From a virus (lineage: Duplodnaviria; Caudoviricetes): a DNA stretch of 64,000 bases. The DNA is taken from positions 64,001 through 128,000 of IMG/VR virus record IMGVR_UViG_3300027804_000038; one strand, given 5' to 3'. A program made the position numbers and the translations under genes. The first letter of the stretch is position 1. Every line of letters begins with the position of its first letter. This document shows positions 1 through 64,000 of the stretch, piece by piece. A model generated the notes under the pieces. The model did no database searches. It had not been told where the DNA came from and saw nothing but the letters and a program-made list of their open reading frames with translations.

Positions 1-1
1 G

Positions 2-1507
2 GCAGCTTTAGACATTTATGCCGAAGAGTCTACAACTGTAAATCAAGATGGTTATATGCTACAAATTTATTCTGAATCAAGAAGAATAAAATCAATTTTA
101 GCAGATTTATTTAATAATAATTTAGATATTAATACTAACTTACCTATGTGGACAAGAAACACATGTAAGTATGGTGATAATTTTGTGTTTTTAAAGCTAG
201 ACCCTGAAAAAGGAGTAATTGGTTGTATGCAATTACCAATTATTGAAATTGAGAGATTGGAAGCAGGTATGGGAGGTAAGGCCGCTGACCCTGAAACCAA
301 CCCAACAAAAAAACATACTAAATTTAAATGGAAACAAAAAGACCTTGAATTTAATACTTGGGAAATTGCTCACTTTAGATTACTTGGGGATGATAGAAGG
401 TTACCTTATGGTACATCTATGCTTGAAAAGGCGAGACGTATATGGAAACAACTTTTATTGTCAGAGGATGCGATGTTGATTTATAGAACCTCAAGAGCGC
501 CAGAAAGACGTGTGTTTAAAGTATTTGTTGGAAACATGGATGACGCTGATGTTGAGCCATATATCCAAAGATTTGCAAATAAATTCAAGAGAGACCAAGT
601 AGTTGATAATAAAACAGGTAATGTTGATATGAGGTTCAATCAAATGGCGGTTGACCAAGATTATTTTGTTCCTGTTCGTGACCCTGCACAAGCATCACCA
701 ATTGAAACTTTACCAGGAGCAACTAATTTGTCAGAAATTGCAGATATTGAGTACATCCAAAAGAAATTACTAACGGCATTACGAGTTCCTAAAGCCTTTT
801 TAGGATTTGAAGAAGTTGTTGGTGATGGTAAAAACCTATCATTACAAGACATACGTTTTGCAAGAACAATCAATCGTATTCAAAAAAGTATGATTCAAGA
901 ATTAAATAAGATTGCAATAGTACATTTATTTATACTTGGATTTGAAGAGGAGATTTCAAATTTTACGTTATCATTAACAAATCCATCAACGCAAGCTGAT
1001 TTACTTAAAATAGACGTATGGAAAGAAAAGGTATTATTATACAAGGATATGGTTGCAGACCCTGGTTCAGGTATTGCTGCAGTATCCCAATCTTGGGCTA
1101 AAAAACATATTTTAGGATTTTCTGACGAGGAAATTAAACTTGATTTACAACAACAAAGAATTGAAAGGGCGGTTGGGGAAGAATTAAAGAAAACTGCTGA
1201 AGTTATTACTCATACAGGATTATTTGATAATTTAGATAAGTTATACGGTAAGAAGGAAGGGGAACCAGCAGGGTCTCCTACAGAAGGTGGTTCACCTCCA
1301 CCTCCAGGTGGAGAATCAACACCTCCTCCTGAGTCACCCGCACCACCAGCAGAATTAACACCAGAATCAATTGAATCGGTTGAAGACGGACTAAATATTC
1401 TACTTGAAAGTAATGATGTTACGGAAGATGATATATTAGATTTGTCTAAAGCAAGAAAATCTTTAGGTGAAATTGAAAACAAATTGAACACGTTACTAAA
1501 AGATTGA
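2..1507 (+). CDS. Portal vertex protein (T4 gp20-like), 5'-truncated by window edge
   Basis: Frame is open from position 2 (AALDIYAEESTT...) upstream of the track start at 56; gp20-like motifs KYGDNF, EDAMLIYR..RAPERRVF, GATNLSEIADIEYIQKKLLTAL RVPKAFL; first gene of portal-protease-scaffold-capsid block. Confidence 0.92.
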   Translation, partial: AALDIYAEESTTVNQDGYMLQIYSESRRIKSILADLFNNNLDINTNLPMWTRNTCKYGDNFVFLKLDPEKGVIGCMQLPIIEIERLEAGMGGKAADPETNPTKKHTKFKWKQKDLEFNTWEIAHFRLLGDDRRLPYGTSMLEKARRIWKQLLLSEDAMLIYRTSRAPERRVFKVFVGNMDDADVEPYIQRFANKFKRDQVVDNKTGNVDMRFNQMAVDQDYFVPVRDPAQASPIETLPGATNLSEIADIEYIQKKLLTALRVPKAFLGFEEVVGDGKNLSLQDIRFARTINRIQKSMIQELNKIAIVHLFILGFEEEISNFTLSLTNPSTQADLLKIDVWKEKVLLYKDMVADPGSGIAAVSQSWAKKHILGFSDEEIKLDLQQQRIERAVGEELKKTAEVITHTGLFDNLDKLYGKKEGEPAGSPTEGGSPPPPGGESTPPPESPAPPAELTPESIESVEDGLNILLESNDVTEDDILDLSKARKSLGEIENKLNTLLKD

Positions 1508-1514
1508 TATTTAT
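1508..1514 (+). promoter_or_regulatory. Putative late promoter TATTTAT
   Basis: 16 nt before ATG 1531. Confidence 0.55.
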
Positions 1515-1530
1515 AAAATAAAATTATAAA

Positions 1531-2241
1531 ATGAGATTTGGAGTAATAAAAACATTAATTGAAAACAAATTGGTTGAATCTTTTGTTAATAAAAGATTAT
1601 CAACCGACATGTCTTTTTTTCAAGACAAAATTTTAAAGGATAAATCATTTAAAAAACACATGTTTGTATATGATACTTTAAATGAAAATAAATCTTTAGA
1701 TTCTGAAACTGCAAATTATTTAATTGATGATTTAATTAACGATTTAAAAAATAATCCTTTGTCTGAAAATGTAATTAAAACAATAAAGAGATGGACAAAT
1801 GGAATAGTTAAAGAAAATAATTATTCTGTGATAGATAATTTGGTATACGGAGATGACTTACATCCTGAAAAAAAATCTATTGCTAGAAAACAAATAGTTG
1901 AATCGTTAGGAAAAAATAAGGTTATTAAAGAATCAAAAAGTAAAATACCTTTAAAGTCCATGGTTAAAATTGCAAACACAACAATTGCAAAAAAACTTGA
2001 GAATCTATCAGAATCTGATAAGGAAAAAATATTAAAGGTTTTAAAATCAGACGATGAAATTAAAGAAGAATTTAAAAAATTAAAAGAGGATACTCTAAAT
2101 AAAATTGATAGGTTAATTTCAGAATCACCTGAAGATTTGACACAAACATTGATTGAAACTAAAGAAAGATTAGGTAAATCAGATTTTTCAAAAAAAGAAT
2201 ATATTAAACTTATTAATTTAAATGACGGTTTAGTTCTCTAA
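1531..2241 (+). CDS. Hypothetical protein, positional analogue of T4 prohead core proteins (gp67/gp68)
   Basis: 236 aa ORF between portal and protease; many [ILV]-x-E sites (LIE, LVE, LNE, LSE, VKE, IVE, IKE) of the type cut by gp21-like proteases. Confidence 0.5.
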   Translation: MRFGVIKTLIENKLVESFVNKRLSTDMSFFQDKILKDKSFKKHMFVYDTLNENKSLDSETANYLIDDLINDLKNNPLSENVIKTIKRWTNGIVKENNYSVIDNLVYGDDLHPEKKSIARKQIVESLGKNKVIKESKSKIPLKSMVKIANTTIAKKLENLSESDKEKILKVLKSDDEIKEEFKKLKEDTLNKIDRLISESPEDLTQTLIETKERLGKSDFSKKEYIKLINLNDGLVL

Positions 2242-2415
2242 ATTCTTTTTTTCTTTATAGATTGCATTTTTTAAAGTCTGACGAGTTATGTCAGACTTTT
2301 TTTTATATGTTTTTCTATCTTGTAATTGCGATATTAATTTAGTTTTAATAACTTTTGATTTAAAAGATTTTAAGGCTTGCTCAATATTACCTTTTTTAAT
2401 TGGGACTATTAACAT
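2230..2415 (-). CDS. rpsU: Ribosomal protein bS21, Bacteroidetes-like
   Basis: 61 aa basic protein MLIVPIKKGNIEQALKSFKSKVIKTKLISQLQDRKTYKKKS...KNAIYKEK matches the bS21 pattern (MLIIPIK..ENIDRALK.YK.K..KTG...QLR.R..F.KPS...KAAY). Confidence 0.88.
   Translation of the reverse strand: MLIVPIKKGNIEQALKSFKSKVIKTKLISQLQDRKTYKKKSDITRQTLKNAIYKEKKNLEN
2273..2304 (+). terminator. Intrinsic terminator for portal-core transcript, lying inside the antisense rpsU CDS
   Basis: AAAGTCTGAC-gagttat-GTCAGACTTT perfect 10 bp stem followed by further Ts. Confidence 0.7.
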
Positions 2416-2416
2416 T

Positions 2417-2447
2417 TTGACAAATGGAATTTTATGTGTTAAATTTA
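2417..2447 (+). promoter_or_regulatory. Putative early/host-RNAP promoter (Bacteroidetes-type TTG-N20-TAnnTTTN)
   Basis: TTGACA at 2417, TAAATTTA at 2440-2447, upstream of 2483 ORF. Confidence 0.55.
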
Positions 2448-2454
2448 TTAAACA

Positions 2455-2461
2455 ATAAATA
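2455..2461 (-). promoter_or_regulatory. Putative late promoter TATTTAT for rpsU
   Basis: 39 nt before ATG 2415. Confidence 0.4.
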
Positions 2462-2482
2462 AAAAGAAATCATGCAAAGTTA

Positions 2483-2932
2483 ATGAAGAAAGGTAAATCT
2501 TGTATTTTAAATGGATACAAAAATTTAAAATGTAATTATGGAACAGTAGATGCTAAAAATCTAAAATCAATTTATATAAACATTCAGTCTTGGGTCGAAC
2601 CAGTCAAGTTTTTTGAGAATTGGGATAAGCCCGTATCAAATCTATCAAAAATAATTAAACAATTACTAAATGAAATAGTGGATAAACTAATTTATGACAA
2701 TAAATTTATTGTTGATTTAGATTTAAGAACGAGCGGAATATCTTTAGGCAAAAGGTCTTTTATGAATTTAGAAATTACTTTGTTTATTAAAAACCCTATA
2801 GATTTTAAATCTATGATTTTAAGAAAAAGTGTCAAAGACATTGTAAGTTCGATACAGAAAGAAATTTTAAATAACTCAAATTATTTTATTTTTCATCTTA
2901 CAAAGACTGACAAAATTGTAAAAAGCGAATAA
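2483..2932 (+). CDS. Hypothetical protein
   Basis: 149 aa intact ORF with own putative promoter. Confidence 0.75.
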   Translation: MKKGKSCILNGYKNLKCNYGTVDAKNLKSIYINIQSWVEPVKFFENWDKPVSNLSKIIKQLLNEIVDKLIYDNKFIVDLDLRTSGISLGKRSFMNLEITLFIKNPIDFKSMILRKSVKDIVSSIQKEILNNSNYFIFHLTKTDKIVKSE

Positions 2933-2938
2933 GTTTAA

Positions 2939-2945
2939 TATTTAT
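2939..2945 (+). promoter_or_regulatory. Putative late promoter TATTTAT
   Basis: 15 nt before protease ATG. Confidence 0.6.
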
Positions 2946-2960
2946 AAAAAAAAATATTAA

Positions 2961-3680
2961 ATGCAAAATTTTAAAATACTTGGTCCTAATGAAATCGGTA
3001 AGGGTATTCTTATTGAATACGATGCGGGATACGTATCCCCTAAAGAATTTTCTAATGATAAAATTATAAAAGAAAATTTAAACACTACCGATTATTCAAA
3101 ACCTTTTGAATTTTATGCCGTACTCCAAAAGTATGACACACCAAATAGAAATGGTAGAATATACCCCGAAAGAATTCTAAAAAGAGAGTCAGAGAATTAT
3201 ATAAAAAATTATATTAATAGAGGGACTTCTCTATCGGAATTAAACCACCCTGAATCTTCATTAATTGATTTAGATAGAGTTTCACACATCATAACTGAAA
3301 TGTGGTGGGATAAAAATGTTTTACTAGGTAAACTTAGACTTTTAACTTCTCCAGGATTCCATGAAAGAGGAATTGTCTCAACTAAAGGAGACCAAGCCGC
3401 TAATTTACTAAGACAAGGAGTAACACTAGGTATATCATCAAGAGGTGTAGGTTCTTTAAAAAAGAAAGGAGAACAAAATGAAGTTCAAGATGATTTTGAA
3501 TTAATTTGTTTTGATTTAGTATCTTCCCCATCAACACCTGGAGCATATCTTTTTAAAGATGAAAAGGATAGATATAAGTACGAGGAAAATTTAAAAGAAG
3601 AAAATGAATTAAAAGCTCAAAGAGGTATTGGGGATTCTATTGATTTAATGAAAAAACTTTCCGATTATTTATCAAAATAA
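2961..3680 (+). CDS. Prohead core protein protease (T4 gp21-like, S77/U9)
   Basis: Motifs NRNGRIYP, SLSELNHPE (His), GISSRGVGS (Ser), DDFELICFDLVSSPSTPGAY. Confidence 0.95.
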   Translation: MQNFKILGPNEIGKGILIEYDAGYVSPKEFSNDKIIKENLNTTDYSKPFEFYAVLQKYDTPNRNGRIYPERILKRESENYIKNYINRGTSLSELNHPESSLIDLDRVSHIITEMWWDKNVLLGKLRLLTSPGFHERGIVSTKGDQAANLLRQGVTLGISSRGVGSLKKKGEQNEVQDDFELICFDLVSSPSTPGAYLFKDEKDRYKYEENLKEENELKAQRGIGDSIDLMKKLSDYLSK

Positions 3681-3686
3681 TTAATT

Positions 3687-3896
3687 ATGGATGAAAAATA
3701 TTTTGTAGCAAAAATTACAATTGATGACGTTGATTCGGAATCAGGAAAAATCAAAAAACAAAAAGAAGAAAAATTAGTTAAAGGATATAGCCCAACTGAT
3801 GTCGAGGCTAAGGTTACTAAAGTTTTTGAAAGTTACTCACAAGACTGGAGAATTACAGCAATCGTTGAGAGTAAGATTGATGAAGTAATAGAATAA
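3687..3896 (+). CDS. Hypothetical protein
   Basis: 69 aa ORF 6 nt after protease, followed by terminator. Confidence 0.7.
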   Translation: MDEKYFVAKITIDDVDSESGKIKKQKEEKLVKGYSPTDVEAKVTKVFESYSQDWRITAIVESKIDEVIE

Positions 3897-3916
3897 ACTA
3901 ATTTATTTAAAAAAAT

Positions 3917-3944
3917 AAAAAGGAGTCGATTGACTCCTTTTTTT
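3917..3944. terminator. Intrinsic terminator (A-tract/T-tract, potentially bidirectional)
   Basis: AAAAAGGAGTC-gatt-GACTCCTTTTTTT. Confidence 0.85.
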
Positions 3945-3985
3945 ATTTATACCAATTAAAAATAGATTTTTTTGTCATAACGATA

Positions 3986-3992
3986 TATTTAT
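3986..3992 (+). promoter_or_regulatory. Putative late promoter TATTTAT (scaffold-capsid operon)
   Basis: 14 nt before ATG 4007, just after terminator. Confidence 0.65.
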
Positions 3993-4006
3993 CAATAAAA
4001 CTTAAA

Positions 4007-5461
4007 ATGGCAGAAAAAAATTTAGTTGAAGAAACTCTAATCCAAATCCAAAATTTGGAGGAAGTTATCAATGAAAACGCAAAAGAAATACTTGCTTCAA
4101 CCATGAAGGAAGAAATTAGCGAATTAGTAAAAGAGTCTATGAAACAAGATGAGACTGACAAAGAATCTGAGTTTACCGAAGAAATGACTGAGGCAGACGA
4201 AGAGGATGAAACAGAAGAAATTGAAATGGATTTTGACACTGAGGAAGATTCAGATGAATCTGAAGAATTGGAAGATTCTGAAGATGAAATGGAAATGGAC
4301 TTAGATATGGATGATGAAATGGAAATGGATTCTGATTTAGAAGATGAAACAGATGTGATTGATTTAACATCAGCTTCTGACGAAGAAATTCTAAAAGTAT
4401 TTAAATCTATGTCTGCTGAAGATGAAATTACTGTTACTAAAGACGGTGACTACATTCATTTAACTGACGAAGATGACGAGTACTTGATTCAAACCGAAGG
4501 AGAGCTTGAAACCGAGCTTGAAGAAGGTTGGGAATCTGAAGAAGAACAAGAATTAGAAGAATCTGATGAGGAATTAGAAGAAACTATTTATGAGATTTCT
4601 TTTGACGATTTTGAAGATTTTGATTCTGAAGAAGAATATGATTTTAAGAAAGATTTAGAAGATTTTGATGAGAAATCTGAGTTTTATTCTGAAATGGAAG
4701 AATCTACATCTATTCATGAGAAGTATGACCATAAGAAAGGTTCAAAAAGTGTTAAACCAAAAGTTGGTAAAGGAGCTAAAACAGGTTCTGCGTCTAAATT
4801 CTCTTATAAAAATAACAAAGGAGGATTTAAAGAAGAAATGCCAAAGGCTGACCCTACCAAATTTGCAGGTAAAGTTAAAAAATTCGAGTTTAAAGAAACA
4901 GATTTAAGTGCAGCATCTGAAAAAGAAGCTAAGGCATTTGCATCTAAGAAAAGTGAGACTAAAGAAGCATCTCGTACATATGGAATGGGATGGAGAAAAG
5001 ACGCACTACCTAAAGGTGCAAGAGCTGGTTCTAAACAAGCTAGAATGAGAACTGAGTCTGTTATTGATGAGGTTGAAATGTTAAGGTCTAAAAATGAAGA
5101 ATACAGAAAGGCACTTAATTTATTCCGTGAAAAATTGAATGAAGTAGCGGTTTTCAATTCAAACTTGGCATATGCAACTCGATTATTTACTGAACACTCA
5201 ACATCTAAACAAGAAAAAATTAACATCTTGAGAAGATTTGATTCTGCTGAAACACTTAAAGAATCTAAAGCATTATACAAAACAATAAAAGATGAACTTT
5301 TATCTGATAATACTGTGACAAAATCAATCAATGAATCAATTGAAAGAGTAATTGAACGTGAACCACAATCAGGTTCGGCAATTAATCTAATTGAATCTAA
5401 GACGTATGAAAACCCTCAGTTTTTAAGAATGAAAGACATCATGGCAAAAATTGCCAAATAA
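4007..5461 (+). CDS. Prohead core scaffolding protein (T4 gp22-like)
   Basis: 484 aa, extremely acidic middle, C-terminal coiled coil (LNEVAVFNSNLAYATRLF...ILRRFD), immediately upstream of capsid gene. Confidence 0.8.
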   Translation: MAEKNLVEETLIQIQNLEEVINENAKEILASTMKEEISELVKESMKQDETDKESEFTEEMTEADEEDETEEIEMDFDTEEDSDESEELEDSEDEMEMDLDMDDEMEMDSDLEDETDVIDLTSASDEEILKVFKSMSAEDEITVTKDGDYIHLTDEDDEYLIQTEGELETELEEGWESEEEQELEESDEELEETIYEISFDDFEDFDSEEEYDFKKDLEDFDEKSEFYSEMEESTSIHEKYDHKKGSKSVKPKVGKGAKTGSASKFSYKNNKGGFKEEMPKADPTKFAGKVKKFEFKETDLSAASEKEAKAFASKKSETKEASRTYGMGWRKDALPKGARAGSKQARMRTESVIDEVEMLRSKNEEYRKALNLFREKLNEVAVFNSNLAYATRLFTEHSTSKQEKINILRRFDSAETLKESKALYKTIKDELLSDNTVTKSINESIERVIEREPQSGSAINLIESKTYENPQFLRMKDIMAKIAK

Positions 5462-5497
5462 AAAAAATAAATAATAAAATAAAAACCAAAAAATAAA

Positions 5498-7327
5498 ATG
5501 GGAGCATTATTAGAATCAGGTCTTGTTGGTAACATTGGTCTTAAGCACCTTAAAGTTATCAAAGAAGATACTATTAACAAATGGGACAAATTAGGGTTCC
5601 TTGAAGGTCTTCGTGGCCACCTAAAAGAAAACGTAGCTCAGTTGTATGAAAACCAAGCTTCGCACTTAATAAACGAATCAACTTCAACTGCGGACTCAGG
5701 TTCGTTTGAAACCGTTGTATTCCCAATCATTCGTCGTGTATTCTCTAAGCTTTTGGCTAACGAGATTGTATCTGTACAGGCTATGAACTTACCTGTTGGT
5801 AAATTGTTCTACTTTGTACCACGTATCCAAGGATGGACAGGTGCAACTCCAGCAGTTGCTAATGGAAATCAAAATGGTCACTACGCACCATTCGGTTCAC
5901 CAAACGGTCCTGCATCAGTTAACGCTGGTTATGGTACAGACACAGGAGCTATCGCTAAGAACACTTACGATTTGTTCTATGAAGGTACTGAACCATCATT
6001 AGACCCACCAGGATTGTTTGACTACTCAAAAGGTCGTTATTCTTGGTTGTCTGCAGCAACTAACACTGTTGTTTGGAATACATCTGGTAATTTACAAGTT
6101 TCAGGATACGGTTCTGGCGAATATCGTAAGATATTGGTTGCAATGTCAGGTTTCTCTAACTCAGGTGCTGGTAAGATTATTGGTCCTGATGGACAAGAAA
6201 TGGATACTGAATCTTTCTTATCAGATTTAACAATCCTTCCAACTCAAGCATCTATCGGAGGATTAACATTCTCTACTACCACTCCATTATTATTCCGTGT
6301 AGTAACACAGAAATATGGACAAGGAATGGTACAGTACGGTTCATCAACAACAACTACTTGGCCAACTAACGGTAATGGTGGTACTTATTTTGATATTTGT
6401 ACACCAAACGGAGTTATCTATTTAGAAATTGATTTACAAGTACCTGCATGTATCGCTTGTGGTCAATCTACACCTGATGGATATAGTGGACTTACTTTCA
6501 CTTCTGCAGTATCTGCTACAACTGCTAGTAACCCATTCACGGCTTACTTTAAGCGTTATGAAGAATTAGAATTCGAAGACAGAATTGGTGAAGTTTCTTT
6601 TGATTTAGAATCAGTAACTGTTTCTGTGACTGAAAGAAAGTTAAGAGCACAATGGTCACCAGAACTTGCACAGGACGTTGCGGCATTCCACAACATTGAC
6701 GCTGAAGCTGAATTAACAGCTTTATTGTCTGAACAAGTGGCTGCTGAAATCGACCGTGAAATCTTACGTGACTTACGTAAAGGTGCAGCTTGGACATTAC
6801 GTTGGGATTACAACGGATGGAAGCGTCTGAATAACCAAGCAACTCCGTATACTCAAAAGGACTGGAATCAAACTCTTATCACTGCGATTAACCAAATCTC
6901 AGCTCAAATCCACAAGTCAACTCTTCGTGGTGGAGCTAACTGGATTGTAGTATCTTCTGAAATCTCTGCGATTTTCGATGACTTACAATACTTCCACGTT
7001 TCTAACGCAGCACCTGAGCAAGACCAGTACAACATGGGTATTGAGAGAATCGGTACATTGGCAGGTCGTTACCAAGTATATCGTGACCCATACTTCCCAC
7101 CAAACACTGTGTTGTTAGGTCACAAAGGTACATCGTTACTTGATACTGGTTACATCTACGCACCATACGTACCATTACAATTAACTCCAACAATGTACAA
7201 CCCATTCAACTTCACACCTATCAAAGGTATCATGACACGTTACGCTAAGAAGATGGTTAACAACCGTTTCTTCGGACGTATCATCGTTGATGGTGTTCGT
7301 ACGTTTGATTTGAGAGAATTGAGATAA
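5498..7327 (+). CDS. Major capsid protein (T4 gp23-like) with large internal insertion
   Basis: Motifs VSVQAMNLP.GKLFY, ERKLRAQWSPELAQD..AFHNIDAEAELT..LSEQ.AAEIDREI, GYIYAPYVPL, KGIMTRYA; high-expression codon bias (cgt, aac, ttc, atc). Confidence 0.97.
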   Translation: MGALLESGLVGNIGLKHLKVIKEDTINKWDKLGFLEGLRGHLKENVAQLYENQASHLINESTSTADSGSFETVVFPIIRRVFSKLLANEIVSVQAMNLPVGKLFYFVPRIQGWTGATPAVANGNQNGHYAPFGSPNGPASVNAGYGTDTGAIAKNTYDLFYEGTEPSLDPPGLFDYSKGRYSWLSAATNTVVWNTSGNLQVSGYGSGEYRKILVAMSGFSNSGAGKIIGPDGQEMDTESFLSDLTILPTQASIGGLTFSTTTPLLFRVVTQKYGQGMVQYGSSTTTTWPTNGNGGTYFDICTPNGVIYLEIDLQVPACIACGQSTPDGYSGLTFTSAVSATTASNPFTAYFKRYEELEFEDRIGEVSFDLESVTVSVTERKLRAQWSPELAQDVAAFHNIDAEAELTALLSEQVAAEIDREILRDLRKGAAWTLRWDYNGWKRLNNQATPYTQKDWNQTLITAINQISAQIHKSTLRGGANWIVVSSEISAIFDDLQYFHVSNAAPEQDQYNMGIERIGTLAGRYQVYRDPYFPPNTVLLGHKGTSLLDTGYIYAPYVPLQLTPTMYNPFNFTPIKGIMTRYAKKMVNNRFFGRIIVDGVRTFDLRELR

Positions 7328-7346
7328 TCATTAACTCAATATAATT

Positions 7347-7376
7347 AAAAAGGTCAGAGAAATCTGACCTTTTTTT
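7347..7376. terminator. Bidirectional intrinsic terminator between convergent genes
   Basis: AAAAAGGTCAGA-gaaa-TCTGACCTTTTTTT, GNRA loop. Confidence 0.9.
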
Positions 7377-7383
7377 ATTTAAA

Positions 7384-7632
7384 TTATTCCCCTAATAACC
7401 GTAGCGCTTTTGATATTGCCTCAACTTCATCCATCTTAAACGCCCCTCTTCTAAATCCAGCTTTTGATGCTTCTATAAGACAATAAATTGCCTGTTCTTT
7501 GGTCATTTTATTATAAAAATTGTCCAGTTGTTCGTCACTATAATAAGTTATAGATTCAAATAAAGAACCTTTAGGGGTTAATTGTTCAATTTTGTCTTGT
7601 ATCTCTTTTTCTATATTTTTATCAGTTTCCAT
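7384..7632 (-). CDS. Hypothetical protein
   Basis: 82 aa ORF filling the gap between terminator and next gene. Confidence 0.7.
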   Translation of the reverse strand: METDKNIEKEIQDKIEQLTPKGSLFESITYYSDEQLDNFYNKMTKEQAIYCLIEASKAGFRRGAFKMDEVEAISKALRLLGE

Positions 7633-7641
7633 TAAATTAGA

Positions 7642-7648
7642 TATTTAT
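7642..7648 (+). promoter_or_regulatory. Putative late promoter TATTTAT
   Basis: 17 nt before ATG 7666. Confidence 0.55.
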
Positions 7649-7665
7649 CTAATAATAGATAAAAT

Positions 7666-8313
7666 ATGTCTAAAAAGAAACTAAATAGTATTAATGATAT
7701 TGTTGAATCATTATTTTTAAAAGAAACTACAAATACTAATGTAAGTTCAGGTATATATAATGCACCTATAGAGATAGAAGATAAAGAATGGGATGAACAT
7801 ATATTATCACCATTTATTAATAAATCTAACCATTATCATAATAATAAAGTTAAAGATAAGGAGTTAGGTGATAAAATCAAATTTAAACACGGTTATATTG
7901 AGAAAGATAACCCAAACAAAGGGAAATCAAAAAGGTTAATTACACCTGTAAATGAAAGTGAAACTAATGAAGATTTGGCGGTTTGGTTTGGTAAAAAAAA
8001 GAAACCAAAGGGAAGTAAACAGCCTAAGGGTCCATGGGTTAATATTTGTCGTAAGAAAGATGGTAAACATCCTCCTTGTGGTAGACCTGAATCATCCGAT
8101 AAGGGGTACCCAAAATGCAGAGCTGCGGGGGTTGCTGGAAAAATGTCTGACTCTCAAAAAAGAGCGGCATGTCAACAAAAAAGAAAGGCTGAAAAAAAAG
8201 ATACCCAAACAGGTAAAGGACAAAAACCTGTTATGACTTCGTATAAACCAAAAAATAAAAAAAGTAAGAACGAATCAGTTTTGATTAGTCTAATAAGAAA
8301 AGTTTTAAAATGA
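7666..8313 (+). CDS. Basic Cys-containing conserved viral protein (WF..K..WVNI..PCGR..YPKCR motif)
   Basis: C-terminal half DLAVWFGKKK...GPWVNICRKKDGKHPPCGRPE...YPKCRAAG, very Lys-rich; late motif upstream. Confidence 0.6.
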   Translation: MSKKKLNSINDIVESLFLKETTNTNVSSGIYNAPIEIEDKEWDEHILSPFINKSNHYHNNKVKDKELGDKIKFKHGYIEKDNPNKGKSKRLITPVNESETNEDLAVWFGKKKKPKGSKQPKGPWVNICRKKDGKHPPCGRPESSDKGYPKCRAAGVAGKMSDSQKRAACQQKRKAEKKDTQTGKGQKPVMTSYKPKNKKSKNESVLISLIRKVLK

Positions 8314-8702
8314 AAGTTTGTTTAAAATATAAAAAAAAATTATTTCAAAAATATCAGTTAGACATAATAATAGATTTTATTAATCTATTACAAAAAAAAT
8401 TACCAGTAAATGGAGAAATAACTATATATTTTCTTTCAGAAAGAAAGGGTGGGATGACAACAGGCTCATTTTTAAACAAAAATAATTCAATAAAAATATT
8501 AGCTAAAAATAGAATGTTGTCTGATATTCTAAGAACTTTATCTCATGAATGGGCACATTGTTATGATAGACAACATTTGAATATAACCGACAGAAGAGAC
8601 ATAGGTGGAGAATCAGAAAATTTTGCAAATGCTAAATCAGGAGAAATAACCAAGCTATATATTAAATCAAACAAACATAAAGAAGATAAAATATTTGAAT
8701 AA
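8310..8702 (+). CDS. HExxH zinc metallopeptidase-like protein
   Basis: LRTLSHEWAHCY plus downstream ESENFANA glutamate; 130 aa. Confidence 0.6.
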   Translation: MKVCLKYKKKLFQKYQLDIIIDFINLLQKKLPVNGEITIYFLSERKGGMTTGSFLNKNNSIKILAKNRMLSDILRTLSHEWAHCYDRQHLNITDRRDIGGESENFANAKSGEITKLYIKSNKHKEDKIFE

Positions 8703-9104
8703 TTATATACAAATTTTTGAATAAATAGTCTCCAATGAATGTTTAATTTGAACATCTAACTCTTTTTCCATCTTTAAAGCTCTATCATCCATTTCTTTTT
8801 TAAAGTATTCTTTAAGTTTTTGCCAATATAAATCAGGTAATTTTATAAAGTAACTATATGTATGATTGGTAATTGTTATCTCCCCTTCCTCCATGGTAAT
8901 AAAAATACCAAACTCTTCGTTTTTGATATATTTTTTTCCAGAAATTGGTGCAATTAACAATTCTGAATTTGGGTTATGAATCAATTTTCTACATATTGCC
9001 GAACATTGATTAATCCTGGTTCTTTGGATTTTTCTAATCTCAGTTTGAGTTAGACTTCTTACAAAAAGTTTGTATTTGGCAATTATTCTTCTAAAGAATG
9101 ACAT
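8703..9104 (-). CDS. Hypothetical protein
   Basis: 133 aa ORF with Bacteroidetes-type promoter upstream. Confidence 0.7.
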   Translation of the reverse strand: MSFFRRIIAKYKLFVRSLTQTEIRKIQRTRINQCSAICRKLIHNPNSELLIAPISGKKYIKNEEFGIFITMEEGEITITNHTYSYFIKLPDLYWQKLKEYFKKEMDDRALKMEKELDVQIKHSLETIYSKICI

Positions 9105-9118
9105 ATGATTATTTTTTA

Positions 9119-9149
9119 CAAATATACGTCTAAATCTTTAATCTAACAA
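9119..9149 (-). promoter_or_regulatory. Putative early/host-RNAP promoter, full Bacteroidetes consensus
   Basis: Minus strand TTG(9149-9147)-N20-TATATTTG(9126-9119), 14 nt before ATG at 9104. Confidence 0.65.
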
Positions 9150-9614
9150 TAATTTTAAAAAATTTTCCCAAGTTTCCACATCATTATCGTTTCTACCAAT
9201 ATTTGCAGAATAGCAACAAAGAACAACATTGTCTCTTGTGTAACCTTTAGTCCTATCTAATCTATCTAATGATGGTTGCTGAGGGTGTTTTGGTTTATTA
9301 GATGATATTAGTGGTACATTAAACCAATAACACAAACCATTTTGACTATCGAACATCTCATTAATATCATCAACAGTTAAAGTATGTTCTTTATTCCTTT
9401 TAGTGTCGTTGATTAAAGTATTTTGCCATAACCTAACTCTTCTTTCCTTTTGTTTTAAGCTTTCATTTTTTTTAAAATCAGGGTTTAATCTGTAATTTTT
9501 TTTGTACTCTCTGGTAACTTTCAGAATACATTCTTTACATTTACTACCCCTTTGGGATACGTAAAAATCATTTTCGCTTTTAATCACACCGCATTTACTA
9601 CATTGTTTTTCCAT
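9138..9614 (-). CDS. Free-standing HNH-like (His-Me finger) endonuclease
   Basis: N-terminal CxxC...CxxC; C-terminal GLCYW...PSLDRLDRTKGYTRDNVVLCCYSANIGR typical of phage HNH homing-type nucleases. Confidence 0.75.
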   Translation of the reverse strand: MEKQCSKCGVIKSENDFYVSQRGSKCKECILKVTREYKKNYRLNPDFKKNESLKQKERRVRLWQNTLINDTKRNKEHTLTVDDINEMFDSQNGLCYWFNVPLISSNKPKHPQQPSLDRLDRTKGYTRDNVVLCCYSANIGRNDNDVETWENFLKLLLD

Positions 9615-9618
9615 TTCT

Positions 9619-9625
9619 ATAAATA
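9619..9625 (-). promoter_or_regulatory. Putative late promoter TATTTAT for HNH gene
   Basis: 4 nt before ATG 9614. Confidence 0.5.
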
Positions 9626-9671
9626 TAGGGAAAACATAAAAAAGAGGATATTTCTGCTCTTTATATGAAAA

Positions 9672-10199
9672 TTAACAGAATGGTGGTGAACACCTTTTCT
9701 TACCGTCAAGACCTTTTATTTTACCTTTACACACTTGGACAGCGTGACCATTACTATATGCTGAGGGGTACACGTCATACTTCGCCTTTGCCGATGCCTT
9801 ACCTCTAGCACATAATTTTGTTCCAGTTTTTTTACGACCTTCATTCATCTGATATAGTGCTAAAGCGTCATCAGGGTTTTTTAAAGTCATAGCTAAATCG
9901 TCAACAACATTATCATTTTCCATCATTTCACCATCACTAATATTCATGGACAATTCCATACCGTCTTTTTTTGTTTCATTCATCATAAAATCAAAAACTT
10001 GGTCTAAATTATTTTTTGCTTCAGCAATATGGTCCTGAGCCCAATCATGACCATTATCTAAAATAGAATCAACCATGTCTCTTTCTAAGTCTAACAATAA
10101 ATCACATTGTCTTCTCATTTGTTCTAAATTTGAAAAGAACATATATCTATCTGATTGCTCTTTAATAACTTTTCTAATTATATTATCTATATTTCTCAT
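9672..10199 (-). CDS. Hypothetical protein with C-terminal AK.KY.VYPSAY.NG motif
   Basis: KLCARGKASAKAKYDVYPSAYSNGHAVQVCKG at C-terminus; acidic N-terminal region. Confidence 0.6.
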   Translation of the reverse strand: MRNIDNIIRKVIKEQSDRYMFFSNLEQMRRQCDLLLDLERDMVDSILDNGHDWAQDHIAEAKNNLDQVFDFMMNETKKDGMELSMNISDGEMMENDNVVDDLAMTLKNPDDALALYQMNEGRKKTGTKLCARGKASAKAKYDVYPSAYSNGHAVQVCKGKIKGLDGKKRCSPPFC

Positions 10200-10204
10200 A
10201 ACTT

Positions 10205-10211
10205 ATAAATA
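10205..10211 (-). promoter_or_regulatory. Putative late promoter TATTTAT
   Basis: 5 nt before ATG 10199. Confidence 0.5.
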
Positions 10212-10213
10212 TT

Positions 10214-10717
10214 TTAAAAAGCAACATTTCCCTTTAATTCTTCACAAACATTATCTAAAAAGTTCTCAATCTCATGTTCTAACCCTTCATATGTCTCAAA
10301 CAAATTAATGCCTTCAGGGTCTTCAAAATTACATGTTGAGTAAGTCCCGTTTGGTTCACAATATATTTCCCCATAAAATTCATCATTATTTACGGTTAAA
10401 TAACCAGTGTGAACCATTTCGTTAGGATTATCTTCAGTAGATTCGTATTTAAAAGACATATTAACACCCCCAATTATATCAGAAAAAATATTTTCATAAT
10501 TGGTAACTTGTGAACGTGTAACTAATTCTTCATCATCTTTAAATTTACCAGTTTCGGAATAATGTATTAAATATTTCTTTTCTTTATCTGTTAAACCCTC
10601 AAATCCTACTCTATTTATTTTATCTAAAATAGAGTCAATTTTATCCATACTTTCATTAATAATATTATTAATTATTTTGATTAATTCCGATTCTGTTATT
10701 TGTATTTTTTTTCTCAT
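10214..10717 (-). CDS. Hypothetical protein, candidate internal head protein
   Basis: N-terminus MRKKIQITESELIKIINNIINES with I-x-E sites; acidic body. Confidence 0.6.
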   Translation of the reverse strand: MRKKIQITESELIKIINNIINESMDKIDSILDKINRVGFEGLTDKEKKYLIHYSETGKFKDDEELVTRSQVTNYENIFSDIIGGVNMSFKYESTEDNPNEMVHTGYLTVNNDEFYGEIYCEPNGTYSTCNFEDPEGINLFETYEGLEHEIENFLDNVCEELKGNVAF

Positions 10718-12216
10718 TTTTTGTTAACTATTTGAAATTTAATTTGTCTTTTATAGGTTTCTGACGACCCATTTGATATGACCTTTAAGTCAATATAATA
10801 TTCATTAGGTATTTTGTCAGTAGTATCAAATATAAAATAAAATTGATTATCTGACCTATTTATTTCAGTCCAATCTTGTACTTGAACTTCAGTTTGGCCC
10901 TCTCTAACATATAGTCTATAATAAGCGTTTACATTAGACAATATCTCATTTGTACTATATGCTTTTTTAACTATAACGCCAACTTTTCTAATATCTGTAT
11001 TTAATATTTTTTCGTCTTGTTTAATACCATAAAAATCGAACCCATACAATATTGGGTCTTGACTCATTGTTGATATTTGTAAAGTATTATTATATGGTAA
11101 AAGTATTATAGTATTTGTTATATTACTTAGACTATTTCCATTGTATATTAAATTACTCCAAACGTCATATATCGTACATGGTACGTTTGTGTTACCTGTA
11201 ATTGCGGGTATTGTTACTTCATAAATCCCTTTTGATATTAGACAAGACGTTAGAGGTCCTTGTATAATACTATCTTCAGAGTCAATTATATTAACAGTTG
11301 GTGGGGTGTCTAAATTAACTAAATCACCGTCAATATATGAAAATAAATAAAGTTTATTTTCATTATTTGTCACAAAATAATTTCGATTATCTTTAATTAA
11401 ATCATTATATGATGTCTCTAAAAATGGTTCATAAAATGTTTGAGTATGCCTACTAAAAAAGGCAACTGCGTAATTTTCAGTCAACCCTGTTAAATTTTCA
11501 AGTTCAGGTGAAAAAGATATAATCCATCCCGTGTTACCAGTAGTACCACCACTTAAAATTGAGTTTATTTCATCCGTCATATCAAACTCAATATCTTCAT
11601 TACCAAATTCAAAGTGTTGAGTATCAACAATAGTTAACCCACTATAATTTACATTACCTGAATTTGTATTTGAATATATCCCATTTTGACTCCATCCTGA
11701 TATAGTTGTTGTTTGATACCAATTAGAGGGTCTCTGAGAGTAACTTTTATTTTCAGGTAGTAATATTGGAGTTATAAGTCCATTTGAAAAATTAGTTGTA
11801 TTTTGTACATCATAATAATCAGAACCTACTCCTTCATCCCAATATTGTGGATTACCAGTTGAACCCGAAATTTTAGGTATTCTGATTAAATGTAAATCAA
11901 AAGAAGTTGCTCTTAACCTCCCGTCTGACATTGAGGTATTAAGTAACTCAGTATCAAATGAAGAAGTGTTAGTCATTCTAAGTTTGTGAGTTATTCCACT
12001 AAATCCTGTACATCCTGTTGAAATAACTCCTGATGAAAATTTACTAACTAACTCGGTTAAATCTAAATCAAAAATAAACCTTGAGAAACCTTTTTGTGAT
12101 AGTACGTCATTTGCGGTACCAAAATACAATTCAGTATAAGGAGCCTTACCAGTATTTGTAAAACTATTATACAATAATGTATTATTTCTAGAAAAATATG
12201 AACGATGTATTGACAT
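10714..12216 (-). CDS. Putative virion structural protein (Ser/Thr/Gly-rich, beta-rich)
   Basis: Start moved to ATG 12216 (MSIHRSY), 13 nt after late motif; 8 [ST]GxT motifs; follows spike gene. Confidence 0.6.
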   Translation of the reverse strand: MSIHRSYFSRNNTLLYNSFTNTGKAPYTELYFGTANDVLSQKGFSRFIFDLDLTELVSKFSSGVISTGCTGFSGITHKLRMTNTSSFDTELLNTSMSDGRLRATSFDLHLIRIPKISGSTGNPQYWDEGVGSDYYDVQNTTNFSNGLITPILLPENKSYSQRPSNWYQTTTISGWSQNGIYSNTNSGNVNYSGLTIVDTQHFEFGNEDIEFDMTDEINSILSGGTTGNTGWIISFSPELENLTGLTENYAVAFFSRHTQTFYEPFLETSYNDLIKDNRNYFVTNNENKLYLFSYIDGDLVNLDTPPTVNIIDSEDSIIQGPLTSCLISKGIYEVTIPAITGNTNVPCTIYDVWSNLIYNGNSLSNITNTIILLPYNNTLQISTMSQDPILYGFDFYGIKQDEKILNTDIRKVGVIVKKAYSTNEILSNVNAYYRLYVREGQTEVQVQDWTEINRSDNQFYFIFDTTDKIPNEYYIDLKVISNGSSETYKRQIKFQIVNKK

Positions 12217-12229
12217 TATCTTTTTATAG

Positions 12230-12236
12230 ATAAATA
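12230..12236 (-). promoter_or_regulatory. Putative late promoter TATTTAT
   Basis: 13 nt before ATG 12216. Confidence 0.55.
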
Positions 12237-13856
12237 TCAATTAATTCGAATGTTTTGATTAAGAACTTTAGAATCAAAATTTTGGAATTCAATCTCTATT
12301 TCCGCAGACGTGGTTCCCTGACTAGTTACGGGAGACGGAGGTAACATATGGTAAGGGTGAGAATGGGTAATTAAGAACTTAACCACTAAATTTAAAAACT
12401 CTTTTAATTTTTCTCCTCTAACCATAGGTTCAGTATTCGGTATTATTTCGTCAAAAATTTTACTTTGAGTTATTCCATAAACACTATCTGAACCTAAATT
12501 AATTTTTTGTTTACCAGGTATCACAGAGTCATGAGAAAGAAAAATCATCTTATTACTACCCCCAACAGAAACACTATTTTTTTTCAATACTGTTTCATAA
12601 GGGTTTGTTGATATTGTTATATTTTTTTTAGATATTCCAAATTTATTGAATTGAGAAACTAGTCCACAACCCTTTTCTGATAGAAAATATGAAATAATAT
12701 TAGCCTTTGAGAATTTAACTAATGAAGTTATTTTTAATAAATTTGTTTTAATTGTTAAATTTTCAGGTGACGTTATTTCAGACATTATGTTCCTCAAATT
12801 TTTAGATGGTCGATAATAAAATGGAAATCTTTGTCCTGAAAATTGAGAGAGTTTCGGTATATAAGGTGACTTTATATCAACTGCTCCTGTATTTAAACCC
12901 TCAATAACTGAATTAATTAAAAATGTTACTCCTGATTGAGGAATCCCAACAAATTGGTAAGTAAATATTGGTGTTGTAACACTAGACGGTAACTCAGTGT
13001 TTTCCTTAAATTCATTATTTTTAACTGAGCTTGATGCTGGTATATCGTATATATAAATTGCGCCAGTGTAAGAATTTGCATTGTTATCTAAACCTTGTAT
13101 AATATCATATTCAATTAATTTAGATAATGGGGACTCATCGGTTTCACTAATTTGTGCGTTCTCTGAAGGTTGATTTATAACATCCTTACTAAAATATGAA
13201 ATCTGATAAAAACCTCGTTTTTCATTAACGTACGGAGTCGTGTTTGGAGTTATTTCTGATGTTTTTCCAGCTCTAATTAATAGTTCGTTTGGTTTTATAA
13301 TTATATCTGAAGAACCTTTACCGTATATTGCAATATCGGACAATTTATTTGGAACTCCAACTTCTGCAAATATTCCTTTTATCTTTTGATTTCTATATTC
13401 AGAAGTAGGTGTTTTTAAATTTGGTGACCCTTGAATATTCGAACCTTGAGCTGTTTGGGATAAACTTTGTGAGTAGTCCTCAGAACTAATATTAAATGGA
13501 TTAGATTTTGGACCAGGAATATAAAATTGCTCTTTCCTACCTGTATTTTTTTCAGGGTTAGAATACATCAACCATACTAATTCACCAACCTCAGGTACCA
13601 TTGTTATTGAAAACGGAATTAGAGGTAGAAAAACAAATGGGTCTAAATTTGTAAATTTAAATTCGTCTAAAATATCGCTACCGTCTTCATTAACAATTCC
13701 TTTGTCTTTATAAGAATCTAATATCTGTTGCACACTTTCGTGGTCAGGGAAAACTCTAATCCTGCTCAGAACTTGATAATCATTATTATCAATAACTCTT
13801 CCCGTAAATATTATTTTACTATGGTCAGAAACGTAATCAACAATTTTATCCCGCAT
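12237..13856 (-). CDS. Baseplate central spike protein (gp5/VgrG-like N-terminal OB fold, C-terminal HxH)
   Basis: N-terminal GRVIDNND...RIRV...LPLIP...VPEVGELVWLMY OB-fold pattern; C-terminal VRGEKL...THSHPYH metal-binding apex motif. Confidence 0.7.
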   Translation of the reverse strand: MRDKIVDYVSDHSKIIFTGRVIDNNDYQVLSRIRVFPDHESVQQILDSYKDKGIVNEDGSDILDEFKFTNLDPFVFLPLIPFSITMVPEVGELVWLMYSNPEKNTGRKEQFYIPGPKSNPFNISSEDYSQSLSQTAQGSNIQGSPNLKTPTSEYRNQKIKGIFAEVGVPNKLSDIAIYGKGSSDIIIKPNELLIRAGKTSEITPNTTPYVNEKRGFYQISYFSKDVINQPSENAQISETDESPLSKLIEYDIIQGLDNNANSYTGAIYIYDIPASSSVKNNEFKENTELPSSVTTPIFTYQFVGIPQSGVTFLINSVIEGLNTGAVDIKSPYIPKLSQFSGQRFPFYYRPSKNLRNIMSEITSPENLTIKTNLLKITSLVKFSKANIISYFLSEKGCGLVSQFNKFGISKKNITISTNPYETVLKKNSVSVGGSNKMIFLSHDSVIPGKQKINLGSDSVYGITQSKIFDEIIPNTEPMVRGEKLKEFLNLVVKFLITHSHPYHMLPPSPVTSQGTTSAEIEIEFQNFDSKVLNQNIRIN

Positions 13857-14061
13857 TTCTACTGTTATATTCTTTTAAAATTATATTATAGGTATGTTCT
13901 AATCTGTCCAAATGTTTAGTTAAATCTATCACAGTTCTTTTAGTATGTTCAAAATCTTGAGATAGAACATCCAAAGCTTTTACTAAATCCTTATTAGGTC
14001 TGTTATTAAAATCTTTAATTATGTCTAAAACTTCTTCAGTTATTTTATACCTGTTTTCCAT
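13846..14061 (-). CDS. Small coiled-coil hypothetical protein
   Basis: 71 aa, heptad pattern, overlaps both neighbours. Confidence 0.65.
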   Translation of the reverse strand: MENRYKITEEVLDIIKDFNNRPNKDLVKALDVLSQDFEHTKRTVIDLTKHLDRLEHTYNIILKEYNSRNAG

Positions 14062-15943
14062 AAATTTTAACTGCGCTAAATGGAGGTGGTAATTGTATAC
14101 CGCCCTCTAGTTTACCATTTATTTTTTGTTCTTTATCTTGTCCTTTCATTTGTGCAAACATTGCCATAAGACCTAAATTAGGAGTACCATCAGGATTTGG
14201 TCCTGTTGGTAAACCTGATTTTTGCATGTTCTCAATACCATTAATAAACGCTCTATTAGGTGAGTAACCTGGTAACAATGAAGATAATTGTAAAAGTGGG
14301 AATGGTATTATTTGAGGGTTTAATTTTGGTATTAAATTAAATAACTGTAAAATAGCGTCAATAACACTCTTACATTTCCTATAGTCATCAACTAAAGCAA
14401 TTATAGTTTTGGCTAAATTAACTAATCTTTCAATCATTAAATAAACTGTACCTTCTTCGTCTTTTGTAATATCAATAATAATTGACCTAACTAAATTTCT
14501 AATATCTTTTTTAATCTCGTTAAACAGAATCTCAATAAAAAGAGCCCCTATTCGTGAGATTAATTGTTTCATGAATTCTTTATTTTGTTTTATAAAATTA
14601 GTAATACCTGTAATTGTTTCATCATAAAGAACCCCTAACGCTTTTATCATAACTAAAAATGGAAAAAGTACTTTAGGAGATAAAATAGTTGAAATTAATG
14701 CTAATGGTAAATTTTTTATAAAATCAGTATCTATAGTTATTTTTATTTGATTAGGATATGGAAATTGTAACTGCCATTCGGGTAAATTAGATAATGTCGT
14801 AGAAGTGTTATTAAGGACATCCTCCAAGTTACTACCATCATCCGAAACAAAAGATATGTTTTCAAATAAGGACTCTGTGTTTATTGGTAATTCTACATTA
14901 TCACAAGTCTCAAATGTTATTATACCTCTTTTAACTTGAGATGTTTTTTCTTCAATAATTGAGGTGTCGATATTTGTTATATCAAAAAAACTATCATTAG
15001 TATCGTCTAATTCAGGTGTTTTAGATTGACCTCCAACAGATATTTCAGATTCTTCGTCAAAACATAATCCTAATATTCTTTGAACCAATAATCCGAATTT
15101 ATTTTTGTCATCAATAGTCGCGATACCATACCCAATTTCAATAGAAACTATACCGAAAATAGAATCTAATAGTTGGGTAATTAGTGCCTTAAAATCAAAT
15201 AAGTTAATTGTCTGATAATAATCAACAATAAATTCTGAAATTTTATTTACACCATTTGGTCTGTCATATAAAGTAACTTTAAACCATCCACCTGGCTCAT
15301 TAGTTATTGGATTAACGTCAAAATATTGTAAATCAAATAAGTCATTTGATGATAGTCCTTTATAAGGGTTTAAAAATTCTGAAGATAAAGGTTGCGAACT
15401 CTCAATCAACTTTCTAAACATCTGATTTGAGCTCCTTGGGATATTATTAGATGTTGCGTCATTAAAGTCATTTGGTTCGTACATAACCTTACCTGTTTTT
15501 GAATCAATTGGTTTCATTAATAATTTTAATAAATCAAATGATTGTACTCTAACATAAAATGACCCACTACTATATACTTGTTCTAAATCACACCCTAAAG
15601 CTTTTATAATTTCCTCAACTAAAATATTTTGTAGTTGAGGTTTCATAACTCTAATTGCCCTTACTAACTTTTTAATTAAAAACTGTGCGGTATCAGGACC
15701 TGCACCTTTATTAGACTGTATTAGATTTATTAATTTTCCAAACTGACCTTCTACCTTTTTTTTAATTTGTTGGTTAATTTCGGCTTGGTCTAATTGGAAT
15801 TTAGAAAAATCAAAATTAGGCTGAGTAAAATTTTCAGCTTTCTTTTGAGCGTTTTTTATTGCGGACTTAACTTCAGTAAATTCTTTGTAAGCCTTTAATC
15901 TACTTTTCGCGTCATCATAACTATTTTCTAAATCTATTGCCAT
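14045..15943 (-). CDS. Large hypothetical protein, probably virion/baseplate associated
   Basis: 632 aa intact ORF in late operon with the spike gene. Confidence 0.65.
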   Translation of the reverse strand: MAIDLENSYDDAKSRLKAYKEFTEVKSAIKNAQKKAENFTQPNFDFSKFQLDQAEINQQIKKKVEGQFGKLINLIQSNKGAGPDTAQFLIKKLVRAIRVMKPQLQNILVEEIIKALGCDLEQVYSSGSFYVRVQSFDLLKLLMKPIDSKTGKVMYEPNDFNDATSNNIPRSSNQMFRKLIESSQPLSSEFLNPYKGLSSNDLFDLQYFDVNPITNEPGGWFKVTLYDRPNGVNKISEFIVDYYQTINLFDFKALITQLLDSIFGIVSIEIGYGIATIDDKNKFGLLVQRILGLCFDEESEISVGGQSKTPELDDTNDSFFDITNIDTSIIEEKTSQVKRGIITFETCDNVELPINTESLFENISFVSDDGSNLEDVLNNTSTTLSNLPEWQLQFPYPNQIKITIDTDFIKNLPLALISTILSPKVLFPFLVMIKALGVLYDETITGITNFIKQNKEFMKQLISRIGALFIEILFNEIKKDIRNLVRSIIIDITKDEEGTVYLMIERLVNLAKTIIALVDDYRKCKSVIDAILQLFNLIPKLNPQIIPFPLLQLSSLLPGYSPNRAFINGIENMQKSGLPTGPNPDGTPNLGLMAMFAQMKGQDKEQKINGKLEGGIQLPPPFSAVKIYGKQV

Positions 15944-16305
15944 TACATACTAAATTGTTCACCATCCGATTCAATATCTTTTTCTATTAATCCATGTAAT
16001 AAATCTTCATCCATTTCAGTAATATCAAACGATTCTTCTTTTGAACTTTGCTTTTCCCAAATACCTGACTGTAGTTTTGAAAGTTGTAATTTTTTTTCTA
16101 CACAGTCATTTATTATTTTTTGTTGTTTTTCGATTACTGGACCAATTAATGTCATATCCTCAGGTTCTTTCATCATAGAAACCATTTTGTTTTGGATTCT
16201 AATCGCCGTAGACCTCTGCTCAACCAACTCATTATAGATTTCTTGCATTAGAGTTAGTATTGAATCTTTAGTAAACTTTATTTCCTTTCTTTTTGGTTTT
16301 GCCAT
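15943..16305 (-). CDS. Hypothetical coiled-coil protein
   Basis: 120 aa, first gene after late motif at 16310-16316. Confidence 0.7.
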   Translation of the reverse strand: MAKPKRKEIKFTKDSILTLMQEIYNELVEQRSTAIRIQNKMVSMMKEPEDMTLIGPVIEKQQKIINDCVEKKLQLSKLQSGIWEKQSSKEESFDITEMDEDLLHGLIEKDIESDGEQFSM

Positions 16306-16309
16306 AATA

Positions 16310-16316
16310 ATAAATA
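16310..16316 (-). promoter_or_regulatory. Putative late promoter TATTTAT (spike operon)
   Basis: 4 nt before ATG 16305. Confidence 0.55.
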
Positions 16317-16331
16317 TAAATTTACTTTTTT

Positions 16332-17084
16332 TTATTCATCATCTTCAGACGGTGAAATTAACTTTAAGTATATTTTTTTATATTTTTTCATAGACGACCT
16401 AATTTCTTTAGTTGACATGTTAGTAATTTCCCTAAGAGACAATAAAATAACATTTTTGTTAAATTTATTATTATCACTAGCTGGAAAAATAGTTTCGTAG
16501 TTTTCAAAAATATCACTTAAAGCTAAACCTAATTTATACTCGTTTTCGTTTAAATCTTCATCTTCTAAAACTTCTTTTATTAAATTAATTAAAGTTGGTA
16601 TTATATGACTATCGTCTTCTGGTTCTATATCCAGATAATAAACCATATCTTTATTGTTTTCTAAGTCACTTGAAATGTCTTCGTATGATATTTTTCTATT
16701 GAATTCTTTTTGGTCTTTTAATATTTGACCCATTAAATAGTTTTTACATATTGTACCAAAATACGAATATGCCTTTTTTTCTTTACTAGGTACAAATTTA
16801 TCTACCTTAGTCATTAAAAAAGAATGAGTGTCTGTATGGATTTCGTTAAAATCCATGTCTTTTCTGTACAATTTGTACCTTCTTATAATTGATGAAATCA
16901 TTTTATCTAATGGATATCTCAAATATTCATTATATATTTTATTTTTTTCATCAAATGTAGTGGCGGTCAGAAACATTCTAACCGCCATTTCTTCTCTAAC
17001 ATCGAAATAATTCTCGTTTTGAGATTTCTTTGTTCTTTTTCCTTCGGAAACATTTATAGTGATAGAAGATGCAGTTATTAACAT
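16332..17084 (-). CDS. Late transcription sigma factor (T4 gp55-like)
   Basis: NYF near N-terminus and region-2 motif FLMTKVDKFVPSKEKKAYSYFGTICKNYL resembling gp55 NFDPEKSKNPFAYFTQI. Confidence 0.75.
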   Translation of the reverse strand: MLITASSITINVSEGKRTKKSQNENYFDVREEMAVRMFLTATTFDEKNKIYNEYLRYPLDKMISSIIRRYKLYRKDMDFNEIHTDTHSFLMTKVDKFVPSKEKKAYSYFGTICKNYLMGQILKDQKEFNRKISYEDISSDLENNKDMVYYLDIEPEDDSHIIPTLINLIKEVLEDEDLNENEYKLGLALSDIFENYETIFPASDNNKFNKNVILLSLREITNMSTKEIRSSMKKYKKIYLKLISPSEDDE

Positions 17085-17887
17085 TAAGCATTTTCTAAAT
17101 ATTTTATATTTCTATCATCAACAAAATAATATTCTTTTTTTGCGGTAGAAATCCAAAACTTCACCTCGTCCTCCGATAATCTAGTATCCCCATTTTTGTA
17201 TTCCCAAAATAAAGATTCATCTCTCATATTAACGTGTTTGTATCCAATTCTTGGGATTGTCATAATTTTTACTGAATTGTATGTCATTCTTAAAAGAAAT
17301 TCATAAACAAATGTTAGTTTCATGCTTGATTTAAATCCCCCAAAATTTTCTAAAACTTCTTTTTTAATAACCATTCCTGCGGTTTGGAAATTTTGATAAT
17401 TATGTAACATATCATTTGTCAATATTCCCATTTCTTGTGCGAAATTGGCTGCAAAGGTTGCTTCATTTGTGAATCCCGCAAAAGAAAGTTTGTTATCAAC
17501 ATCAATTACAATTGGTAAAAATGCTTCTGAATCTGGATATATGTCAGAATATTTTTTTACATTTTTAAACCATATTTGAGAATATTCATCATCAAACTCA
17601 AAAAATGAAATCCATTCTGATTTAGATTCTTTAATACCTAAATTTATTTGTGACGAATAATTTGGTTCACCATCGTACAACACTTTATTTACTTCTAAAC
17701 CTGTAAAATCAAAAGAGTTTAAAAAATTAACTAAAGTTTCTTCATTAGTGTGAACAATAACTAATTCTTTAGGTTTTACCTGTTGAGTCCTAATAGAGTC
17801 TATTGCTTTTTTAAAAAAATCTTCAAAATCTTTTACCTTAGAAGATTTAATAGGTAGTATTACTGATAAATTTAAAATGTTTTCCAT
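17084..17887 (-). CDS. Glycosyltransferase, GT2/GT-A fold
   Basis: LSVILPI start, INLGIKESKSEWISFFEFDDEY DxD-like motif. Confidence 0.8.
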   Translation of the reverse strand: MENILNLSVILPIKSSKVKDFEDFFKKAIDSIRTQQVKPKELVIVHTNEETLVNFLNSFDFTGLEVNKVLYDGEPNYSSQINLGIKESKSEWISFFEFDDEYSQIWFKNVKKYSDIYPDSEAFLPIVIDVDNKLSFAGFTNEATFAANFAQEMGILTNDMLHNYQNFQTAGMVIKKEVLENFGGFKSSMKLTFVYEFLLRMTYNSVKIMTIPRIGYKHVNMRDESLFWEYKNGDTRLSEDEVKFWISTAKKEYYFVDDRNIKYLENA

Positions 17888-17892
17888 ATTTT

Positions 17893-18954
17893 TTACGATT
17901 CAATTGTTTGGTGTTTATTCAATTCTCCCTCAAATATTTTTGTCCTAATCTCACTATAATGATTAAATGTTTTAACTACTTCTTCTTTAAAGTTATTCTC
18001 GTTTGAGAACTTTTCTACGGTCTCGTAACCCCCTTCGTATAATTTATCAGAAATATTATCCTCTAACCAATTCTGTATAAAATCCGCAACCAAGTCTGGT
18101 AATCTAATAATATCTTGAACCCAAATACCGTTATTTTCATTTATCCAAGAAGGTACCATTTTTGGAAGTTTACCCATTACAGGAACACCCGATTTCATAG
18201 ATTCTAGTGGGTAGGTTCCAAATGAACTGATGTCGTCAATCCAAATAGATAACATACAATCTTTAAGAGTATTTGCAAATTGTTCTTGAGAAACTCCCAT
18301 CATATCTCTAAATGATATCCATCTATATTGAGGAAATTTTACATAGAATAATTTAATAAAATTAATTGAATCTCTATGTTCTCTTGAATGAATTGCAATA
18401 ATTGGCTTTGCAGGATATGTAGGCTTTTCAAACACATTTGAAATTGTTGGTTCAATAACATCAATTGACGTATTTCTCATTACTGATGAAATATATTCTT
18501 TCATTTTTTCAGATGTAGTAATACATTTTGTAAATCCAAATTGACCCCATGTTTGTCCAGGTTGCAAAGTTTCAAAAATGTAATCATATGATTGACATAA
18601 TACTATCTTAGCACAAGGAAGATTAACTAATTGAGGCATTACATATCCTAAAATTTCAGGAACAATTATCGTATCCTCTGGAGATATTGCCAAATTCTTA
18701 CCCTCAACAGAGATGTGTTCGAGATTTTCCATGTATTTTGAACCTAACCAATCCTGTACTCCAAAATAATCGGGTTTTTCATGTAAAATAATTGCATTAT
18801 GACCATTTTCTTTTAATGATAAAGCCATGTCATAAATGTATTTAATAGACGCTTTAGCATTACCCTTAGTGTCTTGTACAAAAAAATAAATTCTAGCTGA
18901 TTTATTTTTTAAATTTTCAATAGATTGTTCTAATTTTTTTACTATTTCGCTCAT
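17893..18954 (-). CDS. Glycosyltransferase, GT-B fold (GT4-like)
   Basis: IIVPE motif; C-terminal SSFGTYPLESMKSGVPVMG donor-binding motif. Confidence 0.75.
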   Translation of the reverse strand: MSEIVKKLEQSIENLKNKSARIYFFVQDTKGNAKASIKYIYDMALSLKENGHNAIILHEKPDYFGVQDWLGSKYMENLEHISVEGKNLAISPEDTIIVPEILGYVMPQLVNLPCAKIVLCQSYDYIFETLQPGQTWGQFGFTKCITTSEKMKEYISSVMRNTSIDVIEPTISNVFEKPTYPAKPIIAIHSREHRDSINFIKLFYVKFPQYRWISFRDMMGVSQEQFANTLKDCMLSIWIDDISSFGTYPLESMKSGVPVMGKLPKMVPSWINENNGIWVQDIIRLPDLVADFIQNWLEDNISDKLYEGGYETVEKFSNENNFKEEVVKTFNHYSEIRTKIFEGELNKHQTIES

Positions 18955-18963
18955 ATACTATTA

Positions 18964-19230
18964 TTAATAATGTTTTATAATTTTTTCATTAAGGAATGTG
19001 TTAAAGGCCAATTTAAATGGAACACTTACAGATGATTTTGGACCTAAAGTTTCATCAACATCATCTCTCTCAGTCATTAAAATCTCCATAAGAAGTTTAA
19101 CCATTTCGTATTTAACGTATTTTATTTGTTGTTCACTTGTACCTCCACTAAGGGGTACAATTTCTAAATTAACTACCTTTTCAATTTCATCTAAATCGAT
19201 ATAATAGTGTTCATTAAATAATTTAAGCAT
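18964..19230 (-). CDS. Hypothetical protein
   Basis: 88 aa ORF within tightly packed operon. Confidence 0.7.
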   Translation of the reverse strand: MLKLFNEHYYIDLDEIEKVVNLEIVPLSGGTSEQQIKYVKYEMVKLLMEILMTERDDVDETLGPKSSVSVPFKLAFNTFLNEKIIKHY

Positions 19231-19876
19231 TTTTTATTTTTTTGGTAATCTCTTCTAATTCCTTTAAATTTTTAATTAAGTACTCAGATTCGATGTGTTT
19301 ATTATATGATGTCTCGTATTTAACGATTATCTTATTAGAATAATTAATAATAATATCAGGATTAGAAGTAACTATTAAATCAAATTCACCCAATATTTTA
19401 TTTTTAGTTACAGGATTATAAAATATAACCGATTCTACTAAACACCCAAATTTAGACAAGAAAAACAAAGTCGCTGGCTTGCTTTTACCCATTTCATCTG
19501 ATATTATTACAATATCATTATCTTCTCTATTATTTAAATAAAAATCATTAAAGTCATTGAATGTTGTCATTTCGCTTGATGGGGCATGACCAAAGATTTC
19601 CATAACATATTCCTCAAACAGAAAAGAATATTCTTCATCTTTATTTTGAAATTTAAAGTGGTTAGATAGCTCTAAACTATTAACAGGTAAATTAGTTTCA
19701 TATTTAAAAGGTAATGTTTCAGTTTGATTTAATTCAGTATTACCTGAGATATCTAAATTATATGTTTGATTGACATACTCATTTTCATATTCATCTATTA
19801 AATTTTTTTGGTAAACTTGGGTAATTTTCTCAATAGTATCCCTAAGAACACCGTTAACTTCAATCCCTATCTTCAT
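19223..19876 (-). CDS. 5'(3')-deoxyribonucleotidase-like HAD protein with degenerate motif I
   Basis: MKIGIEVNGVLRD (canonical IGIDxDGVLxD), KPATLFFLSKFG, YN..I..NL.E C-terminus. Confidence 0.6.
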   Translation of the reverse strand: MKIGIEVNGVLRDTIEKITQVYQKNLIDEYENEYVNQTYNLDISGNTELNQTETLPFKYETNLPVNSLELSNHFKFQNKDEEYSFLFEEYVMEIFGHAPSSEMTTFNDFNDFYLNNREDNDIVIISDEMGKSKPATLFFLSKFGCLVESVIFYNPVTKNKILGEFDLIVTSNPDIIINYSNKIIVKYETSYNKHIESEYLIKNLKELEEITKKIKNA

Positions 19877-20594
19877 ATCTTTCTAAAATTTTACTTATTA
19901 GTGGATTACGAACAACGTCCCCATCCCCAAATTCATGAATCCCAATTTCAGAAACGTTTTTAAATCTATCTAAAGCATCCCAAAGACCTGAATGTTTTTT
20001 ATCTTTATATCTATCAGTTTGTTCTAAGTCACCTGATATAAAAAACTTACTATCCTTTCCAATACGAGTTAAAAGTAATTTCATTTGTTTAGGAGTTGCG
20101 TTCTGAGCCTCTTCGAAAATTAAAATAGAATTATCTATATTCATCCCTCTCATATAAGCTAAAGCAAAGACTTCAATAACTTCCATAGCTTTTAACTTTT
20201 CACGAGATTCTTTGCCTATTATTTTATTTAAAAGATAATATGATGGAAAGATGTACGGGTCCAATTTCTCCTCAACATTGCCAGGTAATGAACCTAATTT
20301 TTCTTCAGCTTCAACCGCTGGACGTACAATAATTATTTTTTCATAAGGTGATGAATGGTCAGATAGTAAATCTACCGCTGCTTTCATTGCGATGAAACTT
20401 TTACCGACACCAGCTGGACCTGAACAAATAGTTATTTGATTACTTTTAAGTTTATCATAATATTCTCTCTGACTTTGTGTTAAAAACTTATCTCTGCTTT
20501 TTTTAATCAAATTAGAAATTTGGTCTTTTTTTGATATTTTTGGTCTTAATTCCCCAGGTAAATCATTACTTTCTTTTGTTTTTTTTCTTGTCAT
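19860..20594 (-). CDS. phoH: PhoH family ATPase
   Basis: GPAGVGKS Walker A, RPAVE, LDPY, AYMRG, EEAQN, GDLEQTD, VVRNPL. Confidence 0.95.
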   Translation of the reverse strand: MTRKKTKESNDLPGELRPKISKKDQISNLIKKSRDKFLTQSQREYYDKLKSNQITICSGPAGVGKSFIAMKAAVDLLSDHSSPYEKIIIVRPAVEAEEKLGSLPGNVEEKLDPYIFPSYYLLNKIIGKESREKLKAMEVIEVFALAYMRGMNIDNSILIFEEAQNATPKQMKLLLTRIGKDSKFFISGDLEQTDRYKDKKHSGLWDALDRFKNVSEIGIHEFGDGDVVRNPLISKILERYEDRD

Positions 20595-20603
20595 AATTTA
20601 ATT

Positions 20604-21596
20604 TTAATCATTATTATTTTTTTTGTTGTCATAGTATACCATCCAGTAGTCAATCATTTCATCTAACATTGACTCAAACGTATACTCATGAGTCCATCCA
20701 GTTGCGTTTACAAGTTTAGAAGAATCTCCTTTTAGATTATTTAATTCTTCAGGTCTCAAAAATTTTTCATCTTGTTTAATATATTCAGACCAATGTAGAC
20801 CCAATCTAGTGAAAACATAATTTACAAGTTCCTTTACAGAATGAGAAACTCCTGTCGCACAAACAAAATCATCTGGATTATCTAATTGTAATATTTCCCA
20901 CATTGCTTTTACATAATCTTTAGCGTGCCCCCAATCACGAGTTGCGTCTAAATTACCTAATTTTAATTCGTTTGATAACCCCAATTTAATTTTAACTGCC
21001 TCCTTACATACTTTATTTGTTACAAAGTTTGTCCCCCTTCTTGGTGATTCGTGATTAAATAATATTCCGTTCGAAATAAACATACCATATGAATTTCTAT
21101 AATTACGACATATATTGTAACTAAAAACTTTTGCACATCCATATGGAGATACTGGATTCATCGGTGTTGTTTCTCTTTGGAATCCGTCAGAATCAATTGA
21201 ATTACCAAACATTTCTGATGATGACGCTTGATATATTTTAGTATCAGGTTTAACTAATTTAACGGCTTCAAGTAAATTTAATGTACCTAATCCTGTAACA
21301 TTAGATGTATAAATTGGCTGGTCAAATGAAATCCTAACGTGAGATTGTGCCGCTAAATTATAAATCTCATCAGGTTTTATTTTTTGAATTACTGAAATTA
21401 ATGATGATATGTCAGTCAAATCTGCATAATGAAGTTTTACTTCATTATAAACTTCATTTAATCTAGAAGTTTGATTTTCAGAGACTGAGTTTCTTTTTAG
21501 AGTACCGTGAACCTCATAACCCTTTTCTAATAAAAATTCAGATAAATATGAACCATCCTGACCATTAATTCCTGTAATAAGTGCAATTTTATTCAT
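20604..21596 (-). CDS. gmd: GDP-mannose 4,6-dehydratase
   Basis: ITGINGQDGSYLSEFLL, YNLAAQSHV, YQASSSEMFG, SPYGCAK, LFNHESPRRG, LGNLDATRDWGHAKDY. Confidence 0.97.
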   Translation of the reverse strand: MNKIALITGINGQDGSYLSEFLLEKGYEVHGTLKRNSVSENQTSRLNEVYNEVKLHYADLTDISSLISVIQKIKPDEIYNLAAQSHVRISFDQPIYTSNVTGLGTLNLLEAVKLVKPDTKIYQASSSEMFGNSIDSDGFQRETTPMNPVSPYGCAKVFSYNICRNYRNSYGMFISNGILFNHESPRRGTNFVTNKVCKEAVKIKLGLSNELKLGNLDATRDWGHAKDYVKAMWEILQLDNPDDFVCATGVSHSVKELVNYVFTRLGLHWSEYIKQDEKFLRPEELNNLKGDSSKLVNATGWTHEYTFESMLDEMIDYWMVYYDNKKNNND

Positions 21597-21994
21597 TATT
21601 TTTTTGTGTTTTTAATTTTTAAAAATTCATCAAAGTCAAGAATGTAGTCATTTTTATCATACTCTGTTGAACAGATAACTAATAAAACGGAGTCTTCCGA
21701 TAAAAATTTTTGGGAGTCCCATATTAGTTTATCAACTAATACAAATTCACCCTTTCTTATTGTTGTTATTTTTTCTGATATACCGTCATGTAAAATAACT
21801 TCAATGGTTCCTGATACACATATTAGAATTTGAATAGTTTCAAAATGAGAGTGATTACCTCTAATTGTATTTTTTGGGACATTACTAACGGTAAAAACTC
21901 TTTGTGGTTTAAATGGGAAATGACTAAAGTCAACAGGTATTAAATCACCTCTTAAATCGCTAAATATACTTAATTTATTTATTTTTTTTTCCAT
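21596..21994 (-). CDS. Sugar 3,4-ketoisomerase (FdtA/QdtA cupin)
   Basis: DLRGDL, PFKPQRVF, RGNHSHF, Q.LIC..G, LLVICSTEYDKNDYI. Confidence 0.9.
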   Translation of the reverse strand: MEKKINKLSIFSDLRGDLIPVDFSHFPFKPQRVFTVSNVPKNTIRGNHSHFETIQILICVSGTIEVILHDGISEKITTIRKGEFVLVDKLIWDSQKFLSEDSVLLVICSTEYDKNDYILDFDEFLKIKNTKK

Positions 21995-22905
21995 TCTTTA
22001 ATTAAACTAATGATATGGTTAATATCAAAATTTGTCAATTCTTCATGGAAAGGTATAGATACTGTCGTAAGTGAATCAATTTCAGATAAAGGACAGTTTG
22101 AATCTTTTTTAAAATATACAGGGTGGTTATGCAACGATTCATAGTGTATTCCACAAATCACACCATTTTGACGCATAAATGAAATAAATTCGTTTCTATT
22201 ATTTACTGAAATTCGATATAGGTGATTGCTAATATTATCATAACCTAATTCTTTGTTATAAATTTCTCTAATTTCATTTAATTTAGATAATTTGTTTTCG
22301 TATTTTTTAAAGTTTCTAAATGCAATATCACATTGTATACTGTTCATGTACATTTTATAACCAGGAAATTTAATTTTCCTTTCCCAGTTATTGTCAGAAT
22401 ATGACATTCCATTTAATGCCATCTCTTTTAATTTTACTATTTTATCTAAATCATTAGATACTATCATACCACCATCACAAGACCCTACTGGTTTAGTTGG
22501 GTAAAAACTAAATATCATTAAATCTTGCGGATTACATTCATTAATAAATTGATTTTTTTCTAGTTTTTGCGCGGAGTCTATTACTTTATAATCCCCAAAA
22601 TCATGTAGTAAATACGAGTTTCCCACCCAATTTATATCATCATAAAATTCATAATTATTGCCTGAGGTTATTATGGCGTTAACAACAACTGGAGGTATAA
22701 TACTTGGAATTTTAACTTTTAAATTTTTATACTGTAAAAAAAGTAAAAAAATAGCACTTGTTGCACTATTAAAACTTACCCCATGCTTAGCCCCAACGTA
22801 TTCACAAATTGAAGACTCGAATTCGGTGACAATATTATCATGTAATAAATTACTATAATTTGAAGTGTCAATTGTGTGGTTGTTTATGTTAAATAAATTT
22901 ATCAT
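21979..22905 (-). CDS. DegT/DnrJ/EryC1/StrS PLP-dependent sugar aminotransferase (short, 308 aa)
   Basis: SFNSATSA, IDSAQ, FSFYPTKPVGSCDGGM with catalytic Lys, GYKMYM, VSIPFH. Confidence 0.88.
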   Translation of the reverse strand: MINLFNINNHTIDTSNYSNLLHDNIVTEFESSICEYVGAKHGVSFNSATSAIFLLFLQYKNLKVKIPSIIPPVVVNAIITSGNNYEFYDDINWVGNSYLLHDFGDYKVIDSAQKLEKNQFINECNPQDLMIFSFYPTKPVGSCDGGMIVSNDLDKIVKLKEMALNGMSYSDNNWERKIKFPGYKMYMNSIQCDIAFRNFKKYENKLSKLNEIREIYNKELGYDNISNHLYRISVNNRNEFISFMRQNGVICGIHYESLHNHPVYFKKDSNCPLSEIDSLTTVSIPFHEELTNFDINHIISLIKEWKKK

Positions 22906-23702
22906 ATTAATTTATAAAATTTATAGTCATTATTACCCCCATTTCTATATAGTTCTTTCCAAAAAACATCCCTGAAGTAGTCGCTATTATTTTTGTAATT
23001 TACAACCCAATCGTAACTATGAATTATTTTTTTATTTTTATTACCGCAAAAAGATGCGGATATTACAAAAGTCGATGGAGATGAAATAACATATTTACAT
23101 TCTGAAATTTTAGTAAAATCTTCTTTAAAATTAGACACATTTCCAGTAGAATAACCAATTTTTAAAAAATTTAAATACTCAATAGTTTTAATATAGGATT
23201 CTAAATTTGTGTCATCAGAAAATAAAATATAATTATAGTCTTCTTCATTTATTTCAGACCTAACAAAATCTATACTATTTTTATAATATTCAAAAGGTAA
23301 TATTGATTTAGGGTCCCATTGATGAAAGTCTCCACCTCTAAAATGAATTGCCACATTTTTTTTGGTTAAATCTATATTCTTATATTTAAAAATATCGTAG
23401 GTAGACAAAGTAGAAAATTCATAAAAATACTCTAATAATGAAGGTTCTAAATAATATATTTTATCATTATCTAATGATACCTCAAATTTATTTTTTATTA
23501 GAAAATTAACATCTAATATTTCATATTGTTCTTTATTATATTCTCTTGTTTTATTTCCAACCTCAAATAACTCTAGTCCATTAAATTCAGTAAAAAAATA
23601 ATCTTGATTATAAAATTTAGATATCTGTATTAAATTATTTAATCCTATTATTTTATTACCAAATTGGTACCCATTCCAATTATTAAAATTAGTAATAATC
23701 AT
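22902..23702 (-). CDS. GT11 family (alpha-1,2-fucosyltransferase-like) glycosyltransferase
   Basis: N-terminal GYQFGNKI, VAIHFRGGDF, ILFSDD, ISSPSTF. Confidence 0.8.
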   Translation of the reverse strand: MIITNFNNWNGYQFGNKIIGLNNLIQISKFYNQDYFFTEFNGLELFEVGNKTREYNKEQYEILDVNFLIKNKFEVSLDNDKIYYLEPSLLEYFYEFSTLSTYDIFKYKNIDLTKKNVAIHFRGGDFHQWDPKSILPFEYYKNSIDFVRSEINEEDYNYILFSDDTNLESYIKTIEYLNFLKIGYSTGNVSNFKEDFTKISECKYVISSPSTFVISASFCGNKNKKIIHSYDWVVNYKNNSDYFRDVFWKELYRNGGNNDYKFYKLI

Positions 23703-23703
23703 A

Positions 23704-24177
23704 TTAGTATTTTATTTTAAATTTTGACATAGTATCCACAGATTCTAATAGTTCTAAAAATTTTAAAGCTTTTTTATATTCAGGTCTAAAAAAATCATGT
23801 ATAAATACAATAGTATTTTCATTACCTAAAAGATTACAGATTGACGCACATGATACTCTAGCTCTACCATCTATTAAAATAACATCAAAAGGGGCGTAAT
23901 TTAGTGGTGAATTAACATATGTATAAAACTCTTCATAAGAACCGTCATCTCCACCTTCGGTATAATCTAAATCAGGTGCGGAGTATATTAAAGTACAATT
24001 ATTTGGTTTTTTTTTAGATATATCCTTATACCAATTTTCTTGATGCTCAACTGAGACTATTGTTTTACACCTATTGGCAATTTCTATTGTAGAATACCCA
24101 CTTCCATACTCCAAAACTTTTTTTGTTTCATCAATGTGGGACATAAAAAAAAATTCTTCAGATTTGTTAGCGAACAT
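23704..24177 (-). CDS. SAM-dependent methyltransferase (probable sugar O-methyltransferase)
   Basis: VLEYGSGYST, VSVEH, DVILIDGRAR, VFIHDF. Confidence 0.8.
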   Translation of the reverse strand: MFANKSEEFFFMSHIDETKKVLEYGSGYSTIEIANRCKTIVSVEHQENWYKDISKKKPNNCTLIYSAPDLDYTEGGDDGSYEEFYTYVNSPLNYAPFDVILIDGRARVSCASICNLLGNENTIVFIHDFFRPEYKKALKFLELLESVDTMSKFKIKY

Positions 24178-24180
24178 AAT

Positions 24181-24819
24181 TTACAGTAAATTTTTTTTAA
24201 CATAAAGAGCGTCACCCCAACCTCCGCCATGATATTCATGAGTCATTGTTCTTATAAAACCATGTTCACTTAAAGATTCATCCATTTCATTAATCAAATG
24301 GCATCCGTCATACATATGTATTGTGTTTATTTCAGTGTATATAAAATCCATATTTTTTAAAAACTCGCCCATTGATAATATCACATTTAAGTCAGCTCCC
24401 TGAACGTCAACATTCATAAAATTAAAATCATCAATTTTAATATAGTTTTCAATTAGTAATGTATCCATCCTTTTTGTTACCATTTCAATTTGGTCAACAT
24501 AAACAACATCTGAAAATTTATTTTTATGTTCTTTTAAATCTAAAATAGAAGATGATTGGCCGTTATTACTTATATTGAATTTTACTTTTTTTTCAGAATC
24601 GTAAATTACTTCATTAATTGTAATAATATTTTCATTACCTAAAAATTTATTTTTTAAATTACCATATAATTTTGGATTACCCTCAACCCAAATAATTTTA
24701 TTAATACCTATTTCATTATAGTCGTCATATTCTTCAGCTTCGTGAGCTCCAACATGTATAATCCCTTTAATTGGTATATTTTCGTATTTTGTTTTAATTT
24801 CTTTAATCTTAATAAACAT
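24181..24819 (-). CDS. FkbM family methyltransferase
   Basis: IIHVGAH, WVEGNP, SSIL, FMNVDVQGADL, YTEIN..MYDG, WGDALY. Confidence 0.9.
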   Translation of the reverse strand: MFIKIKEIKTKYENIPIKGIIHVGAHEAEEYDDYNEIGINKIIWVEGNPKLYGNLKNKFLGNENIITINEVIYDSEKKVKFNISNNGQSSSILDLKEHKNKFSDVVYVDQIEMVTKRMDTLLIENYIKIDDFNFMNVDVQGADLNVILSMGEFLKNMDFIYTEINTIHMYDGCHLINEMDESLSEHGFIRTMTHEYHGGGWGDALYVKKNLL

Positions 24820-24820
24820 A

Positions 24821-25414
24821 TTATACTCTTTCTATTAATATTGATTTACCAAACTCACTATCTAATTCTTCAATAATTCTATGCTCAGACAATAAATTTT
24901 TAAACTCTTCTTCGGAAATAAATGACCTAACAGTGGTTAAATTACCATATGTATTGTATTCATTAATTTTACCTTCTTTTGAACAATATTGTCTATGAAT
25001 TATTAAATATTTTTTAGTGTTTTTTAATATCTGACTTAACACAGGTATTGGTTCTGGCAATTCAGATAAAAAACTATTACATAATAATATATCGTATTTT
25101 TTAAAAAAAGTATAGTCAAAACTATATGCGTCAAATTCAAAATATTCTAAATTTGGGTTAACTTTTTTCGCAACATCTTCAATAATATGAGGTAAATCAA
25201 ATCCGCTATAATTTAACTTGCTATAAACCCTCCCGACTTCTCCAGCCCCACATCCTATGTCCGCAATATTATCACAGTTGCATTTATTTATTAGATTATT
25301 AAGATATGGAAAATGAGCAGCATTTTCTAAACGACCCCATCCATTTAAACCCATAGCACCTCTAACCATTTCGTTAGGTAATATATCAGTATTATACCAA
25401 GCAGTTTTTTTCAT
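24821..25414 (-). CDS. Class I SAM-dependent methyltransferase
   Basis: IADIGCGAG, YSGFDL, YDILLCNSFLSEL. Confidence 0.8.
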   Translation of the reverse strand: MKKTAWYNTDILPNEMVRGAMGLNGWGRLENAAHFPYLNNLINKCNCDNIADIGCGAGEVGRVYSKLNYSGFDLPHIIEDVAKKVNPNLEYFEFDAYSFDYTFFKKYDILLCNSFLSELPEPIPVLSQILKNTKKYLIIHRQYCSKEGKINEYNTYGNLTTVRSFISEEEFKNLLSEHRIIEELDSEFGKSILIERV

Positions 25415-25423
25415 AGTTTTTAA

Positions 25424-26251
25424 TTATTTCCAATAACAACCACCTTCCAATATTTTGTAATTTTCAGGAGTTTCTAATTCATTAGGATAAACCCAATTTT
25501 CATTAAAGAATTTATTTATTTCGTCATGATTATCCCATCTTTGACCTCTTATTCCGAACATAATTTGAATTGCTCCTCCAATATATATTGATGATTTTTT
25601 TAAATCATTTTTTATGAAATTAACAAGAGGTAACCCATAAGTACCACATCCTAATAAGGCAATTTCAAAATCAATTTTTGAAATGTGTTCTTTCATTATA
25701 TTTAAAGATTCGACCCAAGATGAATGAGGTCTCAACTCACCAACAGATTGCACTGATTTGTATGTAATCAAATCAATATTTGGTAGTACTTTTTTATCCC
25801 CCCAAATATTTTTTATTTTTAAATATTGTTGTTTTATACTATAACTAAATGGATTTATTACTAAAACCTTTTTTCCATTAAGGTTTAAACTCCATGGGGA
25901 GTTTAAAAAATATGGTTCTACCGTCCTATGATTTACTTTATGTGAATTAGGGGATAAAATGTCAAATATTTCATTTTGTTTTACGTCCAAGTTAGAATTC
26001 ATCCAAAAACAATTAATATCTGATTTTTTTACCGATTCAATATACAACTCTAAAAAAGTATCAAAGCAATCCCCATATACCCCACCAAAATTTTTAGCAA
26101 TCTCTATGTCTTGATTTGACGGGGTAGAACCCTTCAATACTTTATGTATTAGATTAACCTCTCCAATACCCATTCTACTTACTGAAAAAATATTATTATT
26201 AATAATATTTTCAGATATAAGTTTATTACCTTCTTCTAAATTTAAAATCAT
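25424..26251 (-). CDS. GT-D fold-like (DUF1792-like) protein
   Basis: VSRMGIGE, VLVINPF, IALLGCGTYGLPL, YIGGAIQIMFGIRGQRWD. Confidence 0.6.
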   Translation of the reverse strand: MILNLEEGNKLISENIINNNIFSVSRMGIGEVNLIHKVLKGSTPSNQDIEIAKNFGGVYGDCFDTFLELYIESVKKSDINCFWMNSNLDVKQNEIFDILSPNSHKVNHRTVEPYFLNSPWSLNLNGKKVLVINPFSYSIKQQYLKIKNIWGDKKVLPNIDLITYKSVQSVGELRPHSSWVESLNIMKEHISKIDFEIALLGCGTYGLPLVNFIKNDLKKSSIYIGGAIQIMFGIRGQRWDNHDEINKFFNENWVYPNELETPENYKILEGGCYWK

Positions 26252-26850
26252 TTTATTTTTTTTAATGGGGTACCAATGTATGTTCCAGACTCCTCAACAT
26301 TTTTTATTACACCTGAATTCATCCCAATCTTAACATTACTACAAATTTTTATTTTTTCTCTGATTGTAGAGTTAGTACCTAAATAAATTTTATCCATTAA
26401 AATACAATTTCCTGATATGTTTACATTTGGTGTTGTTGTAAAAAAATCGCCAATCATACAATCATGACCAATAGTGGTGTTTAAATTAATATGGGCGTGT
26501 CTCCCAATAGTAATGTTTGTCGTTAATATTGAACCAGCACAAATAATTGAGCCGTGACCAATTTTTATATTTTCATCTAAAATTTTAGCACTTGAGTGTA
26601 TATAGGTATAAAATTGTGTTTCAGATGGTAATCTTTTAACTATTTGTTCTCTTATTTCAGGTTCAGCTACAGTAACTAAAACTTTAAATTTTTTAATATC
26701 TAAATCACTTATTTTTTTACAATTTATATTGTTATCATCAAAAAATTCTATATAATTTTTATCAATACCATCGTTTATCATATGATAATAAACTTCCCTA
26801 CCAAAACCACCATTACCAATAAGAGCTATTTTATTATAGAATTCTATCAT
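26248..26850 (-). CDS. Sugar N/O-acetyltransferase (NeuD/PglD/PerB-like, hexapeptide repeat)
   Basis: IGNGGFGREV, left-handed beta-helix repeats, TTIGHDC, YIGTP. Confidence 0.9.
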   Translation of the reverse strand: MIEFYNKIALIGNGGFGREVYYHMINDGIDKNYIEFFDDNNINCKKISDLDIKKFKVLVTVAEPEIREQIVKRLPSETQFYTYIHSSAKILDENIKIGHGSIICAGSILTTNITIGRHAHINLNTTIGHDCMIGDFFTTTPNVNISGNCILMDKIYLGTNSTIREKIKICSNVKIGMNSGVIKNVEESGTYIGTPLKKIK

Positions 26851-27856
26851 ACATTTTGATTTCAGAAATTTTTTTATCCCAATCTATTAATTTTTTATAC
26901 CAATTTAAAGTATGAGTGGTTTCATCTTCATAGTTAATATTTGAATTTTCTAAATTATTCTTAATTTCAATAACCCCATCCTCAATACTATATTTACATG
27001 TGTATCCTAACTCATTTTCAATTTTATTGAAATTTAAACTATAGCTTCGATTATCGGGATTGTTTGGTATAAAAATGATTTTAGATTTAGGTATTAAACT
27101 AGAAATTTTATTTGCTAAATCTTTTATTTTTAAATTTTGGTTATTAGACCCTACGTTAAAAATTTTATTTTTACAATCATCGATTTTTTTAACGCATGTT
27201 ATCATAACATTAATAACATCTTTAACATGTACAAAAGGTCTCCACTGTTCACCATCTCCCATTATATAAATTATCCCGTCTTTAGTACCTGTAAGAGTCA
27301 TTATATTAACCGCCAAATCAAACCTCATTCTGTGTGAATATCCGTATATTGTTGAATTTCTTAGTATTGTAATATTAAAATCATCGTCACAGGTATCTAA
27401 CAATACCCTTTCAACAGACACCTTACTTTTTGAATATTCAGTTAATGGATTTAGTTTAAAATTCTCATCCATAAATTTTACTTCACTAAAACCATACACG
27501 CTTGCCGAACTTGAATATATATAATGTTTTACTTTATTTTTTTTAGATAACTCAATTAACCTTTTTGAACCATAATAATTAATTTCTTCAGTAAATTTTG
27601 GGTTTATCTCTGATGTTGCGTCATTACTTAGTCCGCATAAATCGATAACAACATCAACTCCGTTTAAAATAGATTCATTAAAAAATCTTATATCGTCAAT
27701 TAAAATTTCTAAATTTTTACTTTTAATTTTTTTAATTTTATCAACTCCAAAAAAGTATCTGTCTAAAGCAATTACTTTATACCCTTGAGATAAAAGTTCT
27801 TCACAAAGCATTGTACCTACATAACCGCCAGCACCCGATATTAAAATTTTTTTCAT
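26834..27856 (-). CDS. NAD-dependent sugar epimerase/dehydratase (extended SDR)
   Basis: ISGAGGYVG, SSSASVYG, YSKSK (YxxxK), RPFVHVKD. Confidence 0.9.
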   Translation of the reverse strand: MKKILISGAGGYVGTMLCEELLSQGYKVIALDRYFFGVDKIKKIKSKNLEILIDDIRFFNESILNGVDVVIDLCGLSNDATSEINPKFTEEINYYGSKRLIELSKKNKVKHYIYSSSASVYGFSEVKFMDENFKLNPLTEYSKSKVSVERVLLDTCDDDFNITILRNSTIYGYSHRMRFDLAVNIMTLTGTKDGIIYIMGDGEQWRPFVHVKDVINVMITCVKKIDDCKNKIFNVGSNNQNLKIKDLANKISSLIPKSKIIFIPNNPDNRSYSLNFNKIENELGYTCKYSIEDGVIEIKNNLENSNINYEDETTHTLNWYKKLIDWDKKISEIKMYDRIL

Positions 27857-28974
27857 ATATTAAAATATTTTTTAACAGTGTTAAATAAATAATCGATTTC
27901 AGATTCTATCATATCTGTATGTAACGGTAGTGAAACTAAACTATCTTTTATTTTATTAGTAAAATTTAAGTCTAAATTTGAAAATTTTCCACTGTAAAAG
28001 TCTAATTCATGAACTGCCGTATAATACCTCCTTACAGTAATATCATTTTTAGACATAAAATTTGTAAAATTTTCAGCGTTTTCATTTAATATTAGTGGAA
28101 AATATAGGTAATTACAAAAGACATTTTTATCTATTTCCATAAGACTAAAAAATGGTTTAAACATATCCGAAGAAAAAAATTCAATGTATTTTTCTATAAC
28201 TTTTTTTCTTTTAATTAATGCGTTTTCTATATTTTTTAAATTATGTAAACCAACAATTGCTGAAATTTCTTGCATTTTACTGTTAAGACCAGGATATTTT
28301 ATGTTTCCTCTTGTTTTTTCGTATTGACCAAAATCTCTTAAATATTGTAAAATCTCCCAAATTTCTTCGTCTTCAGTAACAACAAGACCCCCTTCCATAG
28401 TTGTAAAATTTTTAGAGGCGTGTAAACTATAGATTTCGCTAAATCCAAAACTATTAATATATTTATTTTTATAAGTTGAGCCAAAGGCTGGCGCGTTATC
28501 AAAAATTACGCATATATTATTTTTTTTAGAAAATTCAATAACTTCATCAATGTTAGGAATATTTCCATACGCCCCAACAATAACCAGCATTTTTACATTA
28601 TTATCAATATTACATTTTTTTAAGTTAATAATAAGTTTTTCATCAACATCACAAAAAATAGGTTCTAAATTATTCATATATAACGCATTTATAGTACCTG
28701 AAAATGTTACTGAGGGTACTAAAACTTTAAACGTTTGATTGTGATGATAACCCATTTTTATTTTTTGAGCTTGTATTAAATGGAAAAGTGCCATTTCTCC
28801 ATTACAAAACAAAATTGGTTTTAATTTACTTGATAGGTAAATTTGAAGCTCTTCTTCTAATTTTTTTACAAATTTAGAGTTATTCGTAACTAAACCGTTT
28901 TCTAAACATTCTTTAAAATCTTCATATATTAAATCTATACTAGGTAGAACTGGCTTTATAATATTAATTTTCAT
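27853..28974 (-). CDS. DegT/DnrJ/EryC1/StrS sugar aminotransferase
   Basis: PSVTFSGT, PIFCDVD, FDNAPAFG, SLHASKNFTTMEGG, GLNSKMQE, VSLPLH. Confidence 0.92.
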   Translation of the reverse strand: MKINIIKPVLPSIDLIYEDFKECLENGLVTNNSKFVKKLEEELQIYLSSKLKPILFCNGEMALFHLIQAQKIKMGYHHNQTFKVLVPSVTFSGTINALYMNNLEPIFCDVDEKLIINLKKCNIDNNVKMLVIVGAYGNIPNIDEVIEFSKKNNICVIFDNAPAFGSTYKNKYINSFGFSEIYSLHASKNFTTMEGGLVVTEDEEIWEILQYLRDFGQYEKTRGNIKYPGLNSKMQEISAIVGLHNLKNIENALIKRKKVIEKYIEFFSSDMFKPFFSLMEIDKNVFCNYLYFPLILNENAENFTNFMSKNDITVRRYYTAVHELDFYSGKFSNLDLNFTNKIKDSLVSLPLHTDMIESEIDYLFNTVKKYFNI

Positions 28975-28975
28975 T

Positions 28976-29875
28976 TTAATTATATTCTATTATTTTTAAA
29001 TTTTCACCAACATAGAAAATATCAATAATTTTTAAAAATTTGTCAATATTCCAATTTATGTTATGTTCGCATAAACTTCTATCAAAGTCATCCTGCAATA
29101 CTTTAATTATTGTATTTTTATTCACTTTAAATTTTAAATTTACCATTTCTCTCTCATAGTAACACCACCTATCCCAATTGTTAAAAATAACCCCATCAAT
29201 GTCAATAAGACCTGTGTATGGACCTACTATTTGTGACATCCCAATAATTTCAGAAGGACCTTCTAATACTAATCTATTTTTAATTATTTTATTAAATTCT
29301 ATTTTTTTTATATTACAAAATTTTGTTTCTTTTGGGTAATTTTTAGGTATTTCATGTTTGTTATATATCTCATTAAAAAAGAATTCACTTATTTTTTCAC
29401 TATACTGGTTGGCCCCATAATCAGTAGTATGAATTCCATCTCTTAAAATTTCATTAATATTTTTTTCAAAACATTCACTTAAATCTAAAACAGGTATTTT
29501 TAAATTAGTTAAATAATTATTTAATTTTTTATAAATTTCTGTTTTATCCACTGTCTTATCTGGAAAAATTAAAAAAATTAGTTTTACATTATTTTTATAA
29601 AATTTATTAATAATGGTATCAACATACTCTTGTATTTCATCAAATTTATCTTCATTATATTTTATATACCCTGTACTAAACCAATCAATAAAACAATATT
29701 CGGGATTTGAACTTAGTACCTCATCAATATAACAAACTCCTGCGTCTGATAAATGTCTGGCTCCAAATCCATAAGAATTAACATTAAAATTTTGATTAGA
29801 GTCCTTAAAATATTTCCAATACCCGTTATGTTGCTGGGTAACACTTGCACCAAAAAAAGAAATTCTATTTTTCAT
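28976..29875 (-). CDS. SGNH/GDSL hydrolase (probable sugar acetylesterase/acyltransferase)
   Basis: Block I FFGASVT, block II GFGA, block V DGIHT. Confidence 0.75.
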   Translation of the reverse strand: MKNRISFFGASVTQQHNGYWKYFKDSNQNFNVNSYGFGARHLSDAGVCYIDEVLSSNPEYCFIDWFSTGYIKYNEDKFDEIQEYVDTIINKFYKNNVKLIFLIFPDKTVDKTEIYKKLNNYLTNLKIPVLDLSECFEKNINEILRDGIHTTDYGANQYSEKISEFFFNEIYNKHEIPKNYPKETKFCNIKKIEFNKIIKNRLVLEGPSEIIGMSQIVGPYTGLIDIDGVIFNNWDRWCYYEREMVNLKFKVNKNTIIKVLQDDFDRSLCEHNINWNIDKFLKIIDIFYVGENLKIIEYN

Positions 29876-29888
29876 GTTTAATCATTAT

Positions 29889-30770
29889 TTAATATTTTTT
29901 TAATTGCTCGATAAATTTGTTCTTCAATGAATATAAATTTCTAATCACTGATTCTGGATGGGACCCCTCAAATACTTTAGTGTAACACTCTCCTCTGACA
30001 TTAGGTTTAAATTCGTGGACTCCTAAATATTTTTGTTCAACATTATACCTATCTAAATCTTTTCCATTTACCCATGGTAAATAAATTTTATTAAAATAAT
30101 CATCGATACAATTTTCTCTACTAACTGAATCTTTATAATAATTTACTTTTTTAAAAACTTGGTCAGGAAAAACATATGAATAATGATACATTTGTACCCC
30201 TAATAAGTCATATAGTGTTTTACTATCTACGTGCTTTCTAATGACATTTAAATTATTAGGATATTCTATGGTTGGAGGTCTATGGGTTAACCAAGTTGAG
30301 CCCTTATAATATTTAAAAATTCTTAAAAAATTATCGGTATTTAATTCAAATCCAGTTAAATAATTGTCAAAACCACCATAAAAAGAACAACTTTGTATAC
30401 CAACACTTGTCGGAGTTTCTTTTTTTAAGAACTCAATAATCTTAATTAAATCTTCAGTTTTATAAACTTCATCAGAATCTAAGTTCCATATATAATCAAT
30501 ATCGTCGTTAACATATTGCATATAAGCCCTACACTGTTCATCTTTTTCTGAAAATTTACCATGTATTATTTTTATTTTATTATCAGGGTCTGGAAATTCA
30601 TCCAAAATTTTATTTGTATCGTCTGTAGATGTTGTTTTACCTTGTCTTTGCCAATATGAGACTGGACCTTCCGATATTAAAATCTGAGACGCAAAAGGAT
30701 AGACTTGTTCTAAACATTCTTTAAGAACATAGTCACCCTCAAAAACAATCATACCAAATGCAATTTTCAT
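29889..30770 (-). CDS. Glycosyltransferase, GT-A fold
   Basis: ILISEGP, KIKIIHG, WNLDSDEVY DxD motif, MYHYSYV. Confidence 0.75.
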   Translation of the reverse strand: MKIAFGMIVFEGDYVLKECLEQVYPFASQILISEGPVSYWQRQGKTTSTDDTNKILDEFPDPDNKIKIIHGKFSEKDEQCRAYMQYVNDDIDYIWNLDSDEVYKTEDLIKIIEFLKKETPTSVGIQSCSFYGGFDNYLTGFELNTDNFLRIFKYYKGSTWLTHRPPTIEYPNNLNVIRKHVDSKTLYDLLGVQMYHYSYVFPDQVFKKVNYYKDSVSRENCIDDYFNKIYLPWVNGKDLDRYNVEQKYLGVHEFKPNVRGECYTKVFEGSHPESVIRNLYSLKNKFIEQLKKY

Positions 30771-30774
30771 TATT

Positions 30775-31641
30775 TTAGTTATATTTTGATTTTATTTCAA
30801 TTATTTTATTGTAGTATTCGTCGTATATAATTTTGAGCGATTTATTATTATGGTACACATCCATTGGTGTGTATATATGATGCATTTTTGAGGGTATATA
30901 TGTTTTTTCATCATAGTCAAATTGAGAAAAGTGACTAAACACCAACTTTTGGTATTTACCATCCCATATTATGTTACCATTTTTTTCATAGTCAGAATAA
31001 TCATACAATTGCCATTGCCACGGAGCTCCATGACCAATATTACCATCAATAAAAATATAATCATTTGGGCACATGTTTGGGAACTCATCTAAATATTTTT
31101 GGTCTCCACATGTTGATAGATGGGGATGTTTTTTATGTAAGACAGAATCGGCCCACCATTTACATATATGTTTACCAATCTTTCCATTTTTAAAGTAAAC
31201 AACCCCAACATTAAACCACCCCTCAACTCTTGGTGTTGATAGGTCAAATTGTCTATGCCTAAAAATACCAACTTCATTTTCACCAATTTCATCATAGATA
31301 TCATCTATGTTATTGTGAAAATATATATCACTGTCGATATATGTTATAGATTCGATATCTTTACTAAGAAGATAATTAGAAAAATAAGAGGCTAAAGACC
31401 AACAAAAATATTTATATTCACTAAGTTTTAAATTTAATAAATTATTATCTTCTGACAATAAAGAGTTAATATGGTAGGGTATTAAATTTTCTGATTCATA
31501 TTTTTTAACTTTATCAAAAGTAACATCATCAATACATAAATAATGAAGTTTAAAATTTTTATTTTTATCTAAAATCGATTCATATAAAGTTAATCCCTTA
31601 TATAGATAATTTATATCTGATACTGTACATATGTTTTTCAT
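30775..31641 (-). CDS. Glycosyltransferase, GT-A fold (GT8-like)
   Basis: CTVSDINYL, TYIDSDIYF, FNVGVVYF, GDQKYLD. Confidence 0.75.
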   Translation of the reverse strand: MKNICTVSDINYLYKGLTLYESILDKNKNFKLHYLCIDDVTFDKVKKYESENLIPYHINSLLSEDNNLLNLKLSEYKYFCWSLASYFSNYLLSKDIESITYIDSDIYFHNNIDDIYDEIGENEVGIFRHRQFDLSTPRVEGWFNVGVVYFKNGKIGKHICKWWADSVLHKKHPHLSTCGDQKYLDEFPNMCPNDYIFIDGNIGHGAPWQWQLYDYSDYEKNGNIIWDGKYQKLVFSHFSQFDYDEKTYIPSKMHHIYTPMDVYHNNKSLKIIYDEYYNKIIEIKSKYN

Positions 31642-32303
31642 AAATTAAAATTTAAACTTCTCCTTGTCACATATAGATTATTATCGTGACCCAAATCAAT
31701 TTGATTTTTATTATGTATTAAATCACGATTCCCATATCCCCAATCAGGGTGTTCGTGTTTTATAATAACTTCATTAAAATAAGTTTGTTTATTTAAAATT
31801 GCGGCAACTGACATAAATTCATTATCACACCATGTGGATTTATATTCAGGATAATATATATAATTAAATCTTTCATAATATTTTTTACCCAAAATACATA
31901 ATGTATTTAGTCTATTTCCTTGGAATCCGTCATTAAACCATAAAACTCCATCAGTATCAGGATAATTAGATACCATTTTATCAATGATAATATTGTCATA
32001 TCCTTTAATTTGTGGAATCATGTCATCTGATGCTAAAAGTAATATGTCCCACTCGGTAAAATTTTCTAAGTCTCTATTAACCGCATGAACTTTAGATTTA
32101 CTTTCCCCAACAACAACAGACACATTCGTAAAATTTTTTAATATGTCAAAAGTATCTTGATTATTCATTTCTATATCATCTCTATCGATTGATACTAAAA
32201 ATTTTACATTATTAATATCGTCACATAAATCATAATATTTTTTAAAGGTATTAAAAAATTTATTTTTTCGACCTCTAGTTGGGAATTTTACTATAATCTT
32301 CAT
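31638..32303 (-). CDS. Glycosyltransferase, GT2-like
   Basis: KFPTRGR, SKVHAVNR, LLASDDMIP, WCDNEF, IKHEH. Confidence 0.78.
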   Translation of the reverse strand: MKIIVKFPTRGRKNKFFNTFKKYYDLCDDINNVKFLVSIDRDDIEMNNQDTFDILKNFTNVSVVVGESKSKVHAVNRDLENFTEWDILLLASDDMIPQIKGYDNIIIDKMVSNYPDTDGVLWFNDGFQGNRLNTLCILGKKYYERFNYIYYPEYKSTWCDNEFMSVAAILNKQTYFNEVIIKHEHPDWGYGNRDLIHNKNQIDLGHDNNLYVTRRSLNFNL

Positions 32304-33933
32304 TGTATAAATTAATATAACTCAATTTTATGTTTTCGGAAACAATAGACGAATAAAATTTTTGTAAATCGTTTGGTACTAAATGTAATTTTTTACTAAT
32401 AATGTTACCTAAATTATCTACGTCATATATCCATCCCGATTTTCCACACATCCAACCCTCGATAGTTGTTCTTCCTAATAAAATACCTGCAGTTTCGGAA
32501 CATTTATGTATATATTTTTCAACTTCGGTAGTGGGCCCAAAATGTTTAACATGAGAATTTTGTAGTACTTCAGTCAAATAATCAGATTTATTCTCACCAA
32601 CTAACCATAATTCCTTACCTTCATTTTTTGACACTTCTATTAAATCAAAAATTGTATTTTTCCTTAGATAATCTATTGACCCTACAAACAATATATAATT
32701 TTCAGATTTAATATTTTTAGGAGTAAATTTAGTTTCGTCTATTGGGTTATAAATAATTTCAATTTTGTCTTCACTAATATCAAAGTTTTTAATAATGTGT
32801 TCTTTAATTTCAGGACGAATTGCGATGTATTTTTTAATAGACGGGTGTTTTACAGGGTTTTCCAATTCAATAACTTCTGAATGGATTGTACAGACTTTGT
32901 CAACTGTTGGATAAAGCATATTCATGACTTCAACTATTGGTTTGTGCTGACAATGAATTATATCAAAATGAGGAACTTCAACCTGATAAAAATTATTAGG
33001 TACTGATGGTTGAGGTCCTTTTTCAGTCATTACCATCCATTTTCCATCCCCCATTTTAAATCCTGGGGTTTCTCTAATATTTTTAACTTTAATACCTAAT
33101 TTAGTTGCCATTAAAACTAATGGACCGTTAGTTTCTGATGCAACAACAGTTACATCACAATTTAATTTAATTAAATTTTTAGCTAATTCAAAAACATACA
33201 TCTCAGACCCTGTAAATCTTTGGAAGAAAAGACAAGATATTAAAACTTTTAGTTTTGAATTTTCATCAAATCTAACCTTAGATGGTAGGGAGTCTTTATA
33301 TTTTTCTGCAAATATTTTTCTATTAATTTCCCATTGTTCATTAGTCATTCCGATTGATTTATGGGTAATTCTGATATTTGTCATTACCCCAATCTTAACT
33401 CCCTCTATGAAATTTTTATAACAAAAATTAACATCGTACATGTGAAATCCATCTACAGATTCATCAAATTTTGATTTTATTTTATTTTTGTCTATCGCTA
33501 TAAAAACACCATCAACTACAACAACTTCTTTTAATGAATTTTGTAATGATTCAGAGTATTTTGATTCCCATTTTTTACCATTATTTTCATGATTTACAAT
33601 TCCATACATCTTAGTTCTGTCTTCCCACCACGTACCACTTTTGGGTATATGAGTCGTTCCAGCCATTCCAATTATTCCGTAATCAGGATTCTTATCAAAA
33701 TTTCTAACTAATTTTGAGGCCCAATTATTAGTATCAAAATAAATGTCATCATGGCATAACACGACAACATTGTATTCAGATTCAGATATTATTTCATTAT
33801 AAACTGTAGATAAATTTTTTTCCCCATTATTAATTTTTTCAATAATCTGTATTTTTGGGTGACCTGCAATTTTTTTTAGGTATTCTTGGAAATACGGATT
33901 TGTTTTTCTTGTGCTATATCCAATTGTAATCAT
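32275..33933 (-). CDS. Two-domain glycosyltransferase (N-terminal GT2-like, C-terminal GT-B)
   Basis: VVLCHDDI, VVVDGVFI, GFHMYD in N-half; FTGSEMY, IYNPIDE, LLGRTTIEG in C-half. Confidence 0.78.
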   Translation of the reverse strand: MITIGYSTRKTNPYFQEYLKKIAGHPKIQIIEKINNGEKNLSTVYNEIISESEYNVVVLCHDDIYFDTNNWASKLVRNFDKNPDYGIIGMAGTTHIPKSGTWWEDRTKMYGIVNHENNGKKWESKYSESLQNSLKEVVVVDGVFIAIDKNKIKSKFDESVDGFHMYDVNFCYKNFIEGVKIGVMTNIRITHKSIGMTNEQWEINRKIFAEKYKDSLPSKVRFDENSKLKVLISCLFFQRFTGSEMYVFELAKNLIKLNCDVTVVASETNGPLVLMATKLGIKVKNIRETPGFKMGDGKWMVMTEKGPQPSVPNNFYQVEVPHFDIIHCQHKPIVEVMNMLYPTVDKVCTIHSEVIELENPVKHPSIKKYIAIRPEIKEHIIKNFDISEDKIEIIYNPIDETKFTPKNIKSENYILFVGSIDYLRKNTIFDLIEVSKNEGKELWLVGENKSDYLTEVLQNSHVKHFGPTTEVEKYIHKCSETAGILLGRTTIEGWMCGKSGWIYDVDNLGNIISKKLHLVPNDLQKFYSSIVSENIKLSYINLYNEDYSKIPN

Positions 33934-34517
33934 ATTCCTGTACTTCCAAATCCGTTATTACCTCTATCTTTTTCTTTAATAGTATCTACTTTAATTAAAT
34001 TTACCCATCTACCGCTTATACAACTTGAGAGTACCGCTTGAGCAACTTTCATACCCTTAGTTATTTTGAACTCATGATTATTGGTATTAAAAACTATAAC
34101 TTTAATTTCCCCAGTGTAACCCTCATCAACAGTACCTGGAGAATTCAAAACCATTAGTCCTTGATTAATTGCCAAACCACTTTTAGTTCTTACTTGTAGT
34201 TCATAATTTTCAGGTAAATTAACTCTAACTCCAGTAGGTACAAGTGACCTTCCTAATGGAGGTATTATTACTTCTTCTGACGAGTATAAGTCAAATCCAC
34301 TATCTGAAGGATAGTTATATGACAATTCTTTATCAGTGGATGTATATTCTATTTTTATCTTTGACATATCAGTCATATGAGATTCAAGCTCTTTTAAATC
34401 TAATCCTAATAAATCAATTATTTCATTGTAACTGTTGTACCCATCTTCATCGGATTCCAATAATTTTTTTAAATCATCTAAACCATTTAAAATGTCTTTA
34501 TTATAATTTTCATCCAT
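33930..34517 (-). CDS. dut: dUTPase (trimeric) with acidic N-terminal extension
   Basis: SGFDL, RTKSGLA, PGTVDEGYTGEI, AQAV, DRGNNGFGSTG. Confidence 0.95.
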   Translation of the reverse strand: MDENYNKDILNGLDDLKKLLESDEDGYNSYNEIIDLLGLDLKELESHMTDMSKIKIEYTSTDKELSYNYPSDSGFDLYSSEEVIIPPLGRSLVPTGVRVNLPENYELQVRTKSGLAINQGLMVLNSPGTVDEGYTGEIKVIVFNTNNHEFKITKGMKVAQAVLSSCISGRWVNLIKVDTIKEKDRGNNGFGSTGI

Positions 34518-35209
34518 TAAATTAACTTTTTAATTACGTTTATTAAAACCTCCACATCTTTCTCACAATAATCCTGTATTTCTTGGTATTTGTTTTCATT
34601 CCAAAAAGCATTATGAACTTTATTACCTGTTATTTCCATTGTTTTTGGACTCTCGACCCCTAAAGAAACACACATTAATTCTAAAGATGAAATCGCTCCG
34701 AATTGACCATATTGCCAAATTTCTTTAGTATCAATTGCTTTAACTTCCCACGGTTTAGTATCATAAGTTGGTAATATTTGTGACGGTTTAATTCCATTAA
34801 TTATCATTCTTTTTGCTAAAACAGGAATATCAAAATTTTTAATGTTGTGACCACACAATACAAAATCTAATTTACCAACTCTATTTAGTAGATTATTAAC
34901 ATCCTGAAGTAATTGTTTTTCATCTGAATTAAAAAATGTTTGTTTTTTAATTTCTCCTTTAGGGTCAACAAAGGCAAATGACACACATACAATTTTTGAA
35001 AACTCAGGTACTAAAGCCGCTCTATTTATAAAAATTTCTTCTTTTTCTTTAAGACTATCCTCAGGGAATCTTTTTATAAACCAATCTAGATAGTTTATAA
35101 ATTGATATTCTAATTCAGGATAATCCGTTTTAAAATTTTCATAGTTAGATGAAATACCTACAGTCTCAATGTCCAAAAAAATTATTTTTTGTAATGGTGT
35201 TTTTATCAT
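34517..35209 (-). CDS. 3'-5' exonuclease (DEDD, PolB-exo2-like)
   Basis: FLDIETV, GHNIKNFDIP, YCEKDV. Confidence 0.85.
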   Translation of the reverse strand: MIKTPLQKIIFLDIETVGISSNYENFKTDYPELEYQFINYLDWFIKRFPEDSLKEKEEIFINRAALVPEFSKIVCVSFAFVDPKGEIKKQTFFNSDEKQLLQDVNNLLNRVGKLDFVLCGHNIKNFDIPVLAKRMIINGIKPSQILPTYDTKPWEVKAIDTKEIWQYGQFGAISSLELMCVSLGVESPKTMEITGNKVHNAFWNENKYQEIQDYCEKDVEVLINVIKKLI

Positions 35210-36420
35210 AGGATTGAGTTATAAAATTCACTTCTTGTTTTAGTTACTATTGCCAAGTCGTACCTTGTTGATACGTGTTCGTAAAGTCTTTCTCCCATAT
35301 CTTTAACCATATTTGGATTTTGTACTAACTTTTTTATTGCTTTAGCCCAATCAGAATGGTTCCTATGGTCATCGACTAATATCGCATTACCGTCAACAAA
35401 TTCTCCATTCTTTAAACAATGCGTTAAATCAATGGTGTATGGACCATAGTTTGAAGCAATTAACGCTTTCTTATAAAACCCAGCCTCAATAACCTTTAGT
35501 TGAGATTTTACTTTATTAAAAATATGTGGTTTAATTGGCGCTAAAGATACGTCAAATTTAGAGTAATTTTTGGCGTAGGATGTCACAGGTTTTGTCCAAA
35601 CTCTAATGTAATTTTCATTATTTTCATTTTCAAAAGGACTCTGAACAAATTTTTCCAAATATGTTTTATATTCTGGAGTTACAATTTTATAGTTGTCTGT
35701 GAATATTTTTTCATATTCATACCAAACAGTTTCATTAGGTTTAATTGGTCTTTGTTTTTGTTCACCTGTTTGAGGATTAATTTCGGTCATAGTCCCACGA
35801 GTATCAAAACCGCAAAGGACATATTGTAATTTATCTTTTTGGTCTGATAATTTTGCAACCATACCATCCAATAACATTAAATCATGTAAGTGTGATGAAC
35901 CTCCTAACCACCCAACTCTAAGTCTTTCACTTTCAATAGTAGGTTCTTTAAACTGAGTTTCGTTTGGGTCAATTGCGTTTGGAAGAACTACTACATTCTT
36001 GTTTATTTTTCTAATTTCATCCGCATATAATTCGGTAGTAGTTGTTACGTATTTTGCAACTTTTATATTCGCAACAATTTTTTCATGGATTTTTTGTTGG
36101 AAAATTAATTGGTGTAAAGGGTGTTCCTTAGTTGGGAGCCAATAATCATCAATATCACAAATAGTTATTATACCTAAATTATTTAAAACTGGTACAAATT
36201 CAATAGACCTATCTAAGTCCTGACCTATACTGCGATGAAAATGTACTATTTGATATTGTTTCCAAAAATTTAAATCAGTAAAATCTAAATCAAATACAAT
36301 ATCTACGTGAAAATTTTCGGGATATAGTTTTTGTAAAAAAATGTGAGGGTCGATAGACCTAAATTTACCAACACCTGTTCTATCTGAAGGTATGACTAAT
36401 ACTTTGATTTTTTCTTTCAT
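35206..36420 (-). CDS. Glycosyltransferase, GT-B fold (GT4-like)
   Basis: DIDDYW, VLPNAID, VGWLGGSSH, FNKVKSQLKVIEAG. Confidence 0.85.
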   Translation of the reverse strand: MKEKIKVLVIPSDRTGVGKFRSIDPHIFLQKLYPENFHVDIVFDLDFTDLNFWKQYQIVHFHRSIGQDLDRSIEFVPVLNNLGIITICDIDDYWLPTKEHPLHQLIFQQKIHEKIVANIKVAKYVTTTTELYADEIRKINKNVVVLPNAIDPNETQFKEPTIESERLRVGWLGGSSHLHDLMLLDGMVAKLSDQKDKLQYVLCGFDTRGTMTEINPQTGEQKQRPIKPNETVWYEYEKIFTDNYKIVTPEYKTYLEKFVQSPFENENNENYIRVWTKPVTSYAKNYSKFDVSLAPIKPHIFNKVKSQLKVIEAGFYKKALIASNYGPYTIDLTHCLKNGEFVDGNAILVDDHRNHSDWAKAIKKLVQNPNMVKDMGERLYEHVSTRYDLAIVTKTRSEFYNSIL

Positions 36421-36436
36421 AATTGTGTGTATTCCA

Positions 36437-36467
36437 CAATAATAAAAATCAAAGTCTATTTAATCAA
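36437..36467 (-). promoter_or_regulatory. Putative early promoter of the 25-gene operon
   Basis: Minus strand TTGATT...N20 from TTG...TATTATTG, 16 nt before ATG at 36420. Confidence 0.55.
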
Positions 36468-36477
36468 CTCTTTTAGA

Positions 36478-37074
36478 TTAAGATAATTTTTTAACTTTCA
36501 TTATTTTACCTTCAAAAATGTGTTTACCTACTCTAAATTGAAACGTTTCTTGGCTTTTAGTTTCTGATTCGGTAATAAGCCCATTTTCTCTCAAAATTTC
36601 TTCAACAGCTTCTTTAACCATTTTTTTTAAATCGCCGTTTGTACTTTGTTGATTAGAAGATGTTTTTTGAGGTTGACTATTTGGCGCTGATTTGTTATCA
36701 CCCATAAGTCTTGCAGCCTTTTCAATTAAATCGTTAGATAATGTTGGGGTGTATTGTTGTGGTTGATTTATTGGGTTTTCAATCATTAGTTTTTTAATTG
36801 CATCAGGTAATTTAGAATTTTTAATCCTTTCTTCAGTAACAACTAAAGGTTTTTGGACTGAAGAAACTGATTGAGATTCAGGTATATATTCTTCAGGTAT
36901 ATTAAATTTTGATGGTGCTGAATTAAAAGTTTCTAACTCAGGTGATGTTATGGTATTATGCGAATAATTTTCATTAACTCCTCCAGCGGCACCACTTCGA
37001 GGCATTTCATTATGTCTATCCATGATTTTTTTAGAAATCATTAATTTTTGTAAAAATTCATTTTCGTTTGTCAT
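36478..37074 (-). CDS. Hypothetical protein
   Basis: 198 aa, low-complexity Q/S/N middle, last gene of late operon from 39027. Confidence 0.7.
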   Translation of the reverse strand: MTNENEFLQKLMISKKIMDRHNEMPRSGAAGGVNENYSHNTITSPELETFNSAPSKFNIPEEYIPESQSVSSVQKPLVVTEERIKNSKLPDAIKKLMIENPINQPQQYTPTLSNDLIEKAARLMGDNKSAPNSQPQKTSSNQQSTNGDLKKMVKEAVEEILRENGLITESETKSQETFQFRVGKHIFEGKIMKVKKLS

Positions 37075-37472
37075 ATCTCTTCAATATTTTCTAAGTCAAA
37101 TTTAGCACAAAGTTTAAGTCCAACCATACCTTTATCATCTGGGTTATATAATGGTCTTGGCTCATCAAAAGTGTTAGTCGGACTTACGTTATAACTACCA
37201 ATCCTATCTAATCTAAATAATCTCCATCCTGGTAATGGTTGTTCACCTTTTTGTGCGGTATATGATGCTCCCTCTCTTTCCCAAGCTCTAATAACTCTAT
37301 TTCCCGCCTTTGACACCCCAAAACAAAAAGGTTCAATAACTCTTAAACCCTTACCTCCATTATCTTCACCGTCATAGTATATGGTAACCAAATTTTTATT
37401 CTTAATAGAATTTGAAATTTGGTCCAGTGACTTTTCTAAGATAATTTGTTTTATGGTGTTGTAAAGCTTCAT
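37071..37472 (-). CDS. Stand-alone WYL-domain protein
   Basis: VTIYYDG...RVIEPFCFG...VIRAW...WRLFRLDRI. Confidence 0.8.
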   Translation of the reverse strand: MKLYNTIKQIILEKSLDQISNSIKNKNLVTIYYDGEDNGGKGLRVIEPFCFGVSKAGNRVIRAWEREGASYTAQKGEQPLPGWRLFRLDRIGSYNVSPTNTFDEPRPLYNPDDKGMVGLKLCAKFDLENIEEI

Positions 37473-37762
37473 TATGATGCGGGATACTGATAAGGTTTGT
37501 CAGATTGATACTGATTTATTTTAATTTCGTTAACTCTTTCTAAAATATCGACAGAATTACCTCCATTTACCGAATCTAAGAAAACTCCTGTTCCTTTTCC
37601 TTTAATATCTCCGTCAGAGATTGCATCAGGATTAGTTGCTCCATAAGGAGGTTTTTGTTGGTTATAATCATTTTTAGTGATTAACGCTTTTCTAGCTTCA
37701 TTTGCAATTTGTGTCAACTTGTTATCGGGTTGATTCAAATCAATTGGTTCATAAGATGCCAT
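37472..37762 (-). CDS. Hypothetical protein
   Basis: 96 aa, abuts neighbours. Confidence 0.7.
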   Translation of the reverse strand: MASYEPIDLNQPDNKLTQIANEARKALITKNDYNQQKPPYGATNPDAISDGDIKGKGTGVFLDSVNGGNSVDILERVNEIKINQYQSDKPYQYPAS

Positions 37763-37763
37763 A

Positions 37764-38207
37764 TTAAATTATTTTTTTCATTAATTGGTTTATTATTTTT
37801 AATTCTTCAATAACTCTTTGTTCTAATCTTAAAGATGAATTATCATCCCAAGTGTCATGTCTTTCAGATGACTTTCTATGTCTTTCCGAAGGTCTTATAT
37901 CAGACCTTTTAGTATGTTTTTTTAAATGAGAATTTTCAATACCATTATCTTGTTTAATATCTTGCGACGTTGATATATTATCTCTTTCGTTTCCCAACTT
38001 AGTGTCAATCCAATTTTTAAAATACTGACCACCTAAGCTTTCAAGTTCCCCATTCTCCATTCTATTTTTTATACGTTTCAAATTTGAGTATGATATTTTT
38101 TTTGTGTCAATCAAATTTTTAATTGTAGTATTACTTGCATACTTTTCTAAAGATGAAAGTATACTATAGTCAATGTCATAATATCTACCGTATAAATTAT
38201 TATTCAC
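37764..38207 (-). CDS. Hypothetical protein
   Basis: 147 aa, abuts neighbours. Confidence 0.7.
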   Translation of the reverse strand: MNNNLYGRYYDIDYSILSSLEKYASNTTIKNLIDTKKISYSNLKRIKNRMENGELESLGGQYFKNWIDTKLGNERDNISTSQDIKQDNGIENSHLKKHTKRSDIRPSERHRKSSERHDTWDDNSSLRLEQRVIEELKIINQLMKKII

Positions 38208-39027
38208 TTTTTTTTAGTATTTTAATTAATTCTGATGTTGAGATACCTTCTTTATCTGCTAATTTTTTTATTGATTCTAAGTTTTTTACTAATAATTTAC
38301 TTAAAGCTTTATTTTTTTTAGAAATATCTGTGTCTTTTGATTTTTTTCCTAGTAGTATATCTTCCACCATTTTAACCATTTTTTGTTTTCTTTCTTCATC
38401 TATTTTTTCTTTTTCAGATAAAGTTTGTTTTTTTGTCTTTTTAAAAGGATTTTTACCAAAGGCTCTAACTCTATCTGCGGCGTCTATAGGGTCTTCAACG
38501 CCAAGTTCATCCATGAACACTTCCATACTATCAGGACCGTTTAAGTCTTTAGTTTCTTCCCATCCAAAGGCATCCGAAAAATCAATCTCAGTAACAACGT
38601 TGTCATCATTATCATCAATACTCTCACCCCAATAAACTCGATAGCCTCTTGTTACAGGATTATTTGTTTGGTGACTCTGAGTCACTTCTTGGTCCATAGT
38701 TCCTTTAGGTGATATTTTAGGATTATATATTGGTATTTTAGAGCTTAAAAATGTTCCGTCATAATCTACTAGTTCGCCTAACTCTGACTTCAATTTTGAC
38801 AAATGTTTTTTAATTGAATCATTATCTTTAAGTTTTTTTTCTTTAAAAATTTTAGTTAGTTCTTTTTCAATTTTATTCTTATCTTTTTTATTAAATTTAA
38901 TTGAATCGTCTTTTTTTCTAGCTTCAGTTATAACATTGGAAACACTAAAATATAAGACAATATCATTTTTACCTTCTTTAAGATAAAAATAATAAGGACT
39001 TTTAAAATATTCTTTTCTAAATTCCAT
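38200..39027 (-). CDS. Hypothetical protein
   Basis: 275 aa, first gene after late motif at 39042-39048. Confidence 0.7.
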   Translation of the reverse strand: MEFRKEYFKSPYYFYLKEGKNDIVLYFSVSNVITEARKKDDSIKFNKKDKNKIEKELTKIFKEKKLKDNDSIKKHLSKLKSELGELVDYDGTFLSSKIPIYNPKISPKGTMDQEVTQSHQTNNPVTRGYRVYWGESIDDNDDNVVTEIDFSDAFGWEETKDLNGPDSMEVFMDELGVEDPIDAADRVRAFGKNPFKKTKKQTLSEKEKIDEERKQKMVKMVEDILLGKKSKDTDISKKNKALSKLLVKNLESIKKLADKEGISTSELIKILKKSE

Positions 39028-39041
39028 TAAGTTTTTTATCT

Positions 39042-39067
39042 ATAAATACATGGAAATGCGTATTTAT
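39042..39067. promoter_or_regulatory. Back-to-back divergent late promoters
   Basis: ATAAATA 39042-39048 (minus, 14 nt before ATG 39027) and TATTTAT 39061-39067 (plus, 6 nt before ATG 39074). Confidence 0.65.
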
Positions 39068-39073
39068 CATAAG

Positions 39074-41200
39074 ATGTCACAACAGAATATAAGAGAATAT
39101 AATTTTAAAAAATGGTATTTAAGACCTGTGGGTCAAATGCTTGATATAAATTTAGCCTCAGACGAAAGAGACTATAATGAGGAAGTAATATTCTCAACAA
39201 AACTAATCGGACAAGACGATGGTAATCGATTACCAATTTACTTTGATTTAAATAATACAGGGTCTTCACAGCAGATTACCATAAATTATGGAGATTACAT
39301 TTTTGCAAACACTTTAGTTTCATTAAATTATTATAACCCTAATAATGAAAATTTAAATTGCTTAACTTCAAGTACTTTATGTGACATAGGATTAACAGGT
39401 ATTGATAACGGACTTGTGCCTGAAATGACTGGTGAGACCATTAATTTTACTATGGGATTATATACAGGTACCACTAAATGGAATAGGTATTATTTTGATA
39501 GAAGACAAAAATTAATTTCCATAACTGGATATACAAATTTACCAAATGAAAGATTTTCAGGAAACACAAAAGAAACAGTATATGATATGGTATCAAAAAC
39601 TGGAGCCACTGTTGGGTATTATAATCAATTATATGGTGGATTTTATCAAGGATTTTTTAAATTATTTGGATATGATTATGAAACATTTCCTGAACGGACT
39701 AATAAAGGATGGACTGTTGAAATGTTGCTTAGAGCTCGTCAGGAAGAAGAGTTTTCTCCCACATCCGCACAAACAACTTTAAATTTAACATATCCTGAAA
39801 ATAAAAATACTTTTTTTTACTTTGGGACAAGAGCGGAAAACAAATTTTATCATCACGCTTCAGGGTCTCCTTCTTCTGATACAGGGTACACTAGAGTTAC
39901 ATCATACTTGGAGGGTTGTCTAAAAACCTGTGCATGCTCAAATACAGGGGTTACAAATTCTAGATGTATTGAGGTTTACGAACCAATGTTATACACATCA
40001 GAAAGTAATTCAAATTGTAATTGTGTTTGTGAAACAACATCTGAAGTTCTTAATAATGATAAAAATCCCCTTTATGATTCGATGTCAAATTCATTTTCAT
40101 TGCGATTATCAGGTGACCCAAAAAATCCTAAAATTTGTGTTAAAGTTTTAACTTTTACAGGAGGATGTGTTACAACAGGGACTTGTCCTACAACTGGTAT
40201 AACATATCAAACAGGATATACTATAAATGAATATTGTTCATCTAATCAAATTTTTAATTATTGTGCGAATGAAAATTCTTTATTTTTAAACACTGAACAT
40301 TGGTTTTTAATTGATTGTGTATGGGAAAGAAATTCTTATTATGATACATGTGATTTATATTATAATGGTGGATTAGGACTAATATCTAAAAATGTATATG
40401 TGAATAGTTTATCTAATAATTCTGTGTTACTTATACAACCACCAATAACCCACACTGGTAATACTCCAGCTGAAACTGTTGAAATTGTAAATCTTAATGA
40501 AAGGTGGTTGATAGAAAGAGATGAAAGATTAGGTTCGTTAAAAATATTCGTAAACGGTAAATTATTTTATGTGATTAATGGATTTGAAGAAGTAATACCA
40601 AGGGGACTAAACACTGAAAAAGAAAAACAAATTGGTGTTCCGTTTAATATGTCGTGGGGAGGTGGTACACAGGGGTTAAGAGAAAGTTTAACTTTTTCTG
40701 GATGTCCAACAAGTTTAACAGGTAATACATACATACAAGACCCTGAATCAATGCCTAATCAAACATTATCAGGTACTTCTTTATCTGCCTTAACTACAAA
40801 TATATTAATAGAACCAACTTTTGGAGGTTCTTTTGATGGGGCAATATCTCAATTTAGAATGTACGTTGAACCTTTGAGTTATCCTGAGATATTACATAAT
40901 TTTGATATATTAAAAAATCAATTCGAATTGTTTGATTTCAGATGTCCTAATTGTCCAACAGGTTTAACCTATAATATAGGATATAGTGGTAATGGAACTT
41001 CAATATTATTTTCATCCACAACACTTAGTTCGTATACTTTTAATTTATCTTATTCGTCTGAGACCTACCCAAATAGATATTCGGTAGGTAGTGGATTAAC
41101 ATTTAATAATGTTATTACTCCACCATCGTATGAAAATTCATTTTATTATTTTTATTTTTCAGGGTTTGACCAAACTATAAAAGTTAATTTCACTATTTAA
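39074..41200 (+). CDS. Putative virion surface protein, Cys- and Thr/Gly-rich, LamG/ConA-like fold elements
   Basis: Start moved to ATG 39074 (MSQQN), 6 nt after late motif; GWTVEM, LKIFVNGK, FDGAISQFRMY are LamG-like; 13 [ST]GxT motifs; many Cys. Confidence 0.6.
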   Translation: MSQQNIREYNFKKWYLRPVGQMLDINLASDERDYNEEVIFSTKLIGQDDGNRLPIYFDLNNTGSSQQITINYGDYIFANTLVSLNYYNPNNENLNCLTSSTLCDIGLTGIDNGLVPEMTGETINFTMGLYTGTTKWNRYYFDRRQKLISITGYTNLPNERFSGNTKETVYDMVSKTGATVGYYNQLYGGFYQGFFKLFGYDYETFPERTNKGWTVEMLLRARQEEEFSPTSAQTTLNLTYPENKNTFFYFGTRAENKFYHHASGSPSSDTGYTRVTSYLEGCLKTCACSNTGVTNSRCIEVYEPMLYTSESNSNCNCVCETTSEVLNNDKNPLYDSMSNSFSLRLSGDPKNPKICVKVLTFTGGCVTTGTCPTTGITYQTGYTINEYCSSNQIFNYCANENSLFLNTEHWFLIDCVWERNSYYDTCDLYYNGGLGLISKNVYVNSLSNNSVLLIQPPITHTGNTPAETVEIVNLNERWLIERDERLGSLKIFVNGKLFYVINGFEEVIPRGLNTEKEKQIGVPFNMSWGGGTQGLRESLTFSGCPTSLTGNTYIQDPESMPNQTLSGTSLSALTTNILIEPTFGGSFDGAISQFRMYVEPLSYPEILHNFDILKNQFELFDFRCPNCPTGLTYNIGYSGNGTSILFSSTTLSSYTFNLSYSSETYPNRYSVGSGLTFNNVITPPSYENSFYYFYFSGFDQTIKVNFTI

Positions 41201-41204
41201 GAAT

Positions 41205-41211
41205 TATTTAT
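41205..41211 (+). promoter_or_regulatory. Putative late promoter TATTTAT for GT60 cluster
   Basis: 28 nt before ATG 41240; very AT-rich context so weaker. Confidence 0.35.
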
Positions 41212-41239
41212 TTTTTTTATTTTTTAAAAAAATAAATAA

Positions 41240-42484
41240 ATGAAAATTTATATTCAAATTGCGTCATATCGTGACCCACAATTATTACCAACAATCGAAT
41301 CCGCATTAAAAAATGCAAAATTTCCTGAAAATTTAGTTTTTGGTATTGCCAGACAATATTCGGATGAGGATAAATTTGATAGGTTAGATGATTATTACAA
41401 AGATGATAGATTTAGAATAATTGATATACCTTATACTGAGTCAAAAGGAGCTTGTTGGGCTAGAAATAAAATACAACAATATTATAGCGGTGAAACCTAT
41501 ACATTACAAATTGATTCTCATATGAGATTTGCTGAAAATTGGGATTATGAGATGATTGAAATGGTAAAAGATTTACAATTAAAAGGATATAAAAAACCAT
41601 TATTAACGGGTTATGTTTCATCTTTTGACCCTGACAATGACCCCCAACTAAGGATACAAGAACCATGGAGAATGGTTTTTGATAGATTTATACCTGAAGG
41701 AGCAGTTTTCTTTTTACCTGAAACAATCCCAAATTGGAGAGATTTGAGTGGTCCTGTCCCATCAAGATTTTACTCCGCACATTTTTGTTTTACGGTTGGT
41801 GAATTCGCTAAAGAAGTCCAACATGACCCAGAATTTTATTTTCACGGTGAAGAAATTTCAATAGCCGCAAGAGCATATACACATGGTTACGATTTGTTTC
41901 ATCCTCATAAAGTTTTAATTTGGCACGAATACACTCGTAAGGGTAGAACAAAACAATGGGATGATGATAAAAATTGGGTTGAAAAAAATAATTTTTGTCA
42001 TAAGAAAAATCGTTCCCTTTTTGGAATGGACAATGAATCAGAAATGGACTTTGGTAAATACGGTTTTGGAACTGAAAGGTCACTAAGGGAATATGAAAAA
42101 TACTCAGGACTACTATTCTCAAAAAGAGCGGTTCAACAATATACAATAGACAAACACTATCCTCCAAATCCTTATAATTTTAATGATGAAGAAGAATGGA
42201 TGAACTCATTCTCAACAATATTTAAACATTGTATTGATGTATCATATAATCAAGTACCTGAAGACGATTACGATTTTTGGGTTGTTGCTTTTCACGATGA
42301 AAATGACGATACAATACATAGACAAGATATTGATGGAGAAGGCATTAAAATGTTAAAAAATGACCCTGATGGTTATTGTAAAATTTGGAGACAATTTAAT
42401 ACCGATAAAAAACCAAAGTATTGGGTTGTTTGGCCACACTCAATATCTAAAGGATGGTGTGATAGAATAACAGGTAATTTATAA
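41240..42484 (+). CDS. GT60-like polypeptide N-acetylglucosaminyltransferase (Skp1 GlcNAc-transferase family)
   Basis: IYIQIASYRDPQL, SKGACWARN, YTLQIDSHMRF, LLTGY, YFHGEEISIAARAYTHGYDLFHP, WHEY. Confidence 0.85.
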   Translation: MKIYIQIASYRDPQLLPTIESALKNAKFPENLVFGIARQYSDEDKFDRLDDYYKDDRFRIIDIPYTESKGACWARNKIQQYYSGETYTLQIDSHMRFAENWDYEMIEMVKDLQLKGYKKPLLTGYVSSFDPDNDPQLRIQEPWRMVFDRFIPEGAVFFLPETIPNWRDLSGPVPSRFYSAHFCFTVGEFAKEVQHDPEFYFHGEEISIAARAYTHGYDLFHPHKVLIWHEYTRKGRTKQWDDDKNWVEKNNFCHKKNRSLFGMDNESEMDFGKYGFGTERSLREYEKYSGLLFSKRAVQQYTIDKHYPPNPYNFNDEEEWMNSFSTIFKHCIDVSYNQVPEDDYDFWVVAFHDENDDTIHRQDIDGEGIKMLKNDPDGYCKIWRQFNTDKKPKYWVVWPHSISKGWCDRITGNL

Positions 42485-42488
42485 TATT

Positions 42489-43199
42489 ATGGAATTTTGT
42501 TTTGCAACCTTTTGTTTTGGTGAAAGATACTATAATCAAGTAAATAGGTTTATTGAGGATATTGAAAAATCTGATTTTAAACCAACCTTGGTTGTTGTTA
42601 CTGACAACCCAAATAAAATTTTAAAATATGATTTTGTTAAAGTTTTTAACATTTTAGAATTTAATTCAGATTATTCAGATTATGCTAAAAATTACTACGA
42701 TTTTGATTTTTCAGTTAAAAGATATTCTGTAAGAGCTTCTTTTAATTTGGGGTATACAAATATTATTTTAGTAGATGCGGATATGAGAGTTAATTATAAT
42801 CTATTTAATATGGATACAATATATAGTTCATTTACTATAAATTCAATATTAGGTCCTGTAACTTATAATTTTACAGAACAGATTAAAACAAATAGTGAAC
42901 TTGGGGTCCGTTTTATGGAATATGAAAAATATTTTAACATAAATGTAGATAAATCTAATTTGGATTTTATGCCAGAGGATTGTGTCCAATATATAAGTTT
43001 AGATTATGAAAAATACAAACACTTTTTAGATACATGGGATAAGTGTATTGAATATAAGAAAAATAAACCTTTAAGGAATATACCCGCAGGAAACATAGAC
43101 GAAATGTGTTTTTCCGCACTAATTAATGGTATATCTGTAGGTAATAATTCAAGTAAATCTTTAAATATTGTTTATGCAGAACATGACAAATGGTACTAA
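42489..43199 (+). CDS. Putative glycosyltransferase (GT-A fold)
   Basis: VVVTD, KRYSV, ILVDADM DxD motif, DEMCFS; embedded in GT cluster. Confidence 0.6.
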   Translation: MEFCFATFCFGERYYNQVNRFIEDIEKSDFKPTLVVVTDNPNKILKYDFVKVFNILEFNSDYSDYAKNYYDFDFSVKRYSVRASFNLGYTNIILVDADMRVNYNLFNMDTIYSSFTINSILGPVTYNFTEQIKTNSELGVRFMEYEKYFNINVDKSNLDFMPEDCVQYISLDYEKYKHFLDTWDKCIEYKKNKPLRNIPAGNIDEMCFSALINGISVGNNSSKSLNIVYAEHDKWY

Positions 43200-44037
43200 A
43201 ATAGTTTCTTCAATATACGAATTGAATTATGTCCAACAAAGAAATGGGGAAAGATATAAAAATTTTCCACTACTTGTTGCAACAATTAAAAATTTAATTT
43301 TTCCTGAATATAACTATGTAATATATACTGATAAAAATTCATATGATAAGTTTAATTTAAAAGACGAATTTAATTACTCAAACGTAGAATTTAAATTTAA
43401 AGAATTGAACACTTCTGAAACTTGTGAATTAATTGATAAAATCAGAACTGAAGAATTATCAGGTGGGATGAATTATGATAGAATTTATTGCGTAAACAAT
43501 TATTTGGAAGTCGTTATAAACAAACTAAAATTTTTAATTGACGAATCATTTGATTGTGAATCTATTTTTTGGATTGATGCGGGTTTAATAGGTACATCAT
43601 GTCATGATGGATGGAGAGATTACATGGCACCTTTAATCAATTCTAAAAATTTTTTAGACAAAACGGTTGATAAAATCAATAAACATGGTTTCATTCATTT
43701 AAAGGGTAATTCAATTGTGATGAATTATGAAATGAAAGATAGATTTAGAGATTTATTTGGTGTAGAGTTGGATGTAGTTCCAGGTTGTTTATTTGGGGGT
43801 AAATCTGAAAAGGTTAGAAATATTTTAGATGGTTATTTAGATATTTTTGTAAGTTATTTAAAAACACATAACCAATTAATTAGTGAACAAGAAGTACTAA
43901 CCGTACTAACTCAAATTAAAAAGGAAGAATGTTATGCTTTTGAATTTGACGATTGGTTAGACTTACAAAAGTCTTTTTTGAAAATCTTAGACATTTATGA
44001 TGAATCAAAATATGTAAGGGAAAAATGTTATGTTTAA
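43183..44037 (+). CDS. WlaTC/HtrL(YibB)-like glycosyltransferase
   Basis: FWIDAGL, GCLFGG, SEQEVLT motifs shared with the 44590 N-domain; start uncertain (43174 or 43183). Confidence 0.65.
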   Translation: MTNGTKIVSSIYELNYVQQRNGERYKNFPLLVATIKNLIFPEYNYVIYTDKNSYDKFNLKDEFNYSNVEFKFKELNTSETCELIDKIRTEELSGGMNYDRIYCVNNYLEVVINKLKFLIDESFDCESIFWIDAGLIGTSCHDGWRDYMAPLINSKNFLDKTVDKINKHGFIHLKGNSIVMNYEMKDRFRDLFGVELDVVPGCLFGGKSEKVRNILDGYLDIFVSYLKTHNQLISEQEVLTVLTQIKKEECYAFEFDDWLDLQKSFLKILDIYDESKYVREKCYV

Positions 44038-44593
44038 AATAAACATTGTGTGTACAACAATTGGAAGAATCACCTTACCTAGATTAATAGAATCTTTTAA
44101 GAATCAATTAAGTGAGGATGATATTTTTACTATAATTTCAGATACAAATCATTCGTATGTTGGGGAAATATTAAAATTATTTGATTTTAAGTTTAAAGTT
44201 AATCATATTATTAATGAAGGTGAAAGAATGTGGAAATACGGACACCCTTTAATTAACAAATACATTAATGAGTTGGAGGGTGATTTTATCATGTTTGCAG
44301 ATGATGACGATAGATACACTGAGAACGCTTTTAAAGTCATAAAAGAAACCATCAAAGATAAAAATACTTTATATATTTTTAAACACAATTGGTTGGGGGA
44401 TATTAATTGGAAACTTAAAGATTTTACAAGAGGTAATGTTGGTAAATGTATGGGGGTAATACCAAATACCCGTAATTTACCTAAGTTCCAAGAGGATGTT
44501 TTTGGAGATGTTATTTTTTATGAAGAAATAAGTAAAATGTTTAAAAGTGAATTTATTGATTATATAATTTATAAAGTTAGAGATACTGAATGA
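44030..44593 (+). CDS. Glycosyltransferase, GT2-like
   Basis: CTTIGR, YGHPLIN, MFADDDDRY, GDVIFY. Confidence 0.75.
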   Translation: MFKINIVCTTIGRITLPRLIESFKNQLSEDDIFTIISDTNHSYVGEILKLFDFKFKVNHIINEGERMWKYGHPLINKYINELEGDFIMFADDDDRYTENAFKVIKETIKDKNTLYIFKHNWLGDINWKLKDFTRGNVGKCMGVIPNTRNLPKFQEDVFGDVIFYEEISKMFKSEFIDYIIYKVRDTE

Positions 44594-46257
44594 AAAATAT
44601 TACTCTTGTTACAGGTCTTTGGGATATTGGTAGAGAAAATTTATCCGAGGGTTGGTCTAGACCATTTTCACATTATTTAGAAAAATTTGAACAGCTTTTA
44701 AAAGTTGAAAACAATTTAATAATTTTTGGTGAAGAAAATATTGAAGAATTTATTTGGGAAAGAAGAGAGTCTCATAATACACAGTTTATAAAAAGAGATA
44801 AACAATGGTTCATTGATAATGAATTTTTTGGAAAAATACAAAAAATAAGAAATAACCCTGACTGGTATAATCAATCTACGTGGTTAAGAGACTCAACCCA
44901 AGGAAAATTAGAGATGTATAATCCTTTAGTTATGTCTAAAATGTTTTTATTAAATGACGCTAGAATTTTAGATAAATTTGATTCCGATTTAATGTTTTGG
45001 ATTGATGCTGGATTAACAAATACTGTACATTATGGTTATTTTACTCACGATAAAGTTTTAGATAATCTACCAAAATACATTACTAAATTTTCATTTGTAT
45101 GTTTTCCATATGATGCAAATAATGAAATACATGGATTCTCATACCCAAAAATAAATGATTGGGCTGAGAATGATGTTAAAAAAGTTGCGAGGGGTGGATT
45201 TTTTGGAGGACCAAAAGATAGTATCTCAGAGGTTAATTCAATATATTATTCTTTATTAAATGACACATTAGTTAACGATTATATGGGTACGGAAGAATCA
45301 ATATTTTCAATAATGGTCTATAAAAATTCAGAAATTATAAATTATTTTGAAATAGAGTATAATGGACTATTAAGTAAATTTTTTGAAGATTTAAAAAACG
45401 ATAAATTAATAGTTAAATCTGAAAAAAAATTATCTGTTAATTTTGATATTGAAAAAACCGCATTATATGTCATAACATTTAACAGTCCTAATCAATTTGA
45501 GACTTTAATTAACTCAATGATGGAATATGATTCTGATTTTATTCACAAACCAAAAAAATTTTTATTAGATAATTCAACTGATTTGTCTACAACTGAAAGG
45601 TACTTAGAGATATGTAAAGAATACGATTTTGAACATATTAAAAAAGATAACATTGGGATTACTGGAGGTAGACAATTTATAGCTGAACATTTTTATAATA
45701 CTGAGTTAGATTATATGTTTTTCTTTGAGGATGATATGTTTTTTTATTCTAAAAAAGGTGAGGTATGTAAAAATGGGTTTAATCGGTACACAGATTCTTT
45801 ATATCAAAAAAGTTTAGAAATAATTAATAAAGAAAATTTTGATTTTATAAAATTAAACTTTACTGAATTTTATGGGGATAACAGTACACAGTGGAGTTGG
45901 TATAATGTCCCTCAAAATTTTAGAGAGTCTCATTGGCCAAAAAATAAAAAATTACCTAAAATGGGATTGGACCCAAATGCCCCAAGAACAAAATTTAATG
46001 AAATAAAATCTCATAAAGGGGTTCCATACGCATCAGGAGAAGTTTATCTATGTAATTGGCCCATATTACTATCAAAACAGGGAAACTATAAATGTTATAT
46101 TGAAACAAAATATGAACATCCTTTTGAACAAACATTAATGTCCCACAATTTCCAAGAAACTATTAAAGGAAATTTAAAACCTGGAATATTATTAATGACC
46201 CCTACCGAACATAATCGATTTGACCATTATGATTCTTCTTTAAGAAAAGAGTGTTAA
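44590..46257 (+). CDS. WlaTC/HtrL-like plus GT2-like fusion glycosyltransferase
   Basis: ITLVTGLWDIGRENL, YNPLVMSKMFLL, FWIDAGL, GGFFGG, GTEESIFS; C-half LLDNS, ITGGRQFIAEHF, FFEDDMF. Confidence 0.78.
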   Translation: MKNITLVTGLWDIGRENLSEGWSRPFSHYLEKFEQLLKVENNLIIFGEENIEEFIWERRESHNTQFIKRDKQWFIDNEFFGKIQKIRNNPDWYNQSTWLRDSTQGKLEMYNPLVMSKMFLLNDARILDKFDSDLMFWIDAGLTNTVHYGYFTHDKVLDNLPKYITKFSFVCFPYDANNEIHGFSYPKINDWAENDVKKVARGGFFGGPKDSISEVNSIYYSLLNDTLVNDYMGTEESIFSIMVYKNSEIINYFEIEYNGLLSKFFEDLKNDKLIVKSEKKLSVNFDIEKTALYVITFNSPNQFETLINSMMEYDSDFIHKPKKFLLDNSTDLSTTERYLEICKEYDFEHIKKDNIGITGGRQFIAEHFYNTELDYMFFFEDDMFFYSKKGEVCKNGFNRYTDSLYQKSLEIINKENFDFIKLNFTEFYGDNSTQWSWYNVPQNFRESHWPKNKKLPKMGLDPNAPRTKFNEIKSHKGVPYASGEVYLCNWPILLSKQGNYKCYIETKYEHPFEQTLMSHNFQETIKGNLKPGILLMTPTEHNRFDHYDSSLRKEC

Positions 46258-46262
46258 TTCTA

Positions 46263-46269
46263 TATTTAT
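46263..46269 (+). promoter_or_regulatory. Putative late promoter TATTTAT
   Basis: 5 nt before ATG 46275. Confidence 0.55.
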
Positions 46270-46274
46270 GTAAT

Positions 46275-46655
46275 ATGGAATTTTTCATAAAACAAGGTGC
46301 GACTTTACCGTTATTAAAAATGCAATTCTTTGAGGATGGAAAATCCTCTATGGATGATTTTAATTCTTTGGTTGAAAATTCAGCTATTTATTTTTCGATG
46401 AAAAATGCTGAGACGGGAGTATATAAATTTTTAAATAAACCTGCGGGTATTACAACGAAGACATTTATTGAACCTAATGCCAAGGTAGAATATTATATTT
46501 ACTATAAATTTTCTTCTTCAGATACTAATAAAGTTGGTAGATATGAAGGGGAATTTTTAATAGTGTCTGATGATGGTACTGCAATTCTACCAATTACTGA
46601 AAAATTATACATAAACATTGGAGAAAAATTTGTAATTAATGGACTTTTATATTAA
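46275..46655 (+). CDS. BppU-N-like virion adaptor protein
   Basis: Start moved to ATG 46275 (MEFFIKQGATLP), 5 nt after late motif; Y.F...DT..VG.YEGEF.I pattern. Confidence 0.65.
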   Translation: MEFFIKQGATLPLLKMQFFEDGKSSMDDFNSLVENSAIYFSMKNAETGVYKFLNKPAGITTKTFIEPNAKVEYYIYYKFSSSDTNKVGRYEGEFLIVSDDGTAILPITEKLYINIGEKFVINGLLY

Positions 46656-47571
46656 AAAAGGAGCTTCATTACCGATATTAAAAGTCGAGATGTGTTTAGA
46701 TGGTAGAAGTGACTATCACCTTAACTCTTATATTAACAGTGAGTTACCTGTTTATTTATCATTAATTAACGAATCAAATGGTACTATTTTGTTCGCCTCA
46801 AAAGAGTGTTTTGTAACTTCTGAATTTTCTTCGTTTGAAAATAAAATGTTGTATTATATTAATTACCAATTTACTAGAAAGGAAACTAATGAAATAGGTA
46901 AATTTACAACTCAATTTTCTATATCAAGTGATAATGGTGTAGTATTACTTCCATTAAAAGAGAAGATATATGTAAACATAATTGACTCATTTTCTGTTAA
47001 TGATTTTGGAAGTCAATCAAAATATATCGTAGACTTACCATGTTGCAATCCCCCAAATCCAACACCAACCCCGACACAGACCCCAACACCTACTCAAACT
47101 CAAACACCGACACAAACTAACACTCAAACACCTACACAGACGCAAACACCTACACAAACACAAACGCAAACGCCTACACAAACCCAAACACCTACGCAGA
47201 CTAGTTCGCAGACCCCAACTCCAACATTAACCCCAACCCAAACAAATACCCCAACACCGTCAAATAGTAATTTTATTTATTCTTTTACATCAAATTCTTC
47301 AATAAATACTTTAAGGATTGACGATGTAACTTTAGGTTACTCAATTATTGTAACTACAAATACTACTTCTAATTTTATATTACCTAGTGGAAATACATAT
47401 AGAGTTAGGTTAATCTTTACCCCTGGTGGAGGTTCATCCGCAACTTTAAGATTGACTAAAAATGGAGTTGCAATATTCGATAGTACAATTCTATCACCAG
47501 GCACTCTGGATACGGGTAATTTAGTCGCAACAAATGCTCAATACATTTGTACCGCAACGATTCCAAAATAG
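46639..47571 (+). CDS. BppU-N-like domain + Pro/Thr/Gln mucin-like linker + C-terminal beta domain
   Basis: N-domain paralogous to upstream gene (MDFYIKKGASLP); ~70 aa PT/QT repeat. Confidence 0.7.
   Translation: MDFYIKKGASLPILKVEMCLDGRSDYHLNSYINSELPVYLSLINESNGTILFASKECFVTSEFSSFENKMLYYINYQFTRKETNEIGKFTTQFSISSDNGVVLLPLKEKIYVNIIDSFSVNDFGSQSKYIVDLPCCNPPNPTPTPTQTPTPTQTQTPTQTNTQTPTQTQTPTQTQTQTPTQTQTPTQTSSQTPTPTLTPTQTNTPTPSNSNFIYSFTSNSSINTLRIDDVTLGYSIIVTTNTTSNFILPSGNTYRVRLIFTPGGGSSATLRLTKNGVAIFDSTILSPGTLDTGNLVATNAQYICTATIPK
47050..47262 (+). repeat. Coding low-complexity repeat (PTPTPTQTPTPTQTQ...)
   Basis: Imperfect 6-12 nt period with varied synonymous codons. Confidence 0.95.
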
Positions 47572-47602
47572 TTGACTTAAACATTTTTATTTGATATTTT
47601 TT
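47572..47602 (+). promoter_or_regulatory. Putative early promoter of DNA polymerase
   Basis: TTGACT at 47572, TATTTTTT at 47595 (TTG-N20-TA). Confidence 0.5.
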
Positions 47603-47656
47603 AAAAAAGGTAAATTTCGACCTATAATTCGAAAGCAAATACACCAAATTTATTAA

Positions 47657-50584
47657 ATGATATCAAACGAAGAAATTGAAAATTTCCTTCAAGGAAATGA
47701 CGAAGAAAAATATATCGTCGCAATAGAATACGATTATGTAAAAGATTGTATTTGGAAAATTATTGAGCACCCAATTCACGGAAAACAAATTAAAAAAGAT
47801 ACGTTCATTCCATTCGCATGGGTTGGTGATTTACGTGGGTTAAACTTTTATCAATCCTCCAAGGCATTACAAAAAGAGGCAATGACTAAACATAAAATTG
47901 TCATTGAAAAATTAAGAACAGATGGTAACGATAGGCTTGAGAGAGGTTTAACTTTTATGGTTAAATCTTTAAACGGTTATCGTTCGCTAATACAGTTTTT
48001 TAGAGAGGGCGGTGTTGACCCGTGGGGTGAAAAAACTAAAAGTTTAGTTTTGATTTTACCCCCTGTTGAGCAATATTTGGTCGTAAAAGAAAAAAGATTA
48101 TTTAAAGGATTTGACGATTACGATAGTATTACTAGATTTGTATTCGACTTAGAGACAACTTCATTAGAACCAAAAGATGGACGTATCTTTATGATTGGTA
48201 TGAAAACAAATAAAGGTTTTCGTGAGGTAATAGAATGTGCAACAGAGGAACAAGAAAGAGAAGGTATAATTAAATTCTTCAATAGAATTGATGAATTAAA
48301 ACCAAGTATAATTGCATCTTATAATGGTTTTAACTTCGACTGGTTTTGGATATTTGAAAGGGCAAAATGTTTAAATCTTGATATTAAAAAAATTGCAAAA
48401 ACTTTAAATCCGTCAAACCAAATAAAACAATCTGAAAGTTTATTGAAATTGGCGAATGAGGTTGAGAGGTTTAACCAAACATCAATGTGGGGGTATAATG
48501 TTGTCGACACATTACATGCGGTAAGAAGAGCTCAGGCAATTAATTCAAGTATTAAATCTGCAGGTTTGAAGTATATCACTCAATATATTAAGGCTGAAGC
48601 TCCTGACCGAGTCTATATTGACCATACAGACATAGGCTCAATGTATTCCAAAAAAGAAGAATATTGGTTAAACATTCAGAATGGGAAATATAAAAAAGTA
48701 GGGTTAGACCAATCAATTGACGAATCATGCTCAAAGCACCCAAATGTTTATATTAAAACAACTGGTGATGATTTGGTTGAACGATATCTTGATGATGACT
48801 TGGAAGAAACATTAAAGGTAGATGAGGAATTCAACCAAGGCTCTTTTCTACTCGCGTCATTAGTTCCAACAACATATGAAAGGGTTTCCACTATGGGAAC
48901 CGCAACATTATGGGAAATTCAAATGAGAGCATGGTCATATAAACATAAACTAGCGATTCCTGCAAAGAATGAAAAAACAGATTTTGTAGGTGGATTATCC
49001 AGATTATTAAAAGTAGGATACTCAACTGATGTATTGAAACTTGACTTCTCGTCACTTTATCCTTCAATACAACTTGTTCACGATGTATTCCCAACCTGTG
49101 ATATTACAGGAGCGATGAAAGGAATGTTAAATTATTTTCGTAACACCCGTATTAAGTATAAAAACTTGGCTAAAGAATATTCCGAAATAGACACTAAAAA
49201 ATCTACATCATACGATAGAAAACAATTACCGATTAAGATTTTTATTAACTCGATGTTTGGAGCTCTATCAGCTCCCCAAGTATATCACTGGGGAGATATG
49301 TATATGGGTGAACAGATTACTTGTACAGGACGACAATATCTTCGTCAGATGTTACGATTCTTTATGAAACGAGGATATACCCCACTTGTATGTGATACGG
49401 ATGGTATGAACTTCTCATTACCCGAAGGTGGTGTAGACGATAGAGTGTATATCGGTAAGGGGAAAAATTGGTTAGTTAAGGAAGGTAAGGAATATAAAGG
49501 GTACGACGCAGATGTTGCCGAGTTTAATGATATGTTCATGAAAGGAGCAATGGGTCTTGACTGTGATGGTACTTGGAAATCTTGTATGAACATTGCTCGT
49601 AAGAACTATGCAACAATGGAACATAATGGTAAAATTAAACTTACAGGTAACTCAATTAAGAGTAAAAAACTTCCTCTTTATATTGAGGATTTTTTGGACA
49701 AAGGAATCAAGATGTTACTTGAAGGGAATGGACAGGACTTTGTTGAGTGGTATTATGAATACTTAGAAAAAATCTATAATAGACAGATTCCTTTAATGAA
49801 AATTGCCCAAAGAGCAAAGGTTAAATTGTCAATTGAAGATTACAAAAAACGTTCAAAAGAAAAAACCAAAGCAGGTAATGAAATGTCTCGTATGGCACAC
49901 ATGGAGCTTGCAATAAGAGATGGTATTGCGGTGAGTTTAGGTGATGTAATATTCTATGTTAATAATGGGGTTAAGGCGTCTCACGGGGATGTTCAGAAAG
50001 TAAATAAACCAAAAAAAGGATGGTCTCAAGAACAATTAGATATATTTTTCAAAACCAATGAAGATAGAAAAGAAAAGGTAAAATTTTTACAAAAAAATGG
50101 ATGGGAACAATCTTGGGGTGATGATAACTGGGTTCGTAGTAATGCGACAAACAAAGAAGCAAATACGGGAATTCCAACAGAACAGGCATATCAAATAGCA
50201 ATTTCAGATATGGTCGGTTCAGTAGTTCAACTTAATTGTTATAGATTGAATCAGTCTGAGTTAGAGTCAAACCCTGATATGTTAGGTGATTATAATGTCC
50301 CAAGAGCAATTGTTACTTTTAATAAAAGAATTGAACCATTATTAATTGTTTTTGGTGAAGAAGTAAGAAATAATTTGATTGTTGATAAACCTGAAGATAG
50401 AGGTGTGTTCACAAAAGAACAATGTAAATTAATTAATGGTGTTCCATTTGAACCTGCAGACCAAGATAGTATTGAAGATTTATTAACAATAACAGAACAA
50501 GAAAAAGTTTATTGGGATAAACGAGGTATTAATCCTGAATATATATATGAACTTGCTGAAGAAGGGTGGGAAGAAATGGTGTAA
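47657..50584 (+). CDS. DNA polymerase, family B
   Basis: Exo FDLETT, YNGFNFDW, YLDDD; pol LDFSSLYPSI, KIFINSMFG, CDTDG, ARKNY. Confidence 0.96.
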   Translation: MISNEEIENFLQGNDEEKYIVAIEYDYVKDCIWKIIEHPIHGKQIKKDTFIPFAWVGDLRGLNFYQSSKALQKEAMTKHKIVIEKLRTDGNDRLERGLTFMVKSLNGYRSLIQFFREGGVDPWGEKTKSLVLILPPVEQYLVVKEKRLFKGFDDYDSITRFVFDLETTSLEPKDGRIFMIGMKTNKGFREVIECATEEQEREGIIKFFNRIDELKPSIIASYNGFNFDWFWIFERAKCLNLDIKKIAKTLNPSNQIKQSESLLKLANEVERFNQTSMWGYNVVDTLHAVRRAQAINSSIKSAGLKYITQYIKAEAPDRVYIDHTDIGSMYSKKEEYWLNIQNGKYKKVGLDQSIDESCSKHPNVYIKTTGDDLVERYLDDDLEETLKVDEEFNQGSFLLASLVPTTYERVSTMGTATLWEIQMRAWSYKHKLAIPAKNEKTDFVGGLSRLLKVGYSTDVLKLDFSSLYPSIQLVHDVFPTCDITGAMKGMLNYFRNTRIKYKNLAKEYSEIDTKKSTSYDRKQLPIKIFINSMFGALSAPQVYHWGDMYMGEQITCTGRQYLRQMLRFFMKRGYTPLVCDTDGMNFSLPEGGVDDRVYIGKGKNWLVKEGKEYKGYDADVAEFNDMFMKGAMGLDCDGTWKSCMNIARKNYATMEHNGKIKLTGNSIKSKKLPLYIEDFLDKGIKMLLEGNGQDFVEWYYEYLEKIYNRQIPLMKIAQRAKVKLSIEDYKKRSKEKTKAGNEMSRMAHMELAIRDGIAVSLGDVIFYVNNGVKASHGDVQKVNKPKKGWSQEQLDIFFKTNEDRKEKVKFLQKNGWEQSWGDDNWVRSNATNKEANTGIPTEQAYQIAISDMVGSVVQLNCYRLNQSELESNPDMLGDYNVPRAIVTFNKRIEPLLIVFGEEVRNNLIVDKPEDRGVFTKEQCKLINGVPFEPADQDSIEDLLTITEQEKVYWDKRGINPEYIYELAEEGWEEMV

Positions 50585-50920
50585 TTATTCTGACTTAATT
50601 CCGTCAGAAGAGACTATATACCAATTTCCAAATGAGAAGTAAATTTCAATACATGCGCCTTTTTTAATATTTACTTCAGAATATTCTTCATCAATTAAAC
50701 CAACTAATGGAGATATTTTAGTATTTGTTAATGATTTTATTGTAACATGGTCAGTTTTAGAAGAATCTAAAATTATTTGACAGTTCTCAACATCCTTAAC
50801 AATTATTAGAGATTCTCCATTTGTTGTGTATAATTGTTCAGAAACAAATGATATTTCCGAAGTCTCAATTAAAACACCTCCAATTATTCTTTGACTCGGT
50901 ATTGATTTTTGTACTGGCAT
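50585..50920 (-). CDS. Hypothetical protein
   Basis: 111 aa, co-transcribed after neck gene. Confidence 0.7.
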   Translation of the reverse strand: MPVQKSIPSQRIIGGVLIETSEISFVSEQLYTTNGESLIIVKDVENCQIILDSSKTDHVTIKSLTNTKISPLVGLIDEEYSEVNIKKGACIEIYFSFGNWYIVSSDGIKSE

Positions 50921-52041
50921 TATATTACATATATATTTCTTGGAAATGCTCTTGTTTTAAGTTGTTTCTGTAAATTTTCGGCAATTAGAGCCTCTCTTTC
51001 CATTATTTTTTCAGGTCTTAATCTTGTTAATCTTCCGTCTGCACCAATTAATTCCTCTATTAATTTTGTTTTTTCATCTTTACCTTCAGTGGCTAAAGAA
51101 GCGTAATCCATAGTTAATTCAGAATCTGGTGTTTTTAAATTTCCTGAATATTTTCCTCTTACTTTTGACAGTGTTTCTTTACAACTTGCAACAAAATATC
51201 TTCTAACCCACTGTCTTGCTGGGTTATTTAAATCTGACCAAGACATTTCATCTAAAGGAACGTCTGATGGTAATTTTATAATATCAGGATTATCTCTTAA
51301 ACAAGAATCTCTATCCGCACCTTCAGTATCATAATACCAATACCAAACCTGACCTTTCATTAAAGATGAATTACCAAAGTCAAATTTACCACCAGGAGTT
51401 TGCATTAAATGTACTGCTTTTTTACCTTCAGGTAATGCTGTCACACGATATGTTAAATCTCCCGCAATGATTCTTTTTTGTATATTAATTTCCTGTAGTC
51501 TTAACATCATGTCAAATGCTGGCATCATAAAATAAGACCCTGTATATCCCATTTGCGAATATCCTGCTGGACCACCAAGACCATAACCGCCAAGAGCCCC
51601 AAAACTCCATGGGTCAAAGAGAACGTTTGTCATTGGTGTTGGTGTGAACCAAAGTAATTCGTTTATTTCTCTATTAGCAGGTATTTCATATATTTGTACG
51701 TTAGGTTCTAATTGTATGTAATCTTTCTTTAGTACCCACGGTCCATTATTTTGTAAGCCTACAATTTTAGAATAAGCATACTGATATCGTTGTTCGTAAT
51801 CAAAACTTCTTGTAATAAATGCAGTGGATAAAGAACTTACGTCTAAATTTAAATTATATAATGAAGTCCACTGAGATTCTATTAACCAATCTTGGATATA
51901 TTGTGAATAATCACCAATTGAGAATTCTAATATAGTGTCTAATTGCTCGTCTTCTAATTCAATTGAGCGTAAAGGAGCCCCTAATACATGACGTACTTTT
52001 GTATATAATTGACTTCTTTCTGGTTCTGCGATTATTGCCAT
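50920..52041 (-). CDS. Neck protein (T4 gp13-like)
   Basis: VRHVLGAPLRSIELEDEQLD; WVRRYFVA.CKE.L..VRGKYSG. Confidence 0.82.
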   Translation of the reverse strand: MAIIAEPERSQLYTKVRHVLGAPLRSIELEDEQLDTILEFSIGDYSQYIQDWLIESQWTSLYNLNLDVSSLSTAFITRSFDYEQRYQYAYSKIVGLQNNGPWVLKKDYIQLEPNVQIYEIPANREINELLWFTPTPMTNVLFDPWSFGALGGYGLGGPAGYSQMGYTGSYFMMPAFDMMLRLQEINIQKRIIAGDLTYRVTALPEGKKAVHLMQTPGGKFDFGNSSLMKGQVWYWYYDTEGADRDSCLRDNPDIIKLPSDVPLDEMSWSDLNNPARQWVRRYFVASCKETLSKVRGKYSGNLKTPDSELTMDYASLATEGKDEKTKLIEELIGADGRLTRLRPEKIMEREALIAENLQKQLKTRAFPRNIYVI

Positions 52042-52058
52042 TTTGATATCTTTATTTA

Positions 52059-52065
52059 ATAAATA
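52059..52065 (-). promoter_or_regulatory. Putative late promoter TATTTAT (neck gp13-like)
   Basis: 17 nt before ATG 52041. Confidence 0.6.
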
Positions 52066-52080
52066 TCAAAATCAATTAAT

Positions 52081-52788
52081 TTATCTTTTAGATTCTATTC
52101 TTTGTTTGTAAAGTTCGTTTACAAATTTCCAATTAATAACTTCCCAAAAATTATTTATATATTCGTCTCTTTTATTCTGATACTTTAAATAGTAAGCGTG
52201 TTCCCATAAATCAAGTCCTAATATTGGAAATCCACCTCTGTCAATTATGTTCATTAATGGATTATCTTGATTCGGTGTCGTCATAATTTTTAATGACCCG
52301 TTATCTTTTACAACTAACCATACCCATCCAGACCCAAATCTTTTTCTTGCTAATTCTTCAAATTTAGTTCTAAATTTTCTATAAGTCCCAAACTGTTGTT
52401 TTATTTTTTCTAATATAGGACCATTTGGTTGTTGGTAAGTTGGAGATAACATTTTCCAAAATAACGCATGGTTAAATGCTCCCCCCGCATTATTTCTTAT
52501 TGTTTCGTTATATTTGGATATTTGTTTTATAATATTTTCTAATTCAACATCACCATAGTCTTTTTTACGTAAAGCTGAATTTAATTTTTTTACATAACCC
52601 TTATAATGTCTTTGGTAATGTATTTTCATTGTTTCAGGGTCAATGAACCTACGTAAAGAAGAATATGAATACGGTAATCTATCAATACCGATGGTTTTCA
52701 TTTCAGTTAAGAAGAATTTTAAATCACTTTCCTCCTCACCATTAATTTGATTTAATAAACTTTCAGATAATAACTTTAAAGATTTCAT
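52081..52788 (-). CDS. sod: Fe/Mn superoxide dismutase with ~29 aa N-terminal extension
   Basis: LPY, HYQRHY, NNAGGAFNHALFW, FGSGWVW, NQDNP, GLDLWEHAYY; all four metal ligands present; ATG at 52788. Confidence 0.95.
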   Translation of the reverse strand: MKSLKLLSESLLNQINGEEESDLKFFLTEMKTIGIDRLPYSYSSLRRFIDPETMKIHYQRHYKGYVKKLNSALRKKDYGDVELENIIKQISKYNETIRNNAGGAFNHALFWKMLSPTYQQPNGPILEKIKQQFGTYRKFRTKFEELARKRFGSGWVWLVVKDNGSLKIMTTPNQDNPLMNIIDRGGFPILGLDLWEHAYYLKYQNKRDEYINNFWEVINWKFVNELYKQRIESKR

Positions 52789-52793
52789 CAATA

Positions 52794-52800
52794 ATAAATA
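52794..52800 (-). promoter_or_regulatory. Putative late promoter TATTTAT for SOD
   Basis: 5 nt before ATG 52788. Confidence 0.55.
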
Positions 52801-52801
52801 C

Positions 52802-54547
52802 TCATCTATTATTGATTTCTTTTAATATTTCCTCAACTATATCTATAGAACCTTCATCAGTGTCTCCCATAACAGTACCGATTATTTGTTTTTTTCTAGA
52901 TAAAATGTCATAAATTGCCCCTTCAATAGTGTTCTCAAAGATTGGGTAGTAAACCAATACGTTATTTTTTTGTCCATATCTATACGCTCTATCTTCCGCC
53001 TGTGCATGGTCAGAGGGTAAAAACGATAAATCATTCATAATTACACACTCGGCTTCTGTAAGAGTTAACCCAACCCCTGCCGCTTTTATATTACCACAAA
53101 AAACTTTAACCTTGTCGTTTGTTTGAAAATCGTCAACTGCTTTTTGTCTCGCTGGTTTAGTTGTTGAGCCGTCCAAATAAACGGACTGTTTGCCAAAATG
53201 TTCGTGAATTTTCATTAAGGGTTCCGTAAAGTTAGAAAAAATTATAACTTTTTTACCTTGTTCTAAAATGTTTTCCGCAACTTCAATAGTGGTTTTTATT
53301 TTTTCTTCAGCAATTACTTGTCTTACTTTCATCAGTTTTGAAAACTGAATTGTTAACGATTTTGATTCTTCTTTTTTATTTGAATACCAATCATAATATT
53401 CCCCCATAAGTTCTTCATATAATTTTGAACTTAGTCTTTGGTAAATTGGGGTTATTATTTTTTCAGGTAAGTCCAAAACATCGGTTTTTAGTCTTCTAAT
53501 TACATGTCTTGATGTCCTGTCCCTCAACTCCTCTAAGTTAGACGCTCCTGTAACATTCCAAACTTTTCTTTTACCAACTGTAAATTGGTATCCTGCACAG
53601 TATCTTATTGCGTATGCCATCCAGTTGGAAGCTACAGGACTTTCAATTAGATTCAATAAATTATAATAATTCATTGGTCTTGATGTCATTGGAGTTCCAG
53701 TTAACAACCAAAGTTTTGGGATTTCTTTTACGATATCGTTAATTAATTTAGTTCTTTGTGCTTGCGGGTTTGAAATATAATGAGCCTCGTCAATTACAAC
53801 TAAATCAAAATATTCTTTCATTATTACCGAATCTTTTGATTTAATTTCATGGAAATTCTTTAATATATCATAATTGACAATGTAATATTTGTGACCTTCC
53901 TCCCATTTTTTACCTTCTACAATAAAAGTAGATTCGTTGGTATATAAAGCAATTTCCCTTTTCCAATTTATTTTTAAAGTTGCTGGACAGATAATTAAAA
54001 TTTTTTTGGAACCACTCTCAATAGAAGATATTACAGTACTAGTTGTTTTTCCTAATCCCATGTCATCGGCAACTATAAACTTATCATTTTCAAGTAATTT
54101 TATTATACATTCTTTTTGATGTGATAACGGAGGTCTATGAGAGTACTTATCCCAATCAACAGAAGCCTCTCTATTTTTACCTTTTAAAATTGCACTTTTA
54201 GGTACCCAAAAATCGTGAAGAGTTTCTCCACTAAATATTTTACCCCAAATATGATAAGATTTATCTTTTTCGACTAATAATTTCTCAACGTAGATTTTAT
54301 CAGGTTCCTTAACAAATGGATTATCTTCTACAAATTTTTTAGCAAAATATTGGTCCACATCGACCCATTTTTTGGCGACTTTTGGATTAGTTTTATTATA
54401 ATTTAAAATATAATCACATTGACTTCTTGTTGGAAAAAAACTTGGATTAGATTCTTTTTGAGATTTTAATTTGAGCAAATAGTTATTGGACCCAATATAA
54501 TTGGATAGCACGTCTATTGCTTTTTGTTCGATACTTACGTTTTCCAT
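52802..54547 (-). CDS. SNF2/SWI2-family helicase (HARP/SMARCAL1-like)
   Basis: ADDMGLGKT, DEAH, LTGTP, QAEDRAYRYGQ. Confidence 0.92.
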   Translation of the reverse strand: MENVSIEQKAIDVLSNYIGSNNYLLKLKSQKESNPSFFPTRSQCDYILNYNKTNPKVAKKWVDVDQYFAKKFVEDNPFVKEPDKIYVEKLLVEKDKSYHIWGKIFSGETLHDFWVPKSAILKGKNREASVDWDKYSHRPPLSHQKECIIKLLENDKFIVADDMGLGKTTSTVISSIESGSKKILIICPATLKINWKREIALYTNESTFIVEGKKWEEGHKYYIVNYDILKNFHEIKSKDSVIMKEYFDLVVIDEAHYISNPQAQRTKLINDIVKEIPKLWLLTGTPMTSRPMNYYNLLNLIESPVASNWMAYAIRYCAGYQFTVGKRKVWNVTGASNLEELRDRTSRHVIRRLKTDVLDLPEKIITPIYQRLSSKLYEELMGEYYDWYSNKKEESKSLTIQFSKLMKVRQVIAEEKIKTTIEVAENILEQGKKVIIFSNFTEPLMKIHEHFGKQSVYLDGSTTKPARQKAVDDFQTNDKVKVFCGNIKAAGVGLTLTEAECVIMNDLSFLPSDHAQAEDRAYRYGQKNNVLVYYPIFENTIEGAIYDILSRKKQIIGTVMGDTDEGSIDIVEEILKEINNR

Positions 54548-54560
54548 AATTAGAACTAAT

Positions 54561-54591
54561 TAAATATAATTCATAATTAGATATTTATCAA
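54561..54591 (-). promoter_or_regulatory. Putative early promoter of helicase, overlapping the divergent late motif
   Basis: Minus strand TTGATA...TTG-N20-TATATTTA, 13 nt before ATG 54547. Confidence 0.55.
54582..54588 (+). promoter_or_regulatory. Putative late promoter TATTTAT (gp14-like operon)
   Basis: 4 nt before ATG 54593. Confidence 0.6.
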
Positions 54592-54592
54592 T

Positions 54593-55108
54593 ATGAGTCA
54601 AAGAAATGTACCTATAACAAGATTAAGTAAATTTTTTGGTGCCGAAGATTTTAGTTTGGACGTTGGTATGGGTAGGGAATGGTTAGAAGGTGATATGAAT
54701 TTTACTTTAGTATTATATTCAGTGGATAAAACTAAAACAAATATTGATGATGTATATGGAGAAGCCTTACAAGATGGGATTAAATTTAAAACTCCTGTAG
54801 AATTTAAGGCATTTGTTCAGGTAATGGCCCCTGAGAATAAAAATGTAGGAACATCTAAATTAGATTTAATGGAACCTGGTAATATAAGAATATCAGTTTA
54901 TCAGTCTCACTTAGATGAATTAGGTATTGATATACAATATGGAGATTATATTGGATACTATGAAACAGAAAACAGAGTTAGATATTATACTGTAAATAAT
55001 GATGGTAGGGTTACTTCAGATAACAAACATACTTATGCTGGGTATAAGCCATTTTATAGAACTATAGTCGCATCTTTTGTAAACAATAATGAGTTTAGAG
55101 GTTTATAA
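54593..55108 (+). CDS. Neck/head-closure protein (T4 gp14-like)
   Basis: LY.VD..KT..DDVYGEA, GDYIGY; starts neck-gp15-sheath-tube block. Confidence 0.7.
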   Translation: MSQRNVPITRLSKFFGAEDFSLDVGMGREWLEGDMNFTLVLYSVDKTKTNIDDVYGEALQDGIKFKTPVEFKAFVQVMAPENKNVGTSKLDLMEPGNIRISVYQSHLDELGIDIQYGDYIGYYETENRVRYYTVNNDGRVTSDNKHTYAGYKPFYRTIVASFVNNNEFRGL

Positions 55109-55121
55109 AAATAATGGTAAT

Positions 55122-55580
55122 ATGAAAATACTAATAACTGAAAGACAACAAAATTTAATTATTGAAAACGAATTAAATGATAACCCAAAAGAATTTTTGG
55201 GGGAAAGAGTTATGGTATATTATAATTTACATAAACACACGTTTTCTGTTACATATAAATCTAAAGTAATTATTCATGCGGATTACGTTAAATTAAAAGA
55301 TGTGGAATTTAGAGTTAGAGTTGGAGGTAAAGAAAGGGTTAGGTCTGAAAAAAGTAAAAATGTACATGCCTTTGTAATTGGTAATTTAGTTGATTATTGC
55401 GAATATCCTTGTGAAAATATGCCTAGTGAAAGTAACAGTAAGGTTGTAACGTATAATCCATACAAATATGATAGTTTTGTATATAAAGATACTGAAGAAC
55501 CTATATATCGTGCTAAAGAGGTTGATATGGTTAATCAAAAAAATAAATTATTTGTTATTAACGAAATTGTAAAATACTAA
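55122..55580 (+). CDS. Conserved phage hypothetical protein
   Basis: Start moved to ATG 55122 (MKILITE); motifs VYYNLHK.TFSV, R.R.EK.KNVHAFV.G, VTYNPYK. Confidence 0.65.
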   Translation: MKILITERQQNLIIENELNDNPKEFLGERVMVYYNLHKHTFSVTYKSKVIIHADYVKLKDVEFRVRVGGKERVRSEKSKNVHAFVIGNLVDYCEYPCENMPSESNSKVVTYNPYKYDSFVYKDTEEPIYRAKEVDMVNQKNKLFVINEIVKY

Positions 55581-55581
55581 T

Positions 55582-56643
55582 ATGGCTTTACCAAAAAAAA
55601 TTAAAAAAAATATAAATTTAACTAATCCTAAGACAGGTTTTGCCAGACGAGAAGAATTGGTTGACATTATAAATGAAAATGGTACTTATTTACCTAAATC
55701 AATTCTACATGCCGATTTAGATAGAGGTTTTTTAGATTTTGTAAAAAATGATTTAGAAATATCAACGGACAGTGGAAAAAAAGTTCCTGTAATTGATATT
55801 ATTATTACAACTCAAAATTGGGCACAGTTTACACAAACATGGAATTTTAATGATTTAGATAAAAACGTTTTACCTCCATTTGTAACAACAGTAAGAACCC
55901 CTGAAGTTAAATACGGTACCTTACCATCATTAAGATGGAATATACCTAATAGAAAACAATATTTTTATGCTGCAGTACCAAATTTTAATAATGGTAGAAA
56001 GGGAGTTGATATATACACAATACCACAACCAGTTCCTGTAGATATAAAATATTCAGTTAGGATAGTTTGCAATAGAATGAGAGAATTAAATTCTTTTAAC
56101 AAAAAAGTTATTGAGACATTCGCATCTAGACAAGCATATACTGTTGTTAAAGGTAATTACATCCCAATAATTTTAGATGAAATTCAAGACGAGTCAGTAA
56201 TGGACTTAGAAAAAAGAAAATTGTATATACAGACCTATAATTTTACTCTACAGGGTTTTTTAATTGATGAGAATGAATTTGAAGTGAAGCCTGCGGTTAG
56301 TAGAGCTTTTACAATAATGGAAATTAATACTGGTAAAACTAGGTCTAAAAAACCTAAAGCACAACCTGAAAATATTAATATTATACCTTTTAACATTAAT
56401 TTTCCATTGTCTACAACGGCATTTACCTACACTTTTGAATATAATTCAAACTTAACACAAGACGGGATATCAAACATTTCAAACTACGATGTTTATATTA
56501 ATAACTTGTATTATGGTAGTAATATTCTGAGCAGTACAGGTAATACAATTCAGGTTAACACAAATGATGTTCTAACTATTAATATAACAAAGACAAATGC
56601 TTTAGACCCATCTATATTACAATGGACATCTAAAATAGTTTAA
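55582..56643 (+). CDS. Tail completion/terminator protein (T4 gp15-like)
   Basis: PQPVPVDIKYSVRI, Y.Q.Y.F.L.G.L pattern; precedes sheath. Confidence 0.65.
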   Translation: MALPKKIKKNINLTNPKTGFARREELVDIINENGTYLPKSILHADLDRGFLDFVKNDLEISTDSGKKVPVIDIIITTQNWAQFTQTWNFNDLDKNVLPPFVTTVRTPEVKYGTLPSLRWNIPNRKQYFYAAVPNFNNGRKGVDIYTIPQPVPVDIKYSVRIVCNRMRELNSFNKKVIETFASRQAYTVVKGNYIPIILDEIQDESVMDLEKRKLYIQTYNFTLQGFLIDENEFEVKPAVSRAFTIMEINTGKTRSKKPKAQPENINIIPFNINFPLSTTAFTYTFEYNSNLTQDGISNISNYDVYINNLYYGSNILSSTGNTIQVNTNDVLTINITKTNALDPSILQWTSKIV

Positions 56644-56789
56644 TTTTCACCATAGATATCTTTTTTCTCAGAACAATTTTCAATTATTAAATTTTCTAAA
56701 AATTTATGAATCTTTAGTCCTTTTTTAGTGCAATAGGTTTTTAGTATTTTGTGAGATTCTTCAGATATCTTCAAATTCTTTATTTTCAT
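56640..56789 (-). CDS. Ribbon-helix-helix DNA-binding protein
   Basis: Start moved to ATG 56789: MKIKNLKISEESHKILKTYCTKKGLKIHKFLENLI (beta strand with alternating pattern, two helices, G turn). Confidence 0.65.
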   Translation of the reverse strand: MKIKNLKISEESHKILKTYCTKKGLKIHKFLENLIIENCSEKKDIYGEN

Positions 56790-56824
56790 GGTAGAATTAA
56801 GGCAGAATAAATTCTTACTTATTG

Positions 56825-56874
56825 ATAAATAGATGTGCCACACTAAAATTTTTGCGATTTTTTGCAATATTTAT
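56825..56874. promoter_or_regulatory. Divergent late promoters (RHH gene / sheath) with intervening TTTTTGCRA direct repeat
   Basis: ATAAATA 56825-56831 (35 nt before ATG 56789) and TATTTAT 56868-56874 (35 nt before ATG 56910). Confidence 0.55.
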
Positions 56875-56909
56875 CGTTAAAATAAATCAGTTAAAAAAAA
56901 ATTAAATTA

Positions 56910-59900
56910 ATGGCTACATCAAACAAAGTTTTTGTTTCTCCAGGTGTTTACACATCTGAAAGAGACTTATCATTTGTGGCACAAAGTGTTGGTGTAACAA
57001 CTTTAGGTATTGTTGGGGAGACACAAAAAGGACCCGCTTTTGAACCTATTTTTGTGACTAACTATGATGAGTTCCAATCGTATTTTGGAGGTACCTCACC
57101 TGAAAAATTTGTGAACACGCAAATACCTAAATATGAAGCGGCATATATTGCTAAATCATATTTACAACAATCTAACCAATTATTTGTAACAAGAATATTG
57201 GGGTTATCGGGATATGACGCTGGTCCGTCATGGTCTATTAAAACAATTGCGAATGTTGATTGTAATACAATAGGATTTAACGGTACTGCAACAACATCTT
57301 CATTTACTTTTACAGGAACAAGTGCGTCAACATCATCAATTACACTAACAAGTGTTCCATCCCCAATCTCATCTATTATTAATGATGTCTATACAGAATT
57401 TGATGGAGGAACTTCAAGTATTTCTGAGCAAATTCAAACTCAGTTATTGAATGTTATGAGGTCAACAGGTACTTCTGCAACTTCAATATACTACTTTGGA
57501 GCTATGTCAGGAGCGTCAATAACTGCGGCAATAGGGTCAGGATATACATCACCAACAAATGTTTATTCAGTATCCTCAATTACTGCAGAAACTATTGATT
57601 ACTGTTCAGGTTTAAATGACGCATGGTACTATTCACAGTTTAGTCCCGTTGGTACTACTTCATATTCAGGATTTTCGTTTAATACTTATGTCACTAAATT
57701 AGCTGCTTTAGGTACGCCAGGTCAATATTCAGGTATAGTAACAACTACTGTTAATACTTTTTCAGGTACCCCTTACACTAATTACAGTGATTTAGTAATT
57801 GCAACATTACGTTCAAGAGGTATTACTAATTACAGTTCAACACAATCAGGACCTTTATACCAAGTTAGTGCAACTTCGGCAGTTACTATGGTTTGTACAG
57901 GTTCTTATTCAGGAGTTAGTGAAAATCCGTTTAATACATTTGTAATTTCAGGTGTGACATACCAAGGTTCTAATTTCTCATTTGAGACTTCTTTTGAGAT
58001 TGCTAATTCTAATTATATTACTAAGGTATTTGGTTCAGGTAATTTTGATAAAGACAGAACAGAAGTTCCTTTGTTTGTTGAAGAGCGTTACCAAACCTTA
58101 TTACAATATGGTTATAATAAAGGATATATTAGAGGTTTAAGTTGTTCTTTAGAGTCTTTACCTGAAGCTAGAAACTTAGACACTTCATCAATAGCCAATT
58201 ATTTAGAAAGATATCAAACAGCATTCTCACCATGGGTAGTTTCAGAATTACGTGGTAATAAAGTTTATGAATTGTTTAGATTTGTAACAATATCTGACGG
58301 AGACGCTGCGAACAGAGAAGTTAAAGTTTCTTTAGCAAATATGTCATTTAATAACCAAACATTTGACGTAATAGTTAGAGATTATTATGATAACGACTCA
58401 AATCCTGTGGTACTTGAGAAATTCACTAACTGTACTATGGACCCTGATTTGAATAGTTATATAGCTAAAAAAATCGGTTCGACTGACGGTGAATACGCAA
58501 TACTTTCTAAGTATATAATGGTTGAAATGAACTATGATGCACCGATAGACGCACTTCCATGTGGTTTTGAAGGTTACATTATTAGAACTTATGGAGGAGC
58601 AACTTCACCATTCCCTGTATACAAAACTAAGTATGATTTCCCAGGTGAAGTAATTTATAACCCTCCATTTGGTAACACTAATGGTACTGACGATTCTGTT
58701 ACAAGTTCTGGAGATAATGTTAGAAGAACTTACTTAGGATTCTCAACTTCATTAGGGTTTGATTCTGACTTCTTTGAATATAAAGGTAAACAAGTTCCAA
58801 CTTCTTGGAGTTGTTCAGAACAAGATTACAGTAATTGGGGTGACTTAACTAAAGGTTTCCACATGGATAGTGGAGCAACTGCGGTTACGATATCTTCAAC
58901 ATACTCAACATCAGGTCAATCGGCCTTTGAAGTCGGAGATTCATCATTCTCTCAAGAACCAACAAGTTCAAGCGACCCATATTACAGACTTTATTCTCGT
59001 AAATTCACTGTGTGTGTTTACGGTGGTTTTGACGGATGGGATATCTATAGAGAATACAGAACAAATGAAGATAGATTCATCCTTGGTGAATCAGGATATT
59101 TAGCGGGAGCACAAGCAGGTTGTTCACCTTACACAAACGCAACTGGATGGGGGGCGTTTAAGAGAATCACTGTTGGTGATAACGTAGTTGATTGGGCAAA
59201 TACTGACTATTACGCTTACTTATTAGGTATTAGAAGTTTTGAAAATCCTGAAGTTACTAACATAAACGTTTTAGTTACTCCTGGTATTGACTTTGTTAAT
59301 AACTCAAACTTAACTGAGGCGACTATTGATATGGTTGAAAACGATAGAGCGGATTCAATCTATATTGTAACTAGTCCTGACTTTGACCTATACCAACCAT
59401 CAACTTCTATGGATAACTTAATCTATCCTCAAGAAGCGGTTGATAATTTAGAAACAACAGGTATAGATTCTAACTACACCGCAACTTACTATCCTTGGGT
59501 TCTTACTCGTGATACGGTTAATAACACTCAAATCTATATTCCAGCAACCGCAGAAGTTACAAGAAACTTGGCGTTAACTGACAATATTGCATTCCCTTGG
59601 TTCGCAACTGCGGGATACACAAGAGGTGTTGTAAACGCAATCAGAGCAAGAAAACGTTTAACTCAAGAAGATAGAGATACTCTATACAAAGGAAGAATTA
59701 ACCCGATTGCAACATTCAACGATGTTGGTACTGTAATATGGGGTAATAAAACACTTCAAATTAGAGAGTCGGCTCTTGATAGAATAAATGTTAGAAGATT
59801 GTTGTTACAAGCTCGTAAATTGATTTCAGCGGTGGCTGTAAGATTATTGTTTGAACAAAATGATAACGTAGTTAGACAACAATTTTTAGACTCAGTTAAT

Positions 59901-60089
59901 CCAATATTAGACGCTATTAGAAGAGATAGAGGATTATATGACTTTAGAGTTACCGTACAAAATACACCTGAAGATTTGGATAATAACCAATTAGTTGGTA
60001 AAATTTACATAAAACCAACAAAATCTTTAGAATTTATTGATATTGAATTCTTAATTACTCCTACAGGTGCTAGTTTTGAAGATATCTAA
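56910..60089 (+). CDS. Tail sheath protein (T4 gp18-like) with Ser/Thr-rich insertion
   Basis: SPGVYTSE.DLS, VGETQKGPAFEP, YYPWV, PWFATAGYTRG, RINPI, WGNKTL, LDRINVRRLL. Confidence 0.96.
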   Translation: MATSNKVFVSPGVYTSERDLSFVAQSVGVTTLGIVGETQKGPAFEPIFVTNYDEFQSYFGGTSPEKFVNTQIPKYEAAYIAKSYLQQSNQLFVTRILGLSGYDAGPSWSIKTIANVDCNTIGFNGTATTSSFTFTGTSASTSSITLTSVPSPISSIINDVYTEFDGGTSSISEQIQTQLLNVMRSTGTSATSIYYFGAMSGASITAAIGSGYTSPTNVYSVSSITAETIDYCSGLNDAWYYSQFSPVGTTSYSGFSFNTYVTKLAALGTPGQYSGIVTTTVNTFSGTPYTNYSDLVIATLRSRGITNYSSTQSGPLYQVSATSAVTMVCTGSYSGVSENPFNTFVISGVTYQGSNFSFETSFEIANSNYITKVFGSGNFDKDRTEVPLFVEERYQTLLQYGYNKGYIRGLSCSLESLPEARNLDTSSIANYLERYQTAFSPWVVSELRGNKVYELFRFVTISDGDAANREVKVSLANMSFNNQTFDVIVRDYYDNDSNPVVLEKFTNCTMDPDLNSYIAKKIGSTDGEYAILSKYIMVEMNYDAPIDALPCGFEGYIIRTYGGATSPFPVYKTKYDFPGEVIYNPPFGNTNGTDDSVTSSGDNVRRTYLGFSTSLGFDSDFFEYKGKQVPTSWSCSEQDYSNWGDLTKGFHMDSGATAVTISSTYSTSGQSAFEVGDSSFSQEPTSSSDPYYRLYSRKFTVCVYGGFDGWDIYREYRTNEDRFILGESGYLAGAQAGCSPYTNATGWGAFKRITVGDNVVDWANTDYYAYLLGIRSFENPEVTNINVLVTPGIDFVNNSNLTEATIDMVENDRADSIYIVTSPDFDLYQPSTSMDNLIYPQEAVDNLETTGIDSNYTATYYPWVLTRDTVNNTQIYIPATAEVTRNLALTDNIAFPWFATAGYTRGVVNAIRARKRLTQEDRDTLYKGRINPIATFNDVGTVIWGNKTLQIRESALDRINVRRLLLQARKLISAVAVRLLFEQNDNVVRQQFLDSVNPILDAIRRDRGLYDFRVTVQNTPEDLDNNQLVGKIYIKPTKSLEFIDIEFLITPTGASFEDI

Positions 60090-60107
60090 TAAAAACAAGA
60101 TAAAAAT

Positions 60108-60134
60108 AAAAACCCTCAGAAATGGGGGTTTTTT
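60108..60134 (+). terminator. Intrinsic terminator after sheath gene
   Basis: AAAAACCCTCA-gaaa-TGGGGGTTTTTT, GNRA loop. Confidence 0.85.
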
Positions 60135-60144
60135 GTTTTTAATA

Positions 60145-60151
60145 TATTTAT
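60145..60151 (+). promoter_or_regulatory. Putative late promoter TATTTAT
   Basis: 4 nt before ATG 60156, right after terminator. Confidence 0.55.
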
Positions 60152-60155
60152 GAAT

Positions 60156-60974
60156 ATGAAATTAATTATTGTTGAAGGATTTAGAGATGAAATAACCCCA
60201 GACATGAAGTATTATGCTTTTGATTGGGATGATAATATTATGTTCATGCCAACCAAAATAATTTTAAAAACCGAAGATGGTAGTGAAATTGGTATGGGGA
60301 CCGAAGATTTTGCCGAACATAGGGTAGATATTGGTAAAAATCCATTTGAATATAAAGGTGAAACAATTGTAGGATTTGCTGAAAATCCTTTTAGGAATTT
60401 TGGGGTGTCTGGAGATAAAAAATTTATAATTGATTCATTATTATCTAAAACAGGTCCAGCTTGGGATGATTTTGTTGAGTGTATTAACGGTGGTTCAATA
60501 TTCTCAATAATAACTGCTAGAGGACATTCACCAGAGACTTTAAAACAGTCAGTTAAAAACTTAATTGAGGTTAACTATAAAGGTCTTTCAAAAAAAGAAT
60601 TAGTTAAAAATTTAAGAAAATATAGAGAAATATATGGTGAAGAGGACATGTCAGATTTAGAACTTATAAATGAGTATCTTGATATGTGTAAATTTTATCC
60701 TGTAACGTATGGAGAAGGTTCCGCACAAAATCCTGAAGAAGGCAAAGTTAAGGCAATTAAAGAATTCTCAAAGTACGTGATGGAATTAGCGAAAGAATTA
60801 CACCAAACACCTTATTTTAAGAATGATGTATCTAACAATTTTATACCACAAATAGGATTTTCAGATGATGATTTAAGAAATTTAGCTAAGATGAAAAGTG
60901 CTTTAAAAGATGACCCAGAAAATATTGTACAATTATATTCAACACATGGAGGAGAAAAAAAGAAGTATGATTAA
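60156..60974 (+). CDS. HAD-superfamily phosphatase-like protein
   Basis: YAFDWDDNI (DxD), IITARGH, GKVKA, GFSDDD; start moved to ATG 60156. Confidence 0.7.
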   Translation: MKLIIVEGFRDEITPDMKYYAFDWDDNIMFMPTKIILKTEDGSEIGMGTEDFAEHRVDIGKNPFEYKGETIVGFAENPFRNFGVSGDKKFIIDSLLSKTGPAWDDFVECINGGSIFSIITARGHSPETLKQSVKNLIEVNYKGLSKKELVKNLRKYREIYGEEDMSDLELINEYLDMCKFYPVTYGEGSAQNPEEGKVKAIKEFSKYVMELAKELHQTPYFKNDVSNNFIPQIGFSDDDLRNLAKMKSALKDDPENIVQLYSTHGGEKKKYD

Positions 60975-61048
60975 TAAATTTAACTGGTCTTAATGCAATA
61001 TTCATTTAAAAAAACTTCAAAGTAAATAGAAAAATTTTAAAACGATAC

Positions 61049-61055
61049 TATTTAT
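61049..61055 (+). promoter_or_regulatory. Putative late promoter TATTTAT (tail tube)
   Basis: 35 nt before ATG 61091. Confidence 0.55.
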
Positions 61056-61090
61056 ATAAAAAATAAAAGAGAAATTAAAAACAAAATAAT

Positions 61091-61579
61091 ATGGCTGATT
61101 TACTAATGAAAATGCCCATACCTTATGAACCAAAAAAACAAAACAGGTTTATTTTAAGGTTTCCTTCTGAACTTGGAATTAACGAGTGGTTTGTTGAGTC
61201 GGCATCAAGACCAAAAATTACCATCGCTTCTAATGCAATTCCTTTCTTGAACACTGAAAGATATGTTGCTGGTAAGTATACATGGAACACTATTTCAGTT
61301 ACTTTCCGCGACCCAATCGGTCCTTCAGCCGCTCAGGCACTTATGGAATGGGTTCGTTTACACGCTGAATCTGTAACAGGACGTATGGGTTACGCTGCGG
61401 GATACAAAAAAGACATTGATTTAGAAATGTTAGACCCAACAGGAGTTGTAGTTGAAAAATGGAAATTAATTGGTACTTTTTTAACTGATGTTGACTTTAG
61501 TTCAGTCGCTTATACATCCGATGATTTAGTTAAAATCACCGCAACATTAAGACCTGACTATTGCGTATTATTATACTAA
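61091..61579 (+). CDS. Tail tube protein (T4 gp19-like)
   Basis: RP.I...IPFLN..RYVAGK.TW..I.VTF.D, MLDPTG.VVEKW.L.G.F. Confidence 0.92.
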   Translation: MADLLMKMPIPYEPKKQNRFILRFPSELGINEWFVESASRPKITIASNAIPFLNTERYVAGKYTWNTISVTFRDPIGPSAAQALMEWVRLHAESVTGRMGYAAGYKKDIDLEMLDPTGVVVEKWKLIGTFLTDVDFSSVAYTSDDLVKITATLRPDYCVLLY

Positions 61580-61602
61580 TAATAAAATAAAATACTATTT
61601 AC

Positions 61603-61628
61603 AAATCCACACTTGTTGTGGATTTTTT
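61603..61628 (+). terminator. Intrinsic terminator after tail tube gene
   Basis: AAATCCACA-cttgt-TGTGGATTTTTT. Confidence 0.75.
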
Positions 61629-61643
61629 ATTTAAAATATAATT

Positions 61644-62396
61644 ATGAACGAAAATATTGCGGGACAAGATAATTTTAGTTTACCACATGATGTGGTATTG
61701 TTACCATCACAAGGTAAATTTTACAAAAATAAGAAAAAAAGTGTTAAAGTTGGTTTTTTGACTGCCTCTGATGAAAATTTGTTAGCTAACGTTGGTAAAA
61801 TTACAGGTGAACAGTTATTATCACAACTCATTAGAAATAAATTATATGAACCTGAATTAAATCCAAATGATTTACTTGAAGGTGATATTGAGGCGATTTT
61901 ATTATTTTTAAGAAATACTTCTTTTGGACCTGAATATAATTTTTCACTGACTGACCCAGAAACAGGTCAACCTTTTAAGACTTCTGTGGTATTAGATGAA
62001 TTAAATTTTATTAAATCAAAAATTGAACCTTCATCTGACGGAACATTTGAAACTAAGTTACCTAAAACTGGCTCTGTTATTAAATTAAAACCGCTAACTT
62101 ACGGTGAAAAAATAGAAATTGAAAAAATGGTTGATTCATATCCACAAGGTATGGTGGCTCCTAAAGTTACTTGGAGATTAATGAAACAAATCATTGAAGT
62201 AAACGGTGACCAATCTAAGGAAGTAATTTCCAAATTTATTGAATCTATGCCAATTATGGATTCAAAATACATTACAAACTTTTTAAGTGAGAATGAACCA
62301 AGAATTGATTTAATGAGAGAAATTACAGCCCCGTCAGGAAAAAAGGTTAATGCGAGAGTATCCTTTGGGGCGGAGTTTTTTCGTCCTTTCTTCTGA
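61644..62396 (+). CDS. Tail assembly chaperone / baseplate hub protein (T4 gp26-like)
   Basis: V.LPSQGKFY, LTASDENLL, LL.GD.EAIL.FLR..SFG, ends in FF; between tube and tape measure. Confidence 0.78.
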   Translation: MNENIAGQDNFSLPHDVVLLPSQGKFYKNKKKSVKVGFLTASDENLLANVGKITGEQLLSQLIRNKLYEPELNPNDLLEGDIEAILLFLRNTSFGPEYNFSLTDPETGQPFKTSVVLDELNFIKSKIEPSSDGTFETKLPKTGSVIKLKPLTYGEKIEIEKMVDSYPQGMVAPKVTWRLMKQIIEVNGDQSKEVISKFIESMPIMDSKYITNFLSENEPRIDLMREITAPSGKKVNARVSFGAEFFRPFF

Positions 62397-62544
62397 TTAT
62401 ATAGAAAATCTATTAGACCAATACTATCTTATGGGGAAATTTCTAAACACCTCATACTCTGATTTTTTAATTATACCAACATACCAAAGAAACTTTTTGG
62501 TTAATAAAATAATTGAAAGAAATACGCCAAAAACAGATAGTTAA
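62350..62544 (+). CDS. gp51-like chaperone C-terminal part, probably reached by +1 frameshift from the upstream gene
   Basis: LLDQYYLMGKFLNTSYSDFLIIPTYQRNFLV resembles gpT/gp51 chaperone tails; +1 frame overlap across TTT TTT C at 62376-62382. Confidence 0.6.
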   Translation: MREYPLGRSFFVLSSDYIENLLDQYYLMGKFLNTSYSDFLIIPTYQRNFLVNKIIERNTPKTDS

Positions 62545-62545
62545 T

Positions 62546-62552
62546 TATTTAT
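62546..62552 (+). promoter_or_regulatory. Putative late promoter TATTTAT (tape measure)
   Basis: 16 nt before ATG 62569. Confidence 0.55.
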
Positions 62553-62568
62553 ATTAAAAATATAATAT

Positions 62569-64000
62569 ATGTTTTTAGGCCCACCAGACCAATCCTCTTC
62601 AGAGTTATCAGGTAAAGATTTACTAAAAACCCTAACAGGGTTTAGAGCCGCTGAAGATTTGGCGTCGTCCTTTACAAGTGCTTTAGGGATTGTATCTGAA
62701 ATAGATAAAGAATTCGCAAAAGTTGTCTCAAAAATGGGAGTGGGTGATACCATGACCCAAGCTATTAAAAAGAATTTAGCTGAAGGTGCATTTGAGGCAC
62801 TTAAACTTGGGGGTTCTTTTGAAGACGCTGAGAAAATACAACAAAATTTTTTAGATACGTATGGTAGAAATGTAGTACTACAAGGTAAATTAACGGGAGA
62901 CATCCTTGCAACCTCTAAAGTAACAGGTGTTTTGGGTGATGCGTTAATGTCGTCATTTGCAGATGCTGGTATGTCAGCAAAAGATATTACAAAAGAAATG
63001 TCAACAGTAGTAGACGTTTCTAATAGTTTAGGGGTTAACGCTCAGGCAGTTTCTAGTAAGGTCACAAGTAATTTAGAAAAATTAAACAGATACGGATTCA
63101 CCAATGGGGTAGAAGGTTTAGCTAAAATGGCCGCTAGAGCGACAACCCTTAGGGTGGATATGGATACCACTTTTAATTTGGCCGAAAAATTATATTCACC
63201 TGAATCGGCAATTGATTTAGCTAGTTCATTACAAAGACTTGGAGCAGCATCAACAGAATTAACGGACCCATTAAGATTAATGGATTTGGCTCAAAATAAT
63301 GTACCTGAGTTACAAAATCAACTTGGGGAAATGTTTAAAACATACACATATTTTGATGAAAAAACTAAAAAGTTCCAAATTATGCCGAACGCAAGAAGGC
63401 AGTTAAGGGAAATTAGTACTGAATTAAGTATACCTATTGACCAAATAGAAAAGTTTGCTTTTGGAACTGCGGATTTAGATAAAAAATTATCTGAAATATC
63501 TTTTGGTGGGTTAGACATTGGGGAAGACACTAAAGAGATGATTGCTAATATGGCGACATTAGGTGAAGGAGGAGAGTATGAAATTACAACTAAAAATGGA
63601 GATGTACAAACCTTAGATAAATTTCTACAGTCATATCAAGGTAAAGAAGACGAATTAAAAAAATATTTTAAAGACCAAGAAGCTGAAGCGGCAAAAACAC
63701 CTGAAGAAAAAATGAGAGAAATTGCAACAAGTCAACTTGGTAAACTAGGTGAAATTGAGGCATCATCCAAAGCTCTTGCCGCAGCATTTGGTTTAAGTGT
63801 TGAAAAATCAGGCGCGGGAGATAAATTATTAGAAGCTGCAAAATCAGAATACGCCTCTCAAGCTGACACACTAATGAAGGCTATTGGACCTGACTCTGAA
63901 ATAGTTAAAGGGTTATCAAATATTGGTAAAGACATACCTCAGTTAATTGAAAAATTAACATCAGGTGATTTTATGGGTGCTTTAGATATGTTAAAAACAT
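62569..64000 (+). CDS. Tape measure protein, 3'-truncated (absent from ORF track)
   Basis: ATG 62569, frame open to window end (MFLGPPDQ...DMLKT); helical Ala/Gly/Leu-rich; follows tube and chaperones; late motif upstream. Confidence 0.82.
   Translation, partial: MFLGPPDQSSSELSGKDLLKTLTGFRAAEDLASSFTSALGIVSEIDKEFAKVVSKMGVGDTMTQAIKKNLAEGAFEALKLGGSFEDAEKIQQNFLDTYGRNVVLQGKLTGDILATSKVTGVLGDALMSSFADAGMSAKDITKEMSTVVDVSNSLGVNAQAVSSKVTSNLEKLNRYGFTNGVEGLAKMAARATTLRVDMDTTFNLAEKLYSPESAIDLASSLQRLGAASTELTDPLRLMDLAQNNVPELQNQLGEMFKTYTYFDEKTKKFQIMPNARRQLREISTELSIPIDQIEKFAFGTADLDKKLSEISFGGLDIGEDTKEMIANMATLGEGGEYEITTKNGDVQTLDKFLQSYQGKEDELKKYFKDQEAEAAKTPEEKMREIATSQLGKLGEIEASSKALAAAFGLSVEKSGAGDKLLEAAKSEYASQADTLMKAIGPDSEIVKGLSNIGKDIPQLIEKLTSGDFMGALDMLKT

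Follow-up and report, generated by a model that had tools for sequence, protein, structure and literature searches.

To our knowledge, very few tailed phages are known to glycosylate the proteins of their particles with enzymes of their own, and a mucin-type system started by GT60 has not been described in any virus of bacteria. The GT60 polypeptide alpha-GlcNAc-transferases of T. cruzi and Dictyostelium act on Thr-rich mucins. The Skp1 pathway of Dictyostelium and Toxoplasma is opened by a soluble cytoplasmic GT60 initiator and continued by PgtA, which we take to be a bifunctional, two-domain enzyme. In chloroviruses, N-linked glycans are carried by the capsid protein. Among phages, the glycosylation of mycobacteriophage virion proteins by phage enzymes has been reported (Freeman et al. 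2023, cited in PMC12619734). The virions of the Xanthomonas jumbo phage XacN1 contain at least two PAS-stained glycoprotein bands, which were ascribed by the authors to phage transferases and were matched to no particular protein, nor to ORF334 (PMC5852040). Phage-encoded virion glycosylation is thus already known, and the locus described here would add a new form of it. An earlier note on this DNA had proposed that a tailed phage glycosylates itself as giant eukaryotic viruses do; its novelty was overstated, since such a process was reported for mycobacteriophages (cited in PMC12619734) and suggested for XacN1.

The window, a stretch of 64,000 nucleotides, comes from a 294-kb environmental jumbo phage. 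Five closely packed glycosyltransferase genes form an unbroken row on its plus strand (41240-46257), in the order GT60 (PF11397), DxD GT-A, HtrL-like, GT2 and HtrL+GT2 fusion, with no terminator on this strand between 38.9 and 47.8 kb. Every gene of the earlier list was found in place, on the plus strand and tightly packed, and the proposed sandwich, with transferases between putative acceptor genes, holds here and in 76 distinct related loci. By inspection, the five enzymes have no obvious membrane segment. Replication genes adjoin the island, a DNA polymerase at 47657 and a helicase at 52802. The window also encodes the sugar-nucleotide enzymes GMD, DegT aminotransferases and a PglD-like acetyltransferase. 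A second large cluster of sugar genes lies on the minus strand at 16-36 kb, and GT8/GT9 genes are found elsewhere in the genome, outside the island.

The first gene of the island (41240-42484) encodes a protein that matches PF11397 (GlcNAc)/GT60 with 231.9 bits (cut-off 21, E 1.9e-68), in agreement with a scan of the phage's own genome, and phrog_24687 with E 1e-170. Its AF2 model has a pLDDT of 96, and the best structural match among reviewed proteins is the Dictyostelium Skp1-Hyp GlcNAc-transferase Gnt1 (E 2.6e-25, TM 0.67). The other top AFDB-SwissProt matches and the top PDB matches are all polypeptide GalNAc-transferases. All of 48 diverse homologues have D92 and H94, and nearly all have S93; this D-x-H motif presumably corresponds to the metal site of Gnt1. 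Pfam profile and model together place the protein firmly in GT60, as the earlier note had it, and predict a UDP-GlcNAc:polypeptide (Thr/Ser/Hyp) transferase-like enzyme. The bacterial and phage branch of PF11397 is large, with 4570 cluster representatives. Bacterial relatives include a protein with four GT60 domains fused to prolyl-hydroxylase-type 2OG oxygenase domains (P0002) and one whose gene adjoins that of a PqqD peptide-recognition protein (P0040). Other proteins (P0031, P0054 and P0086) combine a GT60 and an HtrL domain in one chain, which ties the two families to one pathway.

The assignments of the other four enzymes are likewise supported by motif, BLASTP and Pfam evidence. The small GT-A-like product of 42489-43199 has no Pfam match; it contains an ILVDADM sequence with a DxD motif, and by its Atlas features it neighbours clusters of the GT8/GT6/Nucleotid_trans type. 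The single-domain HtrL-like enzyme (43174-44037, or from 43168) is linked to HtrL_YibB solely through BLASTP similarity to the HtrL domain of the 44590 protein (E 1e-6), with which it has the FWIDAGL motif in common. The product of 44030-44593 scores 25.5 bits as GT2 (cut-off 23.3). The last gene, 44590-46257, encodes a two-domain protein whose N-domain matches HtrL_YibB (PF09612) with 62.6 bits (cut-off 24.1, E 5.7e-17) and NCBIfam TIGR02192 with 75 bits; since the latter falls below the equivalog cut-off of 264.9, the domain is considered to belong to the HtrL family without being an equivalog of E. coli YibB. Its C-domain is GT2-like with an invariant EDD motif.

The likeness to the Skp1 pathway lies in a soluble cytoplasmic GT60 initiator followed by a two-domain transferase and single-domain enzymes, with no lipid carrier in either system. 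In contrast to that pathway, the phage has no prolyl hydroxylase, so that Thr or Ser is a more likely acceptor than hydroxyproline; its GT60 enzyme is only 24% identical to Gnt1 and has an extra C-terminal beta domain of about 90 residues (approximately 325-414), and the elongating enzymes come from other families (HtrL and GT2). With the mucin systems of GT27 ppGalNAc-Ts and the T. cruzi/Dictyostelium GT60 enzymes the phage has in common the GT-A domain, the D-x-H motif, the PDB matches to ppGalNAc-Ts and candidate acceptors made of PT or poly-Thr tandem repeats. However, the phage process would be cytoplasmic, whereas theirs takes place in the Golgi, and the phage enzyme lacks a ricin-type lectin domain. 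Chloroviruses and mimivirus resemble the phage in that the virus itself encodes many soluble transferases, sugar-nucleotide enzymes and sugar methyltransferases, and in cytoplasmic glycosylation, as proposed here for the phage, but they belong to another viral realm and infect another host domain. In mycobacteriophages, as here, the phage's own transferases are taken to modify virion proteins in the bacterial cytoplasm. As cited in PMC12619734, however, the mycobacteriophage enzymes reportedly modify capsid and tail-tube subunits at their C-termini, unlike the mucin-like linkers of peripheral proteins considered here, and neither GT60 and HtrL nor a hypervariable cassette island bounded by two conserved enzymes is described there.

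The candidate acceptors are encoded on both sides of the transferase genes. Upstream, the 39074-41200 product, a candidate virion surface protein, is LamG/ConA-like by its Atlas features and rich in Thr (10.5%, genome median 5.2%) and Cys (2.7%, genome median 1.0%). The open reading frame begins at 39050, and a start at 39074 suits the spacing of the promoter-like motif. Downstream, the products of 46275-46655 and 46639-47571 have a common N-domain of about 120 residues (37% identity), which makes up the whole of the first, 126-residue protein. In the second, the Ig-like N-domain (1-120) is followed by a PCC motif, a 72-residue PT(Q) repeat linker at about 137-208 and a small beta-rich C-domain. 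The model of the Ig-like domain has a pLDDT of about 90, and the fold search (VIA) gave the baseplates of 80alpha (Z 8.8) and NF5 (Z 8.2), TP901-1 BppU (4v96_AA, Z 7.7; 3uh8, Z 7.5) and generic Ig domains (6.5-8). Except for the low-complexity linker, 46251/46639 have no match in Pfam, PHROG or NCBIfam; the flanking proteins match no PHROG or Pfam structural family, and a profile search of the BppU-type domain against PDB sequences returned nothing relevant. The earlier label BppU-like draws on fold matches of middling score (Z 7.5-8.8), the best of them to phage baseplate proteins, and has no match in Pfam behind it. From the domain types, the promoter motif and these fold matches, we infer that the flanking proteins are located in the virion. 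The 46639 protein is the best candidate acceptor. The locus combines a Thr/Pro-rich tandem repeat with genes for a predicted HexNAc-transferase that would initiate glycosylation on polypeptides and for elongating enzymes. Phage fibres often contain PT linkers, glycosylated or otherwise.

The earlier note had placed late TATTTAT motifs before all three parts of the locus. Across the whole window this 7-mer is not enriched (47 found, 68 expected), but 53 of the 347 upstream regions contain the 8-mer TATTTATA, where 3 would be expected, and it is on this ground considered a real promoter-like motif. Copies at the usual spacing precede the genes at 39074 (motif at 39061-39067, 13 nt from the ATG) and 46275 (46263-46269, 12 nt). 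The GT60 gene has no canonical copy; the motif at 41205-41211 lies 35 nt upstream, an atypical spacing, in a weaker context. The motif is also found upstream of the terminase large subunit gene and a protease gene and, with non-canonical spacing, 42 nt before the tail sheath gene; none precedes the DNA polymerase or helicase genes. With this distribution, late timing is plausible from sequence.

A survey of gene neighbourhoods of GT60 homologues in IMG/VR, where the clade comprises at least 185 contigs, covered 80 related loci with 76 distinct architectures. The island opens with the GT60 gene in the 76 distinct loci and closes with the HtrL+GT2 fusion (the fusion was found in 76 of the 80 loci), after which come Ig-like proteins. 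Between these fixed ends each locus contains one to nine swapped glycan cassettes, among them GT10, GT25, GT7 and GT34 enzymes, sugar O-methyltransferases and genes of NDP-sugar synthesis. The cassettes of the window are variable as well: the GT2 gene is present in 18 of the 80 loci, and the DxD GT-A family has 35 clustered gene copies, with a tblastn match in 21 loci. The layout common to the 76 loci is partly inherited synteny, because all belong to one clade. Both flanks encode lectin- or adhesin-like proteins rich in PT or poly-Thr. The place of the 39074 gene is taken by homologues or other lectin-like proteins, and upstream neighbours contain Laminin_G_3, DUF285, PA14/GLEYA or F5/8-C domains; nearly all members of the Ig family longer than 150 residues run on into a PT/poly-T linker. 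The distinct loci, 1352 kb in all, encode 95 PT/poly-T proteins, where the own-genome rate would give no more than 14, and all 95 are flanking, with none inside the island. No membrane segments were predicted in representatives of 55 protein families of the islands and flanks of these relatives.

The same module was found beside baseplate genes in distant Xanthomonas jumbo phages; its carriers are XacN1 (ORF330-334), Xoo-sp13 and Stenotrophomonas phages CM1 and RAS14. XacN1 is GC-rich, belongs to another clade and has a polymerase only weakly related to that of this phage. Its module contains a homologous GT60 enzyme (48-49% identity), an HtrL-like enzyme (ORF332, a weak homologue of the 43174 product) and an HtrL+GT2 fusion (ORF330, 43% identity). 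In contrast to the locus described here, it includes a carbamoyltransferase and has neither the DxD GT-A nor the GT2 cassette, and it abuts genes of a baseplate wedge and a 3313-residue PT-linker protein, where the present locus has Ig-PT genes.

With moderate confidence, we read the locus as a probable phage-encoded, cytoplasmic island of mucin-type protein O-glycosylation, with the acceptor assigned indirectly. The enzymes may instead remodel the host envelope, acting on LPS/LOS core or another surface glycoconjugate, for instance to block superinfection or to keep progeny off debris, with the adhesin-like genes as mere neighbours in a variable region. HtrL, GT25 and GT8/GT9 enzymes are typical of LPS/LOS core assembly, whose transferases also lack membrane segments. 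HtrL_YibB is found in LPS loci, the GT25 cassettes of the relatives are of the LOS/LPS-core type and need no membrane segments, GT8 and GT9-like genes are present in other parts of this genome or in XacN1, the swapping of cassettes recalls O-antigen loci, and Iyer et al. read polymorphic glycosyltransferase clusters of jumbo phages as modifiers of surface polysaccharides (PMC7824862). We nevertheless consider such remodelling unlikely. The structural neighbours of the conserved lead enzyme are all polypeptide-acting, a Pfam scan of 20 cassette families revealed no polyprenol-phosphate priming phosphotransferase, flippase, polymerase or ligase, both flanks are strongly enriched in PT/poly-T proteins, and in XacN1 the glycoprotein stain is on the virions themselves (PMC5852040). 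The glycoproteins of XacN1 virions also tell against the more doubtful idea that the substrates are host or non-structural phage proteins, modified for takeover or regulation with no virion coat. Moreover, the genes on the flanks resemble lectins or mucins and not host-takeover genes, and a hypervariable set of elongating enzymes with O-methyltransferases and fucosyl/galactosyl-type transferases fits a regulatory mono-glycosylation poorly. This idea draws on the ability of GT60 and GT-A enzymes to modify folded cytoplasmic proteins, of which Skp1 is the paradigm, and on the replication genes beside the island.

Proximity to replication genes could also point to DNA hypermodification, in which the transferases would glycosylate a modified base of the phage DNA against restriction. 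A family-B DNA polymerase gene lies a few kb downstream of the island in the clade, and in XacN1 about 5 kb separate the island from the genes of the polymerase and RNase H; DNA glycans of several sugars have been described (PMC13326640). In the fusion, the C-domain weakly matches TAGT (E 0.048) and phrog_842, a beta-glucosyl-HMC alpha-glucosyltransferase family (E 0.0012), but both scores are far under the cut-offs, and the tabulated DNA glycosyltransferases resemble bacterial GT-B-type enzymes, unlike GT60 (PMC13326640). The sole thymidylate synthase homologue scores above the equivalog cut-offs of NCBIfam for thymidylate synthase, retains L143, C146, D169 and N177, and has none of the changes diagnostic of dCMP hydroxymethylase or 5-hydroxy-dCMP synthase (PMC13326640). 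The genome has no match to 2OG oxygenase or prolyl hydroxylase, nor to TET/JBP profiles, the latter a weak absence, as the TET control was positive in no control genome. Because the genome lacks a source of hydroxylated pyrimidines, we regard DNA glycosylation as very improbable.

Under protein O-glycosylation, the GT60 enzyme would act late in infection and transfer HexNAc, probably GlcNAc, from a UDP-sugar to Thr or Ser of the linkers of proteins bound for the virion. The two-domain HtrL+GT2 enzyme would add the next sugars, and the variable DxD GT-A, HtrL-like and GT2 enzymes would complete a strain-specific oligosaccharide, for which the minus-strand sugar cluster may supply unusual NDP-sugars. 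The outcome would be a fibre or baseplate periphery decorated with glycans that differ among related phages. More tentatively, this may be a property of the whole, widespread clade of aquatic jumbo phages: mucin-type O-glycosylation in the bacterial cytoplasm, in which a fixed GT60 and a fixed HtrL+GT2 enzyme bracket swapped Golgi-like transferases, methyltransferases and NDP-sugar enzymes, and lectin-like and Ig-anchored mucin-linker proteins are exchanged alongside, so that enzymes and acceptors would co-diversify and every phage would have a virion periphery with a glycan code of its own.

The question is directly testable in the cultivable Xanthomonas and Stenotrophomonas phages that bear the same module. 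If the proposal is true, it would provide a testable function for the many PF11397 proteins of bacteria and phages and for the uncharacterised HtrL family, and a compact set of soluble enzymes for the production of mucin-like glycoproteins in bacteria. It would account for more than 25 kb of sugar genes in these jumbo phages, and it would mean that phages build complex, strain-variable O-glycans on virion proteins wholly in the cytoplasm.

The source record is 293,850 bp long and is called complete by CheckV; the G+C content is about 29%. The gene content of the window is that of a jumbo tailed phage, with a tail sheath (56910-60089), a family-B DNA polymerase (47657-50584) and a helicase; the terminase large subunit gene lies outside the window, just 5' of its start. 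A megablast search with the 9-kb island and its flanks found no counterpart among GenBank phages. PMC12619734 describes a 'moraphage' lineage with four core glycosyltransferase (GT) orthogroups, and affiliation of the source phage with it is only a lead.

The region 39050/39074-47571 contains eight genes, all on the plus strand and overlapping or separated by very short gaps; no terminator-like sites were found on that strand across the region. Five of these genes form a glycosyltransferase island. Its first product (41240-42484) is an unambiguous member of GT60 (PF11397, E 1.9e-68; phrog_24687, E 1e-170). It is followed by a DxD-motif enzyme (42489-43199) that has no Pfam match and GT8/GT6-like neighbours by Atlas features, a one-domain HtrL-like protein (43168-44037; BLASTP E 1e-6 against the fusion), a GT2 enzyme (44030-44593), and an HtrL+GT2 fusion (44590-46257). 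The fusion has HtrL_YibB at its N-terminus (E 5.7e-17) and a C-terminal domain with an invariant EDD motif and feature neighbours of GT2 type; a PDB sequence search with the profile of this C-terminal domain gave nothing usable. The description of the row in the earlier note is therefore correct.

The AlphaFold2 model of the GT60 protein, built from 48 diverse homologues, has a mean pLDDT of 96. Among reviewed proteins, its top match is the Dictyostelium Skp1-hydroxyproline GlcNAc-transferase (E 2.6e-25, 24% identity, TM 0.67), and all subsequent matches are polypeptide GalNAc-transferases; nearly all of the approximately 40 best PDB matches are likewise ppGalNAc-T structures. The homologues all share D92 and H94 and nearly all share S93, and an additional beta-rich C-terminal domain (residues ~325-414) is retained in Xanthomonas phage homologues. 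On the strength of the model, the structural matches and these residues, the lead enzyme does model as GT60, as the proposal of a phage O-glycosylation system with GT60 priming virion proteins had presumed. PDB sequence searches with the protein and with the GT60 profile yielded nothing usable, and literature searches for phage-encoded GT60 or PF11397 proteins turned up no relevant paper.

The GT60 family is large: a HMMER search of 1.84 billion representatives retrieved 4570 clusters at E<=1e-3, of which 895 remain when the cut-off is tightened to E<=1e-30. GT60+HtrL fusions are known in both domain orders (P0031, P0054, P0086). A bacterial protein of 2461 residues (locus L088, 6001-13386) combines four GT60 domains with AhpC/TSA-like and prolyl-hydroxylase-type 2OG-Fe(II) oxygenase domains, and another bacterial homologue (locus L086, 41% identical) adjoins a PqqD-type peptide-recognition protein. 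All three observations link this part of the GT60 family to HtrL and to substrates that are proteins or peptides. The neighbours of the GT60-oxygenase gene are housekeeping genes; the L086 neighbourhood (PqqD/ScmC/FkbM) resembles a peptide-modification cluster.

Searching IMG/VR with the GT60 protein gave 185 contigs at 70-80% identity; 80 of these were retrieved and their ORFs clustered. The layout of the island is conserved in these relatives. GT60 is the first gene in every locus and the HtrL+GT2 fusion (550-820 residues) the last island gene in 76 of the 80; the one to nine genes in between vary by locus. Representatives of these cassettes include GT25, GT10 fucosyltransferase-like, GT7-like, GT2 and GT34-like transferases, sugar O-methyltransferases of RMNT/CmcI, FkbM and RfbT type, other SAM methyltransferases, and a fusion of HAD phosphatase with sugar-1-phosphate nucleotidyltransferase. 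Membrane segments were predicted in none of the 55 families tested.

The gene directly 5' of GT60 is as variable as the cassettes; its product has 175-3289 residues, with Laminin_G_3, DUF285 (BspA-like repeats), PA14/GLEYA or F5/8-type-C domains and frequent PT runs. One or two members of an Ig-like family follow the island in 74 of the 80 loci, and nearly all members longer than ~150 residues carry, beyond the Ig-like domain, a tract of PT or poly-Thr and then a variable C-terminal domain. By a strict definition, the 76 distinct loci, which together span 1352 kb, contain 95 PT/poly-T proteins, where the rate in the source phage genome predicts no more than 14; the loci are related to one another and the background is a single genome. 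All 95 flank the island and none lies inside it. Other variable flank genes encode an LCIB-type beta-carbonic-anhydrase-like protein (L076/L082, 15805-16878), a protein with a phosphatidylethanolamine-binding (PBP) domain (L043, 13407-15353) and an 880-residue DUF285 repeat protein (L077, 7305-9947; E 7e-125).

More distant GT60 proteins (46-49% identity) occur in an independent lineage, represented by XacN1 and Xoo-sp13, which are Xanthomonas phages, and by the Stenotrophomonas phages CM1 and RAS14. The order in the two loci examined, XacN1 and Xoo-sp13, is GT60, carbamoyltransferase, HtrL-like, one gene and the fusion (43% identity). The XacN1 module is convergent with a run of baseplate wedge genes, a gene for a 3313-residue protein and a GT9 gene. 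A PT linker sits close to the C-terminal end of this giant protein, whose Xoo-sp13 orthologue has a PT/S run of 30 residues. At least two XacN1 virion protein bands are Schiff-stained; the authors ascribe them to ORF328/ORF334, the bands themselves being unmatched to proteins (PMC5852040). This staining is the only experimental evidence on the O-glycosylation proposal, and it is indirect.

In the source phage, the protein upstream of the island (39050/39074, 716 residues) has twice the genome median of Thr and almost three times that of Cys, and by Atlas features is like LamG/ConA-like lectin proteins of phages. The two downstream proteins (46275-46655 and 46639-47571) have in common an N-domain of ~120 residues, which in the second gives way to a PCC motif, then a PT(Q) repeat of 72 residues and finally a small domain rich in beta structure. 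The N-domain model (pLDDT ~90) has an Ig-like fold with best VIA matches to the 80alpha (Z 8.8) and NF5 (Z 8.2) baseplates, and matches TP901-1 BppU at Z 7.7 in the baseplate and Z 7.5 as an isolated N-domain; unrelated Ig domains score Z 6.5-8. It matched no sequence family, and a PDB sequence search with the Ig-family profile returned nothing usable. Taking the domain for a virion anchor of BppU type, in keeping with the 'BppU-like' label in the earlier note, is reasonable but falls short of membership in the family. Complex prediction for GT60 with residues 1-230 of the 46639 protein scored 0.00, which speaks neither for nor against binding. Further candidate acceptors remote from the island are an 883-residue leucine-rich-repeat-like PT-repeat protein beside the terminase (genome 61011-63662, ending ~340 bases before the window) and a 337-residue PT-repeat protein (genome 168078-169091) in a block of large Thr-rich proteins at 162-178 kb.

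The word TATTTAT is not over-represented across the window (47 found against 68 expected); its significance is confined to placement upstream of genes. Of the 347 upstream regions, 53 contain TATTTATA, where 3 were expected, and the promoter-like motif (A/G)TATTTAT(A) precedes 94 of 347 genes in the whole genome (in the window, for example, at 1508, 2939, 3986, 7642, 39061, 46263 and 62546). Its distance to the ATG is bimodal, 11-13 or 20-24 nt. Canonical spacing is observed before the terminase large subunit and a protease; the motif lies at a non-canonical 42 nt upstream of the tail sheath and is absent upstream of the DNA polymerase, the helicase and a long minus-strand sugar operon. The motif may plausibly be a late promoter. 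Of the late motifs that had been noted before all three parts of the region, those preceding 39074 and 46275 are canonically spaced, and only the one before 41240 is atypical. A divergent minus-strand gene (38200-39027) with its own TATTTAT motif encodes a 275-residue Lys/Glu/Asp-rich protein, kept in ~20 related loci, whose sole match is a faint ribbon-helix-helix at the C-terminus.

A second, larger sugar-gene cluster lies on the minus strand (16332-36420) and is without the TATTTAT motif. It encodes GT2, GDP-mannose 4,6-dehydratase, two DegT-type aminotransferases, an FkbM methyltransferase, a GT-D-like protein, a PglD-like acetyltransferase, an NAD epimerase/dehydratase, another GT2, GT8, a GT2_5+GT4 fusion and a GT-B (phrog_7162), with PhoH and 3'-5' exonuclease genes embedded. 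The GT60 island may draw amino or deoxy sugars (perosamine- or bacillosamine-like) from this cluster. Genes for PAPS synthesis and sulfation form a module on the minus strand at genome 198491-206768 (sulfotransferase, APS kinase, a HIGH-type nucleotidyltransferase/ATP-sulfurylase-like protein and a DUF2061 protein), downstream of Thr-rich proteins without a Pfam match; a 292-residue 'GT9-like' gene there also had no Pfam match.

The main rival to a protein acceptor is remodelling of host LPS/LOS. HtrL, GT25, GT8 and GT9 are typical of core-oligosaccharide assembly, which requires no membrane-embedded transferase, and the interpretation of jumbo-phage GT clusters as host-surface glycan remodelling by Iyer et al. 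(PMC7824862) agrees with it. However, it leaves both the conserved GT60 lead enzyme and the XacN1 glycoproteins unexplained. Host or non-structural proteins are possible targets, though a poor fit to a hypervariable multi-enzyme elongation set. Glycosylation of hypermodified DNA deserved serious attention because the polymerase adjoins the island and the fusion has faint TAGT/phrog_842 matches. Against it, the sole thymidylate synthase homologue of the genome (L005, 1483-2619; genome 269116-270252; 378 residues, ~100 of them extra in insertions) clears the NCBIfam thymidylate synthase equivalog cut-offs and retains the canonical active-site equivalents of E. coli L143, C146, D169 and N177, of which D169N is the 5-hydroxy-dCMP synthase signature and N177 marks substrate specificity (Lee et al., PMC13326640). 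A TET/JBP search of the phage gave no match, and its control also matched nowhere. DNA hypermodification was set aside on the residue check and the TET search. We give the protein-acceptor reading of the island an even chance.

The island is probably co-transcribed with the genes on its flanks, starting from the motif at 39061 and a second time from that at 46263. In the proposed mechanism, GT60 would transfer HexNAc onto Thr/Ser of PT/poly-T linkers in future virion-periphery proteins, with the 46639 protein, perhaps the 39074 protein, and the two remote PT-repeat proteins as candidates. The bifunctional HtrL+GT2 enzyme would add the next sugars, and the variable enzymes would complete a phage-specific glycan. 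The analysis establishes the enzyme families, the layout of the island and the conservation of that layout; which sugar is transferred, to which acceptor, in what order the enzymes act and that the products sit on the virion are inferences. Hydroxyproline was considered as acceptor after the bacterial GT60-oxygenase fusions; no 2OG oxygenase was found in the phage, so Thr/Ser is more likely, a host enzyme being conceivable. In outline the scheme is closer to the cytoplasmic Skp1 pathway than to any bacterial lipid-linked system.

Autonomous glycosylation is well known in giant viruses. Virion glycosylation by phage-encoded enzymes is known in mycobacteriophages, as cited in PMC12619734, and was earlier suggested for XacN1 (PMC5852040). 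What would be new is the GT60 mucin-type chemistry, and an island with fixed bounds that swaps its cassettes and, across a large environmental clade, diversifies together with the adhesin-like proteins on either side.

Follow-up and report, generated by a model that had tools for sequence, protein, structure and literature searches.

A putative +1 ribosomal frameshift on UUU_C in a T4-type tail assembly chaperone gene of an uncultured freshwater jumbo phage

The lambda G/GT frameshift and its counterparts in long-tailed phages are reportedly the subject of Levin (1993) and of Xu, Hendrix and Duda (2004). The bacterial prfB gene, which encodes RF2, is recoded by a +1 frameshift at CUU_UGA with the help of an upstream Shine-Dalgarno element. 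In lambda, the gpG/gpGT frameshift is a −1 event on G_GGA_AAG that proceeds by tandem slippage (reviewed in PMC5009743), and a forward frameshift has been described in the tail chaperone gene of another family, that of HSTV-2 (PMC5009743); the SEA-PHAGES set includes 350 annotated forward frameshifts, mostly in chaperone genes. UUU_Ynn is prone to +1 shifting in bacteria (PMC5009743), and the +1 site of influenza A PA-X is UCC_UUU_CGU, at which the rare CGU is thought to slow decoding (PMC5009743, PMC3498833). For T4-like phages, passages in citing papers state that some dispense with frameshifting and encode the two products in a short gene and a longer fusion gene (PMC10885494, citing Vladimirov, Gautam and Davidson, Virology 2022;566:9-15), and mention TAC-N and TAC-NC isoforms as well as poly-T −1 signals in TAC-N genes (PMC12846349, citing Vladimirov 2022). 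As far as these passages go, the chaperone role of the family, the correspondence of gp26 and gp51 to the two forms and the occurrence of frameshifting in the family are already published, and that general picture stays unchanged by what follows.

We analysed a 64,000-nt stretch (the window) of a complete virus record of 293,850 bp from an uncultured freshwater jumbo phage, together with 80 related IMG/VR loci that are 58-75% identical; with the window these make 81 loci, among which there are 45 distinct junction sequences. Judging from sequence comparison, a single gene of this phage very probably gives rise to two tail assembly chaperones, one short and one long, through a one-base forward slip of ribosomes on UUU_C. 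As with lambda G/GT, the gene is positioned directly upstream of the tape measure, the short product would be extended near its 3′ end into an overlapping frame that lacks a start, the slippery run is conserved, and one part of the predicted short-form model may be similar to 2ob9, the tail assembly chaperone of HK97. Unlike lambda, in which a tandem −1 slip occurs on X_XXY_YYZ, the predicted event is a single-tRNA +1 slip at all 81 loci and at 62 loci of a more distant clade, with phage XacN1 alone using −1; in addition, the protein is twice as long as the lambda product and has no detectable sequence similarity to gpG/gpT.

The chaperone gene and its predicted +1 extension

The right end of the window carries, all on the + strand, a sheath gene, a 274-aa gene, a tube gene, the 250-aa gene and a long open frame:

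56910..60089, + strand: tail sheath gene, 1059 aa (PF04984, PF17482, phrog_23 at 1.7e-56)
60150-60974, + strand: 274-aa gene without family assignment (open reading frame between sheath and tube)
61091..61579, + strand: tail tube gene (phrog_4542 at 9e-28; weak PF06841 gp19 match)
61644..62396, + strand: putative short chaperone form (TAC-N, gp26-like), 250 aa, frame 0, with TGA at 62394-62396 (open reading frame, PF12322, phrog_150)
62569..64000, continuing past the window end, + strand: presumed tape measure gene, 5′ part (placed by gene order; phages immuto and LIS04 have an annotated tape measure in this slot)

The 250-aa protein matches the Pfam model PF12322 (T4_baseplate) over residues 31-235 with 40.5 bits (E 3.1e-10; the curated cut-off is 24.5 bits), the match is the same when the genome DNA is searched, and the protein also matches phrog_150, labelled 'baseplate hub'. 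T4 gp26 and gp51 themselves match PF12322 at 8.8e-64 and 3.9e-52. By these matches, the gene at 61644-62396 is a T4-type tail assembly chaperone of the PF12322 (gp26/gp51) family. Relatives of the protein form 4047 clusters in a large protein collection, and nearly all are exactly 250 aa long. PF12322 occurs in just one gene of the complete genome (293,850 bp), so a long form could come about only through recoding. The order of tube, PF12322 gene with its start-less +1 frame, and tape measure corresponds to the G/GT chaperone slot, to which a preliminary description of this DNA had assigned the gene pair; the tail tube upstream, the presumed tape measure downstream and the same order in immuto and LIS04 bear out that assignment. 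The tape measure candidate from 62569 has no family match of its own in Pfam or PHROGs. The window has a G+C content of 29.5%, no tRNA genes were found in it, no Shine-Dalgarno leaders were seen on its genes, and blastn of 60000-64000 against a phage collection gave no DNA match to cultured phages.

An AlphaFold model of the short form (pLDDT 88) matched only its own family among viral models. Its best matches in the PDB were small tail chaperones of phages, namely 3fgx (Z 6.6), 3klu YqbN (5.8), 2ob9 from HK97 (5.2) and 5ir0 (4.2), of about 90 residues each and all below Z 8, a range where chance arrangements are common. We take 3klu YqbN to be an XkdN-like tail assembly chaperone, and the 2ob9 match spans 94 residues with a Foldseek probability of 0.90. 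Each PDB match covers one of two stretches of the model, either residues 8-103 or approximately 132-223, which suggests that the short form may hold two chaperone-like domains.

The 3′ end of the gene reads GAG TTT TTT CGT CCT TTC TTC TGA, and the +1 frame runs from GTC at 62383 through 53 codons to a TAA at 62542-62544, 25 nt before the next gene. This agrees with the gene end and 53-residue tail given in the preliminary description, which we re-read in the window. A single quadruplet step in translation would yield a 299-aa product with the junction ...SFGAEFF|VLSSDY.... The elements of the junction are:

62364..62401, + strand: 38-nt island, near-invariant among relatives, that holds the putative recoding site and the dual-coding overlap (45-sequence alignment)
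62367..62370, + strand: GGGG at a synonymous site, a possible upstream stimulator (GGG codon in 45/45)
62372-62375, + strand: GGAG (present in 21/45 relatives)
62376..62382, + strand: slippery run TTT TTT C (TTTTTTC in 44/45, TTT_C at the second codon in 45/45)
62383..62544, + strand: +1 extension of 53 codons and TAA, the predicted C-terminal tail of the long form (TAC-NC, gp51-tail-like; open frame, coding signal)
62385..62396, + strand: dual-coding overlap CCT TTC TTC TGA, RPFF* in frame 0 and LSSD in +1 (TTC TTC in 45/45)

Contigs from other metagenome studies carry the same T6 run with zero indels, and therefore an assembly error is excluded. Contig depth in four metagenomes is about 7 and climbs to 100-155 across 62359-62412 alone, because many diverged metagenome relatives match only that piece.

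Conservation of the junction and the route into the +1 frame

Beyond the frame-0 stop, the +1 frame is open for another 46-57 codons in 81/81 loci. Of the 45 distinct sequences, all 45 meet a stop within the next 44 codons in frame 0 and 42 do so in the +2 frame, but none does in the +1 frame. The synonymous share of codon differences in the tail is 30% in the +1 frame versus 7-9% in the other frames, and the codon-position entropies of the tail (0.94/0.69/1.42) have the same shape as in the upstream gene. The alignment of the tails gives the conserved pattern LSSDY...LLD.YY...SYSDF..IP.YQR.YL..KIIE, in which S3, S4, P32 and R36 are invariant. Within the overlap, the last two Phe codons of frame 0 are TTC TTC in 45/45, because the +1 product has an invariant Ser-Ser, and the third base of CCT/GTT is invariant as well. 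The two Phe codons of the site are TTT in 44/45 (first) and 45/45 (second), whereas Phe codons elsewhere mix TTT and TTC freely. The codon after TTT TTT is CGN in all 45, with every third base occurring and AGR never, so that the C of UUU_C is retained. On this codon-level pattern, the overlap evolves as dual-coding sequence. The preliminary description had proposed aligning the junction across related phages, and the outcome agrees with what it expected: TTTTTTC is present in 44/45 sequences and the +1 phase in 81/81 loci, and a conserved independent ATG is absent.

Conservation of the frame raises the question of how it is entered. The small open frame could in principle be a separate gene, started at ATG 62350 or at a TTG within TTT GGG G and giving a free peptide of about 62-64 aa with no fusion. 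The +1 frame of the window does contain that ATG, as part of a 64-aa open reading frame, which qualifies the earlier statement that the tail lacks a well-placed start of its own; a +1-frame TTG at −29, arising from TTT GGG G, is present in 33/45 relatives, and the host apparently needs no Shine-Dalgarno sequence. The statement otherwise stands among relatives, since an ATG homologous to 62350 occurs in only 1/45 distinct sequences. The TTG is missing in 12/45, and 4/45 lack ATG, GTG and TTG altogether in the stretch that begins at the previous stop of the +1 frame and reaches five codons beyond the stop of frame 0. No start position is common to all 45 sequences, and 5/81 loci have a whole +1 frame without ATG. 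In loci L041 and L061-64, the T run is preceded at a distance of two codons by a TAG in the +1 frame, so the frame opens only there and +1 entry must fall within A TTT TTT CGN CCT TTC TTC TGA. A separate gene would also leave the invariant UUU_C unexplained, as well as the switch of XacN1 to T7 with a −1 frame, and T4 gp51 has a probably homologous tail fused in frame. We therefore consider a separate gene highly improbable. Nearly negligible, in our estimate, is the probability that ribosomes terminate at the TGA and re-initiate in the +1 frame just downstream by translational coupling. The two frames overlap at the stop, as is often the case in coupled genes, but most relatives have no start at or just after it, where the +1 codons are GAT/AAT/GAG/GAA TAT, and the invariant TTC TTC before the stop shows that selection on the +1 protein already acts upstream of it.

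Entry by a shift of reading frame is instead the preferred explanation, and we consider it highly likely that the 250-aa short form is accompanied by a 299-aa long form, with a probably gp51-related tail, through a low-frequency +1 slip of tRNA-Phe from UUU to UUC. Ribosomes that stay in frame 0 of 61644-62396 would produce the short form (TAC-N, 250 aa). In a minority of ribosomes, tRNA-Phe would sit on the second UUU (62379-62381) with CGU waiting in the A site, and the P-site tRNA would slip +1 to UUC (62380-62382). Reading would then continue as GUC CUU UCU UCU GAU... through to the TAA at 62542, giving the 299-aa long form (TAC-NC) with its 53-residue tail, probably related to the T4 gp51 C-terminus. 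By analogy to lambda G/GT, the common N-terminal part may coat the tape measure and the tail may recruit the tube protein; a complex prediction of the tube protein with the 53-aa tail scored 0.00 and gives no verdict either way. That the slip is ribosomal, is in the +1 direction and has low efficiency is what we infer from the layout of the junction. The preliminary description had predicted +1 re-pairing of tRNA-Phe on TTT TTT C and a fusion of about 299 aa, and this prediction has gained in strength, with UUU_C in 45/45 sequences and a comparable layout in 45 + 62 relatives and five distant phages. The first UUU of T6C could serve as the shift codon instead, with an identical product. A shift at CCU_U or UUC_U near the stop was considered and rejected; re-pairing there would be poor, and GTT variants break CCU_U.

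The choice of a single-tRNA slip rests on loci in which the run is shorter. Locus L006, GXN1 and LR756508 have only (C)TTT_C, and the move from UUU to UUC gains pairing, both of which favour a +1 slip of one tRNA. UUU_C is present in 45/45 sequences and also in GXN1 and LR756508, and the immuto clade has UUU_Y. The same loci bear on two other ways of reaching this frame. Efficient polymerase slippage usually needs runs of 7-9 residues or more, and the six residues here are short for it. Were RNA polymerase nonetheless to drop one U on T6, the 299-aa protein would be encoded outright by some mRNAs and would not differ in sequence from the product of a +1 slip; of the close relatives, 44/45 have T6, and poly-T/poly-A runs are known polymerase slippage sites (PMC5009743). 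However, L006, GXN1 and LR756508 keep the +1 layout on TTC TTT C or AAC TTT C, while TTT CTT T is common among immuto-like phages. One RNA-library contig spans 62346-62610 without an indel, although a contig may mask rare variants and the library may hold DNA; both RNA runs are stored as contigs and as such are blind to rare U5 transcripts, expression level and strand. Together, these points make transcriptional slippage unlikely. A −2 ribosomal slip, with tRNA-Phe moving from 62379-62381 to 62377-62379, would reach the same frame as +1 with perfect re-pairing on U6 and give 300 aa with an extra Phe (...AEFFFVLSS...), and such shifts on U-rich sites are known. The TTC TTT C and AAC TTT C relatives could not re-pair in this manner and still keep the layout, and the downstream structure that usually drives backward slips was not found, making a −2 slip very unlikely.

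The predicted +1 tRNA-Phe slip on UUU_C resembles that at the PA-X site. The UUU_CGU core is identical in the window, UUU_CGN is found in 45/45 relatives, the P-site tRNA-Phe would exchange a wobble pair on UUU for a Watson-Crick pair on UUC as at PA-X and other UUU_Y sites, and downstream structure is not needed; at our site, no conserved downstream RNA structure was detected (consensus −0.63 kcal/mol, no covariation, z −0.47). The two differ in organism and translation system and in the upstream codon, which is GAR or UUU here and not UCC. Nor is CGT especially rare here: window codon use per thousand is 6.9 for CGT and 3.0 for the incoming +1 codon GTC, so CGT is not the rarer of the two and a simple hungry-codon model is unsupported here. 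Like prfB, the site would rely on one P-site tRNA slipping by +1 and is preceded by a G-rich element (GGGG, which is invariant in this clade), and some immuto-like relatives even have CTT_T at the aligned codon. It differs from prfB in that the A-site codon is CGN and not a stop, and in that GGGG lies 5-8 nt upstream of the site and not 3. Nine codons ahead of the stop, 45/45 sequences encode Gly by GGG, although GGG accounts for only about 11% of Gly codons in the window. Since the window genes lack Shine-Dalgarno leaders, a Shine-Dalgarno-like role of GGGG is uncertain; prfB, by comparison, relies on such an element, and the genes of this phage show no Shine-Dalgarno use. The GGAG that lies at prfB-like spacing, 3 nt before the second TTT, had been proposed earlier as the stimulator, but it is present in only 21/45 relatives and hence is not conserved. 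A word-based search of 5.8 billion proteins, for which distant fusions like gp51 are beyond reach, found no natural in-frame fusion with this tail.

Relationship to T4 gp26/gp51 and to distant lineages

T4 gp26 has 208 aa, all of it PF12322, and ends ..KEFFELL; gp51 has 249 aa, with PF12322 over residues 1-201 followed by about 48 further residues. A profile built from predicted fusions can be aligned over its full length to one of 91 gp51 relatives (E 0.0027). For the tail by itself, hhalign against the gp51 C-terminal tail gave E 0.004 and score 18.1 with 48 sequences from this clade and three distant fusions (shuffles 9.5 +/- 2.3, 0/200 reached the score), and E 0.0014 and score 21.3 with 105 sequences from five lineages (shuffles 9.7 +/- 2.5, 0/150 reached). 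hhalign was run in local mode, as global mode gave only a 7-column alignment. The alignment is collinear from the FF junction, at an hhalign probability of just 8-17%. Plain HMM searches with the tail and fusion profiles against T4 gp26 and gp51 yielded nothing useful, and neither PHROGs nor a Pfam library lacking PF28602, a model that occurs on gp51 relatives, gave a match on the tail. The earlier label of 'gp51-like' for the tail thus survives, but in a weak form, with E 0.0014-0.004 and no column shuffle reaching the score. Modestly but consistently, the sequence evidence points to gp26 as the counterpart of the short form and to gp51 as that of the long one. The preliminary description offered as its own deduction that gp26 and gp51 homologues here may act as a G/GT pair; the view of T4 gp26/gp51 as a two-gene version of such a pair had already been published (Vladimirov et al. 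2022).

The short form ends at a conserved ..EFF.. as gp26 does (..KEFFELL) and belongs to the same PF12322 family, and the long form would carry a tail of about 50 aa that aligns with that of gp51. In T4, however, these are two separate genes, whereas here there is one gene and recoding would be needed; the gene lies in a lambda-like order of tube, chaperone and tape measure and not in the T4 hub cluster; and the −1 signals that the relevant passage of a citing paper gives for T4-like phages (PMC12846349) contrast with +1 on UUU_C here. The zinc-ribbon cysteines of gp26/gp51 are replaced by TDPETG and APSGKK, with no CxxC. LIS04, GXN1 and LR756508 keep a CxxC near the C-terminus. Because the whole freshwater clade is without CxxC, the zinc-ribbon motif is probably not essential to the family.

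The layout recurs far beyond the freshwater clade. In the cultured relatives GXN1, LIS04 and immuto, at 24-30% identity, the gene order is the same and the +1 frame fills the gap before the tape measure; the full order of sheath, unknown gene, tube, PF12322 gene, start-less +1 open reading frame and tape measure recurs in all three. The site is TTC TTT CGT in Streptococcus phage GXN1, TTT TTT AGT in Listeria phage LIS04 (SP-15 group) and TTT CTT TGG in Flavobacterium phage immuto, and LR756508, a 484-kb uncultured phage, has AAC TTT CTA with a +1 tail. The immuto-like clade, found by a scan with the immuto protein, comprises 62 distinct loci, about 25% identical, with the site TTT YTN TGG (one TAC for TGG). 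In those loci that extend far enough to be read through, the +1 frame is open over 76-101 codons; GGGG is not invariant in this clade. Three immuto-like sequences read TTT CTA TGG, in which the first UUU alone can slip, so the exact shift codon may differ between clades. The tails of all lineages align on a shared core, Y/F-S-x-x-D/T followed by M/I-P-x-W/Y-x-R-x-F/Y.

Xanthomonas phage XacN1 departs from this pattern. Its site is GCT TTT TTT ATT, which contains T_TTT_TTT (T7), and the tail lies in the −1 frame at the homologous Phe-Phe codons. The phase thus varies at great distance, and the slippery run fits the direction each time, which argues for recoding and against an independently initiated gene. 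Variable phase had been listed in the preliminary description as evidence against a frameshift, a criterion that is not apt here, given the matching T7 at the Phe-Phe codons of XacN1. We tentatively put forward a broader reading, which we consider somewhat less likely than not, that the same Phe-Phe pair is recoded both ways within one family: +1 on UUU_C(GN) in the freshwater clade, immuto-like phages, SP-15/LIS04-like phages, GXN1 and the 484-kb megaphage, −1 on U7 in XacN1 and many T4-like phages, with two genes in T4.

What may be new is that several large lineages use a +1 shift on a minimal UUU_CGN, and that a homologous codon pair can flip between the +1 and −1 directions. If the 2022 paper covered the −1 and two-gene forms but no others, then these +1 lineages would constitute an undescribed and abundant natural set of minimal bacterial sites of the UUU_CGN +1 type. 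An unusually clean, short +1 signal without downstream structure would be carried by thousands of phages in the environment (4047 protein clusters), and close relatives would flip to −1 merely through T7 in place of T6C. If true, this would allow one to study why a slip goes forward or backward, and the natural series could be used to test what determines the direction and efficiency of slipping in bacteria with little use of Shine-Dalgarno pairing. For GXN1, a scan of viral contigs returned one partial locus as its only relative. The findings also bear on annotation, in that the family is labelled 'baseplate hub' in public records; the long form is left out of those of immuto, LIS04/SP-15, GXN1 and XacN1, where the gap that it would fill is either empty or annotated 'hypothetical'.

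Domain make-up and zinc-ribbon positions of the chaperone

In the AlphaFold model of the 250-aa short form (mac0a5c21115f), the PF12322 protein encoded at 61644-62396 looks like two small tandem tail-chaperone-like domains, placed by the model as follows:

Residues 8-103, chaperone-like domain 1
Residues ~132-223, chaperone-like domain 2

Structure comparison using this model matched each of the two domains to different solved phage chaperones, with Z scores of 4-6.6. The CxxC zinc-ribbon motifs of T4 gp26/gp51 are retained in LIS04, GXN1, and LR756508, distant phages with a homologous chaperone locus, whereas in the window chaperone the places of the two motifs are occupied by TDPETG and APSGKK (residues ~100-110 and 228-236). 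The pLDDT exceeds 90 around the replaced sites, and metal binding seems to have been lost from the chaperone across the whole freshwater clade (the window phage and its close relatives) with retention of the fold.

Representation in phage records and metagenomes

The homologous chaperone gene of XacN1 (AP018399.1, ~3040-3300) contains GCT TTT TTT ATT and has a tail in the -1 frame, which the record carries as a separate "predicted ORF" (ORF316); this probably represents an unannotated -1 frameshift. In the records of GXN1, immuto, LIS04, and LR756508, the +1 tail is either without annotation or partly a "hypothetical protein," and the chaperone itself is named "baseplate hub" or "baseplate protein." DNA near-identical to 61644-62700 is present in freshwater, estuary, and lake metagenomes from 13 studies (2017-2025), and the phage lineage is therefore widespread.

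Neighboring structural genes and gene leaders

Leaders of + strand genes in the window are A/T-rich and without Shine-Dalgarno motifs, and several contain TATTTAT-like motifs, which together suggest a host with Shine-Dalgarno-independent initiation, such as a member of the Bacteroidota. Reading frames in and beside the sheath-tube region:

56640-56867, -, 75-aa ORF
56910-60089, +, sheath gene, 1059 aa
60150-60974, +, 274-aa gene between sheath and tube

The match of the sheath protein to sheath families is confined to its last ~290 residues; the first ~770, outside this match, are Ser/Thr-rich. The 274-aa gene, which had no Pfam or PHROG matches, separates sheath from tube in the window phage, whereas in immuto and LIS04 it is absent from this position and the tube directly follows the sheath. 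The 75-aa ORF lies just upstream of the sheath gene, on the opposite strand between two + strand structural genes.
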